Assembly: GCA_036785375.1 (NCBI GenBank)
Contig: JAWMAR010000077.1
Span: 248,001-312,000, forward strand
DNA: 64,000 nt
DNA from: Leucoraja ocellata
Taxonomy: Eukaryota
Direction of reading: 5' to 3'
Shown: in pieces, positions 1-64,000 of the stretch
How positions within the stretch are numbered: the stretch's first letter is position 1
How the letters are laid out: every line of letters begins with the position of its first letter
The notes under the pieces: generated by a model
Database searches by the model: none
What the model saw: only the letters and a program-made list of their open reading frames with translations
Told to the model about the DNA's origin: nothing
Translations under genes and position numbers: made by a program

Positions 1-220
1 GGAATTCTCTGCCACAGAAGGTAGTTGAGGCCAGTTCATTGGCTATATTTAAGAGGTAGTTAGATGTGGCCCTTGTGGCTATAGGGATCAGGGGGTATGG
101 AGAGAAGGCAGGTACGGGATACTGAGTTGGATGATCAGCCATGATCATATTGAATGGCGGTGCAGACTCGAAGGGCCGAATGGCCTACTCCTGCACCCAT
201 TTTCTATGTTTCTATGTTTC
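1..220 (+). mobile_element. CR1 LINE 3' end
   Basis: Encodes ...NSLPQKVVEA...; 3' UTR and (TTTCTATG)n tail nearly identical to other copies in the window. Confidence 0.9.
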
Positions 221-991
221 ATCCAATCTAGCTTATAAATGGTTAAGTCTCTGATCTCTGAGGTGCCCCAATACCTTCTGATTTCCAATCCAAAAATGAC
301 CATTTATTCTACTTTCCGTTTCTGCTCCTTGACCACCCATCTACTCATGCTAAAACTACCCCAAACGCATGCCACAAATGATCTGGTTAATGGTGTAACA
401 GACATGTTAATGGAATGCTCTGGTATGATCATTCAAGCACAGTTCAGTAGATAGTTTGTTGATTTAATATCTCAGTCTTCCTTCAGCCATAGATTTACAC
501 TCATGTCTGCAGTGACTCGTGGACCTCTGAAACAAAGGAGAGAACCCTGCCAGTGAGCTAACAGCCCACTTGCAAAATTGGGTTGTCAGACTGGTGTATA
601 AATTAATACTTTATAGGAAGTGGTTATGATTTAATTCACTCTCTTGAATAACAAAACTCGACAACATCATGCATTCGATAGGCTTGTTTGGTCAGGATAA
701 AGCTCCACAGTGAGATAGAGCATAAACTGCATAACATAAGAGTTAATTATATAGCTCATGTACATTTGATGTGTGTGTCCATGAACAACCTGTTTAGCTC
801 AACTAACACTGTTGTATGCACATTCTTGAAGGGAGGTTATCTGTTGGAGCTATTCAAAATTATCTTTCATAAACCATGTAGAAAAACATACTTTTTTGAA
901 GTATCTTTTACAACCTCATAACATCCCAAAGCAATTTGGAACCAATCAGGTATTTCTGAAGTCTTGCCCCATGCAAACATTTATTGGTGCC

Positions 992-1200
992 CAGGGCCGG
1001 CCTTAAGCCAATTGGACCAATTGCTCCCAATTGGGCCCCGCGCTAGGCTGGTGGGCAACACATTCTATCCCCTCAGCAGCCACCCCAGTAGGTGAAATTC
1101 CTCACCGACAACAACACAGCCCTGCGGTTAACTCTCAGTACTGTCAGTGATGGAAATGGGGGGGATACGCAGGGGGACGGCGTTCCCCTACTTTTCAGTT
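992..1200. mobile_element. Putative hAT-type non-autonomous DNA transposon ends
   Basis: CAGGGCCGGCC... at 992 and CAGTGATGG... at 1145 resemble hAT termini; partner TIRs not found. Confidence 0.35.
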
Positions 1201-1565
1201 TCCAGCTCGGGTTTAATGAGTACTGAGGAAAGATTGGAGTCATTTATCACATGATTCAACTGCGACAAAAACAATTTGTTAACTGCCACTGTTAGCACTT
1301 GTTAACAGCCTTTAGTTAACACGTAGTTATACAATGTGTTACCAATACATCGATCTGCATTCCTCAGTCAATATAATTGTGTTTTGACCAAGTATTAATG
1401 ATGTGGCATTCCTTTTAATAAAATTTACGGCAGAATTTCTTAAAACCTACTGTCATTAAGGGCTCCGGACCGTGAACACAGGCTTCTTCCTGGTGTGCAG
1501 GTCCAGTCATTCATCCACGTTGTTTTAAGAAGGAATTGCAAATGCTGTAACAATCGAAGGTAAAC

Positions 1566-1624
1566 AATGCTGGAGAAACTCAGCGGGTGAGGCAGCATTT
1601 CACCTGCTGAGTTTCTCCAGCATT
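1566..1624. repeat. Hairpin formed by two inverted Penelope tail ends
   Basis: aatgctggagaaactcagcgggtga / tcacctgctgagtttctccagcatt, about 25-bp arms and a 9-nt loop. Confidence 0.8.
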
Positions 1625-2302
1625 TTTGACCATTCACGTTATTTGGTAATTTGTACCGGTCATTTAGGGATGTTATATGAATTTTTTTTAAATAAGTTTA
1701 TGCGTGTTGTTTTCTCTCTCTCTCCTTCAAGGTTAGTTGTTCTGTTTGCCTTTATTTGCTTCAGTTTTATTTAGTTTTATTTAGCTCGTGGTTGTAGCTT
1801 TTGAACGATTTAAACGTATCGGATTTTTTAAATTCATATAAATTCATAGCGTTGTCCGAGCGCCAAATCCCTTCAGCTGCACCTGCAACTGAAGCAATGG
1901 GTCGATTAGTAGACCTTGAAGAGGCATTGACACTTTGATTTTATGTCGAGCAGTAATAGAGAAGGGCTCCGGACCGCGAGCTCACTGACTGAATGATACA
2001 GACGTCCTGACTGAAAATCACACCTTTCTGATCAATTATTTTAGGATAGGCCTTTCTAGAGAACATGCTACTTTTTGCTTTACCCATTTTTAAAATATAG
2101 AATTTTGAATTTGGCGTTTGATTGGTACAAGGAGACTACAAAGCTCGTAATATCTATTTTTTTTGCACACTAACTTTCTACACTTCTATTATTTATGTAT
2201 ATGGCAATTATGGCTCATGGAATTTTCTCCCACATTACGTTATATTCATAACAACATATTTAAATATGTGAAATTTTCAATCTTTCTCAACCGCTTATAA
2301 AA

Positions 2303-2500
2303 TGCCTGAAGAAGGGACCCGACCCTAAATGTCACCTAGCCATTCCCTCCATAGATAGACACAAAATGCTGGAGTAACTCAGCGGGTCAGGCAGCATCTC
2401 TGGAGAGAAGGAATAGGTGATGTTTTGGGTCGAGACCCTTCTTCGGACCCTCCTTCGATCCAGCCTGACCTGCTGAGTTCTCCAGCACTTTATGTTTTGC
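2303..2500. mobile_element. Nested or inverted short Penelope-tail fragments (similar pieces near 3155-3283, 20358-20545, 33832-33925, 52808-52915, 58340-58465, 60403-60475)
   Basis: Share ctgaagaaggg..ccc.aaac.tcacc and gatgctgcctgacccgctgagttactccagc motifs with the longer Penelope copies. Confidence 0.75.
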
Positions 2501-2812
2501 TCTTAAATTAAATTAGTGGTCCGCTGAAGAAACAACACAATAGACCACTCTGGAAGTGCAAGTTTTGCTGTACACTTCATACTGTAGAACACATCATAAT
2601 ACACCTTGAGTTGTCTGTTGTCTAGAATTAATCGATACCCACAGAGAAAAGCACATAGAAACAAGGCAAGAAGAGTCAGACGTCCATCACTGTTCTGCAC
2701 AAATAATTCAATCAACCTTGCCCTTTGAATATAGAAACAAGACAAAAATAATGCCACAGATTCAATCATATATGGTTCAATGAAATTAATATATATATGT
2801 AAAAATATATAT

Positions 2813-3014
2813 GGAAACAGGCCCTTCAGCCCACCAAGTCCACACTGACCAGCAATCTATCATGCACCAATTCCATCCATCATGCCAGGGACAATTTACA
2901 GAAGCCAATTAACCTACAAACCTGCACTTCTTTTGGATATTGGAGAAACTGGAATATCCAGAGAAAACCCATGTGGTAGTAAGTCAGCAACTCTACCGCT
3001 GCGCCACCGTGCCA
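2813..3014 (-). mobile_element. HE1-like V-SINE, degraded
   Basis: Reverse complement has tRNA-like head gcacggtggcgcagcggtagagttgctg and a CR1-like tail. Confidence 0.75.
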
Positions 3015-3324
3015 CTCCATTAAATTATTTTTTTCTGTAATATATTTATTATGGTGTCACGTGAATAAAGTTGAACACATGATTCTGATTTCTGCCCTTA
3101 GTTGGATAACACACATCTCCAGTCATTGTGTTTTATGGCTGGTTTTCAACATCTTCAGGTTGAAGGTCTGGACCCGAAACATCACCCATTCTTTCTTCCC
3201 AGAGATGCTGCCTGTCCTGCTGAGTTTTTCTAATTTTTAGTGTCTATCTTCAGTTTAACCCAGCATCTGCAATTCCTTTCTACACTATTTGTTAAGCAAT
3301 ACAGGTCCTATTCTCATTATATAA

Positions 3325-3404
3325 TTTTGTGATCAGTGTGAGAGCGTGAGAATTTTGTGAAATGCGTGAGTCTCACGCTGAATGCGTGAGAGTTGGCAGC
3401 CCTG
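3325..3404. mobile_element. hAT-like MITE terminus with gcgtgaga subterminal repeats
   Basis: Ends in gttggcagccctg (reverse complement CAGGGCTGCCAAC); same family at 44800-44911. Confidence 0.6.
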
Positions 3405-3762
3405 CTAATAATGCAAACATTTTATGCAAGTTCCAATTGTTTGGACAAAAATAATTTATTACTGCTTTATAACAGTTAAGACCATTTCAGGAATTATGGC
3501 AGTCAACAAACAATCAACTAACAAATTAAAGCAAACTTAAAACAAATAACATGTTCCCTTTCCTGACTACCTCATAAGTACTTTAACGCTGTTAACAGAG
3601 CAAAGGGATATTAATCTCAAGAATCTCAAGAATCAAATGGGGGAAGTGGGGGCAATTTTGCTTAAATTTTGCTTAAATGGTCATTCTAAGCCCATTCAGA
3701 TCAGCATAGTCAGAGTTATACAATATGTACATAGCTGGCCTAATTTGTCCATAATGATCATG

Positions 3763-4654
3763 TAACCATATAACCATATAATAATTACAGCACGGAAACA
3801 GGCCATCTCGGCCGTTCTAGTCCGTGCCGAACACATATTCTCCCCTAGTCCCAACTACCTGCACAGACCATAACCCTCCATTCCTTTCCCATGCATATAC
3901 CTATCCAATTTATTTTTAAATGATAAAATCAAACCTGCCTCCACCACTTCCACTGGAAGCTCATTCCACACAGCTCCCTACTCTCAATGGAAAACGCTTA
4001 TCCACGTCAACTCTGTCTATCCCTCTCATAATTTTAAAGACCTCTATCAAGTCCCCCCTTAACCTTCTGTGCTCCAAAGAATAAAGACCTATCTTGTTCA
4101 ACCTATCTCTGTAACTTAGTTGCTGAAACCCAGGCAACATTCTAGTAAATCTCCTCTGTACTCTCTCTATTTTGTTGACATCTTTCCTATAATTTTGCGA
4201 CCAGAATTGTACACCATATTCCAGAATGCCTCACCAATGCCTCGTCCAATTTTAACATTACATCCCAACTTCTATACTCAATGCTCTGATTTATAAAGGC
4301 CAGCACACCAAAAGCTTTATTTACCTCCCTATCTATATGAGATTCCACCTTCAGGGAACTATGCACAGTTATTCCTAGATCCCTCTGGTCAACTGCATTC
4401 CTCAATTCGCTACCATTTACCATGTACGTCCTATTTTGATTTGTCCTGCCAAGATGTAGCACCTCACACTTATCAGCATTAAACTCCATCTGCCATCTTT
4501 CAGCACATTCTTCCAAATGGCCTAAATCTCTCTGTAGACTTTGAAAATCTACTTCATTATCCACAATACCACCTATCTTAGTATCATCTGCATACTTACT
4601 AATCCAATTTACCACACCATCATCCAGATCATTGATGTACATGACAAACAACAG
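3763..4654 (-). mobile_element. CR1 LINE fragment (RT C-terminal half and 3' end), second subfamily
   Basis: ORF 4187-4663 contains YINDLD..SKYADDTKIGG..RDLG; (TATGGTTA)n-type tail. Confidence 0.9.
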
Positions 4655-5712
4655 ACATTTCAACTACAAGGGAGTTGATGGGTAGGAAAAGAATGTGGGA
4701 AAGTGGTGTTGAGGCAGTGGATTGGAACAAATATTGGATGACAGATCAGACTGGAGGACTGGAGAGACATTATCACCTCTTATGTTCTGATGTGAAAGAG
4801 ATAGATCTTAAACGTAAGATAGTTATTTCATAAATGTGATGGGAATTTGGTGCCTTTATTCAGTGGGCAGATACGGATTAGCTGCCTAAAATGAGAATTG
4901 CCTAGATTACTTGGACTGAATGTTGTTTTCTATGACTATTTCTGCGTATCAGTACTTCTGCTTAGTCATTGAGATTCGTTGGTTGCAGTGCAGGTTTTGA
5001 GGCCAGGCGTCTGTTTATCCACGCACAGCATAATGAGATCTAATCACTGGGCAGATTTGTCATTGCCTCAATTTACTTTTAAACAGTAGGTGAACTCTTC
5101 AAAACATGCCACATTTGTTATGTTCAGTGACAAAGACCAAAACTGCCCCCCAACACAGCCACTCAAAATCTTTCAAATATCATAGAGTCATACAGCAAGG
5201 TAATAGCCCCTTTGGTGCAACTCATCCATTTACCTGCATTTGGCCCATATCCCTCAAAGCCTTTCCTATCCATTCACCAGTCCCAATGTCTTTTAAATAT
5301 TGTTATTTGTACTACCCTGAACTATTTATCTGGCAGCTCATTCCATATAACCACATCCCCATTTGGGGCATTTAATAATAGTTCAAATAGATTTTAAAAA
5401 ACTGAAATATATGTGTAATGTTAAACAATTTAACTTTGAAAAATATTAAGGTGAAATATATAAATAAAAGCATACACTGTTTTGACCAGTAGGACTGAGC
5501 TCTTTGTGCCATTGTACAAGTGAGTGGCCAGGTACGAAGTGCATCCAGCCTCTGCTATACACGTTTGTGCTTTGCTGCTAGTGATGAGTCCATGAGAGAC
5601 CATGAACTCTACACAGACAGCATCCTAATAAAAGTAACGCTACTGATGGGACACAAGGGGGCATGTAGCTTCTCTATGCATACATTGACTCCATCAACTT
5701 TCTGTTGTTTAG

Positions 5713-5969
5713 GAGGAAGAGGTTTGAAGTTGGAAACATGGAAAAATGGCAACTTGCGTGGCTTGCCAAACTACAATGAAAGTACCGTGGGATACAACAC
5801 ATCTTGGATAGAGGAGGCCTTTTATAAAGCCTCCACACCATGGTGTCCATCTGTTACGCGTCTAAGTGGGTTCTTCATTGCTCCGGAGACTGATACTTAC
5901 CGTTTCTATATCACAGGGAGAGGCGTGTTTGAACTTTACTTTAGCTTAACTGGGCCTCCTCAGGACAAG
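5713..5969 (+). CDS. PKHD1L1: PKHD1L1 exon w1 (PA14 domain)
   Basis: ttttag|GA...AAG|gtacgt; GGRGLKLETWKNG...RLSGFFIAPETDTYRFYITGRGVFELYFSLTGPPQDK; phase 1 to 0. Confidence 0.92.
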
Positions 5970-8900
5970 GTACGTAAGCAGACAAGTTTAATCATGCTTG
6001 AATTGATTCAACTACATTACAGGTGAATTTAACACCAGGCAGGAGGTTTGACCAATGTTGAGGTTATATGAAAGTGAACGATGACAGTGAGGAGGATTGG
6101 AACTGTGATAAGACACGGAAATGGGATTAGTCTCTCCTGACACCAGTATGGCACAGACATATTCAATAATTATACAAAACAGACTTGCATATTTGAATTA
6201 GTTTCAAAATGTTGGCCCTCAGAAGTCCTGATAGATATTAAAATGAAACACGGTAAGAAACATAGAAAATAGGTGCAGGAGTAGGCCATTCGGCCCTTCG
6301 AGCCTGCACCGCTATTCAATATGATCATGGCTGATCATTCAACTCAGTATCCCGTACCTGCCTTCTCTCCATACCCCCTGATCCCCTTAGCCACAAGGGC
6401 CACATCTAACTCCCTCTTAAATATAGCCAATGAACTGGCCTCAACTACCCTCTGTGGCAGAGAGTTCCAGAGATTCACCACTCTCTGTGTGAAAAATGTT
6501 TTTCTCATCTCAGTCCTAAAGGATTTCCCCTTTATCCTTAAACTGTGACCCCTTGTCCTGGACTTCCCCAACATCGAGAACAATCTTCCTGCATCTAGCC
6601 TGTCCAACCCCTTAAGAATTTTGTACGTTTCTATAAGATCCCCCCTCAATCTTCTATATTCTAGTGAGTACAAGCCGAGTCTATCCAGTCCTTCTTCATA
6701 TGAAAGTACTGACATCCCAGGAATCAGTCTGGTGAACCTTCTCTGTACTCCCTCTATGGCAATAATGTCCTTCCTCAGATTAGGTGACCAAAACTGTACG
6801 CAATACTCCAGGTGTGGTCTCACCAAGACCCTGTACAACTGCAGTAGAACCTCAGTAGTACGGGATGGGAGGGGAACTCCAACGCTCGCGGTCCAGCGCC
6901 CGACACCCAAATTACGTTATTTAAAAAATAATCGAAAACCAGCTGCGACTAAAAATAAGACTTCCACTACCTGCAACCTCCGGGAACCACCTGCAACCTC
7001 CGGGAACCACCTGCAACCTCCGGGAACCACCTGCAACCTCCGGGAACCACCGTCAACCAGCATCGCAACCGGCTTCAACTGAAAAATTACCGATTTTTAA
7101 AACAGCAACCTATTTTTAGTCAGGGCCGTTTTTGGATTTTTTGAAATAATCGCCGGAACATAGAAGAAGCGGAAACCACTTTCGACCATTAGGGAAACTG
7201 ACAAAAACCTCCAGGAACCTCCGGGAAACCTTGGGTGGGGTGTAAAGTCTCCAGAGGTTTCCGTTCAGGTTTCCTATGTGGGACAGGGGCATTAAGGCAC
7301 ACAAATTGGTCACTGTGTTAAACAGATGCAAACTTCCATATCTAATTAGAAGTACAGAAGGATTTCAGGAGGAGGTGATCATCTTACATGTTCTGTCTCT
7401 GCATCTTTCTTAGACTAAAGTTGCCTCTGGCAGTCGGCAGTACGGGGACTATTCATCATCGTACAGCCACGCCTCTGATACAATGCGACTTGAGAAAGGG
7501 AAAGGGTAAGTTCACCTGACAAACTCTTCAAGTTTTCAGCCTTCCACACGACAATTGCAAAATTACATGAAACATGTACACACGCAATGTAACTTACATA
7601 TTTAATATTTTGCATCTGTAATTTGCATTGATGTCGTGTCTACATATTGCACTCATTTGCATGCTCTTTAAAATATACACCTGTGCATTATGCTGAATTC
7701 CAAATTTAGATGTGCAATTTAACTGAAAACATATGGAAAATGTATGTTGGGGTTAAATTTGGGACATGTAAAATTAAATTTGTCTTTGGAAATAATAACC
7801 CTGAAATCTTGTCGAGGGCACCAAGAAACTGGCAGAGGAGTCAGGTATTTCAGCTGTAAAACCATCATAGATCAAATCAGCAAACTATATTTCTCAATTA
7901 CATCACTATGGCACCATCTCTGGGATAAAAACTTGTCAGCCTAAGCCATCTCCATATGTTCTTCCCTGAACATTGAAATTGTTGGCGTAGTTTATTACTG
8001 ACTGCTTCATATGATTGCTTGATGATCATAAATGGTGGCCGACTAGGAAAAGGGGAGATGCAGCGAGACCTGGGTGTCATGGTACACCAGTCATTGAAAG
8101 TAGGCATGCAGGTGCAGCAGGCAGTGAAGAAAGCGAATGGTATGTTAGCTTTCATAGCAAAAGGATTTGAGTATAGGAGCAGGGAGGTTCTACTGCAGTT
8201 GTACAGGGTCTTGGTGAGACCACACCTGGAGTATTGTGTACAGTTTTGGTCTCCAAATCTGAGGAAGGACATTATTGCCATAGAGGGAGTGCAGAGAAGG
8301 TTCACCAGACTGATTCCTGGGATGTCAGGACTGTCTTATGAAGAAAGACTGGATAGACTTGGTTTATACTCTCTAGAGTTTAGGAGATTGAGAGGGGATC
8401 TTATAGAAACTTACAAAGTTCTTAAGGGGTTGGACAGGCTTGATGCAGGAAGATTGCTCCCGATGTTGGGGAAGTCCAGGACAAGGGGTCACAGCTTAAG
8501 GATAATGGGGGAATCCTTTAAAACCGAGATGAGAAGAACTTTTTTCACACAGAGAGTGGTGAATCTCTGGAACTCTCTGCCGCAGAGGGTAGTCGAGGCC
8601 AGTTGATTGGCTATATTTAAGAGGAAGTTAGATGTGGCCCTTGTGGCTAAGGGGATCAGAGGGTATGGAGAGAAGGCAGGTACGGGATACTGAGTTGGAT
8701 GATCAGCCATGATCATATTGAATGGCGGTGCAGGCTCGAAGGGCCGAATGGCCTACTCCTGCACCTAATTTCTATGTTTCTATGTTTCTATACTGCCCAG
8801 TGGGACACTGAAGTTGGACCTGATTTACTGAGATCTCATAATATATAATAGAGGTAGTCCATAAGATTTTGCAAATGAAGGAATACATTCTATTCATAGT

Positions 8901-11900
8901 CAAACCGCACAGAAACAATCTCTGCAGCATACCATAACCACACCAACAGTCCACTGAAAGACTTAGGAATATTTTAAGACAACATCCCTTATTCTGACTC
9001 GCCGAGTCACACTCTCCAAAAGTGAGATCAAAGGATGCTTACATATCAGGCTCCGAGGCCACAATTTTTGACTTTTGAATAAATAGAATGAACAGCAGAA
9101 TATCTGTTCGCTTTTCGAGAAGCCGACACAGGCAGCAGTGCCGGGAATCAAGAAGCGAGTGCCCACCTAAATGAACATTAATTTGATTCCTGCTGGTCTT
9201 CCTCAAAAAGTTGCACATGAGCCGAGGAGAAATGTGTGGCCAAGGTGCATGTGTTTGAACCTTTTACTGATAGGGACTTGGAGAAGAAGATTAGGTCAGG
9301 AATACACCAGAAAGGGAGCAAAGACAGAAATAGCTGAGCATTATGCTAGCACCAGACTGTCACAAGAAAATAAGGACTGAAGGGGATCACTCAGCCCCCT
9401 CAAGCCTGCCCCACCATTCAATATGATCATGGCTGCTCTCTGCCGGCCTCAATTCCCCTTCTGCACCAGAAGGCGACTCCGGACTGTCAAAGCTGCCACA
9501 CCCAGACATAAAAACAGCTTTTTTCCACGAGTAGTAGCTCTACTCAATAACCAAAAATTTGTGGCTTCCTTTTGCTCTGGTATTTTATTTTATTCACACG
9601 TTTAATCAATAATGTTTTATTATTAATATTTAATGTTTTATGTATCATTCGTAACTGTCACTGTATGTCATGTTGTCACTTGTGGGCGGAGCACCAAGGC
9701 AAATTCCTTGTTTGTGAATACTTGGCCAATAAACTTATTCATTCATTCATTCATTCATTAATTCCTCATAATCCTCAATTCTTTAATCTTTAAAATGTTT
9801 ATATATCTCCATGGCCTCCTCCCGTGTTGTGAGTTACTTTGCAACGACAACAGTTTGAATTTACATGGAGACTCCAGCAATGAAGGCCCATGTTCTTTCA
9901 GCAGGAGTGGCATCAAACCTTGTCAGCAAGCTGCAAGTGAACAGGTGAACAATTAGTACAGGTGTCAGAGGTTATGGGGAGAAGGCAGGAGAATGGGGTT
10001 AGGAGGGAGAGATAGATCAGCCATGATAGAATGGCAGAGTTGTCTTGATGGGCCGAATGGCCTAATTCTACTCCTATCACTTATGACCTGATGACCTTGT
10101 AACAGAAGCCAGCTCAGAGAGAGGTTTTAAGAATGAGAGAGTCCAATACCTGTAGTTGTTTGCTTTTCAGTAATGCGGAAATTGTTGGGAAGGTAACTGG
10201 TCTTTCTATTCATCACTGCCGTCAGACGTAGAACAGGCAGGACGTTTTTTATTTAATGTGATGAAGCAGTCTCACTGACCCAGGCAGAGTGAATCAAAAC
10301 TCACCCTCCCACATCTATTATCCACATTCTTGAAAGTGATAGTTTTTATTCCTACATGGAAGCCAGCCAGCCAATGAAATCAATGAAACTAGTGGCAGGA
10401 GGATGGACTGTTGGAGGATGGGACCAATCCAAATATTTACTGGTAATACAAACATTGAATCACAGCCAGGAATAGTAATCATGGTTGAAATACAGCTAAA
10501 ACCTCCAAAGCCACACAACTCTCTTATGTGGATCTTATAAGATGGCTGACATATTGTCAATGAGTGTAAAACTGAGGTGCTGTGCAGGAAGGGATATGGT
10601 GCACCTTTTCACTCTGTAACAGATGAGCTCCTTGATCTACAGCTCTTTGTCCCAGGATTGACAGAGATGGTTTATTTCACAGATATTACATGGAAGTGGT
10701 ACTAGAGGAGAACTCTGAGTCTTCCTTTGTATCTGTTGGTGCATACCTGGAAAACACCTCCTACACTGAGCAGCAGACAGGAGATGCTGTCAACGAATAT
10801 CAGAATATTAGGGCATACTCCCAGGTTGTCCACGAGAAACAGGTCAGTTCTGAATTCAATTCAATTCAATTCAATTCAATTTATTTGTCACTGAACCATG
10901 AACATCAATAAGCACAGTTCCCATGAGCAGCAGGCAGTTGCCCATTGAGGTTAATGGGAACAGGTGAGTCCCAGTGGTGGAGGTCTATGGTCATTCTCAC
11001 CTCCACCACTTTCAGGTGACTTTGCAGAAGCATCTGATCAAGACAACCTGAGGCCAACTCATGGTCTGCTATTACCAGATGTGTATGGGTTAAGGTCCAT
11101 GAAAGTCTTGGTGTTGGGTAGTGCATTTTCTCCCCTGTCCCCATGGGCCCCTGGAATCTGCCAGCGTCTACACTGGTTGAGCTGTCACACAGTGAGGGAG
11201 GGGGCAAGCAAGAAGTGTTGTACCTTTGTGGGAGCCCAGCCGCAGGTTCTGAAGTCACTGCCGGTTTACTTGCCTTGCCCACCCAGAGATTGTGCTAACC
11301 GTGCGATTTCTCAGCAGCATCAAGTGGTGACTGGGTTCTCCACTACACTCCTTGTGACTTTGTAGAACCTACTCCCGTGGGCTTCAGCCCAATGCTAAAA
11401 ACTGTGAGCTTTATTACAGTGTGGGACCACTCAACAAGGACCATTGAACAATAGAGCTAGGCCATTATCTCCAGCCTCTGTCATTGGGACTTTTTGGAGT
11501 GGGAGTTCAGATCTTTAAGGGCCTGTCTAACATGGTCGCTTGAGCCGTACGGCCTCGCGGGGCCGGTCCCACTTCGATCTCCGGAGCCATATGGAGTTGT
11601 ACGGGGCTGGTCCCGACATCGCGCGGGGCTCCGAAAAACTGACACTCTCCAAAAATTCCGCGCGGCAACGGCCTGTCGGCCCGCAGCCGCAATGAGGCCG
11701 TACGCAGCGCCTCGACGGGTGTGAGCAGCGTCTTGACACCGTACGCCTAGCGTGAACTTCCCGCGGACTTCGCTCGAAATTCACGTCAACTCGTATGGGA
11801 TCACTCGACCTCCGCGCGGCCCCCGCTTCCGGTTTGGTCGCGCTCGCTGCATGCAGTTGCATGCTCATGGGACAGGCCCTTAACTCCCTGACTTAAGTCA

Positions 11901-14900
11901 TAGGAGCAGAATTAGCCCATTAGGCCCATCGAGTCTACACTATCTTTCCCTCTTAACCCTATTCTGCTAGCTTCTCCCCATAAACTTTGACACCCTTACT
12001 AATCATAGGGTGATTCATTGTTGATCTCCACTTAAAATCACCTAATGCTTTGGCCTCCACAGCTGTCTATGGCAATGAATTCCACATAATCACCACCTTC
12101 TGAATAAAGATAAGACTAAAAGAAAGCACTCTCCTGCAATTGGTTTGCACAAATGTCTTGCAAACAAAATAAAATAGCAGGGCCAAACTAGGTTCTGGTA
12201 AAGCATATTTTATTAAAACAAAAACTGTACATAGATATCTCAGACTGACTTAAGAACATCCTCAAGAGGGAGGGTGAACAGTCGGAAGTAGTTGTGCATG
12301 TAGGCCCAAATTATGTGGGTAAGAAGAGGAAGGAGGTTCTGCAACATGAGTATAGAGAAATAGACAGGAGGCTGAAAAGCAGGACTTCTAGGGTGGTTAT
12401 CTCTGGTTTGCTTCCAGTACGTCATGCTAGTGATGGTAGAAATAGGGAGATAGGGATCTGAATGTGTGGCTGAGGAGTTGGTGCAGAGGGCAGGGATTTA
12501 GATTTCTAGATCTCTGGGATCTCTTCTGGGGCTGGGGTGACCTGTACAAAATGGACGGGTTGCACCTTAATTGGAGGGGCAGGCAGGTTTGCTAGTACTA
12601 CACGGTTGGGTTTAAACTAAACAGTGGAGGGGTGGAGTCAAAAATGTGGAAACGTATGCGTGCAATTAACGGGAAAGAGAGTGTAGGAAAGGTCACGGTT
12701 AAACTAACAGGGCAGGGGGGTGGGAACCAATGCAACGAGATGGAGGGACATAAAAGGATGACAGAAGCAAAAGGTAGAATGGATTAAGAAAAACAAGTCT
12801 GAAAGCTTTGTGCCTTAATGTGAGGAGCATTCGTAATAAAGTGGATGCATTGAATGTGTAGGTAGCAGTTAAGAAATATGATATAGTTGGAATTACGGGG
12901 ATATGTCTCCAGGGTGACGAAGGCTGGGACCTAAACATGCAGGGATATTCAATATTCAGGAAGGATAGACAGAAAGGAAGAGGAGGTGGGGTGGCATTGC
13001 TGTTTAAAGAGGAGATTAATGCAATAGCAAAGAGAGACATTAGCTTGGATGCTGTAGAATCGGTATAGGTAGAACTGCAAAATACTGATGCGTGTAGCAA
13101 AGGTACAGCAGTTTTCATGGGTGACTTTAATCTATATATAGATTGGGCCAACCAAATCCAGCGCTAAGGAGGAGGATTTCCTGGGATGTATATGGGATGT
13201 TTTTTTAAACCGATATGTAGAAGAGCCGACCAGAGGACAGGCCATCCTAGACTGGGTATTGTGTAATGAGGAAGGATTAGGTAACGATTTTGTGCAAAGC
13301 CCCTTGGGCAACACTGACCATAATATGGTGGAATTCATAGGATGGAAAGTGACATGGTTAATTCAGGGACCAGGGTCCTGAATTTAAAGAAAGGAGACTT
13401 TGAAGGCATGAGACTGGCATTGGCTAGGATAGATTGGCAAAATATACTTAAAGGGTTGACGGTGGCAAAGCTTTGAAGACTGCATGGATGAACTCCAAAA
13501 ATTGTTCATCCCTGTTTGGCGAGATAATAAAACGGGGAAGGATAGGGTTAAATCCAAGGAAATTATGGATAGTGTTAAATCAAAGGAAAAGGCATATAAA
13601 TTGGCCAGAGGAAGCAGCTATTTGAAGGACTGGAGGAAATTTAGAACTCAACAAAGGAGGACAAAGGGGTTAATTAAGGGGGAGGGGGAAGCATGAAAGA
13701 AAGCTTGCATGGAATATAAAAACGGACTATAAAAGCTTCTTAAGATATGTAAAATGGAAAAGATTAGTGAAGACAAGTGTAGGCCCCTTACAATCAGAGA
13801 CAAGTGAATTTATAATGGGAAACAAAGAAATGACAGAACACATAAATGAGTACTTTGGTTCTCTAAGGAAGACACAAACAATCTCCTAGAAATACAAGGG
13901 GACTGAGGATCTAGTGGGAGGGACGAACTGAAGGAAATCCACATTAGCCAGGAAATAGTGTTAGATAAACTGTTGGGACTGATGGCAGCTAAATTCCCAG
14001 GGCCTGATGGTCTGCATCCCAGAGTACTCAAGGAGGTAGCCCTAGAGATCGGGGATGCATTGGTGATCATTTTCCAATGTTCTCTCGACTCTGGATCAGT
14101 TCCTGTGCACTGGAGGGTAGCCAATGTAACTCCACTTTTTAAGAATGGAGGGAGTGAGAAAATGGGGAATTATAGATCAGCTAGTGTTACATCAATAGTG
14201 GGGAAGATGCTTGAGTCGATTGTTAAAGATGTTATAGCAGCGCATTTGGAAAGCAGTGACAGGATTGGTCAAAGTCAGCATGGATTTATGAAGGGGAAAT
14301 CATGCATGACCAATTTTCTGGAATTTTTTGAGCATGTAACAAGTAGAATGGATAAGGGAGAGCCAATGGATGTGGTGTGTCTGGACTTTCAAAAAGCCTT
14401 TGACAAGGTCCCACACTAGAGATTAGTGTGCAAAATTAGAGCACACGATATTGGGGGAAGGATATTGATATGGATAGAGAACTGGTTGGCAGACAGGAAA
14501 CAAAGAGTAGGAATTAACGGGTCCTTTTCAGAATGCAGGCAGTGACTAGTGGGGTGCCGCAAGGCTCGGTGCAGGGACCCCAGTTATTTACAATATATAT
14601 ATATTAATGATTTAGATCAGGGAATTAAATGTGACATCTCCAAGTTTGCAGATGACACAAAGCCGGGTGGCAGTGTGAGCTGAGATGAGGATGCTATGAG
14701 GCTTCAGGGTGACGGATAGGTTGGGTGAGTGGGCAGATGCATGGCAGATGCAGTATAATGTGATACCACACCTGGAGTATTGTGTGCAATTTTGGTCTCC
14801 TAATTTGTGGAAGGACATTATTTTTATTGAGGAACAGCGTAATTTCACCAGGTTAATTCCCGGGATGGCGGGACTGATATCTGATGAAAGAATGGGTCGC

Positions 14901-17900
14901 TGGGATTGTATTCACTGGAATTTAGAAAGATGAAAGGGATCTTATTGAAACGTATACAATTCTTAAGTGATTGGACAGGCTAGATGCAGGAAAAATATTC
15001 CCGATGTTGGGAGAGTCCAGAACAAGACGTCACACTTTAAGAATAAGGAGAAGGCCATGTAGGACTGAGATGAGGGAAAACATCTTCATCCAGAGAGTTG
15101 TGAATCTGTGGAATTCTCTGCCACAGAAGGCAGTGGAGGCCATTTCACTGGATGTTTTCAAGAAAGAGTTAGATTTAGTTCTTCGGGCTAAAGGAATCAA
15201 GGGATATGGGCAAAAAGCAGGGTACTGATTTTAGAAGATCGGCCATGATCAAATTGAATGGCGGTGCTGGGTCGAAGGGCTGAATGGCCTACTCCTGCAC
15301 CTATGTTTCTATATTGTAATCAGCATTTGTTTAGTTGAAGTGTTGTGTATGTTTTATATGACCGGATCTGATGTACCATTCCTTTATTTTACAATTTTAG
15401 GTTGTAACCTTGGAGAACTGGACAATTGGAAATGCGATCAATGAAGTTCAACAGGTTACCATCACCAGTCCATGCTGGGACTCTGGTTCCTGCTCATACC
15501 ACTGGTACAGGCTCAGCTACAATGAGGAACACACAGGTATACCAGTGCTGAATGCAACAGTCAAGAAATATAGCCTCAATTAAATCTGTTCACTGTAGAT
15601 TTACAGTATCTTCTCTCGGCACCCACGATCTATGCACTCTTCCAAACCTGGCCACTTGATCATCCTCAAATTTAATCTCGCAGCACGGTAACTATGTCCC
15701 AAGCTCTAGAATTTCCTCCCTAAACGGCAAGAGTTCATTTAAAATCGTGTTAGATCTTCATTATGAAGCTGAGTCTAAATGTCTTTGATAAAGCGTTTAT
15801 AAAACACCTTGAGGTGCTTCACGTGAGTAAAAGCTCAATATAAATTATGTGGGCTGGCAGTTTTCTCCAGGCTTATGTGTAGGATTTTGCTGTCTCCTGC
15901 AGGCTCCATCAGTGAAGGCCTTAAACAATGTGAGCAGGAAGAATGTAACATTCTCGCAGTCCTCTTGAGTTCAAAATTTGAGTGTTGATCCTCTTTGTCC
16001 TTACAAAGCCAAGGACTTTAAGGCTGTTGCCTTGCATCACAGTGAGGAGGTGCCTGGTCGACTCGCTGTGGTGGATGTTAAATCTGTGTTTATTGTGTGT
16101 TTTGTTATTTTATTCGATGTTATGACTGCAAGGCACAAAATTTTGTTCAGACTGAAAAGTCTGAATGACAATAAAGGATACTTTACTTTACATTTGGTAC
16201 CAGGCTTAGTGCAGGGCTGTTGCTGACGATGAGCTTGCTACTTTAAAGAATGCACAACATATTGGTGTCCAGAGTAGGGCAAGGGCACACTGAATGCCTA
16301 TCCAACCATTTATTAGTGCTACAGACACAATAATATGACGATTGGTTTAGCAATTTGGGTATTTGTTCCAATAAATGAGGAGATACTCTTTCCAGATGCA
16401 GGAGGATCTTTACTTTAGACTTTAGACCTCAGAGATACAGTGCAGAAACAGGCCCTTTGGCCCACCAAATCCATGCCAGCCAGCGATCACCCCTTACACC
16501 AGCACTATCATACACAATAGGGACAATTTTACAACTTACCAAAGGCAATTAACCTACAAACCTGCACATCTTTGGAATTCGGAGCTCCAGCAGAAAGCCC
16601 GCATGGTCACAGGAAGACCATACAAACTTCAGTAACTGGACGGAATGAGATTGGCAAAAGAGCAAGAGAGGAAATTAGGTGAATGTTCTTAAGCCGTGAG
16701 GTGTTAGGATCTGAAAACGCAATGGGGGAGGATTCAATAGGAGCTTTCAAGTTGGAACTGGAGAATTGGTGGAAAAAGAATAAATGGGGAAATTTAATTA
16801 ATTGAACCATGTCCATCATAGAGGTGGAGGCCATTTAGCCCTTTGTTATGGTTTATTTCAACAATTTGCATGAGAATGTACAAGGCATGATTATAACTTT
16901 GCAGATGACACTAAAGTGGGCCGTATAGTGGACAGTGAAGATGATTATTAAAAATGTCAGCGGGCACTTGATCAGCTGGTCAGGTGAGCTGAGGAATGGC
17001 TAATGGAGTTTAATGCAGGTGAAAGTGCTGCATTTCGGGAAGTCACACCAGAGCAGGATCTTCACAGTGAATGGCAGGGTCTTTAGGATTGATTTAGGAA
17101 TGCAGGTACATTGTTCCCTGAAAATGACAAGTGAATAGGGTTGTCAAGGAAGCTTTCAGTGCATTCACCTTTATCATTCAGGGCATTGAGTAGAAGTTGG
17201 GATGTTATGTTACAATTGTGCAGCATGTTTGCGAGGTTGCATTTGAAGTATTGTGTTGAATTTCGACCACCTTGCTATTGGAAACTGGAAAAAGCTTCAA
17301 ATTGTTAAGCTGGAAAGAGTGCAAAGATGATTCACAAGGATGTTGCCGGTACATGAGGACCTGAGCTACAGGGAGAGGTTGAGAGACCAGGACATTATTT
17401 CTTATAAGGCAGTAGGTTTAGGGTTGATCTTATAGAGATGTATAAAAACATGAAGAGAATAGATAGGGTGGATGCACAGTCTTTTAACCAGATCAGGAGA
17501 ATAAAGAACCAGATTATATAGGTTTAGGGTGAGAGGGGAAAGATCTAATAGGAATCTGAGGGGCAACTTTTACACATAGATGGTGGTATATGGAACAAGC
17601 TGCCAGAGGAGGTAGTTGAGGCAGCCACTATAACAACATTTCTAGTTGCTTTGAGGACATTTCCTTATTCTGAGTCGTTGACACTCGGCTATTTTCCCTC
17701 TCCCTAGAATTTCTTCCAGCAGATGCTTCAGGCAAACAGATTGAACAGGCTTTAAACGATCTGTGGTCAATTAGACCCGATAACGTGAAAGTGACAAGCA
17801 TGGCAATCACCCAAGGTTTTTCCCACATGGTGACCTTCATATCCACAAGAGGTAAATGGTGCCTCTACTTGTACACCTGTTCTCAATGTCTCTTTCTACC

Positions 17901-20900
17901 AGTAAGCATACTGACCTGCTCTGTCTGACACCTTGTTCCCTCTTTCACACCTTGTTCACAGCTGAGTCTCACAGCGGTCTGTTGTCACCAAGAGGTGTCC
18001 TCATTCTTGTGACCTTGTCGTGCAATCATCCCTTCTCATTCCTGCCCACCTCCCCTAACCTGACTCCTATTTGTTCACACACACCACATACATACACACA
18101 TCACACACATGCATCACGCATGCATACCCTTTAATCCATATGCCACACATGTGTACCACATTGACACACATATACAGATATCCTATACACTCACTCACAG
18201 ATTCACACATACACGCACACGCACACGCACACTCTATCTCTGTCCCAAGTGTCCCTACACATGTCTATTCTTCCTTCACTCACACTTCACACATATATTC
18301 CAACATGGTTGCTCACACACTTCTAATGAATATAAGGTATGTGGATCCCTTGCATCTTTAACACTGTTTTCTGATGTTTTTGTGAAGGGGATTTTGATTT
18401 TCTCCAGCACGAGGTAATGGGAGGAAGTAACATCAGCATTGAAGTGGTAGAACAAGTCCAAGGAAGGCCCAGTATGGATACATTCACATTGAGGCTGGAG
18501 GGGATCAATTCCAGACCCCTTCCATGGGCAGCAACTGTTGATGAGGTGCGTCACAGCTCGCTCTAGTGCACTTGTATTTGTTTGCGATATATTACACCAC
18601 TATACTATGCGTTTTAAAGTTAGTGCAGTGGATGGGAATGATCTGTTGGGTTGGCATGGTGGGGCATAGGCTTGGAGTGATGAGCCACAGGATGCTCCAA
18701 CTCTCTGTGTAGAGTTTCATGGGAAGTTAACGCAGTCGATGTAACCCATGCTGCAACTAGTGGCAATTTGGAAGTCACTAAGCAGGGATCCCAGCCTCTC
18801 TTCTCATTACTGGACAATGTATACGGCAGTAACTACCAGCACAATGAGGTTGACTTTGAGTTGGCCACTAGAGCTTGCACTTTGAGAAACCGATTCAAGC
18901 ATTTCTTGGGAATAGCTTGCCTGGAATGGTGATGATTATTGATTATTGTCTCCTGGTAACTATACTCCAACAAAAAGCCATAACAAGAGGATTTCAGTAT
19001 AGGAGTAAAGAGGTTCTTCTGCAGTTGTATAGGGCTCTGGTGAGACCACATCTGGAATATTGTGTACAGTTTTGATCTCCTAATTTATAGAAGGACATCC
19101 TTGTGATTGAGGCAGTACAGCGTAGGTTCACGAGATTGATCCCTGGAAAGCCGGGACTGTCATATGAGGAAAGATTGAAAAGACTAGGCTTGTATTCACT
19201 GGAGTTTGGAAGGATGAGGCGATATCTTATAGAAACATATAAAATTCTAAAAGGACTGGACAAGCTAGATGCAGGAAAAATGTTCCCAATGTTGGGCGAG
19301 TCCAGAACCAGGGGCCACAGTCTTAGAATAAAGGGGAGGTCATTTAAGACTGAGGTGAGAAAAAATGTTTCACCCAGAGAGTTGTGAATTTATGGAATTC
19401 CCTGCCACAGAGGGCAGTGGAGGCCAAGTCACTGGATGGATTTAAGAGAGAGTTAGATAGAGCTCTAGGGGCTAGTGGAATCGAGGGATATGGGGAGAAG
19501 GCAGGCACGGGTTATTGATAGGAGATGATCAGCCATGATCATAATGAATGGCGGTGCTGGCTCGAAGGGCCGAATGGCCTCCTCCTGCATCTATTTTCTA
19601 TGTTTCTATGTTTCTAAGCCAAGGGCCTGAGGCTGCCCGGCTAAAGGTCAAGGAAGGGTCGTCAATAATCTATCCACTGAAATCTCTCTCCACAGGTCAA
19701 AGTTGCTTTGGATGAACTGATGGGAGTGAAGTGTCCTGAACACATAGCTGGCTACAAGAATGGTTATGCAGTCAAGTATTTCAATGATTTTGAAGAAATG
19801 GTATGTATCCTAAATAGGAATTCATCAATCAATCGAATCACACTTTCAATCAGTTTCACCGAGTCCGGAACACAAATTTCCTGTAGTTTAGAAGCTGAGT
19901 AGTGGTGTCAGTCTCAGGGTGGTGAGTTTGTCTCTGCCAAGGATGGTCTGCGAGATGTAGGGAGGTGAATGTGCAACGGTGTGAAGAGTAGGTGAGTGCC
20001 CCTGGAGGCAGAATATACTGTGGATGCTGGCATCCTGAGAAAAAAACAAAATGCCAGAGGTACTCAGTTGGTCAGGCAACATCTGTGGGTGTACTGGCCA
20101 TTCAGGTCTGAGCTCTTGCTATCCTGCTCAGTGGCACAACTGATAGAACTATTGCCTCACATGGCTAGAGACCTGTGTTCGATCCTTGCATGTTATCTAT
20201 ATTGAGTTTGCATGTACAGCATGGTTCTCCTCCGGGTGCTCCAGTTTCCTCCCAGATCCCAAGGACTATCAGGTTTGTAGGTAAATTGGCCTCTGTAAAT
20301 TGTTCCGTGTGTAGGGTGTGAATGTGAAAGTGGATTAAAAGAACTGCTGTGAATGTGTAAACACAAAATGCTGGAGTAACTCAGTGGGTCAGGCAGCATC
20401 TCTTGAGAAAAGAAATAGATTTTGGGTCGGAACTCTTATTTAGACTACGAAACATCGCCTCTTCCTTTTTTCCAGAGATGCTACCTGACCCGCTGAGTTT
20501 CTCCAGAATTTTGTGTCTGTCTTGGATATAAACCAACATCTGACACATAGTGTGAATGGGTGATCTATGGGCGGTGGGCCATAGGTCCTGCAGCATCTTT
20601 CAATCAATCAAAATCTGACCCTACCCACAAAAGGTCTGAGCTTGTCCTGTTAGAGGGCACCCCATCTCTTCAAGTCTGTGCTCATCCACTTTGATCTATG
20701 ATCTCTTTCTCAACCAGAACCCATCCATCAGACCTGATCCCTCCCACTCCCCCACCCAACCCCCAACCACCAACCCCCCACCCAACTCAAGCCTGCCCAC
20801 CAATCTGAATCCACCCACACCAACTTGAAACCACTCCTCAGACCTAGCCTAAACCCACCCCCCAGATGCACCCATCCTCTCGACCTAATCCCACCCCTCA

Positions 20901-23900
20901 GACCTGAAACCAATTCCTTGACCTACATGCATCCCTCAGATCTGAACGCAACCTTCTGATTTGAACCCATTCCCCAGACCTCAGCCCACCACTAGAGTTG
21001 AATTCCATTTCCTGGATTCTCATTCTAATCCATCAATAGAATGTAATTTGCTTTCCCCCTCTGGGCTTTGCAGGCCTCCACCTCCCACAGTGGCCAGCTG
21101 ACAATGGAGACAGATGCGTTCTGTGGACGATACTCAGTCAAAAACCCCTACTATCTGTTTGGCTATACACAATCGCACCAACCAGTCTTGTTAAACGTCT
21201 ACAAGCAGGTGAGACCGCAGTTACTTTGTTTACTTCCATTTTAATGCGCAATGCTCAATGATCCTTGGTCCTCGACAGTAGAGAAAGAAGTAGAGAACAG
21301 ACCAGACTAGGAGAGACCACTCTGCCCTTCAGTTTGGTCTGTCACTTGATAACATCATGGTTGATCTCCTACATCAACTCTGTTCACCCAGCCTGTATAA
21401 CCCTCGATCCATCCAAAATTCCATCTAGCTAAGCCCCAAATAAACGTAACCACTAAGACACACAGCTGTCTGGAGTAGGAATTCCATTGATTTGCTACCC
21501 TATGCATGAAGAAATGTCTCCACATTCTCCAGGTGAGTGAGGGGGATGGGCGTAGGAGTGACCCCTATGAGAAGTTAATGCATGTGTGAAAGCAGATCTT
21601 ATTCTAAACCCCACTTCTATTATGTTTCCTACATTGCATATGGAACAAATCATTCTGTGCACACTACTGTTGTGCAGTGAGTTACAGGGACTTCCCAGCT
21701 TCCACCCCTGGCTGATCCTTCACTCAATCATTGGCTATCCAATGGTTGCCAAGGGAATGCGATCATCTGTGACAACCCCATAGGCATTTGGTGTCCGGCC
21801 CTCTACATGTGGAAATTGTCAGTGCAGTGGGAAAGGGCAGGAGTGGAGAAGAGGGAAGAGAGTTGGGGAGGAATGGAGGGTAAATCTGAACCAAAATTAT
21901 TGCTTCCCTAAATTGAACTCATGTCTTAAGCACTTTCTCCAAATTCTGAATATACTCAAAAGAAATTCAACGGGCATTCAGGTATAATTCTGATGAACAG
22001 GGGTCAATGGAGATGCATTTTGGCGGAAAATTTCCAAGACTCCCGTTAAAAGTTTGCATGTTTCATTTACATAATTTTTAAACATGAATTGATTTAACTG
22101 GGTCATGGACTTCCTGATTCTTTATTCTGCTCGAGGCTTAATTTCCAGCTATTAGATGTGCGCAGAATATTAAAAAACAGATTCTTAGATAGGAAACACT
22201 GATCAAAATAATGTAGTTAATGTGACTTTAACGATGCTTTCAGCTTTGCTTTGCATATAAAGGAATTCTGAAAGATAATATTCGGCTGTTGCTGAGTTAC
22301 AATGATAAAAGCCAAACAGTTACCCGATATTTTTGGCTGGAATACAGATTTGCTCAAGAGAATCAGTAAGTATTTATCATATTAGGTAATTTGGGGTTAA
22401 TTTATACACTTGATAAACAGTATGCTCCAATCACTATCTGCAATCCTTTCTAAACAAAATTCAAATTTCAATAATAAGGATCTTTCATGTTTAGTTTTTT
22501 TCTATTGGGTCATCTGGCAAAACAAAACTATGTTCGAAAGAAAGGTAAAGGAGGGAGGTCCTGGTCCCAAGTCCAGTAATAAATAGAATGGGGGGTTGCT
22601 TTTCAAACCATCAGAATAATCGAAACAACCAAACAACAAGAGTTACAGTTTCCTTCAGAGTCTATAACTTGTAGTGGAAAAGCAGTGCAGTACCAAAGAT
22701 GTATCACAAATTCTGAGGATCTATCTTTCAGATGTGACATTGAATTGAAGTGCAATCCCATGCCCCTGGACATTGAAACACAAGCTTGTTCTTTTGGATT
22801 CCCAGCCACCATTTACCCCTCAGCCAAGTAAATCACCGCATTCTGACTTGGAAATAATACCTGGGAACTGCATCTTCACTGGCTCTCTCCTGGAACTGCC
22901 TTCCCAACAGCACTGAGAGAATACCTTCACTAGAAGAGCTGAGAGTTTCAAAACTGCACCTGCCCGCACCTTCCTGAGGGCACTTAGGGATAGACAATAA
23001 ATACTGGCCAGGGGCTGAAAAAGATTAGAAAAGTGAACTGGTCAACAAACTGGTTGTGTATCATGGTAGTGCCTGTAGGAACTTGCTGTGTATACATGGA
23101 CTACTGTGCTGCAACAGTTGAGAAATTTCCTCATCAGCTGTAAAGTGCACTGGGATACCCTTTGGAGTATAATCCATGGATACCCTGACCCAACAAAACT
23201 GACCCAATCCCTCCACGATGCACAGAGGGGCATTGGAGATGTCAGAGCTGTGTTTTTGGTGAAGAGCCATGCACGTCACAGAGCAGCAGGTCTCCATGGA
23301 TTTGATGCTCCTTCCCTATGTTTCCATTGTCATTGCTGACCCAGATACCCCTGACTATAATGCACTGAAATCCACAATCCATGGATGCTTTTTTCAGCAT
23401 AGTACTGTCATACATCTGCTTTCTAATAACCCCACATTTCCCCCAAGAAGAGATCATTCTCCTCAATATTCATTTGAAATCTCATTAGATGGGTCATCAG
23501 TTTTCATATTCAGGATACTGCTGTTTTTGTATTGTCATTATTATTGCTTCACACCCTCTCAACCAGCTAGAAGCTTCTCCCTTTATACTTGTGGTTCTGG
23601 TTCTGGTGAGTAGTTGGATTTTGAGGCTGACAGGGAAAACTATGCAGAACTATAATGCGATAATCATGTGCTCCTGCTTCCAGGTGGTCCTACACATGCA
23701 TCAATTTGCTCAGCTCCGTACAGGCTGCATATTCCACAGGGACCAACTTCATGCTAAAATCAATCATACTGTTGAAGAGATCAAACCAGGATTACTTTGT
23801 GGATACCGTGTATATTGGGCAGCACGCTACAACCAGCAGTCAGAAAGGTATTTTGTGTTAAAAACCTGAGTTTCAAACTAATGCGGGCCAAAGCAGCCAT

Positions 23901-26900
23901 GGAATGTAGATTCCAAAAGATTAGAGTCAGGAATATCTGTGTCAGCATTGGGGAAACCAACGCCGACCTTACAAAACCTAGAAAAGGAGCATTAAATCCA
24001 TGGAGTCCTGCTGTTCTCTGTGACGTGCATAGGTCTTCAACAAAAGCACAGGTCCCATGTACCAAATGTTCTTCTAAGCATCCTGGAGGTTGAGGGATTG
24101 GATCAGTTTTATTAGGTCAGCATATCCAGGGCCACACACTGAAGATGGGTAAATGGAATATCAGGCATGATCTGATGGAAAGGTGGGGCAGGCTTGAAGG
24201 GCCTGTTATTTTGCTACACATGTTGTCACATGGTTTGTGGATTGTGACTCCTGTCTGTGACAAGCCATCTGAGCCTGCTGTACCGAGTTGCCATTGATCC
24301 ATATTTGTACACAAGTTACCAGACTTTTCAAATTACCTTGGAAGACATGACTGAAGTGCCTAATTCAAAGTACGACGGCTGAGGCAAAATATTAATGTAA
24401 TACTACTGAAGCAAACATTACTGACTCAGGCCCTTTGGCCCATTGAGTCGGTGCTGACTATCAACCACCCATTTACATTAACCCAACATCCCACTGACAT
24501 TCCCCAAGATTCTACCACACACATAACTTTTTCACACAATATGTAGTGAGAACCTGCATATGGAATAAACTGCCAGAGAAAGTGGTAGAGGTTGGTACAA
24601 TGATGACAACTAAAAGACACTTGGATAGTTACATACATAGGAAATGTTAGACGGGATATTGGCCATGTGCAGGCAAGTGGAACTAGCTCGGTTAGACAAA
24701 TTGTTCAGCATGTGTAAGTTGGGCCGAAGGGCCTGATTCCATGTTGTGTAACTCTATGAATCTATGACATACACACAAGACAATTCACAGCGTCCAATTA
24801 ACATCCTGAGCCGCATGTTTTTGTGAAACCAGAGCACCGTGGGGGAAACCAGACAGAGAGAACGTGCAAATTCCACACAGATTGCATGGAGGCCAAGATT
24901 GAACCAAGTCTCAGGCAGTGTGAGTTTAGTTTAGTTTAGAGATACAGCGCTGAAACAGGCCCTTCGGCCCACCGGGTCCATGCCGACCAGCGATCCCCGC
25001 ACATTAACACTATCTTACACCCACCAGGGAAAGTTTTTCTTTATTTTTTACATTTACTAAGTCAATTAACCTACAAGCCTGCACTTCTTTAGAGTGTGGG
25101 AGGAAACCGAAGATCTTGGAGAAAACCCATGCAGGTCACGGGGAGAACGTACAAACTCTGTACAGACAGCGTTCGTAGTTAGGATCGAACCCGGGTCTCC
25201 GGCGCTGCATTCGCTGTAAGGCAGAAACTCTACCGCTGCGCCACGGTGACTGCCCGTGAGAAGCAGTGGCTCTACTGACTGTGCCAGGACCGTGTGGTTT
25301 AACCAGCATCTGCCGTTCTTGTGTCGACATTATATGGTTTTGTGGTACTGCCCTGTCCAGTGAGTGTAATTTTTAACCCACAGGTCCTCCAGTGAGATCT
25401 CTCCCACCATTGATTGCCAGAGGGATTCTTATTAAGCAGTTCATCGTAACACGAAATGAAGCCTTGAATGACAACTTAACCAATGAGTATGAGATAACCA
25501 TGGTTCCCTTCAACTGTAGCTTCAACATTCCTTTGCTAGAGATTGGTTTTGCTCAGGTCAGTATGACATGGACACTATCGGATCTATAAAGCACAGGTCA
25601 GGATAGTGCAGGGATACTTCCAACCTACTTCTGAGTGTAGCTTAAACAACACTCAGAAACTGCACTTAATTGACACCCACTTAACCACCCTAAACATGCA
25701 CTCCCTCCACCCTGCTGCTCATTTGCTGCAGAACGCCCTTCTACGCAATGCACCACAGTTACTCAGCTACCCTACACTGCATTGGAGGTAGCGCAGGCAT
25801 GATCCAGAAATCTTGCAGACTCTCCACTTCTTGTATGATCTTGCCCCCCTTTGTATGATGCTGTTTTTCCCCCTGTTAGTTCCTGTAATGTGGAGACACT
25901 GAACGAGCACAGGAACCCCAGTACAGCTCCAATTATTTTGGACACCACCTCCAGCCATAACCCACCTAGGAGCTCTGAATACTTTTGGCAGAGGAAGAGG
26001 AGAGTAATGTCACTGTGAGCCAGCAGCTTGGAAAATGGGATTCATTTTAACATGTGCTTGGGACAAGGTTGTGGAATGAGTCTGTCCCTCCTCTCCATGC
26101 ACAGAATCTGCCATGTTTGGGGTGCTCCACACACGGAATGTCCGTTTGAGATGCTCGGCATGTGGAGTGTGTTGCTCCATGGTTAGGGGTGTTTCACACG
26201 TCGCTCGTTGGTTTGAGATGCTATCTTTAATTGGACTTCACTGGACTTTATTTTGCACTATAGTTATTCCCCTTATCATGTATCTGTACATTGTGGATGG
26301 CTCAATTGAAATCATGTATAGTCGTGACACTTGAAGTGTCTCAATAGTTGGTCAAGGGTGTCCGACACGTGGACTCTGCTCCTGGTTGGTTAGGGGTGCT
26401 CCACATGTAGTTAAGGAAGGTTAGTTCCAATGTTGATCCCAGTGTTTTGAACCCTTCGCTCCGAAAGAGAATTCATGGGATTTTCCCCAATATCCCACTG
26501 CATCTTAGTGGGTCCCAGCAGCATCGGTGTAACTGACCACACAGCCTGACCTTCTCATGGGCTTTCCTGCCTGTGTTCAACTGTAGACCAGAAGAAGCCC
26601 CATGGAAGACTAGGATTCCCCATCAGGCGGTCTGACGCCTGCCATGAATATTTTTCAGCTTGAATCCAACGTCACAAAGAATGAAGCCACCTTCCAGGGG
26701 ATCACTTGGCCCAAGGGGTCCTTGATAAGAGTGCGGAGAACACGAACAGCATCTCCCCCCATCACCGGCACTCTGGACATCGAAATCTTCGGCCGACAGT
26801 TGAAAGGTGAGTATTGAGGGATGGGGATTTTTGGAGACCAGCTCTCAATGTGCTTGCCTGCTGGAAGTGCCACTCTGTATGAAGTCCCATGCCACGGGAA

Positions 26901-29900
26901 GGTTTAAGATCTGTAGGATATCTGACATATTCAGTACCCAGTGCTCTAGTCCACTAGGAGATTTGTCCTGTCACACCCAGCCTGAGAGATATGTGGACTG
27001 AGCCTGATCTCATTTATCAGTTTTCAAAGGGGCAGCAAACAAGATCTATCTGCCTTATTCCCATGTATACCCCAGAGAGATTGACTTCAGGTTAACCTTC
27101 TGTCTCGGTAATGCCTCACTTGTTTCCTTGTCACCCATTTGGATTTGGGATTTGTACCCTCGCTCTGCTCCTTCACCTCCTGCACATTGTGGGTTCAGGT
27201 CCTACTCCTGAAGCCTGTGGTTGGAGTCCAGGCAGGTTGTAATCTAGTCAGTGCTTGCAGGGTGGTCTGACCACATCCTGTTGGAGCCAACACAGTCAGC
27301 ACTGATATCAGCACTGTACTGAAATTGTCCTCAAATCCTGTGCAGTCTTTCATCATACAAGAGGAAATTGATAGGGTTACTTTTACATCTACAATAGACA
27401 ATAGTGGGCCATTCGGCCCTTCGAGCCAGCACCGCCATTCAATGTGATCATGCCTGATCATCCCCAATCAGTACCTCGTTCCTGCCTTCTCCCCATATCC
27501 CCTGACTCCGCTATTTTTAAGAACCCTATCTAGCTCTCTCTTGAAAGCATCCAGAGAACCTGCCTCCACCGCCTTCTGAGGCAGAGAATTCCACAAACTC
27601 ACAACTCTCTGGGTAAAAAAGTTTTCAGGGTTTGTGAAAATTCTCCCCAGGTGCGGCCATGCGCCACCCTGACCTAGCAGAATTATAGTAGGGATCAGAG
27701 GGAATCCTGCGAGGCACTCTGACTCTGCGGGTGGGAAGACGAGTAGATGAGAGAAACCGGTATCAGTTATCAGTGCGGGAATTGTAGGTTGGCCACTGAA
27801 AAACACAAGGGCGTTAAGGGAGGTAGATACAGATTTCCTGGAGGTGGTGAGCGTAGGGCACAGAGTGAGGGGCACTGGCAGAAGGACCGGATGTGAAGAG
27901 AACACAACTAATTCCAGCCCCCATCGGCGATCAGATCTGGTCAGTGCTTCCTGCAGTCAGTTGCTGTGATCGGGTCAGAGTTGCCTGAAATTGAGAGAGG
28001 TCACTGGAAGTCGGTCATTGGGTCACTGGGAGCTAGTCACGGGGTCATTGGGTGTTGATCATTGGGTCACTGAGACCCGGTTATGGGAATCCGTTCACTA
28101 GGGGCAGGTCACTAGTAACTGGGTCACTAGGAACTGTGTCAATGGGATTCAGTCACTGGGGCCACCAGTCACTGGGAGCTGGTCACAGGGAGCGACCATT
28201 GGGAGCTGGAGAGATACTGGACAAGCAAATGGTGGGCATTGGGGGGAGAAGAGGGAGGAGGAGAGGGGATGAGAGATCATGCACTGATCCACACTCCAGG
28301 CGCTCTGCCCCATTTTGATCTTTGTTTTTTTGTTTTGAAGGATTGCCAGTCAGTGCCTCAGACGTGGAAATGCAGTACAATTTACAAAGCATTCCTGAGA
28401 TCAGGAGCGTGTCCGTGCAGAGGGGGGGCAGCTGCTCATATAGCTACTGGAATGTGAAGTGGTTGAAGGCCGGAAAACAGCCCAACCTACAGGTGAGAGG
28501 CTGACCCCAAAAAACCGTATTTGTCCGATCTCTGGACAGACCAGGCTGGGACCAGGTGATAGATCTGGTTCAAGGGACCAAATGGCGTTTGCTCCCCCTA
28601 CCTATATGCCTGTTGTATACATCAACCTCAACACTATTCAATGTTACTGTTGTAATGATCAGACGCATTGGACAAGATGGAGGAATGAGTGGGGGCAGAT
28701 GGCTGGGCTATGATCATCAGGGTCTCATTCTGCCCCTTGCTTATTATCAGTGAGTCCATTGAAATCATCTTGTATATACATACCACCTGCAGGGGGAGGC
28801 AATGACTGCTCAGATGAATCATTTCCTCCAAATTAGCTTGCATGGTGGCCATTCCTTCTTTACCACTAGGTGTAAGTCCTGGAACTCCCTCTCCTCTCTA
28901 CTGTGGGATTACCTTAATCAGAAAGGCTGCATTGGTTCAAGAAGTTGGCTCTCATCTTCGCAAGGGCATTATAACTACATTTAAAAGACATTTGGACAAT
29001 CACATGGAGAAGAAAGATTTAGAGGGACATGGGACAAAAGCAGGCAGGTGGGACTAGTGCAGATGGGGCATCTTGGTCAGCAAGTTTGGTCGAAGAGCCC
29101 GTTTCTGTGCTGTATAACTATATGAGACTATTGTATAGGACCAGAAAAGTGAATGGTAGGATCCTAGAGGGTGCTGGAAAACAGAGATATCTAGGAATAA
29201 AGGTACATAGTTCCCTGAAAATGGCATCAAGGTGGATATGATGATGGAGAAGGCTTTTGACATGTTGACCTTCATCAGTAAGGAATTGAGTAAAGAAGTT
29301 GAAATGTTATTTTACAGTTGTGCAAGACATTGGTGAGGCTGCACATGGAGCATTGCATTTAGCTTTGATCACCCTGCTGTTGGAAAGATGACATTAAGAT
29401 TGAAAGAGTGCGGAAAAGATTTATGTCAATGTTGCCAGTCGCGAAGGCCTGAACTATAAGGAGAGTTTGGATTTTATTCCATGAAACGCTGTAGGCTGAG
29501 GGGTGATCTTATACAGGTGCATAAAATAATGGGACAAATAGATAGGGTGAAAGCACAGTCATTTTACCAGCATAGGGAAATCAAAAACTATAGGGCATAG
29601 GTTTATGATGAGAGGGGAGAGATGTTATAGGTATTTGAGGGGCAGCTTTTTTCACACTGGGGTAGATGGAATGAATTCCCAGAGGAAATAGTTGAGGTAG
29701 GTATAATAAGAACATTTAATAAAACATTTAGACAGGTACATGGATAAGAAAGGTCCAGAGTAACATGGGCCAACTGTAGGTAAATGTTTCAAGCTTAGAT
29801 GTGGCATCTGGTTAGGCATGGGTCAAATGATCTGTTTCTGTGCTGTGTGATGTTATGACTCTATTAAGGATGGGCAATAAAATGCTGCCTTTGCCAAGCT

Positions 29901-32900
29901 GCCTGGATCCTCTTTATAGGAATAAATGGAGCTTCAGCCATGTTTTCCTGGTGAAATTTGTTCTGATCAAATGACCAAAATTAGATTGTGGCATTAAATG
30001 TCTGTTGATCCTGTGTTGAACAGGTTAATGGTTCAAATGTTCAAGGAGTCAATGCGCAAGTTAATGTTTACCAGTGGAAGTCTGGAGGGCTGTTCAGGCA
30101 GCGGCTGATTGGAGACCTGTTCCGTACCCCGCACTCCCTGCCTCAGGTATGTACAGTAGACTCTTCACACCCTCCTGCTGTGAAATGGCTGGTTGAATCC
30201 ACACTCTAACCCCCACAAGCCTGTTCCGCAGTTAGTTAGACCAAGGCTAATCCATACTGGAACCCCATTTATACTACACCTGTATTCTGACTTGATTTGG
30301 AAACCTACCCTAGCCCAATCCAATTTACTCATTCTTATCCCACATTCCCCAGAATCCCAAATCAGCAACAATCTGCTGGTTTTGATTATGACATTTTTAC
30401 TTAAACCCTTAGATCCAGAGAATTCCCAGATGGGGGCTATTCCCAGTGAGAAGATTTCCTTCCTAAACTGTGCAGTTTGACTAATTTCTGGTCCTTCTCC
30501 ACATCCCCTCGTCCTCCCCCCTCCCCCCCACCCCTTCCCCACCACCACTGCACCCCAACCTCACCAGCAATCAAATCCCTTCATCCTTTTGCAAGTTAGG
30601 CCTCCACCCACCTATTCATATATCACATCTGGAGGGATTGTGAACAGATTGTTTTCCTTCCCTTTGCTGCTTCTGTTTCCCAACAAGTGCAGGAAACATG
30701 GGTTATATCACCAATGACTATCCAGTACACCCTGAGAGAGAGAAGAATATGCAGACTAAAAACGATCTTGGGTCGGGGGCAAAGATCATCGCGTTGATGG
30801 GTGTACACAATCTGTTGTCTCAAACATCAACCAGAAATAGTGGAAACACTCATATGTCAGACAGGCATCTGAGGAGGGAGAAACAACATTTATTATTTAA
30901 ATGTGATGAGGCTTCTCGTTACATAGAAAGAAAAAGACTTGAGAGCAACTAGACGATTAAACTCTACAGACGATACCTGAACCACGATATTTCCAGTTTT
31001 CTCCATTCTGTTCCCCAGATTGCCTCATCACAGAGTTTAGCTTTGGTATTACATATCTAATCAATCTGGTCGACAGCAGTTTTAACTCTTGAACAGGCAC
31101 CCCCAGCCCATGCTGTCAGGGTCTGTGTTAGATTAACACGTCAGTAGCAGAGACTTTGCTGGAAAATTCATCAGTTTCAGCTGGCTCTGTTTCTTGGTTC
31201 CCTCAACCTCATCCGGGACTAATCCACCTTCCGCTCTCGATATCAGTCTCATGAAGAATACTTTGCATTTCCTTATGACCTCGATTTGGCCAACACTATT
31301 TGGCCCATTGGATTCCCCAATTAATTTTCCCTATTAACTGTTCTCTTGCCATTCCTATCAATTCCCCCAGATTTTACCACCCACTGGGACACCAGGGGCA
31401 ATTTACATTAGCAATTTAACCTTCCACTGTACCTTTGGGAGGAAACTGGGGAAATGCACAAGTAGAAGGTGCAAACACCATCCAGACAGCACTGGAGGTT
31501 GGAATGGAACCCATGTCACCGGAGCTGCAAGGCAGTGACTCCCAAAAGCCGCGGTGCGGAACTGCGGTTATCGTTGCTGCCTGGCAATGGCAGCCAAGTA
31601 TTACAGCCCCCCCATTAATGCTGGTGCTCGTGGGGTTTACAGTGCAGCACGGTGATGATCAGAACCACTCCGCTGTCATGACATTTCCTACCCAACAGGT
31701 GCATGTTTCCATCAACGGCATTCCCAGCAACTGCTCCGGAAACTGTGGATACATGTGGAATTCTGCGAAAACCCCAGTCATTACAGGCATCAGCCCAAGC
31801 AGAGGTATGTGCTCAAACCAGGGGGGAATGTTTCCGCTCAGGGGGGTACGTTGCACAAGAGGCCAACATTTCTGGGCTTCCTCATTTCAGACGGAGGTGA
31901 GGAGACATTTCTTCTTTCAACAGTTTGTGAATGTTCATTTTCTCTACCGACCGAGCTGTGGAGGCAGAGCCGCTAAATATACTGAATTTAGTGTTTGACA
32001 GAGTACAGTAGAGGGGGATGGGGAGGAGGTATTGAGGCAAGACTGGGATTGAAAGGTGGAGAAGATTCGAAGGACCGGGTGGCCTTAACCTCCTCTGTTT
32101 CCTCTCATGTTCTAACTCCACGGTCACCTCCTTCCACCTGCCTTCAGCAAATGCTGGGCACGTCCCTCAGGCTGCAGCCTGTACCTCCTTTACACGTTAT
32201 GTCCATCCGAGCAGACTGACCATGGCTGAATCCACCATCTTAAATCCAGACCAGCACAAGAGTGCCCTTCCCACAGTGTAACACCCAGTCGTGGCCATAC
32301 TGTACCATCCAACCCATAGCAAGTCACCTTGTCACCGCTCCCTCCATAACTCCCTTGTCACCGCTCCCTCCATAACTCCCTTGTCAATTCTTCCCTTCCC
32401 TCTCGTACCACCCCCTCCCCGGGCACTTTCCCTTGCAACCGCAAGAGATGCAACACTTGTCCCTTTACCTCCCCCCTCGACTCCGTTCAAGGACCCAAGC
32501 AATCGTTCCAGGTGCGACAGAGGTTTACCTGCATCTCTTCCAACCTCATCTATTGCGTCCGCTGCTCTAGATGTCAGCTGATCTATATCGGTGAGACCAA
32601 GCGGAGGTTGGGCGATCGTTTCGCCGAACACCTCCGCTCGGTCCGCAATAACCAAGCTGACCTCCCGGTGGCTCAGCACTTCAACTCCCCCTCCCACTCC
32701 GTCTCCAATCTCTCTGTCCTGGGTCTCCTCCATGGCCACAGCGAGCAGCACCGGAAATTGGAGGAACAGCACCTCATATTCCGTTTGGGGAGTCTGCATC
32801 CTGGGGGCATGAACATCGAATTCTCCCAATTTTGTTAGTCCTTGCTGTCTCCTCCCCTTCCTCAGTCCCCCTGCTGTCTCCTCCCATCCCCCAGCCTTCG

Positions 32901-35900
32901 GGCTCCTCCTCCTTTGTCCTTTCTTGTCCCCGCCCACCCCCGCCCCGATCAGTCTGAAGAAGGGTTTCGGCCCGAAAACGTTGCCTATTTCCTTCGCTCC
33001 ATAGATGCTGCTGCACCCGCTGAGTTTCTCCAGCTTTTTTGTGTACCTTCATAGCAAGTCATGTTGACCATGCCCATTGTGTAATATCCAGGCCAGCACA
33101 GTGTGCCCACATACACTGTGTAATGTCCAGAGCAGCATAGTATGCCCATGTCCACTGCCCTTGCCCAGGACAGTCTATAGTAACCATGCATGCTGTGTAA
33201 TGTCCAGCCCAGAGCACAGTGACCATGCCCACATTGTAACACCTAGCCCAGAGCAGGTTTAGTGACCGTGTCCACTGTGTAATGTACAGACCAGCACAGA
33301 GGACCACATCCACTATGTTAAGTCTAGTCCAGGGTGGAGTAAATGTGTCCTCTATATAACGTCCAACCCAGGGCAGGGTGACTATGATCATACCCACCAT
33401 CTTACATCCAGCCCAGAACAGGGAGACTGTGATCTTCCCCACAGTAGAACGTCAAGCCCAAAGCACAGTGCCAATTCACACCCTGTAATGTCCAGCCCAG
33501 AGCAGGCCGCAGTGACTGTGACCAACGTCTAACTCTACCCTTTGCTCCTGCAGGTTCGGCTCTGTCAGGCACGGTCCTGACCATCTCGGGCTACCGGTTC
33601 GCCAACAGTTCAAAGACAGACACTACCTGGGTTGCGATTGGAGAAGCCAATTGTCCGATCACGAGAGTAACTGGTGAGCTGATGCTGAAAACCAAAGGTG
33701 TCTTTGGGGTGCGTGGGGGCGAATCACTGGACTACTGTCTTGCCACACGTACAGGAGGCAGAGCTGAGTGCTCCTTCCTATGCATCGGGAGCAGCCATTC
33801 GACAGTACAGTCTCCAGCAACTGAGAAAGGAACTGCAGAAGGGTCCCGACCGGAAACATCGTCTGTTCATTTCGTCCACAGATGCTTCCTGTCCCGCTGA
33901 GCTCCTTCAGCACTTAGTGTTTTACTCTCAGTTTGTTCAGAAGCATGGGCGGAGGTCATAGCTCCAACACTGGGTGTCGTTTCTGCTCCCTCATGCTATT
34001 CATATGCTTCACTTAGTTCCAAATATTTCCACAGTTCTCCTTAGAGGATGTGATGGTCCCTGCCATTCCCTGAGGCAGACCATTCCATTCCCAAACACCC
34101 CGTGAGTAACAACATTGCTCCCACTGCCCCTCCTTATCAACTGAGGAGCAAAGAACTGAGAGAGTGGATCACTGGTGTTTTTGTTTCCTTAACAAAGAGC
34201 TTTTATTGCATAATCACTTACAAAATACTGCACAGATCAAAACTGTGACAGGACTTCTGCAGGGATCTGGGACGATTTTTGCTTGTGATATATACACATG
34301 ATTTGGACATAAACGTAGATAGGTTGATCAGTAAATTTGCAGATGACACCAAGATGGCTGGGATCACGGGCTGTGGGGAAGGCTGTCAAAGTATACAGCG
34401 GGATATTGAACGACCACAAAAATGCGCAGAGAGATAGCAGATTTAGTTTAATCCAAGCAAATGCGATGTGCTATACATCAGGAGGTTGTACATAATGGGA
34501 AATTATGCAATCAAAGGCAAGATCCTTAACGAGGGCTTTTAACCGAGCAAAGTATTCCACTGTGACTGAATGAATATAACCAGACATAACATGACTCCAA
34601 AGTGCACTGGAGATCTTAACAGCGAAATAAGGCTTGTTCAAAGAAAACAAAGTCCTGCATTTTCTCGAAATCTGAAATTAAAACAGAAAATGTTGGAAGT
34701 ACTAGTAGATTTCTGGAGAGACCCAGAATTAGTGTTTCAGGTTAATAATTGTTCAACAGAACTGGAATAATTCAGAGATTAATATATTTATAATATGGAC
34801 AAGTTGGTTGAGAACACAAGGGAAGGTCAATGATAGCCTAGAGGGCAGAATGGAGCACAAGATAATAGTGCAAGGGGAAAGGGAGCAGTAGTGGGGACAA
34901 AATAGAGGAGCCCAGAATATTAAAATGAAACATGGTAAGAAACACAGATACATAGAAAATAGGTGCAGGAGTAGGCCATTCAGCCCTTCGAGCCTGCACC
35001 GCCATGTAATATGATCATGGCTGATCATCCAACTCAGTATCCTGTGCCTGCCTTCTCTCCATGCCCCCTGATCCCTTTAGCCACAAGGGCCACATCTAAC
35101 TCCCTCTTAAATATAGCCAATGAACTGGCCTCAACTACCTTCTGTGGCAGAAAATTCCACAGATTCACCACTCTCTGTGTGAAAAATGTTTTCCTCATCT
35201 CGGTCCTAAAAGATTTCCCCCTTATCCTTAAACTGTGACCCCTTGTTCTGGACTTCCCCAACATCTGGAATAATCTTCCTGCATCTAGCCTGTCCAACCC
35301 CTTAAGAATTTTGTAAGTTTCTATAAGATCCCCTCTCAATCTTCTAAATTCTAGCGAGTACAAACCAAGTCTATCCAGTCTTTCTTCATATGAAAGTCCT
35401 GACATCCCAGGAATCAGTCTGGTGAACCTTCTCTGTACTCCCTCTATGGCAAAAATGTCCTTCCTCAGATTAGGAGACCAAAACTGTACGCAATACTCCA
35501 GGTGTGGTCTCACCAAGACCCTGTACAACTGCAGTAGAACCTCCCTGCTCTTATACTCAAATCCTTTTGCTATGAAATTTACAAGCAGCATAATAGTTTT
35601 ATTGGTGATTGATTGATTTTAAAGATGTAATTTTGCTTTCATTTTATCATTAGATACTGAAATTACTTGTCTGGCTGGGCCAGGCTTCACCACAGTGTCC
35701 CCACTCACACTCTACGTCGCTGAGCTTGGCTTTGCAAAACACTCAGGCAACAGGATGTTTACTTTCACCTATGAGCTGGAGGTTACCAGCATTTTTCCTT
35801 CTGAGGGCAGTACGGAAGGTAACGATTACAAAATAGGTGGATAGCCATTTAAATAATCATTAAAGTAATAAACTGCTCCATTCAATAATATTTAAAACTT

Positions 35901-38900
35901 CAGCACAAGCAGTGGACAGATACTTAAAAGAACTAAAGACCATGAATGTCAAGTTTAAAGTTTTAATTGAACTACATTTTGTGTGGATTTCAGCTCTATT
36001 CAATAGATTAATTGAAAGGACAAACAGTCTCTGGCACTAGTGTAAAACTAGACTAAGTGCAGACCCTTTGGGTCTGCTCTCCCAACACAATATTCCACCA
36101 ATCACCCATTCCCCCAATGCAACCCATTCCCCCAATGCAATATTCAACCACACGCATAGCCCCCAAATGCGCAGGAGCAGCTCATTGCCCATAATCCCCC
36201 AGCACTCCCTCTTCTTTTCCATCTCCTCCTCTCCTCTCCAATCCCTCTCTCACCGCTCCCTCCCTCTCCTTTCCCCTACCCTCTGACACTCCCTCTCTCC
36301 GTAACCTCTCCCCTCCCTATCCCCCCACCACTCCCTCCATTCCCCACCTCCCCTACTCCTTACCTCCCCCATCTCCCCCACTACTCCTCCTCACACACCC
36401 CCCATTGCACTCCCCTCCATCTATCCCCATTCCCTACCTCCCCCACTCCCCATCCTCTCCTATTCCCCCTCTTCCACCACTCTCCCTCCTCACCTCCCCC
36501 ACTTTCTCCCATCTCCCTCCCTACCCCCTGCTCTCCCTCAATGCCCCCACTCTCCCTCTTCACCTCCCCAGGATCTTTCCCCTCTCCTCCCCTAATTACT
36601 CCCTCACCTCTACTTTCCCCTACCCTCAGTCACTCCCTCACTCCCTCCGTAACTCCTCTCCCCTCCCTACCCCATCCTATCTTTCTATCCCCCACCTCCC
36701 CTGCTCCTCACTTCCCCCTATCCTCCCCATTATCCCTCCTCACCTCCCCCTCTGCCCCCCTCTCCCTCTATTCCCCACTCCCTACCCCCCTAATCCCCCC
36801 GCCCCCCGTCCTCTCCCTCTATTCCCCCTCCATCCCCACCAAACAAGAGGCAGGAAAAAAATGAAAAAGAGACAGCGATGACTGCTATCTTTGCTAATAA
36901 TACCCAGACCCTACAAAATGCAAATGGTTTTAAAAGTAGACAAAAATGCTGGAGAAACTCAGTGGGTGAGGCAGCATCTGTGGAGCAAAGGGATAGGTGA
37001 CCTTTTGGGTCGAACCCCTTCTTCAGACTGATGTGGGGGTGGCGGTAGTAGGAAGAAGAGGCGGAGACAGTGGGCTGTGGGAGAGCTGGGAATGGGAGGG
37101 GAAGGAGGGAGACAGCAAGGACTACCTGAAATTGGAGAAGTCAATGTTCATACCGCTGGGGTGTAAACTACCCAAGCAACTTATGAGGTGCTGCTCCTCC
37201 AATTTACGGTGGTGCTCACTCTGGCCATGGAGGAGGCCCAGGACAGAAAGGTCGGATTTGGAATGCGAGCGGGAGTTGAAGTTCTGAGCCACCGGGAGAT
37301 CAGGTTAGTTAATGCAAACTAAGTGGAGGTGTTCGGCAAAGCGATCGCCAAGCCTACGCTTAGTCTCACCGATGTAGAGCAGTTGACAGCTAGAACAGTG
37401 AATGCACTAGAAAAGGAGGTGCAGGTGAATCTCTGCCGCACTTGGAAAGACTGCTTGGGTCCTTGGATGGAGTCGAGGGGGGAGGTAAAATGACAGGTGT
37501 AGCATTTCCTGCGGTTGCAAGGGAAAGTACCAGGCAAGGGGGTGGGTTCTTTGGGTGGGAGGGGACAAATTGACCAGGGAGTTATGGAGTGAGCCATCTC
37601 TGCAGAAAGTCGAAAGGGGAGGAGATGGGAAGATGTGGCCAGTGGTGGGATCCTGTTGGAGGTGGCGAATATGTCAAAGGATTATCTGTTGTATGTGACA
37701 GCTGGTAGGGTGGAAGGTGAGGACAAGGGGGACTCTGTCCTTGTTATGAGTGGGGGAGATGGGGAGTGAGAGTGGAGCTACGGGATATAGAGGAGACCCT
37801 GGTCAGAGCCTCATCTATAGTCGAAGAGGGGAACCCCCATTCCCTAAAGAATGAGGACATCTCCGATGCCCTGGTTTGGAACACCTCATCCTGGTTGCAG
37901 ATGCGGCGTATACGGAGGAATTGGGAGCAGGAGATAGAGGGCTTACAGGAAGCAGGGTGGGAGGAAATGTAGTCCAGATAGCCATGGGAGTTAGTGGGTT
38001 TGTAGTAGATGTCGGTCAGTAGTCTGCTACGTGCGATGGAGATAGTGAGGTCTAGAATCGGTAGGGAGATGTCGGAAATGGTCCAGGTGAATTTGCGTTT
38101 TTTAAACAAATGATTTTTAAATATCTCTTTACCCACCATGGCTAAAGATTACAAAGACTTGCACATTACAGTGCCTTTGCTGGTCTCCTGGACTCCAGTG
38201 AATCACTGCAGGCAGCAGTACAATATAAGAAGGGTGTCAGCTTGCCCGATGGCAAGTGGGCCCTTGATGAAGTGGGCCACCTATATCAAGTGGGGCCCCT
38301 GATGAAATGGGCCCCCTTTGTCTCCTAGCAACCAATATTTTTAGACCCAGTCTGCCACTGTATAAGAAGCTCACTGAATGGAGAAAAATAGGATTCTGGT
38401 GCTTTGAAATGGGCAGCCTGTTCTATGAAGTACATCTGGGGTTGGAGCCAGATCTTGCAGACTGGTGCCAGAGAAGACATTTTCTCCCAGAGGCAATGGA
38501 CACCTGAACAGGATTGAGCAGGTGGTGAGTACTGGGGTCGGTGCAGGATGTTAGGGCTGGTGAATTGATATTGGCTGTGGAGATGAAAACAGGTGGGAGA
38601 GGTGGGTAAATGGTAGAATAGCTGGATAGTCAGTGAGAGGCAAGACTGGAAATTGGAGCCCACTTTGCATCACATCCACTGCCCTTACATTCAGAGCACT
38701 GTTTCTGCCCTTCTGTTTCAGGTGGAACCATCCTGACAATATCCGGCTCCAGCTTCCCTCCCGACACGGCAGTGCTGATCGGAGAGAAAAACTGCACACT
38801 CCTCACACAATTCCTGTTCGAGATAACCTGCAGAACTCCACCTGTGAGTGGGTGGTCGTCCTTGTAGTGAGGGGATGCTGCAAGCCAGGGACAGAGGCTG

Positions 38901-41900
38901 GGTGGGGTGAAGGGGTTGTGTGTTGGTGGGTCTACTGTGGGTTGAAGGGAGAGTGGATCAATGGGATGGGAAGGAGAGGTGAGTGGGGTGGAGAGGATGT
39001 GTTGGGGTGGAGAGGGTGGTGCCAGCATGGGTGGGTTGGAGGAGGGGTGTTTAGGAAGTGTGGGTATGGTAGCAGAGGTGGTTTGAGGGGATGGGGTGGA
39101 GAGGGTGTGTTGGGTGGAGGAAGTGTGCATGGGTGGAGGGGTTGAGGGGGTATTGGGGTGGAGTGGGGGTGTTGGGGTGGAGGGGTGAGTGGGTGGTGTG
39201 TGGTTGAAGGGCGCTTGGGTGGAGGTGTGTGTGTGTTGGAATGGAGGGGTGATTGGGGTGGATTGGTGTATCGGGTTCTAGGGCAGTGTGAGGTGTAGAA
39301 GGGATAGAGAGGGTGCATTGAGGTGGAGGGAGTGTGTTGAGATGTGGAGTGGATTGGAAAGGTTGTGGGTTCTGGGGTTGGTGTGTGGGATGGAGGTGGG
39401 CATGTGGAGTGGAGGCAGTATGTGGGGTAGAGGAGTTGGGATGGAGGAAAGGTGGTGGGTGTAGGTGTGAATGGGTAGAAGGGGTGTGTGGGTCAGGGTG
39501 ACTGGGAGGAGTCAATGCGTGTAGTGTAGATGATGTGTGGGTGGTGGGGTTGTGTGTGGAGTGGAGAGGGTGGGATAAAGGAGATGGGGTCGAGGGGATG
39601 GGGTGGAAGAATTTATTGTTTCTGACCTGTGCGAACCTGTCTCTCTTCCCCCTCACCCTCCACCCCCTCTCCCTGTCCTTTTACAGACTAATGAGTGTTA
39701 GGCTAGTGTGTTGTTCATCCAGGGCCAAACAGTCACTTTCACTGGACAGCTTCCCGCCTCCTCCTTCACACTAGTACAGCAAGCTCACAATCCCACTGGG
39801 AGCATAGTTTGGAACTATGAATACGAAACTCCCAGCATTTTTTAATCATCACACCTAACTGAGTGTGAATATCTATTCCACAAGTTTACACTATGTCCTG
39901 CTGCCATACAGTCTGGAATAGCGCAGAGATAGATTTGCTGCATTATGTCACCAAAGACCCGTGTTCAATCCTGACTAGGGGTGCTGTCCATACGGAGTTT
40001 GTTCGTTCTCCCCGCTTGGGTTTTCCCGGGGTAATTCAGTTTCCTCCCACACTACAAAGACGTACAGGCTTGTAGATGATTAGGTTTGGGTAAAGTTGTC
40101 CCTTGAGTGTACGATACTGTTCATATAGGGGGTTTTGGCCAGTGCAGATTTGTAGGGTCGATGGGCCTGTTTACCGCAATGTATATCTAACTAAAGATAA
40201 ACTAAACTACAGTGTGTGTGTAGTTTAAATAAATCTGTATAAAATAATTGGGATTTTAGCAATGAAATTAACCCATTAGTTACGGGGAGCGTGTGACGAT
40301 GTTTAGGCTTTGATGTGCACTTGATGTACTGTGTGGGACCTGAGGGGTTACCTCTGAACATAGACCCCCACCATCACAGAATGATTCTCTGTAACAACCA
40401 TTTCCTGTATCCATCCATCAGCCCTGCCACAAAGTGCCCTAAAATATAATAATGATGTCACGGCATCATAAATGTTGGTTGAAATGGGAGCTGCAAGGGG
40501 AATTAATTCAGTTGGATGTCATAAATTATAGTCTCAAGCCGTTCGCTGGTCCTTAACTTCACCCGAACACGTAATCCATGAAATATATAGCATGCTTGAA
40601 ACAGATATAAATATTTATTAGAGTGAATTGCAGGTTCTGCTAGAGCTCCACTAACCTTGTGTAAGATGCATGACAATAATTACCAGGTAGTCTGTCTGAT
40701 GCAGGCTGTGCTGGGTATGAATTCGATGCCTGCACACATTATGGTTTACTGGGATCACGTTTACTGGTAGGAGCTGCATGTTAATTATAATGCAACATTC
40801 CTCAGAGTTATATTTTATTGGAGCTTACTTAACTTTCCATTTGGTTACATTTCAACTGCTCAGTAAAAGGACTTAGAAACATAGAAACATAGAAATTAGG
40901 TGCAGGAGAAGGCCATTCGGCCCTTCGAGCCTGCACCGCCATTCAATATGATCATGGCTGATCATCCAAGTCAGTATCCCGTACCTGCCTTCTCTCCATA
41001 CCCCCTGATCCCCTTAGCCACAAGGGCCACATCTAACTCCCTCTTAAATATAGCCAATGAACTGGCCTCAACTACCCTCTGTGGCAGAGAGTTCCAGAGA
41101 TTCACCACTCTCTGTGTGAAAAAAGTTCTTCTCATCTCGGTTTTAAAGGATTTCCCCCTTATCCTTAAGCTGTGACCCCTTGTCCTGGACTTCCCTAACA
41201 TCGGGAACAATCTTCCTGCATCTAGCCTGTCCAACCCCTTAAGAATTTTGTAAGTTTCTATAAGATCCCCTCTCAATCTCCTAAATTCTAGAGAGTATAA
41301 ACCAAGTCTATCCAGTCTTTCTTCATAAGACAGTCCTGACATCCCAGGAATCAGTCTGGTGAACAGTCTCTGCACTCCCTCTATGGCAATAATGTCCTTC
41401 CTCAGATTTGGAGACCAAAACTGTACGCAATACTCCAGGTGTGGTCTCACCAAGACCCTGTACAACTGCAGTAGAATCTCCCTGCTCCTATACTCAAATC
41501 CTTTTGCAATGAAAGCTAACATACCATTCGCTTTCTTTACTGCCTGCTGCACCTGCATGCCTACCTTCAATGACTGGTGTACCATGACACCCAGGTCTCG
41601 CTGCATCTCCCCCTTTGTCGAAAGCCTTCTGGAAGTCCAGATACACCACATCCACTGGTTCTCCCCTATCCACGCTACTAGTTACATCCTCGAAAAATTC
41701 TATAAGATTCGTCAGACATGATTTACCTTTTGTAAATCCATGCTGACTTTGTCCAATAATTTCACCACTTTCCAAATGTGCTGCTATCCCATCTTTAATA
41801 ACTGACTCTAGCAGTTTCCCCACTACCAATGTTAGACTAACTGGTCTGTAATTCCCCGTTTTCTCTCTCCCTCCCTTCTTAAAAAGTGGGGTTACGTTTG

Positions 41901-44900
41901 CTACCCGCCAATCTTCAGGAACTACTCCGGAATCTAAAGAGTTTTGAAAGATTATTACTAATGCATCCACTATTTCTGGAGCTACTTCCTTAAGTTCCTT
42001 AACACCACTTCCCGGCTAACCTGGATTTCACTCAATTCCTCCAACTCCTTTGACCCGCGGTCCCCTGCTATTTCCGGCAAATTATTTATGTCTTCCTTAG
42101 TGAAGACGGAACCAAAGTAGTTATTCAATTGGTCCGCCATATCCTTGTTCCCCATGATCAACTCACCTGTTTCTGACAGCAAGGGACCTACATTTGTTTT
42201 AACTAATCTCTTTCTTTTCACATATCTATAAAAACTTTTGCAGTCAGTTTTTATGTTCCCTGCCAGTTTTCTTTCATAATCTATTTTCCCTTTCCTAATT
42301 AAGCTCTTTGTCCTCCTCTGCTGGTCTTTGAATTTCTCCCAGTCCTCCGGTATGCTGCTTTTTCTGGCTAATTTGTACGCGTCATCCTTCGCTTTGATAC
42401 TATCCCTGATTTCCCTTGTTATCCATGGATGTACTACCTTCCCTGATTTATTCTTTTGCCAAACTGGTATGAACAATTTTTGTAGTTGATCCATGCAGCC
42501 TTTAAATGTCTTCCATTGCATATCCACCGTCAACCCTTTTAGAATTAATTGCCAGTCAATCTTGGCCAATTCACGTCTCATACCCTCAAAGTTACCTTTC
42601 TTTAAGTTCAGAACCATTGTTTCTGAATTAACAATGTCACTCTCCATCCTAATGAAGAACTCAACCATATGCTTTAAATTGGATTAGCTATGAATAAGGG
42701 GAGGCTAAATTACATTCCTAATTACATTCCACAGTAGAGCCAGGCTCTGATCAACAGGTGCAGCACACGAATGATCTTAGTGTATTCATGTATGGAAATC
42801 CGATTATAATCAAGCATTTAGCCCATGTTGACCAACCTGGCTCTCACAGCACACATGGTACTACTCCTGACCTTGACTCCAGTTGCATACCTTCTCTCAT
42901 TCCTGACCCTGTCTTACACCTGGCCCCCTATTCTACCCTGATCATAGCTGCTTAGGTTCCCAGTGTTGAACACTCTCATTGTCCCAGCTTTGACTGCACA
43001 CCTAGTACTATTCCAGACCTTGACTCTGGATGCACACTTGGCCTTGCTCCTAGCCCCTCTGCACCGACAATATATCTGGCCCACACATAAAGCCCCATAT
43101 CTGACCCCCTGGACTTAACCTATTACGTTCAAGTTCACAGGTACTTATCTAATGCAGTAATCTTTTATGGGGCACTTCACGGACCAAATCCATTGGCTTC
43201 CTTGTTATCTAACATGCTAGTTACTTTGTCAAATAAGTCATCAATTGGTTGAACACAGTTTCTCATCCATAAAATTATACTCACTCAGCTGTATAAGTAT
43301 TCTGTTACCATTTCCTTCATTTTCCAAACAAACTGTCCTGAAGTCATTTTCACCCCCAATATGTTCAATATTTTGCTGTCTTCCTCTCTGCTGGGACTTT
43401 TCCGAAAGTCCTATTATTATATATTTAAGCAATCAAATTCTATTTAGTATGATCTTGAGAGTACATAATATTTTCTGTGGTATTCATAACACAACAATGA
43501 AAAAAAATCTTTGTTTTGATTACACCTACCAACATGCACACATTATATTACAGTTAATATGTACCGAGGGCAGATTTCTGTCCAATGCTCCCCATTCCCA
43601 ATTACTTTTACATTGAAGTGATTGAAATCCAAGTGAAGTTTATATGGCATCAGAAAAATAAAACCTCCAAAATGGATGATATTCTTCATGTGGTTGGTTG
43701 CAGTCAGTATCAGCACAATTACTGTATTAAACTTTGAATCTTCAGATGTCCTGCTTAAAGCTAAAACTAAAAACAAATAATAACCTCCTCACACATTCCC
43801 CTGCAAGTATCCTAGTCACTCCTTTAAAATATGCTCCTTCTTTAAACAAGCTCTTAAACATCGCATCTGAATCAGTTTCCATCTGATTACACTCCTTGAG
43901 GATGTTCATCTACGTGTTCAGTTAATAAAACATGGAGATTGGGGACATATATTCAACCTGTCAAAGGAATTTTGGGGGGGGGTTAGAAATAGTCAGTGAG
44001 GTAAACAAACATAATAGTTGAGTGGCAAATGACAATAGTTCTACCTTCCCAATATTTAACTGAAGTAAATGATGGGCTATCGGGGCTGTATGTTGTAACA
44101 GACAGCCTAACACCTTGCATGTCATTTTAAAATTACACTTATCCCATCCCCGTGGATATTCCGGATTAATATATTAAAGTTTTGTCAACTATATGTAACT
44201 CTCTTGTAAACATCCAAGAATTGGCCTCCACTGCCTTCTGTTGCAGAGAATTCCACAGATTCACAACTCTCTGGGTGAAGAATGTTTGTCCTCATCTCAG
44301 TCCTAAATGGCCTACCCCTTATTTTTAAACTGTGTGGTCCCTGGTTATGAACTCCCCCAACATCGGGAATATTTTTCCTGCAGTCACAGTAAGTGAAAAT
44401 CTAGCAGTCAAGCAGGATGCTTTCTCCAACCACCCCCATTTGAAGGCCACTATCTTCCACCACCTCTACTCAGTACTTGGTACCTACTTCCAGCAGCCAC
44501 TGGTTGTCCTGCAGGATGCACCGAGCCGCAGCCTGGCCCATGTCGATCACCAGGGTGAATTCGGCACAGTGACTCTCACGGCAGCGGCGCAACGCTTCCG
44601 ACGCCTCCGACGGCCCGGGACTCTTGCACTGAGGCTGCTCCATGGCCGGAGCTGCAGCCAGCCCGGCAAACACTCGCCAGCCCCGGCTCCCCGTCCGCAT
44701 CTACCACCGCCGCTGCTTCTGCTTCCATACCTCCCTCCTCTCCAGCACTCCAACACCCGCGGCCCATGCAGTTGATATTAGTTTTGAAATTCTCGTTGAT
44801 CACAGAATTTCTCATGACAGAGCGTGAGAAATTCTGTGATCAGCGTGAGAGCGTGAGAATTGGGTGAAATCCATGAGTCTCACGCTCAATGCGTGAGAGT

Positions 44901-47900
44901 TGGCAGGTCTGATGTTTTCATCCTGATGTATGATTAGGTGGTAATGCTTTTGATCTGATTTGGTCTGTTTGTCTCTGACTCGGTACTTTATTAAATGTCA
45001 TCAACCATTTCTCACCCCAACTGCCCAACCGATCAAATCATGCTGCAATTTTGGACAACCATCTCCAACTTCTACCATACCACCCACTTTAGTGTCATCT
45101 GCAACCTTGCTAATCATGCCATGAGGCATGTCACTGGTCACAGGCCTCCAGTCCAAAAAGCAATCTTCCACCATCACACTCTGCTTCCTTCCATGAAGCC
45201 AATTTTCTATCCATTCAGCTATCTCTTCTTGGATCTAACCTTCCAGAGCAGCCTATCATGTGGAACCNNNNNNNNNNNNNNNNNNNNNNNNNNNNNNNNN
45301 NNNNNNNNNNNNNNNNNNNNNNNNNNNNNNNNNNNNNNNNNNNNNNNNNNNNNNNNNNNNNNNNNNNNNNNNNNNNNNNNNNNNNNNNNNNNNNNNNNNN
45401 NNNNNNNNNNNNNNNNNNNNNNNTGCCGTCATCGATCTCTTTGGTCACACCATCAAAGCATGATCTGAATATGTGACATAATAGCAAATGCAAGTTGTGC
45501 AGCAACGTCAATGAAAGCCAATTTTGCACGTCTACATTAATCACTGTACTTAAGCACACGTGACAGGCAGGTTTCTACCCCTTTGTTTTTATCTTTCTCT
45601 GCAGCTGTTTCATGAATGCTTCCATTGAATATGTCTTGCGTGTAATAGGAATGAGCCCCACACTGGGCTCGCTGAATGGGGGCACAACAATCACCATCTC
45701 TGGGGCTGGTTTCAGTCCAATTCTAGAGGATAATGATGTCAAACTCGGTAAGTCTATGATAAGCTTTCTCCAGAGGCTTCAGCAGCCTTATACCTTTAAC
45801 TGGTTTTATTCTAAATTCAAGCCATTACTCTGTTCGCACACAGTGAGAGAAACTTAAAATTCGCCTTTAATCTTTCCTGACTAAACATTATCTGATTGAG
45901 GAAGGTTACACAGAAAAGCTGGAGAAACTCAGCGGGTGCAGCAGCATCTATGGAGCGAAGGAAATAGGCAACGTTTCGGGCCGAAACCCTTCTTCAGACT
46001 GATCGGGGGTGGGGGTGGGTGGGGACAAGAAAGGGAAAAGGAGGAGTAGCCAGAAGGCTGGAGGGTGGGAGGAGACAGCAGGGGAGCTGAGGAAGGGGAG
46101 GAGACAGCAAGGACTAACAGAATTGGGAGAATTCGATGTTCATGCCCCGGGGGTGTAGAGTCCCCAAACGGAATATGAGGTGCTGTTCCTCCAATTTCCG
46201 GTGCTGCTCGCTGTGGCCATGGAGGAGACCCAGGACAGAGAGGTCGGAGGCGGAGTGGGAGGGGGAGTTGAAGTGCTGAGCCACCGGGAGGTCAGCTTGG
46301 TTATTGCGGACCGAGCGGAGGTGTTCGGCGAAACGATCGCCCAACCTCCGCTTGGTCTCACCGATATAGATCTGCTGGCATCTAGAGCAGCGGACGCAAT
46401 AGATGAGGTTGGAAGAGATGCAGGTAAACCTCTGTCGCACCTGGAACGACTGCTTGGGTCCTTGAACGGAGTCGAGGGGGGAGGCATCTGATTGAGGAAG
46501 TTCTGTTCCGTTCTGAATCACTGTGATGTCCGATATTCACAGGCTCTGTTCGATGTCCCATCACCTTTGCTTCACACAACGTGCTGGAGTGTGTTCTTGG
46601 TCCAACGGGAAGAACTTTCTTCATCACCAACAATGGCAGCCATCCAAGTAGGTGCAACTTCACGAGGGTTTCTGTCCAGCCATGCTGGAGCACACCCTTT
46701 CTTCTCCATGTCCTAAATGGGAGCATTGTAACTAGAGATCATTCCGTCCCTTCTTGTTCTCTGATTCAGTTTGGTTGTGCTGATGTGAATCTTAACTCAC
46801 CTTAATAACTCTACTGACTTGCCCTGTGAACTCCACTGCTTCTAGTAACATACCTGTTAGCACTGTTCACCTGCCTCATTAACTCCATGACGTTAATTGA
46901 AACATAGAAATATAGAAAATAGGTGCAGGAGTAGGCCATTCGGCCCTTCGAGCCTGCACCGCCATTCAATATGATCATGGCTGATCATCCAATTCAGTAT
47001 CCTGTACCTGCCTTTTCTCCATACCTCCTGATCCCTTTAGCCACAAGGGCCACTTCTAACTCCCTCTTAAATATAGCCAATGAACTGGCCTCAACTATCA
47101 TCTGTGGCAGAGAACTCCACAGATTCACCACTCTCTGTGTGAACATTTGTTTGTCATCTCGGTCCTAAAAGATTTCCGCACTTATACTTAAACTGTAACC
47201 CCTTGTTCTGGACTTCCCCAACATCGGGAACAATCTTCCTGCATCTAGCCTGTTCAACCCCTTAAGAATTGTGTACGTTTCTATAAGATCCCCTCTCAAT
47301 CTTCTAAATTCTAACAAGTACAAGCCGAGTCTATCCAGTCTTTCTTCTACAATAACAAATATACATAAATCTAATAACCTTGTTATAGTGCCCCGCAACC
47401 ACTCACTTCTACTGATTTAATTCAGCTTGTTTGTAGTTCCCTGTCTCTCTTCTATTAATAGTGGAATTCCTGATTTGCGCCCTTTTCTGTGAGAGAAAAT
47501 TTAATTCGAAGGGACCCCTTTATGCTTGACTCCATAACTTCAGCACGTATCAAAATTGGACATGTAATCTGTTTAATGTGATGTCTTCTGAGTTAAGAGA
47601 GTGAGTTCATGCATTGATAGCTACAATATTTTCTCCTTTATTGGAAAATGTCAGAGATTGCAGTTACAATGATGTAAATTCCGATTTATAAATCTCAGTA
47701 TTGCAATTGATGTATTTCTTGAGTTGCTTTGCTGACTATTTTTTTTTTATCGGACAGCACTGGGAGTTGGGTACAGTTGGAATTCGTCGAGCCTTGAGAT
47801 CCTTGTTGGAGACACAGTGCATTGGATATGGGAGTCACCACCTCTCCTCCAAGGCTTGAGGTACCGAGTCTTCAGTGTCTCTAAGCCCAGTGATGTGAAT

Positions 47901-50900
47901 TACAAAGGCAAGGGGTTTATAAGTGGAGATATCGGCACTCCAGCAGGTGAGTACCCCATATTTGCATTTCATTTGACTGGAAGATAGCAAGGTGTAAAAT
48001 CCAACTGATGTTTACAGTGCTAATGTTTATCTTTGATAGTTTTTAGATTTAAAATCATTTCTGCTGGGTGTTATGAATCAGCCAATAATTCCATCTATAA
48101 AGTTTACACAGATAGACCTCAGACACAGGGAAATGTTTTAATCGTGACTTGCTTTTCCCTAGCATTTTTCATAACCTCAGAACATACTGAAACATTTCCA
48201 GCTAATCTGGTCCTATTGAAATCTAGTACAGGTATATTGGAAACAAGGTGGATAATTTGCACATATAGCATTTCGCAAACAGTAATGTGATAATGAACTA
48301 ATGATCAATTTAAGTGATGTTGGATGAAGGCTAAAGGAAGAACTACTCTGGGGGGAAGGATGGGGGAGGGATGGGGGAGGGAGGGGGGAGGGATGGGGGA
48401 GGGAGGGGAGGAGGGAGATGGGGGAGGGGAGGGAGGGGGAAGAGTGTGGAGGGAGGGGAGAGGGGTGGGGGGAGAGAGTGGGGAGGGAGAGTGGGAGGGG
48501 GAGGGGGAGAGAGGGAAGGGGGTGGGGTACAGAGGGAAGGGGGTGGGCGAACAAGTGATGGGGGTGGGAGGAGAAGGGGGGGGAGAGGGGTGAGGAGATG
48601 GAGAGGGGGAGGAGAGGAGAGAGGGGAGGGGAGAGAGGTGTGGGGGAGGGGGGAGATGGGGTACCACCATGAGGTACCACCTCCATTTTAAATTCCATTT
48701 GGAATATTTTGGAGGACCAAGAAACCAAGAACCAAGAACCAAGTACACATCTGCAATTGTCTTCACTAATTTTCTTTTATTTTGCCCATATTCCCATCAA
48801 CTCCTATAATCCTAAGGATCTCTTAAACCTCTCTGCCCTGTTTCCTGCATTACCACAATGATTATTTCCAAAAGTATTTCATTGGCCATAAAGTGCTTGG
48901 AGATATCCTGAGATCAGTGAAGGGGGGTGATGCATAAATGTGAAGATTTCTTTTTTGCTCTGCTTGAGCTCACTGATCAATCTCCTTTCTCCGTATAGGT
49001 TCGTTCTCCTACACCTTCACTTCCCCAGGCATGTTTTTCTACAGCAGTGGTCTCATTGACCAGAAGGGCACGATCTTCCTGCAAGGCGTGGTGCATGTGA
49101 GGGCAATGGAAGAAAGCCCCTTAAAGTTGGGGGTTTTCGTGATTGGCTTTGAAGCAGAATATGCACCTGGTGAGCTCATCCAGTTTCAGTCTGTAACGTT
49201 CAAGCTTCTTGTATTGTTGTCAGATGCCTGTACAGTAAAGGGCCTGTCCCACTAGGCCGTCATTTGCGCCTCATTTATGCGTCATATGTAAAATAGGTCA
49301 ACGTGTCATTACGTGCGACGTCGCGCACAAATCGCGCGTCATCATGCCATCTGGTGCGCGTGAGGCCATTAGAATACCCTGCGGCGCGTGGCGACGAATG
49401 GTTACGCACAGTGACGTCACCATGGATCACCACGTGATACATGTGAGATGTCGGGATGCAGTGTGGGATGCCAATGCGTCAGCGTGTGTACCCAATGCAT
49501 CAGCGTACGTACGCGATACGTCACGCAGGTAGCGCGCGAGGATTTCGTACAGCACGAAATTCTCCACGGCTCTCCCGCGCTACCCACACGCTACCCGTGT
49601 GTCACAACGCGTCAACCTATTTTACATATGATGCGTAAATGAGGCGCAAATGACGGCCAAGTGGGACAGGCCATTAAGGCCACTGCGATTATGGTATTTG
49701 TCTCGCTCCACATTTTTTGCAATTAAACAAGCCACCCATTGCATGAGGCGTCGGTGACACTGATATTGTCCAATGAAAATTGTTTTTGTGGCAAAAATAA
49801 ATCTACTCTGGCTTTGTGTTCTAATTTCAGTAGCATATACATTGTAGCTAGGTAGACCAATGCTCTCCAGTCATGGACATTTCCAGTAATACATTACAGT
49901 TCTTCAGTAACTACGGAAAAGTCTGACAATTATTGAATGGTACCTCGTGCCCCACATATTCTACCATTAAAAGCAGAATGGAATCTCAAAGTCAATAATC
50001 AAGAATATATTGGTTTATTGGTTCATTATTGTGATGTGTACAGTGAATAACTGAAGGGACAGTGACAACAATACTTCATTGTTAGGGTGGTGAATCTGTG
50101 GAATTCTTTGCCACAGAATGTTGTGAAGGCCAGGTCAATAGATATTTATAAAGCAGAGATAGATAGATTCTTGATTTGAACAGGTGTCAGGGGTTATGGG
50201 GAGAAGGCAGAAGAATGGGGTTAGGAGGGAGAGATAAACCAGCCATGATTGAATGGTGGAGAAGACCTAATTCTGCTCCTATCACTTATGAATCTGTGAC
50301 CTGATGATCTGCCAGTCATTTTTTTTTTCTAGATGATCACAAGGAATGCAACGCCTGGAGTGAGATTTGAGCATGCAACCTTATTTGTTTAGTTATCTAC
50401 AGAGTCTCAGCTAACATTGAGCAAATGAGCTGGGTGTCACAGTGACACAGTTGGTCAAGTAGCTACTTCACATACTGACTTCCTGTGTTCCCCACCAGCC
50501 CGGGCAGCACATTCCAGGCAGCCACAACTTTTGCAAACAAATTGCCCTGCCTATCTCCTTTAAACGTTGCTTTTCTTACTTTAAACCTTTGACATTTCCA
50601 TCCTAGGAAAAAAGGTTCTGTCTATTCTATCTATGCCACTCAAAAATGTTATATACTTCTATCAGGTCTTCTCTCAACCTCTGATGTTCTAGAAAAAAAT
50701 GATCCAAGTTGGTCCAACCTCTCTCTGTAGCAACCCCCCCCCCCCCCCTCTAATCCAAGTATAATTCTGATAAACCTCCTCTGTACCCTTTCCAAAGCCT
50801 CCACATCCTTTCTGTAATGGGGTGACCAGAACTGCACACTATGCTACAAATACAGCCTAACCATAGCTGCAACACAAGTTCGTGACTCTTATAGCCAGCT

Positions 50901-53900
50901 CAATGCCCCCACCAAAGAAGCTAAGAATACCATTAGCCTTCTTTGCCACTCTATCTACTTATGTTGCAACTTTCGGGGAACCATGGACCTGGACTACAAC
51001 ATCCTCACATGTCAGTGCTGATAAGGGTCTTGCCATTCAACCATGTACATTCTTTTTCCATTCGACCTCCCAATGTGCTGCAGAACACATTTGGTCAGAT
51101 TAAACTTAATCTACCATTTCTCTGCCCACTTCTGTAGTTGTTCTGTATTCTTTCACAGCCTTCCTCACTCCCACAAACTTGGTGTCATCTGGAAACTTAC
51201 TAACTAACCTGTCTATGTCCAAGTCATTGATATACATCACAGATGACAGAGATCCAGCACAGATCCCTGTAGAACTTGCATGGGGATCCGAGGAGAGATA
51301 GCTGAACGAATAGAAAATTGGCTTCATGGAAGGAATGATGGTGTAAGGTTGCTTCTCGGACTGGAGGCCTGTGACCAGTGGTGTGCCTCAGGGTTCAGCA
51401 CTGGGCCTGTAACTCTTTGTCGTCTATATCAATGATTTAGATGAGAATATACACGGTAAGATGAGCAGGTTTGCAGAGGAGACAAAGATGAGTAGTTTTA
51501 CACGTAGTGAAGATGGTTGTGAAAATTGCTGAGGAATGGTTCATGGAATTTAATGCAGAAATATGTGAGGTGTTGCATTTTAGGAAGTCTAACATGGGCT
51601 AGACCTACACAATGAATGGTAGGGCTCTGGATAATGTTGTAGAGCAGAGAGAGCAAGAGGTGCAGGTGCATAGTTCCCTGAAGGTAGAGTCCCAGCTAGA
51701 TCGGGAGGTCAAAAAGACTTTTGGAGCATTGGCCTTCATCAGCCAGAGTATTGAGCATAGTATGGAGGTCATGCTGCATTTGTATATGATGTTGGTGAGG
51801 CCGCTTTCAAAAAATGTAATATTGTAGATCAAGTAAAATGTGCCTTGGCATCTGTTGATTCTTATATTTTTCATCTCCAAATGTTCGTCAGTTCTTTCCT
51901 TTATCTGGGATTCGTTATTTTTCCTACCATTGATGTTGAGATAACTGGTCTATAATTGTACAGCATTATTATTGTTGTGTATACTAAGATACAATTAAAA
52001 AATAGTTTTGTGTGCCATCTACAAAAGTCATACCATACACAAATACAACACGTCCTACAAGAGGAAAAGACCAGCAAGGAACTTAATGCTATAGGTACAA
52101 AGGTCAAGCATGTAAAAAAAAGTGAAAGGACTGTAACAAGGTAGATTGGAAGATCAGGAATTCGTCCTTAACATATGAGAGGTGCATTTAAGAATCTGAT
52201 AACAGTGAGGAAAAAACTGTGCTTAAATCTGGTGGTATGTGCTTTCAAGCATTTATACCTTCCTCCTGATGGGAGAAGAAAGAATGACTGGGGTGAGAAT
52301 GGTGCTTGATTATGTTAGGTGCATTGCCAAGGCAGCGTGAGATATAGATGCAGTCGAAGGGAGGGAGATTGGTTTGTGCAATGGACGTGGCCATGTCCAG
52401 CATTCTCTGTAATTTCTTGCAGTCATTGGCAGAGTAGTTGCCAAATCAAACGATGATACATTCTGATGAGATGCTCGCTAAGGTGCATCTGTTGAAACAC
52501 ACTCCACGGTTTGTTGTGGAGGCTACTGCTGAATAAATCTCAGGAAGTACATAGATTTCCAGATTTGAGGTCTGGGATGTGGGACAGAGGGAAGGCATTA
52601 TCATCACCTCGGTCACTGCCAATCAGTCACCTCGGTGACTGCCAATCACCCCCCCCCCCCCTCCCCCCTGGACACTTCTTATTATTTATTCAAATTGTTT
52701 GCTATGTCGCTCTTCCAGGGAGATGCTAAATGCATTTTGTTGTCTCTGTACTGTACACTGACAATGACAATTAAAATTGAATCTGAATCTGAATCATGGA
52801 AACACGGGAACTAAAGATGCTGGAAACATGAAAAGACACAAAGTGCTAGAGTAACTAGGCTGGTCAGGCAACACCTGTGGAAGGAATGGGTAGACGACAT
52901 TGGAATTTCAGACTGATTGTAATGAAGAATTGTACAAGTTACGCCCCTGTCCCACTTAGGAAACGTGAACGGAAACCTCTGAAGACTTTGAGCCCCACCC
53001 AAGGTTAGCGTGTGGTTCCCGGAGGTTGCAGGTGGTTGCCGGAGGTTGCAGATAGTGGAAGCAGGTAGGGAGACTGACAAAAACCTCTGGGAACCTCCGG
53101 GAAGCGCACAGAAACCTTGGGTGGGGCGCAAAGTCTCCAGAGGTTTCCGTTCAGGTTTCCTAAGTGGGACAGGGGCATAAGTGGGACAGGGGCATAAGGA
53201 TTCGCCAGACTAAATGCTGATGGAGAAGGCACAACCAGGCCGAGGAATATGGACTACTACACCTGGGTTGCTTTAATGTGTACCCTACTGACTACAGCAT
53301 GTTCTTTATCGTTAGGAAACATGACAACGGTGCAGTCACAGCAGGGGCACAGTGATAACTGTGCAGCAGCCATCCCCACCTGTACCCAGACATTGAACAG
53401 CACTTCATACAACGAAGGCTTCACATTCCTCCTGTCTCTTTGCCACACGCCCACCATCAGCAGCATCACACCTTCCAACGGGACCCTGTTCGACAGACTA
53501 ACCATTGTGGGCACTGGATTCAGCAATGTCACCTGTGCGAATGAGGTAATTCAATATGGTTTTCACCTTTGTTCCTCTTGGCATTGCTGGCCTGGGGAGT
53601 GACTGTGAGCAGCTTCCTGAACTGCCCTGGCCTTCAGGCAAAGTTGCTGCCGTGGTGATGGTCATGGTTCAGACCAAGGGATGGCGCTGTGTTTCATCGT
53701 ACAATCACAACACATTTAATTTAGCCCCTACACATTATGTAACTATCTGTGTTTACCTCTGTAATTATATTGTATTGAAAAAAATACAACACAAGATTTA
53801 AAAAAAATACAGAGCTCTCTATACCCAGTGAGGTAGTCTCCCTCTTTCTATATCTCCCTCTCTTTCTATCTATATCTCTTCCAGTCCAACTCACTACCCC

Positions 53901-56900
53901 TATTTCACTTTATTTTCCCCTCCTTGCCCCCCACACACATACACCCCTCGTATTTTTCTCTTCTCTCTCTCTCTCTCGCTTCAGTCTTTCTGTCATTTCC
54001 CTCTCTACATTTCCCTCTCTTTCTCTCTCACAATGTCTCTCTCTCCCTCTTTCTCCCAGGTACGTTGCCCCCTGTAAGGACTCCATCCCTTACTCCCAAT
54101 TCCTCCGTCTATGCCGCATCTGCTCCCAGGATGAGACGTTCCACATCAGGGCATCGGAAATGTCCTCGCTCTTCAGGGAACGGGGATTCCCCTCCTCCAC
54201 CATAGATGAGGCTCGCACCAGGGTCTCTTCCATACCCCGCAACACTGCCCTCTCTCCCCATCCCCGCACTCGCAACAAGGGCAGAGTCCCCCTAGTCCTC
54301 ACCTTTCACCCCACCAGCCGGCAAATACAACAAATAATCCTCCGCCATTTCCGCCACCTCCAACGTGACCCCACCACTCGCCACATCTTCCCATCTCCCC
54401 CCATGTCTGCCTTCCACAAAGACCGCTCCCTCCGCAACTCCCTTGTCAATTCTTCCCTTCCCTCCCGTACCACCCCCTGCCCGGGCACTTTCCGTTGCAA
54501 CCGCAAGAAATGCAACACGTGTCCCTTCACCTCCCCCCTCGACTCCATTCAACGACCCAAGCAGTCGTTCCAGGTGCGACAAAGGTTCACCTGTATCTCC
54601 TCCAACCTCATCTGCTGCTCTAGATGTCAGCTGATTTACATCGGGGAGACTAAGCGGAGGTTGGGTGATCGTTTCGCCGAACACCTCCGCTCAGTCCGCA
54701 ATAACCAACCTGACCTCCCGGTGGCTCAGCACTTCAACTCCCCCTCCCATTCCCAATCCGACCTCTCTGTCCTGGGTCTCCTCCATTGCCAGAGTGAGCA
54801 ACACCGGAAATTGGAGGAACAGCACCTCATATTCCACCTGGGGACCTTGCGTCCGGATGGCATGAACGTTGAATTCTCCCAATTTTGCTAGCCCTTGCTG
54901 TCTCCTCCCCTTCCTTAACCCTCGAGCTGTCTCCTCCCATCCTCCTCCCTTTTTCCCTCCTTCTGCCCCCCACCCCCATCAGTCTGAAGAAGGGTTTCGG
55001 CCCGAAACGTCACCTATTTCCTTCGCTCCATAGATGCTGCTGCACCCGCTGAGTTTCTCCAGCATTTTTGTGTACCTTACGTTTTACTCTTTTCTGGTGT
55101 GGGCTATAATAGATTAAAGGACGTGGACGTGGGGTTCACTTTGACAGCGTAGACTGGGACAGTTTTGACAGTGTAGCCCGTTGCTTATGCTGTTCCGCTG
55201 GCCTGTTCCAGGTACGAGTCGGAGGGCGCCCTTGCGTGGTTGAACACAGTACAGAGAGCGAGCTGTTGTGCCGGGTGGATGCGCAGGGGGAGATGGAAAT
55301 CGGCGTGGCAGCCCTAGTGTCGGTGAAAGTCTACAACCACGGCTCTGCCATCTCCACTCCATCGGATGAATTCAGCCGGCGCTTCGTCCTGCTCCCTCAC
55401 GTTGATGGAGTGAGCCCCAGGCTGGGCTCCACCACAGGCCGCACCAGGGTCACCCTCACCGGCTCCGGCTTCGGACAGGACCCCAGCGCCGTGCAGGTGC
55501 AGCTGGCGGCCGTGTCTTGTACAGTGGTGTCGGTAAACTACACGCACATCCTCTGTGATTCCTCGCCCTCTATGGAGACCAGTGGGCCGGTGAGCGTTTG
55601 GGTGCGAGGATACCCGGCTGTCTGTCGCGGCTCATGTGGCTTCACCTACAACACGAGCGTCGCCCCTATCTTGCAGACCGTGTCCCCGCTAATCCTGCTC
55701 ACTGTCTACACCGAAATCACCATAAGCGGCCGCGGATTCGGCAACAGTGCAGAGCTGGTCTTTATTCTTGTGGGCAACAGCAGCTTTAAACCTACTGTTG
55801 TTTCGGACAGCAGACTGAACACTACGGTGGGACCGCTGCCCGTGGGCGCACACTCCCTGAGGGTTTTGATATCGGACAAGGGTGTTTCCCGCGAGATGCT
55901 TTGGGTCACCACTGCTGCATCCGCTTCCCTGTTACCAGCTTCAGGAGGCGTAAACGGAGGCACCACATTGTCCATCACGGGCAACGGCTTTGTCGCGGGG
56001 GAAACCACCGTCCTGGTCGATGGCTCCCCTTGTAGTATTCTCACCACGACCCCGGGTGAAGTCCAGTGTGTCACCCCACCCTGTGGCCCAGGCATCGTCA
56101 ATGTAAAGATTACAGTTCATTCCACGGTGTACCCGCTCCTCAAGTTCACCTGTAACCAGACGGAGACTCCCACCATCCTCGCTATCTCCCCAACCACCGG
56201 TGAGTTCTTCTATCTTTCAACCTCCAGCATGTATCTCCAGTCTAATATGAAGATTGAGGGGGGATCTTATAGAGACTTACAAAATTCTTAAGGGGTTGGA
56301 CGGGGTAGATGCAGGAAGATTGTTCCCGATGTTGGGGAAGTCCAGGACAAAGGGTCACAGTTTAAGGATAAAAGGGAAATCCTTTAGGACCGAGAAGAGA
56401 AAAACATTTTTCACACAGAGAGTGGTGAATCTCTGGAACTCTCTGCCACAGAAGGTAGTTGAGGCCAGTTCATTGGCTATATTTAAGAGGGAGTTAGAAG
56501 TGGCCCTTGTGGCTAAAGGGATCAGGAGGTATGGAGAAAAGGCAGGTACAGGATACTGAGTTGGATGATCAGCCATGATCATATTGAATGCGGTGCAGGC
56601 TCGAAGGGCTGAATGGCCTACTCCTGCACCTATTTTCTATGTTTCTATGAACCCTTGCACTGGGGAGTAATTTCACTCCCAATCCAGTACCTCTCAAATT
56701 CTCCCTCACCCAACCCCAACACTCCCTTCTCCATCTATCCCATTCCATCCATACCCTTCCCAAACTATCTCTCCGTCACCCAGAGTCAACACACAGCCCG
56801 CCTGACCCACCCCATCTCAATTCCCACCTTTCCATAACCATCCTATCCTCCCTCACTCAGCGCCGACACCAAACCCTTGACCCACACCATCCCCATCCGT

Positions 56901-59900
56901 CACCGGCCAGCAACATGTTCCATTCTCTCGCCCTTAAACACATCCAACCCAACCTCCACCCATCCCCAACCACCTCATCCTCCCTCACACAGAACTAGCA
57001 CCGAAACCCCCTGACCCATTCCATCACTCCAGCCCCCATCTCTAACCTACGTCACCCATTACCAACGTGCACCATCCAAACAACATCACCCCCAAGCCCC
57101 ACTATGTAATCACAAATTATCCCGCCCTTCCCCAGCCTACCCACCCTAACCCTCCACACCTCCCTTGCCATTCCCTAACATCTACCTACCATTGCCCTGG
57201 AAGATTACATGTATTGGACCTTTGCTTTAATTCCTGCCAGTGTCCCCTCACTCTGGACAATCACATCCTCCAGGGGCTGCCGGAGGGGTGAATTGCAGAA
57301 GGCAGATGTCCTAAATGATGGACCGGTTGGTTAGTATTACAAGGACATGTACAGAGAGTTAAATCGGTGGCCCAATGGCTGGTGGTGTTGCCCATGCTCC
57401 ATGTGCGCTCCTGCCTGCCTCCTTTCTTTCACCCCATCACCACATCTTTGGTGTTGCCAGTTTCCAAAGTATACGGAGTGTTCTCTGAAACATTGAATCC
57501 GAGAGGCGTTTTAACAATTCTCTCCTGTTTTAGGTGCGAGCGGAACGAGACTCACCATCGTTGGACGAAGTCTGGGATCGTTTGCCTCCGAGGTCTCAGT
57601 TTCGATAGATGGCATCTTGTGCAGTGTGACCATGGCTAACGAGAGCTGTGTGGAGTGTACTGTGGGGCATCACGCTGGGGGCACCTACCCAATTGTCCTG
57701 AAACATGCTACCAGGGGATATGCAGTAGCTGCATTCTTATTTCAATACCAACTCAACATAATCTCTGTCTTTCCGACTGAAGGCATGTATAGAGCACAAA
57801 TCCTTGAAATGTTATTGAACTTGTGAATTAGGAGCAAGAGTAGGACACTTGCCACTTGAACCAATGCGTCATTCCATGGGAACACGGCTGCTCTGTTTGT
57901 AACCCCACCTCCATAGTCGTGTCTAACCCCTTGTTTATCCTACATCCATCTGCTGCTGTCTTGCAAATATCCAAATACTCTGCTTCCACCACCTTTTGAT
58001 GGAGATCCAAAGTCTCCCACAAGATGAAACCACCTGTCTAAATCCACCCACAAGATCTTCAATGTTTTAATCAATGTGCAAATGTCTCTTTTAAACTCCA
58101 TCAGAAACAACCACGGCCTGTCTAATTTGTCAATGCAAACCATATATTCCGCGTGAGAACGTTTAAACTCATTGGAGGTGACAACGCCCTGGGCCAGGAT
58201 TAAACCCCAGTCGCGGATGCAAAAACCCAGCAGTGTGCTCCATTCCTGAGCCCCTCGGGGGAATTATTTTGACACCCCTAATTCACAAGTTTACAAGTGT
58301 TGTGCTCCTATCCTCGAAATTAGAACTAAAGCAGTACAGGAAGGAACTGCAGATGCGGGTTTAAATCGAAGACACAAAAAATCTGGAGTCATTCAGCGGG
58401 TCAGGCTGGTAGATAGAGATCGAGATGCTGACCGAACCGTTGAATTACTCCAGTTTTTGTGTGCACCTAAAGCAGGTTTTATCCAGGTCATCCTTGCACA
58501 TTAACCCGAACAGAAGGTTAACCCGAATTATCCTGATTTATAAATCAAGCATCCTTCCATAGGTCCTTGAACTGGCCCCGACACCTGGAAAGGCTTTAGC
58601 TCGCGTTTACTTGGGTCTCTCATAGTTTCGTTTTGTTTAGTTTAGTTTAGAGATACAGCATGTGTTTGGGATATTGGTGGAAACCAGAGCACCCGGAGTA
58701 ACTCCACGTGGTCACAGGGACGTACAAACTTCGTGCAGACAGTAGCCAGTCTCTGGCGCTGTTGGCAGCAACTCTACCGCCGCGTCACTAGACTGCCCTC
58801 TCATCGAGTATATATCGGATTGGACACGGAAGCCTAATTTTAACCATGCGTCTACTCTTGGTTCTTAGGCAGCTTCGGCGGTGGCCTGCTCCTGACTGTG
58901 TGGGGCACTGGATTCGATGGAGAGAGGTCGCGGGTGTTCGTATGCGACGGTGAATGCAAGGTGGAGCCGTCCACCTCCAACTCCAGCAGCCTCCGCTGCT
59001 ACCTGCCGCTGAATAACGGTGAGGACCCGTAGCGCCACGTTACCGATACCCGCTGGGCCCAGTTTACATTAGACTGGGGAGTCCACGACAGACTGCACTC
59101 CGGCTACGGGTGGGGAGGGGTGGGGAGGGGAGGAGAGGGGTGGGGAGGAGAGGAGAGGAGAGGAGAGGAGAGGAGTCTCCCTTAATCTGTGGGTTTATTC
59201 GCAATTCTCTTTGGACGTGCACCTGCCGACGTCATCACATGACCTCCTATCTCCGCCCAACCTGCCCCACATTGTGACAACTGTCAAACTCACCAATCCA
59301 TGCAGCGCTTTACCTTGCGTGGCCAATGAGAAATACGCAATCTCCTAAGTAGCTCCATCTCATTGCTGGCCAACAACCGTTCGCCACCAAACAGCCGGGA
59401 ACCCGCATTGCCCGCGATTCCTGTTGTGGGACAAAGGGTTGGCATAAACAGAAGGGGGGTATCATACCCGGCTCTTCCACATGGCAATGAATCCGGTTCA
59501 ACTGCATTAAAGGGATCATTTTGCACCATGATCATGTGTCATGTACCGTCACCGTTGGACTCCACTACCATCTGCCAGTCTCAATAACGCAACTGCACAA
59601 CTGAAGCCGGGCATACTCTTGCCGCTCTTTTAGTGACCGCCGAAAGACCTCGCATCAAAGGAAACGTTTTGGAAGAGTTGTCACTGTGTGTGTCGGAAAC
59701 GCATCAATAAATATAGACGCAGCTGATTCATGCAGCAGTGGAGCGGTGTTGCAAAACAGTTGTGTTTTGTTCTGATTGTGTTGATTGAGGGAAGAGAATC
59801 GGCTCGGATACCAGGACAGCCCTGCTGTTCAGAATAGTGCCACGGGAACTGTCCATTCAGATGTGTGTTGCTCCCTCATTACGACCCTCTCCCTCCTCAC

Positions 59901-62900
59901 AACTCACGCCCGATGTGGCCTGAAAACCGTCAAATAATATGAAACAGCCAAGTCAAGATACGACACTCCGCGTCACCATGCATCACCAATTTCCACACAT
60001 CGCCATGCGTCACCATAGGACAGGCACGTGTCGCCATAGGTTGGCATAGAACAGCACCTGTGACATCACAGCCATCAAGCGACGTCAATGTACGTCCACG
60101 ACAGGGTTGCGTCATCTGGGGCAACATTGCGATGCATCGTTTACGCATGGTGACGCACGATGACGCACAATAAATTAGCATAGGCGCCACCCGTACGTCA
60201 TCATGCGAAAGGGCGCACGACAAGATAACACACGTAGATGTCGCGCGAGGATTTTGAACATTCCAAAATCCTGGGGAGGCAGGGGACACCGCGCATCACT
60301 ACATGCATCACCACGCGTTACGACGTGTCACGACCCAACCACGACGTGACAACCTCTTTTCAGGCTGTCGCTTAAAATGTTGCCTGAGTGGGACAGGCCC
60401 TTAACTCAACAGGTCAGGCAGCATCTCTGTGGAAAAGGTATAGGTGATGTTTCCGGTCTCAGTCCTTCTTCAGTCTCACCACTATCCTGCTTTCCTTCGC
60501 TACTGCCCTTCCCACGGTGTGACACTCCCTTAGAACCGCACCTAACACAGTGCGGCACACCCTCAGTACCCCGCCTCTCATAGTGGGGCATGTCCCGAGT
60601 CAAGCTTCTCCATGGTGCAACGTTTCCTCGTCATCGCCCTTCTCACAGTGCGAAGTTCCCCCAATGCTGCTCTCCCATAGTGTGGCACACAGCACCACAC
60701 CAGAATGCCAGTCCAAGTATTGTGTTTAAAGTTCTGGGTTTACACTTGTCCAAAACCTTCTGGTTTGCATTGGAGAGAGAGTGAGATCGTCTGATCGAAC
60801 ATTTTATCCCACCGTCAAGGCCAATATCAGCTATTTCCTACATCAGAACTGTAGTGCACAGTGTGCATCGAGGCATCTGAGGTGGAGCATAACGCAGGAA
60901 TATGCATTGCTGTTTGTTGGTGTCGCCACTCTGTGCTGGCTCAGTTGCACAGCTGGTGAGGACACATCAGTGCTGCTCAGTCCCTCGAACCCCATCAACC
61001 GCTGAGTGAAGGGGCATTTTATTCTGTATTCTCCCATGTTTCATACAGCTGGAGCAGGTAGTGGGAAGTCCCAAGTGCCCTCGGTCCCAAATGCCCGCAT
61101 CTTACTGTTTCTGTCACAAGATACTTTTAGTTGGAGATGAGAGATGATTATTTGTTAGATCGCTGATGCAGACTGACCCTGTGACACCTGTCTGTCTAGG
61201 GACTGGACCTCAGCAGGAGTGCAATGTGACTGTCGCAAACAGTGAAGCTTTAAGCCAACTGCCCAGTGCTTTCACCTACGCTTCTGCTTTGACCCCTGTG
61301 GTGACCGGCATCAAGCCCAGACGAGGCGGCACAGCAGGAGGCACCAAACTGACCATCAAGGGAACTGGCTTCAGGTGAGTTAAGAACCCAATCCAATTGG
61401 ATGCCATTCGCAAAAATCTGTCAATCCGGCAAATCATTTTACGCTCCAATTTTGTTTGTTGTATTCAGGAAATATTTTACTTTACAATAAGCATGTTCAA
61501 GGGCAACAATTTTATTTTAAGTAAATTTTAATCCTAAACACACTAAAGGTAGTTTAACCTTATATGCTGGATTTTGTTGAAGCCTGTTTGAGCCTGTTCC
61601 CATTGGCATCTTGCTACCATACACTTCCACTTTAATGCCTGGTGCCTCAGCGCGAGTGGTCTCATTTGGTGAAACCAACCACACGTCTATCACAAGTTCT
61701 CACTCAGCATCCCAGCTTGTAGTGGCGTGAGACAAGCAAGATCAGTTATGCCACCAGCTCTATATCACTCTCCAAGTAATGTATGTGGGCAGTCCTATAA
61801 TCTCAGATTACATTTCAGTGTTGTGAAAAATTTAGACCCGGTTTACACCCGGCCCATGAGTTTACACCCGGCCCATGAGTACCTTGGTCATGCCATGTGG
61901 GGATTAAGCTGCATGAAGGAGAAGGGGGTCACTGGACCTCTGGCTGTTGAACCTTCTGCAATAACGAGACAGGAGCGGGGAGAGGGGTCCTATTCTCAAG
62001 AAAATCAACTGAACCAGCTATGCAACATTGGGTCCACAAGAACAGCCCAGTGACATGTATCTTCCAGCGAGTGATACCCAAAGCATCTCCTGGACAAGGC
62101 ATAACTGACGTGTGAAGGAAAACTCTCCACATGTCCATTGTACGCAGCCTCCAACAGTCAATCAGTTTAGAGACACAGACACAGCGTGGAAACAGGCCCT
62201 TTGGCCACCGAGTTCGCGCTAACCAGCAATCCCCGCACATTAACATTATCCTACACACACACACTAGGGGACAATTTACAATATTTACCGAAGCCAATTA
62301 ACCTACAAAGCCGCAGGTCTTTGGAGTGTGGGAGGCAAACGGAGCGCCCGTTAGAAATGCATTTCGTTGTCTCTGTACTGTACACTGACAATGACAATTA
62401 AAATTGAATCTGAATCTGAGAAAGCCCACGTAAGTCACGGGGAGAACGTGCAAACTCCGTACAGACAGCACCCGTGGTCAGGATTGATTCCGGGTCTCTG
62501 GCCCTGTGAGGCAGCAGCTCTACCGCTGCGCCACCGTGCCAGCCTGAGGACAACAATCAGGCTACTTGTTTGTACTCCATCCATCACCATGAAGACCTCC
62601 TCCCTCTACCACTGGAATACAGTATCTGCACTGTGTACCGTCCACTAATGCACTGCAGTACAAATGCATTCTCCCAGGGAACTGTCACAGAACCCTCAAA
62701 CCCATGACCTCAACGCTAGGACAAGAGCAGCGCACACACAGGAACACCACCACCCATGGCTCCCCCTCTTGAAAGACACTGTCCTAGATTGGAAATGTAT
62801 CACTGTTTTTGTCATTGCTACTGAACTCCCTCTCCCATAACATGCAGGGTGACCTTCATCTGAAGCACCAGAGAACAGTTATCAGCAATTCTCAAGAGTA

Positions 62901-63807
62901 ATTTGGGATGGGGCAATAAATGCTGGCCTCGCCAGTGATATCCTGACCTCAAGAAATGAAGAGATGAAAATAAAGTACATGGTGCCATTACTGCTATCCC
63001 AGGCTGAAGCAGCCTTGCTCAGCTGTAGCATCTAACCCTCCAAAAATAATGCTTACATTTGTGCTTTCAGCGTAAATGAGACTTCTGTTACTATAGCTGA
63101 AGCTGCCTGTGAGATCCAGTTTGTGAACGACACCTACATTGTGTGCATCACTGGGGCACAGTCCCTTTCACAGAAGACCAAAGTCAAGGTTAACGTAGGG
63201 GGGAATGGCATCGCCAAACTGGTAAGGGAACACATGTTCATTAAAAGACACCGGCAGTCTGTGGGTGGCTGGGCTTAAGCGAGGGGGAAGGGGGGGGGGG
63301 GGGGGGGGGGTGGAGGAGGATTGGGGAGGTATAAATGGGGTAGGGTTAGACCCTAATGTACATCGTTGATTCGGTGCAAGAAATTTGAATTTTGGACTTC
63401 AGGAAGATGAGTATTTTCTCTTTTTGGGAGTCAGTAGTATAACATAAAAGCTCACCGGAGTTTGACGAGGAAGAGGTGACGTCTGTGGGTAATATCAGGG
63501 CAAATTCTGTTCCGGTAGAAGATCAGCTCATATCTTAATAAATCGCAGAACAGGCGAGGAGTTTTTCATTGCGCTTTTACCTTTGCATAATAATCTTGAC
63601 TTGAAAGGCTTCGTTTCCGTACACCATCTATTGTTCATTGCTTTCGGTAGGACTTTGCAGATTTCCACTACGTGGACGTGTGGTCATCACGGTTCACGTG
63701 GGGAGGACTGTCTCCCCCTGAGAGAGGCTCACTGGTCGTCATCACCAAGGGACAGACCATACTGCTGGACCAAAGCACCCCTGTGTTGAAGATGCTCCTC
63801 ATTCAAG
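5713..63807 (+). CDS. PKHD1L1: Fibrocystin-L (PKHD1-like 1), partial multi-exon gene; 29 intact exons in window (PA14, IPT/TIG repeats, start of G8)
   Basis: Hand-spliced AG/GT-bounded exons give peptides colinear with human PKHD1L1 as I recall it (GGRGLKLE.W; YTEQQTGDAVNE; ALNDLWSI.PD; TDAFCGRYS.KNP; GGLFRQ...GDL.RTP; EF.RRFVLLP; GSLVVITKGQTILLDQSTP.LKMLLIQG). Intron phases match at every junction except 38843/45605. Confidence 0.95.
6256..6853 (-). mobile_element. CR1 LINE 3' fragment, young
   Basis: LVRPHLEYCVQFWSP...RLRGDLIETYKI...VVNLWNSLP. Confidence 0.93.
6854..7290. mobile_element. MITE (GCCCCTGTCCCAC-terminal family), one end only, with an internal 4 x 20-bp tandem repeat
   Basis: Right end gtgggacaggggc; ctgcaacctccgggaaccac x4 at 6971-7050; same family as 52943-53193. 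Confidence 0.75.
7414..7505 (+). CDS. PKHD1L1: PKHD1L1 exon w2
   Basis: ttcttag|ACT...GG|gtaagt; TKVASGSRQYGDYSSSYSHASDTMRLEKGK; phase 0 to 2. Confidence 0.85.
8026..8790 (+). mobile_element. CR1 LINE 3' fragment, young
   Basis: ORF 8019-8606 is the CR1 ORF2 C-terminus; TTTCTATG tail. Confidence 0.93.
9468..9758 (+). mobile_element. Rex/Babar-type LINE 3' end with (ATTC)n tail
   Basis: RRLRTVKAATPRHKNSFFPRVVALLN-like C-terminus, then AATAAA and (TTCA)n. Confidence 0.6.
10683..10842 (+). CDS. PKHD1L1: PKHD1L1 exon w3
   Basis: tttcacag|A...CAG|gtcagt; YYMEVVLEE...YTEQQTGDAVNEYQNIRAYSQVVHEKQ; phase 2 to 0. Confidence 0.92.
11519..11879. mobile_element. CpG-rich MITE, GGGCCTGTC...GACAGGCCC, flanked by TTAA on both sides
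   Basis: TIRs and TTAA at 11515-11518 and 11880-11883 seen directly; superfamily (PIF/Harbinger or Kolobok) not resolved. Confidence 0.75.
12240..15311 (+). mobile_element. Long degraded CR1 LINE: ORF1 SGNH-esterase remnant plus ORF2 endonuclease and RT
   Basis: EVVVHVG.N, VVISGLLP, DGLHLN (ORF1 esterase); CLNVRSIRNK, GDFN, LDWVL (APE endonuclease); PGPDGLHPRVLKE, QHGFMKGKSC, DFQKAFDKVPH, FADDTK (RT); multiple stops and deletions. Confidence 0.92.
15401..15536 (+). CDS. PKHD1L1: PKHD1L1 exon w4
   Basis: ttttag|GTT...G|gtatac; VVTLENWTIGNAINEVQQVTITSPCWDSGSCSYHWYRLSYNEEHT; phase 0 to 1. Confidence 0.92.
16411..16640 (-). mobile_element. HE1-like V-SINE, partial
   Basis: ttagac..agagatacag..gaaacaggccc tail and caattaacctacaaac body as in the 24924 copy. 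Confidence 0.75.
16846..17655 (+). mobile_element. Old CR1 LINE RT/3' fragment
   Basis: FADDTK, MEFNA, LERVQR motifs with many stops. Confidence 0.8.
17708..17851 (+). CDS. PKHD1L1: PKHD1L1 exon w5
   Basis: ccctag|AA...G|gtaaat; FLPADASGKQIEQALNDLWSIRPDNVKV...MVTFISTR; phase 1 to 1. Confidence 0.93.
18070..18320. repeat. Degenerate (CA)-rich microsatellite tract
   Basis: cacacacc/acatacac/gcacacgcacac runs. Confidence 0.8.
18388..18545 (+). CDS. PKHD1L1: PKHD1L1 exon w6
   Basis: gtgaag|GG...GAG|gtgcgt; GDFDFLQHEVMGGSNISIEVVEQVQGRPSMDTFTLRLEGINSRPLPWAATVDE; phase 1 to 0. Confidence 0.88.
18974..19616 (+). mobile_element. CR1 LINE 3' fragment
   Basis: LVRPHLEYCVQF, VQRRFTRLIPG; TTTCTATG tail. 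Confidence 0.9.
19696..19800 (+). CDS. PKHD1L1: PKHD1L1 exon w7
   Basis: ccacag|GTC...ATG|gtatgt; VKVALDELMGVKCPEHIAGYKNGYAVKYFNDFEEM; phase 0 to 0. Confidence 0.9.
21074..21208 (+). CDS. PKHD1L1: PKHD1L1 exon w8
   Basis: ttgcag|GCC...CAG|gtgaga; ASTSHSGQLTMETDAFCGRYSVKNPYYLF...VYKQ; phase 0 to 0. Confidence 0.9.
22244..22365 (+). CDS. PKHD1L1: PKHD1L1 exon w9
   Basis: tttcag|CTT...CA|gtaagt; LCFAYKGILKDNIRLLLSYNDKSQTVTRYFWLEYRFAQEN; phase 0 to 2. Confidence 0.9.
22670..22850 (+). mobile_element. Ancient Deu-domain SINE remnant (AmnSINE1/SacSINE1-like); related pieces near 59780-59860 (-), 900-960 (-), 48885-48945 (+)
   Basis: cagtgcagtac...tctttcagatgtgacattgaa...ccaccatttacccctcagcc resembles the Deu-domain consensus as I recall it. 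Confidence 0.5.
23174..24131. repeat. Diverged inverted repeat (arms about 23174-23403 and 23877-24131) bracketing exon w10
   Basis: atgcacgtcacagagcagcaggtctccatggatttgatgctcctt versus reverse complement of right arm atgcacgtcacagagaacagcaggactccatggatttaatgctcctt; similarity extends over the full arms. Confidence 0.9.
23684..23847 (+). CDS. PKHD1L1: PKHD1L1 exon w10
   Basis: ttccag|G...G|gtattt; WSYTCINLLSSVQAAYSTGTNFMLKSI...YFVDTVYIGQHATTSSQK; phase 2 to 1, 164 nt. Confidence 0.92.
24924..25256 (-). mobile_element. Near full-length HE1-like V-SINE
   Basis: Reverse complement: gggcagtcaccgtggcgcagcggtagag...ccgggttcgatcc (B box)...gagtttgtacgttctccccgtg (V-domain)...(CTAAA)n tail. Confidence 0.85.
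25384..25556 (+). CDS. PKHD1L1: PKHD1L1 exon w11
   Basis: ccacag|GT...CAG|gtcagt; PPVRSLPPLIARGILIKQF...TNEYEITMVPFNCSFNIPLLEIGFAQ; phase 1 to 0. Confidence 0.9.
26659..26806 (+). CDS. PKHD1L1: PKHD1L1 exon w12
   Basis: tttttcag|CTT...G|gtgagt; LESNVTKNEATFQGITWPKGSLIRVRRTRTASPPITGTLDIEIFGRQLK; phase 0 to 1. Confidence 0.9.
27391..27623 (-). mobile_element. CR1 LINE 3' end
   Basis: FFTQRVVSLWNSLPQKAVEA...GYGEKAG. Confidence 0.88.
28000..28210. repeat. Degenerate tandem ggtcactggg repeats
   Basis: About 10 imperfect copies of ggtca(c/t)tggg. Confidence 0.7.
28341..28492 (+). CDS. PKHD1L1: PKHD1L1 exon w13
   Basis: tttgaag|GA...CAG|gtgaga; GLPVSASDVEMQYNLQSIPEIRSVSVQRGGSCSYSYWNVKWLKAGKQPNLQ; phase 1 to 0. 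Confidence 0.92.
28968..29863 (+). mobile_element. Old CR1 fragments
   Basis: VHSSLK, LVRLH.E, ERV.KRF and RLRGDLI remnants. Confidence 0.75.
30024..30146 (+). CDS. PKHD1L1: PKHD1L1 exon w14
   Basis: gaacag|GTT...CAG|gtatgt; VNGSNVQGVNAQVNVYQWKSGGLFRQRLIGDLFRTPHSLPQ; phase 0 to 0. Confidence 0.92.
31699..31804 (+). CDS. PKHD1L1: PKHD1L1 exon w15
   Basis: caacag|GTG...G|gtatgt; VHVSINGIPSNCSGNCGYMWNSAKTPVITGISPSR; phase 0 to 1. Confidence 0.93.
32327..33049 (+). mobile_element. 5'-truncated Penelope-like element (GIY-YIG endonuclease C-terminus and tail), 12-bp TSD
   Basis: FTCISSNLIYCVRCSRCQLIYIGETKRRLGDRFAEHLRSV...PGGMN; TSD catagcaagtca at 32315-32326 and 33050-33061. Confidence 0.92.
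32954..32982 (+). ncRNA. Minimal type I hammerhead ribozyme-like core in Penelope tail
   Basis: CTGAAGA-A-GGGT(TTCG)GCCC-GAAAA-CGTT; one extra A in the GAAA box. Confidence 0.55.
33062..33525. repeat. Degenerate ~40-bp minisatellite (gtgaccatgccca.tgtgtaatgtccagcccagagca)
   Basis: About 11 imperfect units; the array begins near 32215 and is split by the Penelope insertion. Confidence 0.75.
33554..33673 (+). CDS. PKHD1L1: PKHD1L1 exon w16 (IPT/TIG)
   Basis: ctgcag|GT...G|gtgagc; GSALSGTVLTISGYRFANSSKTDTTWVAIGEANCPITRVT; phase 1 to 1. Confidence 0.9.
34938..35577 (-). mobile_element. CR1 LINE 3' fragment, young
   Basis: ORF 35034-35591 is the CR1 ORF2 C-terminus. Confidence 0.93.
35654..35818 (+). 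CDS. PKHD1L1: PKHD1L1 exon w17 (IPT/TIG)
   Basis: cattag|AT...G|gtaacg; TEITCLAGPG...ELGFAKHSGNRMFTFTYELEVTSIFPSEGSTE; phase 1 to 1. Confidence 0.9.
36200..36840. repeat. C/T-rich low-complexity tract (G4-prone on the minus strand)
   Basis: Nearly pure pyrimidine/C-run sequence. Confidence 0.85.
36934..38095 (-). mobile_element. Penelope-like element fragment (RT C-terminus, GIY-YIG, tail)
   Basis: LPILDLTI...TDIYYKPTNSHGYLDY.SSHP...SQFLRIRRIC; TFPCNRRKC.TC; frameshifted. Confidence 0.9.
38722..38843 (+). CDS. PKHD1L1: PKHD1L1 exon w18 (IPT/TIG)
   Basis: tttcag|GT...CCT|gtgagt; GGTILTISGSSFPPDTAVLIGEKNCTLLTQFLFEITCRTPP; phase 1 to 0. Confidence 0.9.
38860..39610. repeat. G/T-rich low-complexity tract (G4-prone in the pre-mRNA)
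   Basis: Dense GGG(G) runs directly after the exon w18 donor. Confidence 0.85.
39687..40260 (+). pseudogene. Decayed remnant of two expected PKHD1L1 IPT exons (stop codon, frameshifts, SINE insertion)
   Basis: Strong acceptor ccctgtccttttacag at 39686, then TNEC*ASVLFIQGQTVT..DSF..ASSFTLV. It is followed across frameshifts by KLTI..G..FGT (39781-39816), ECEYLFHKFT and C-LLP (39861-39906), and after a SINE by NW(G)F(A)-like sequence (40246-40260). These echo the recalled human segments NLTIKGYNFGN, TCQILHWNFTDIRCLLP and NWGFAS. Confidence 0.6.
39915..40207 (+). mobile_element. HE1-like V-SINE inserted within the decayed exon remnant
   Basis: gcgcag..tagatttgctgc...gtgttcaatcc...ggagtttgttcgttctcccc...(CTAAA) tail; possible TSD tacagt at 39907-39912 and 40208-40213. 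Confidence 0.8.
40874..42670 (-). mobile_element. Young CR1 LINE ORF2 fragment with two internal deletions
   Basis: Three long open segments (41982-42668, 41494-41970, 40971-41651); the RT core between FQKAFDK and GEMQRDLG is missing. Confidence 0.93.
44520..44911. mobile_element. hAT-like non-autonomous element (GC-rich body, gcgtgaga repeats, terminus gttggcaggtctg)
   Basis: Terminal ~80 nt match 3325-3404. Confidence 0.55.
45268..45423. other. Assembly gap (156 N)
   Basis: Run of N; preceded by a minus-strand CR1 fragment at about 44995-45267. Confidence 0.99.
45605..45747 (+). CDS. PKHD1L1: PKHD1L1 exon w19 (IPT/TIG)
   Basis: ctctgcag|C...G|gtaagt; CFMNASIEYVLRVIGMSPTLGSLNGGTTITISGAGFSPILEDNDVKL; phase 2 to 1. 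Confidence 0.9.
45905..46485 (-). mobile_element. 5'-truncated Penelope-like element, 15-bp TSD
   Basis: GIY-YIG ORF 46114-46521; TSD atctgattgaggaag at 45890-45904 and 46486-46500; hammerhead-like core at 45970-45997 on the minus strand. Confidence 0.92.
46543..46647 (+). CDS. PKHD1L1: PKHD1L1 exon w20
   Basis: tcacag|GC...A|gtaggt; GSVRCPITFASHNVLECVLGPTGRTFFITNNGSHP; phase 1 to 1. Confidence 0.9.
46900..47347 (-). mobile_element. CR1 LINE 3' fragment
   Basis: EERLDRLGLY..RRLRGDLIETY; TTTCTA tail. Confidence 0.9.
47758..47946 (+). CDS. PKHD1L1: PKHD1L1 exon w21
   Basis: ggacag|CA...G|gtgagt; LGVGYSWNSSSLEILVGDTVHWIWESPPLLQGLRYRVFSVSKPSDVNYKGKGFISG; phase 1 to 1. Confidence 0.93.
48350..48660. 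repeat. G/A-rich polypurine tract (G4- or triplex-prone)
   Basis: Almost pure G/A with long G runs. Confidence 0.85.
48999..49169 (+). CDS. PKHD1L1: PKHD1L1 exon w22
   Basis: gtatag|GT...G|gtgagc; GSFSYTFTSPGMFFYSSGLIDQKGTIFLQGVVHV...FEAEYAP; phase 1 to 1. Confidence 0.93.
49240..49673. mobile_element. CpG-rich MITE with ~59-bp near-perfect TIRs (GGGCCTGTCCCACT family)
   Basis: gggcctgtcccactaggccgtcatttgcgcctcattta.gc.tcatatgtaaaataggt mirrored at the right end; TAA-like flanks. Confidence 0.85.
50470..51805. mobile_element. Two old CR1 RT fragments back to back (minus about 50470-51275, plus about 51277-51805)
   Basis: QFWSPHYRKDVEALERVQRRF on minus; SGVPQGS.LG, YINDLD, VHSSLKV on plus. 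Confidence 0.8.
52040..52500 (-). mobile_element. Old Rex/Babar-type LINE 3' fragment
   Basis: Reverse complement contains SFFLTVIRFL-like and LPPSGR-like C-terminal motifs. Confidence 0.5.
52943..53193. mobile_element. Short MITE (GCCCCTGTCCCAC family), ~65-bp TIRs, duplicated right terminus
   Basis: TIRs seen directly; taagtgggacaggggca occurs twice in tandem (53161-53194). Confidence 0.85.
53316..53545 (+). CDS. PKHD1L1: PKHD1L1 exon w23
   Basis: cgttag|GA...GAG|gtaatt; ...LCHTPTISSITPSNGTLFDRLTIVGTGFSNVTCANE; phase 1 to 0. Confidence 0.9.
54067..55077 (+). mobile_element. 5'-truncated Penelope-like element (RT C-terminus, linker, GIY-YIG, tail)
   Basis: ORF 54160-54891: RVPLVLTFHP...CNRKKCNTC...IYIGETKRRLGDRFAEH...GMN; possible 6-bp TSD tacgtt at 54061-54066 and 55078-55083. 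Confidence 0.92.
54984..55011 (+). ncRNA. Minimal type I hammerhead ribozyme-like core with GUC triplet
   Basis: CTGAAGA-A-GGGT(TTCG)GCCC-GAAA-CGTC; palindromic ACGT in helix III; helix I is only ~2 bp. Confidence 0.65.
55212..56199 (+). CDS. PKHD1L1: PKHD1L1 exon w24, large 988-nt exon encoding several IPT/TIG repeats
   Basis: ttccag|GTA...G|gtgagt; VRVGGRPCVVEHSTESELLC...EFSRRFVLLPHVD...GGTTLSITGNGF...TPTILAISPTT; phase 0 to 1. Confidence 0.96.
56249..56649 (+). mobile_element. CR1 LINE 3' fragment 50 nt downstream of exon w24
   Basis: LRGDLIETYKILKG...GEKAGTGY; TTTCTATG tail. Confidence 0.92.
56690..57190. repeat. C/A-rich low-complexity tract
   Basis: Dense CCC runs; similar tract at 20720-21000. 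Confidence 0.75.
57534..57782 (+). CDS. PKHD1L1: PKHD1L1 exon w25 (GC splice donor)
   Basis: ttttag|GT...GAAG|gcatgt; GASGTRLTIVG...CSVTMANESCVECTVGHHAGGTYP...ISVFPTE; phase 1 to 1 only if the GC donor is used. Confidence 0.88.
58626..58797 (-). mobile_element. HE1-like V-SINE, internally deleted
   Basis: (TTTAG)n tail, gtacaaact and caactctaccgc head. Confidence 0.7.
58869..59018 (+). CDS. PKHD1L1: PKHD1L1 exon w26
   Basis: tcttag|GC...G|gtgagg; GSFGGGLLLTVWGTGFDGERSRVFVCDGECKV...LRCYLPLNN; phase 1 to 1. Confidence 0.93.
59925..60400. mobile_element. CpG-rich MITE (GGGCCTGTCCCACT family), right TIR only
   Basis: Ends agtgggacaggccc-ttaa; internal gcgcgaggattt motif shared with the 49240 copy. 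Confidence 0.7.
61200..61374 (+). CDS. PKHD1L1: PKHD1L1 exon w27
   Basis: gtctag|GG...AG|gtgagt; GTGPQQECNVTVAN...FTYASALTPVVTGIKPRRGGTAGGTKLTIKGTGF; phase 1 to 2. Confidence 0.93.
62164..62541 (-). mobile_element. HE1-like V-SINE carrying a nested ~65-bp LINE tail insertion (62352-62418)
   Basis: SINE head, body and tail are intact around aatgcatttcgttgtctctgtactgtacactgacaatgacaattaaaattgaatctgaatctga, which is nearly identical to 52729-52795. Confidence 0.8.
63071..63221 (+). CDS. PKHD1L1: PKHD1L1 exon w28
   Basis: tttcag|C...CTG|gtaagg; VNETSVTIAEAACEIQFVNDTYIVCITGAQS...VGGNGIAKL; phase 2 to 0. Confidence 0.92.
63651..63807 (+). CDS. PKHD1L1: PKHD1L1 exon w29 (start of G8 domain)
   Basis: cggtag|GAC...G|gtgatt; DFADFHYVDVWSSRFTWGGLSPPERGSLVVITKGQTILLDQSTPVLKMLLIQ. 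Confidence 0.95.
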
Positions 63808-64000
63808 GTGATTACCGCCTGGTTGACCCTAGCAGTGTCGTTAGTTGCCACAGCGTAAATTGCAACGGGGTTCAGGGAGGCGGGGAGGGTGGACTGGGAC
63901 CGAAGGCAGTCACAGTTCTGTGGATTCAGGGAGCTCCAAACACAGCTCCAAAGAAAATCACCAAATCTAAGCTGGACGAGCTCCTGTGCTGCTTGTACAT

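Follow-up and report, generated by a model that had tools for sequence, protein, structure and literature searches.

Background

Whether a skate has lost two exons from an otherwise clean PKHD1L1 gene, or only its genome assembly has, is the question raised by a stretch of 64,000 nucleotides of Leucoraja ocellata DNA (the window) in which the reading frame of that gene breaks at one junction. An earlier note, made from the letters of the sequence, read positions 39687-40260 as the remnant of two exons that had been fused by a deletion and had then decayed, and it offered four outcomes for the gene: rescue by new splicing, truncation, recent inactivation, or intact copies hidden in the N gap. 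In mice, PKHD1L1 is reported to form part of the coat of stereocilia and to be required for normal hearing (PMC6707252), and among the reported human deafness alleles is the variant p.Gly1314Val, encoded in exon 32 and placed in IPT6 near the IPT5-6 link (PMC10593026). A search of titles and the starts of abstracts, with subscription journals mostly outside its scope, found no publication on PKHD1L1 in cartilaginous fishes.

For older vertebrate assemblies, the absence of exons is described as one of the commonest kinds of false gene loss, and one that tracks repeat content (PMC9516821). In this study, we compare the window with orthologous proteins and with contigs from four sequencing runs, and we find that the decayed-exon feature is not real and that the break in the frame is likely a hole in the assembly.

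The frame break in PKHD1L1

The identity of the gene given in the earlier note stands. Similarity to named PKHD1L1 proteins is collinear across many exons, which establishes orthology, a large exon of the window matches fibrocystin-L in a protein search, and the orthologue of the skate Rhinoraja longicauda (XP_078254550.1; P0369), the closest named protein among those compared, aligns with the exons in order at 73-94% identity by tblastn, with 87.6% identity before the break and 92.0% after it. The window covers a middle part of the gene, the N-terminal exons, the later G8/PbH1 region and the membrane anchor falling outside it. What the note had said of the frame was likewise found on checking every junction: 27 of the 28 are compatible in phase, the sole clash being 38843/45605, and no stop codon occurs in the 1762 codons (860 + 902) of the window (Table 1). 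Splicing w18 directly to w19 leads to a stop after 7 codons, as does reading through the donor of w18 (also after 7), and the run of IPT/TIG repeats in one frame is incomplete, with 103 residues missing between phase 0 and phase 2. Every acceptor carries AG and every donor GT, save for one GC donor at 57783-57784 after the exon at 57534-57782 (a GC-AG intron), the only non-GT donor among the 29 exons.

Table 1. Features of the PKHD1L1 locus, in window positions
Feature	Position	Strand	Remarks
PKHD1L1 (fibrocystin-L)	5713..63807	+	29 exons in window; 860 codons before the break, 902 after
Exon w17	35654..35818	+	phase 1 to phase 1
Exon w18	38722..38843	+	last before break; ends in phase 0; 146 bits against skate orthologue
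Supposed remnant	39687..39920	+	single-copy intron sequence; homology to missing exons undetectable
SINE-like high-copy repeat	39921..40206	.	six partial copies elsewhere in window; very high depth; common to organism B
Young CR1-type LINE, three pieces	40874..42683	-	absent from organism B; likely left edge of missing segment; RVT_1 E 2.6e-8
Unbroken high-copy repeat run	42684..45267	.	includes older CR1 pieces at 44187-44382 and 44990-45267
N run, 156 N	45268..45423	.	only N run of window; a CR1 reverse-transcriptase motif continues collinearly across it
In-frame extension behind 45566/45567 phase-0 acceptor	45567..45604	+	pyrimidine tract of w19 acceptor
Exon w19	45605..45747	+	first after break; starts in phase 2; 160 bits against skate orthologue
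Penelope-type (GIY-YIG) insertion	45890..46485	-	has a 15-base target duplication; in no contig of the four runs
Exon w20	46543..46647	+	phase 1 to phase 1

The missing residues in related proteins

Between the matches of w18 and w19 fall residues 1283-1385 of the Rhinoraja protein, 103 residues that are encoded nowhere in the window. No intact copy of this coding stretch was found in 38844-45604 or elsewhere in the window (both strands, 86 tiles), the two highest scores over the whole window, 27 and 37 bits, belonging to matches that end on or next to other IPT exons; the true w18 reaches 141. By protein alignment, the exons that flank the break have the same edges in Rhinoraja as in the window, and the missing stretch, which we take to be two exons as in the human gene, was split by homology into 45 + 58 residues. 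About one IPT/TIG unit is absent, as the earlier note had supposed, and it covers the IPT5-IPT6 region.

The stretch is present in all seven elasmobranch proteins compared (Rhinoraja, Hemitrygon, Narcine, Pristiophorus, Heptranchias, Heterodontus and Hypanus) and in two of three chimaera proteins, one older chimaera model being without most of it; the proteins of both groups are annotation models. Its length is 103 residues in Rhinoraja and 109 in the bowfin. Exon-sized holes are common in such models, since four of six chondrichthyan models are without at least 30 internal residues relative to Heptranchias, at differing places. The Rhinoraja model is itself imperfect: it is without 35 residues of w20, which is intact in the window, so that each of the two lacks a stretch that the other has, and it includes stretches that match the window intron at 18546-18652. 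Among the best 120 of 271 and of 151 protein matches there is no bird, turtle, crocodile or squamate name, which is not evidence of loss, and a literature search on PKHD1L1 loss in birds found nothing.

In the seven shark and ray models (P0323, P0334, P0346, P0359, P0366, P0369 and P0387) IPT6 ends 5-6 residues short, the NWG motif being among the residues absent, while the segment is kept in chimaera and bony vertebrates; judged from these alignments, an elasmobranch-wide shortening is likely. Of 283 long proteins examined, 159 matched the pattern used for this segment, which has 19-22 residues in 151 of these and 14 in all seven elasmobranch proteins, the eighth short match being a frog model that matched differently. 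In the gibbon protein P0344 the Gly of this NWG motif stands at position 1314, numbered as in human p.Gly1314Val. The stretch missing from the window resembles the site of the reported human alleles (PMC10593026) in covering IPT5-IPT6; those alleles and the mouse ones (PMC6707252) are tested variants, whereas any altered protein here would be a prediction from DNA.

The sequence at 39687-40260

The elements on which the reading of a fused and decayed remnant was built can be found in the letters: AG at 39685-39686 behind a pyrimidine tract, TAG at 39699-39701, and the peptide pieces that had been named (TNEC*ASV, KLTI, ECEYLFHKFT and others), short motifs that resemble those sought and follow one another in about the right order. 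Their homology to the missing exons did not hold up. Against base-level profiles of the skate or of six elasmobranchs, 39600-40400 scores 15.0-17.3 bits, a level reached by 28-71 of 100 shuffles, while the true w18 and w19 score 116-160 bits in the same test. When each of the three motif pieces is scored by itself, 42, 48 and 107 of 150 same-size tiles from the sequence nearby do as well or better. The frameshift-aware alignment to orthologous exons proposed in the earlier note as a check likewise leaves the stretch at shuffle level: with a profile of 115 bony-vertebrate proteins, 39600-40400 scores 32 and 36, with 13 and 9 of 150 shuffles as high, and with the SINE excised 11 and 4 of 150 are as high, the second of these matches falling within the pyrimidine tract that precedes 39687; w17, w18 and w19 score 121-185 with that profile. 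Single bony-fish proteins give no signal against the supposed remnant, and paralogous IPT exons, at 27-37 bits, score above it.

These tests would have detected a considerably decayed exon. When w18 and w19 were given an extra 10-40% of simulated decay together with indels, their medians remained at 53-112 bits with the base-level profile, and 30-base fragments with 20% decay passed the 95th percentile of the null in 85% of the 40 trials run, a share that rose to 97-100% for longer fragments. The acceptor at 39686, which had been called strong, is only average, its score of 6.7 lying within the range of real acceptors and being equalled by 66 of 3522 intronic AGs, and the sequence behind it does not match the start of the missing exon. 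Nor can the NWGF-like sequence after the SINE be orthologous, because that motif is absent from all seven elasmobranch proteins. Pfam returned no family for the 47-codon frame at 39702, and Rfam gave no match to the SINE-like repeat, which the earlier note had named a V-SINE, or to any other part of 38844-45604.

From the shuffle-level scores, the absent NWGF and the average acceptor, 39687-40260 is intron plus a SINE-like repeat. A difference by insertion or deletion between the window and a related organism near 39729-39744 (below) could be fitted to a decaying remnant; decay past recognition is incompatible with the untouched exons on either side, and in our judgement there is next to no chance that the stretch is what is left of both exons.

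Sequencing runs and the repeats behind the break

Contigs of four DNA runs, out of seven listed of which none is recorded as RNA, were compared over 35600-46890, X1 and X2 being two samples of organism A and X3 and X4 one sample of organism B (three samples from two studies, all behaving as whole-genome DNA). Contigs of X1 and X2 match 38332-40008 and 40046-40897 with no difference at all, which shows that the bases of the window are correct there, that w18 and the supposed remnant lie on one continuous stretch, and that the junction of the CR1 at 40874 is genuine. Poor base calling as a cause of the break is thereby ruled out, in agreement with the earlier note, which had argued from long open reading frames in the adjacent CR1. 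These frames are indeed open; the copy itself is split into three, with breaks near 41616 and 41995. It is young, with 5 private changes in 605 sites (0.83%), and is 97% identical to another copy in the window.

Organism B, about 2-6% diverged per piece, has the SINE and is without the CR1 at 40874. It matches 39729-40002 with 13 substitutions and no gap, and a contig of 1496 bases at single-copy depth (X3 record 18, X4 record 25) aligns to 40096-40874 and then continues for 692 further bases. Among the pieces listed, which include some shorter than 692 bases, no second piece places these bases on 35600-46890; contigs that merely are without an insertion, that of the Penelope copy, are listed with both pieces (records 7, 14, 21 and 28). 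Since organism B runs on for 692 unbroken bases past 40874, the window is, on the pieces listed, without single-copy sequence directly behind the CR1. At 39729-39744 two contigs of organism B, with a 16-base overlap between their aligned parts, carry 158 and 60 bases that do not align; either B gained an insertion with a target duplication here, or A underwent a small deletion.

To the right of this junction every depth bin from 40878 to 45401 is high-copy repeat, at thousands of times single-copy depth, and among the contigs listed none bridges 40897-45424 in any of the four runs; contig joints and loose ends of the runs in the interval are swamped by repeats. The stretch at 42684-44186 is a high-copy repeat of about 1.5 kb that has no other copy in the window and carries a weak internal duplication of 51 bases. 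Pfam gave no family for the open reading frame at 44329. No word of more than 7 bases is shared by the flanks of any of the nine CR1 copies examined in the window for target duplication, and outside their tails the copies at 6235-6256 and 34917-34938 have nearly the same 21 bases, which suggests a shared 3' extension or a preferred target of young CR1. The Penelope-type insertion, 57 bases upstream of w20, has a GIY-YIG match (E 6e-4) that fails the Pfam cut-off, and it is likely a recent polymorphic insertion.

The N run sits in the broken intron, which is one of 28 introns and accounts for 12.8% of intron length. Its flanks are collinear within CR1 and predict about 46 bases between the two halves, so the gap proper is likely small; 156 bases cannot in any case hold 309 coding bases. 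That the exons lie inside the N run in the narrow sense is disfavoured on both counts, though the run may also stand for withheld sequence, and dropout then requires an unseen mis-join to the left of it, at an unmarked site, more likely between 40897 and about 44886, among the repeats. Of the four outcomes first offered, that of intact copies missing from the assembly is the best supported, with its place moved from the N run to the stretch that more likely begins with the CR1 at 40874.

Deletion, rescue or assembly dropout

We consider it probable that the two exons were dropped in assembly and that the animal has an intact PKHD1L1. A mis-join or an under-sized gap in the 4.5-kb all-repeat stretch that starts at the young CR1 would drop both exons; the assembler, rather than an event in the animal, would have made the join by jumping between near-identical copies of CR1 or of another repeat, and the 692 bases of organism B would lead to the missing exons. 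What is shown directly is the extra sequence in the relative B; under this reading the two exons would be present in organism A as well. Features by which false exon losses are recognised are found here, in that the missing exons coincide with repeats and a gap and that close relatives keep the sequence (the Rhinoraja model and organism B). As in the false gene losses described for vertebrate assemblies (PMC9516821), whole exons are gone from a repeat-rich, gapped stretch in a gene that is otherwise clean; in the cases described there better assemblies proved the losses false, whereas here there is only the extra sequence in organism B.

Against dropout, the N run appears to be small, which places the mis-join at a site that has no marked gap, and both samples of organism A carry the CR1 junction at 40874, so that a true deletion with or after the insertion fits the same data. 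Retrotransposons are associated with genomic deletions that are either coupled to insertion or due to recombination between copies. The window resembles such cases in that the sequence lacking here would follow immediately on a young LINE copy which a relative does not carry, and an assembly jump between repeat copies would look the same except in long reads. By either route, target-site deletion at the insertion of the CR1 or recombination between two CR1 copies, a very recent event could have removed both exons from the assembled haplotype or from organism A and left a null or truncated allele. The youth and broken state of the CR1 copy are in keeping with this, as are the differences between the window and the four runs in exon w17. 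Among the 40 of 832 differences listed, all six in that exon change the amino acid, three of them occurring in organism A, a pattern that for this one exon hints at weak constraint. The residue at 35788 is common to the four runs and does not occur in the window, Rhinoraja, Narcine or Heptranchias.

The remainder of the gene limits how old any such loss could be. Unitary pseudogenes are expected to carry several independent lesions, and the 58 splice sites and 5.3 kb of coding bases examined hold no second one: over the 29 exons there are no stops and no frameshifts, the splice dinucleotides are intact, and all 37 invariant Cys are kept. Changes derived in the window and in Rhinoraja number 47:32 upstream of the break (p 0.115), an excess in the direction expected of relaxed constraint, and 31:26 downstream (p 0.60), so that no rise in rate is seen behind the break. 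In 300 trials of simulated neutral decay, assuming 0.07 indels per substitution, both halves stayed clean in 33%, 4% and 0.3% at 0.2%, 0.5% and 1% divergence respectively. The absence of decay thus bounds any real loss to about 0.5% of neutral divergence, and the 0.83% of private changes in the CR1 lie at or beyond that bound. Truncation or recent inactivation, as the earlier note had envisaged, is in this way confined to a very recent event, and we regard a real deletion tied to the CR1 as unlikely, though deserving serious consideration.

Clean flanking exons could coexist with a real deletion if the frame had been rescued, either by splicing w18 to the weak acceptor at 45566/45567 or by skipping from w17 to w20, which share phase 1. 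The 13 codons that the first route would add, leaving the protein short of one IPT unit, resemble the lost last strand in length and appearance and match the end of the missing exon of the electric ray Narcine in an ungapped protein alignment; they are also the pyrimidine tract of the next acceptor and yield F, L, S and P by composition. The acceptor scores 1.0, a value as good in 666 of 3522 intronic AGs and as low in only 2 of the 29 real acceptors, and it would compete with the w19 acceptor, 38 bases further on, which scores 15.9. Skipping from w17 to w20 would, judging from the alignment, cut across repeat boundaries. The splice rescue through 45566/45567 that had been proposed thus finds no support, and we hold in-frame rescue by either route to be improbable, while all other explanations together have hardly any weight.

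Implications

One version of a real loss would matter for the protein itself. It is very improbable that the young CR1 deleted one IPT repeat's worth of sequence in one skate lineage and that the pyrimidine tract was recruited as the last strand, a scenario drawn from the sequence of the locus; if true, the hair-cell coat protein of that lineage would be one repeat shorter and would have a chimeric IPT5/6 domain. With the two exons probably dropped in assembly, the locus serves only as a warning, and PKHD1L1 should not be scored as lost or remodelled in skates on account of it.
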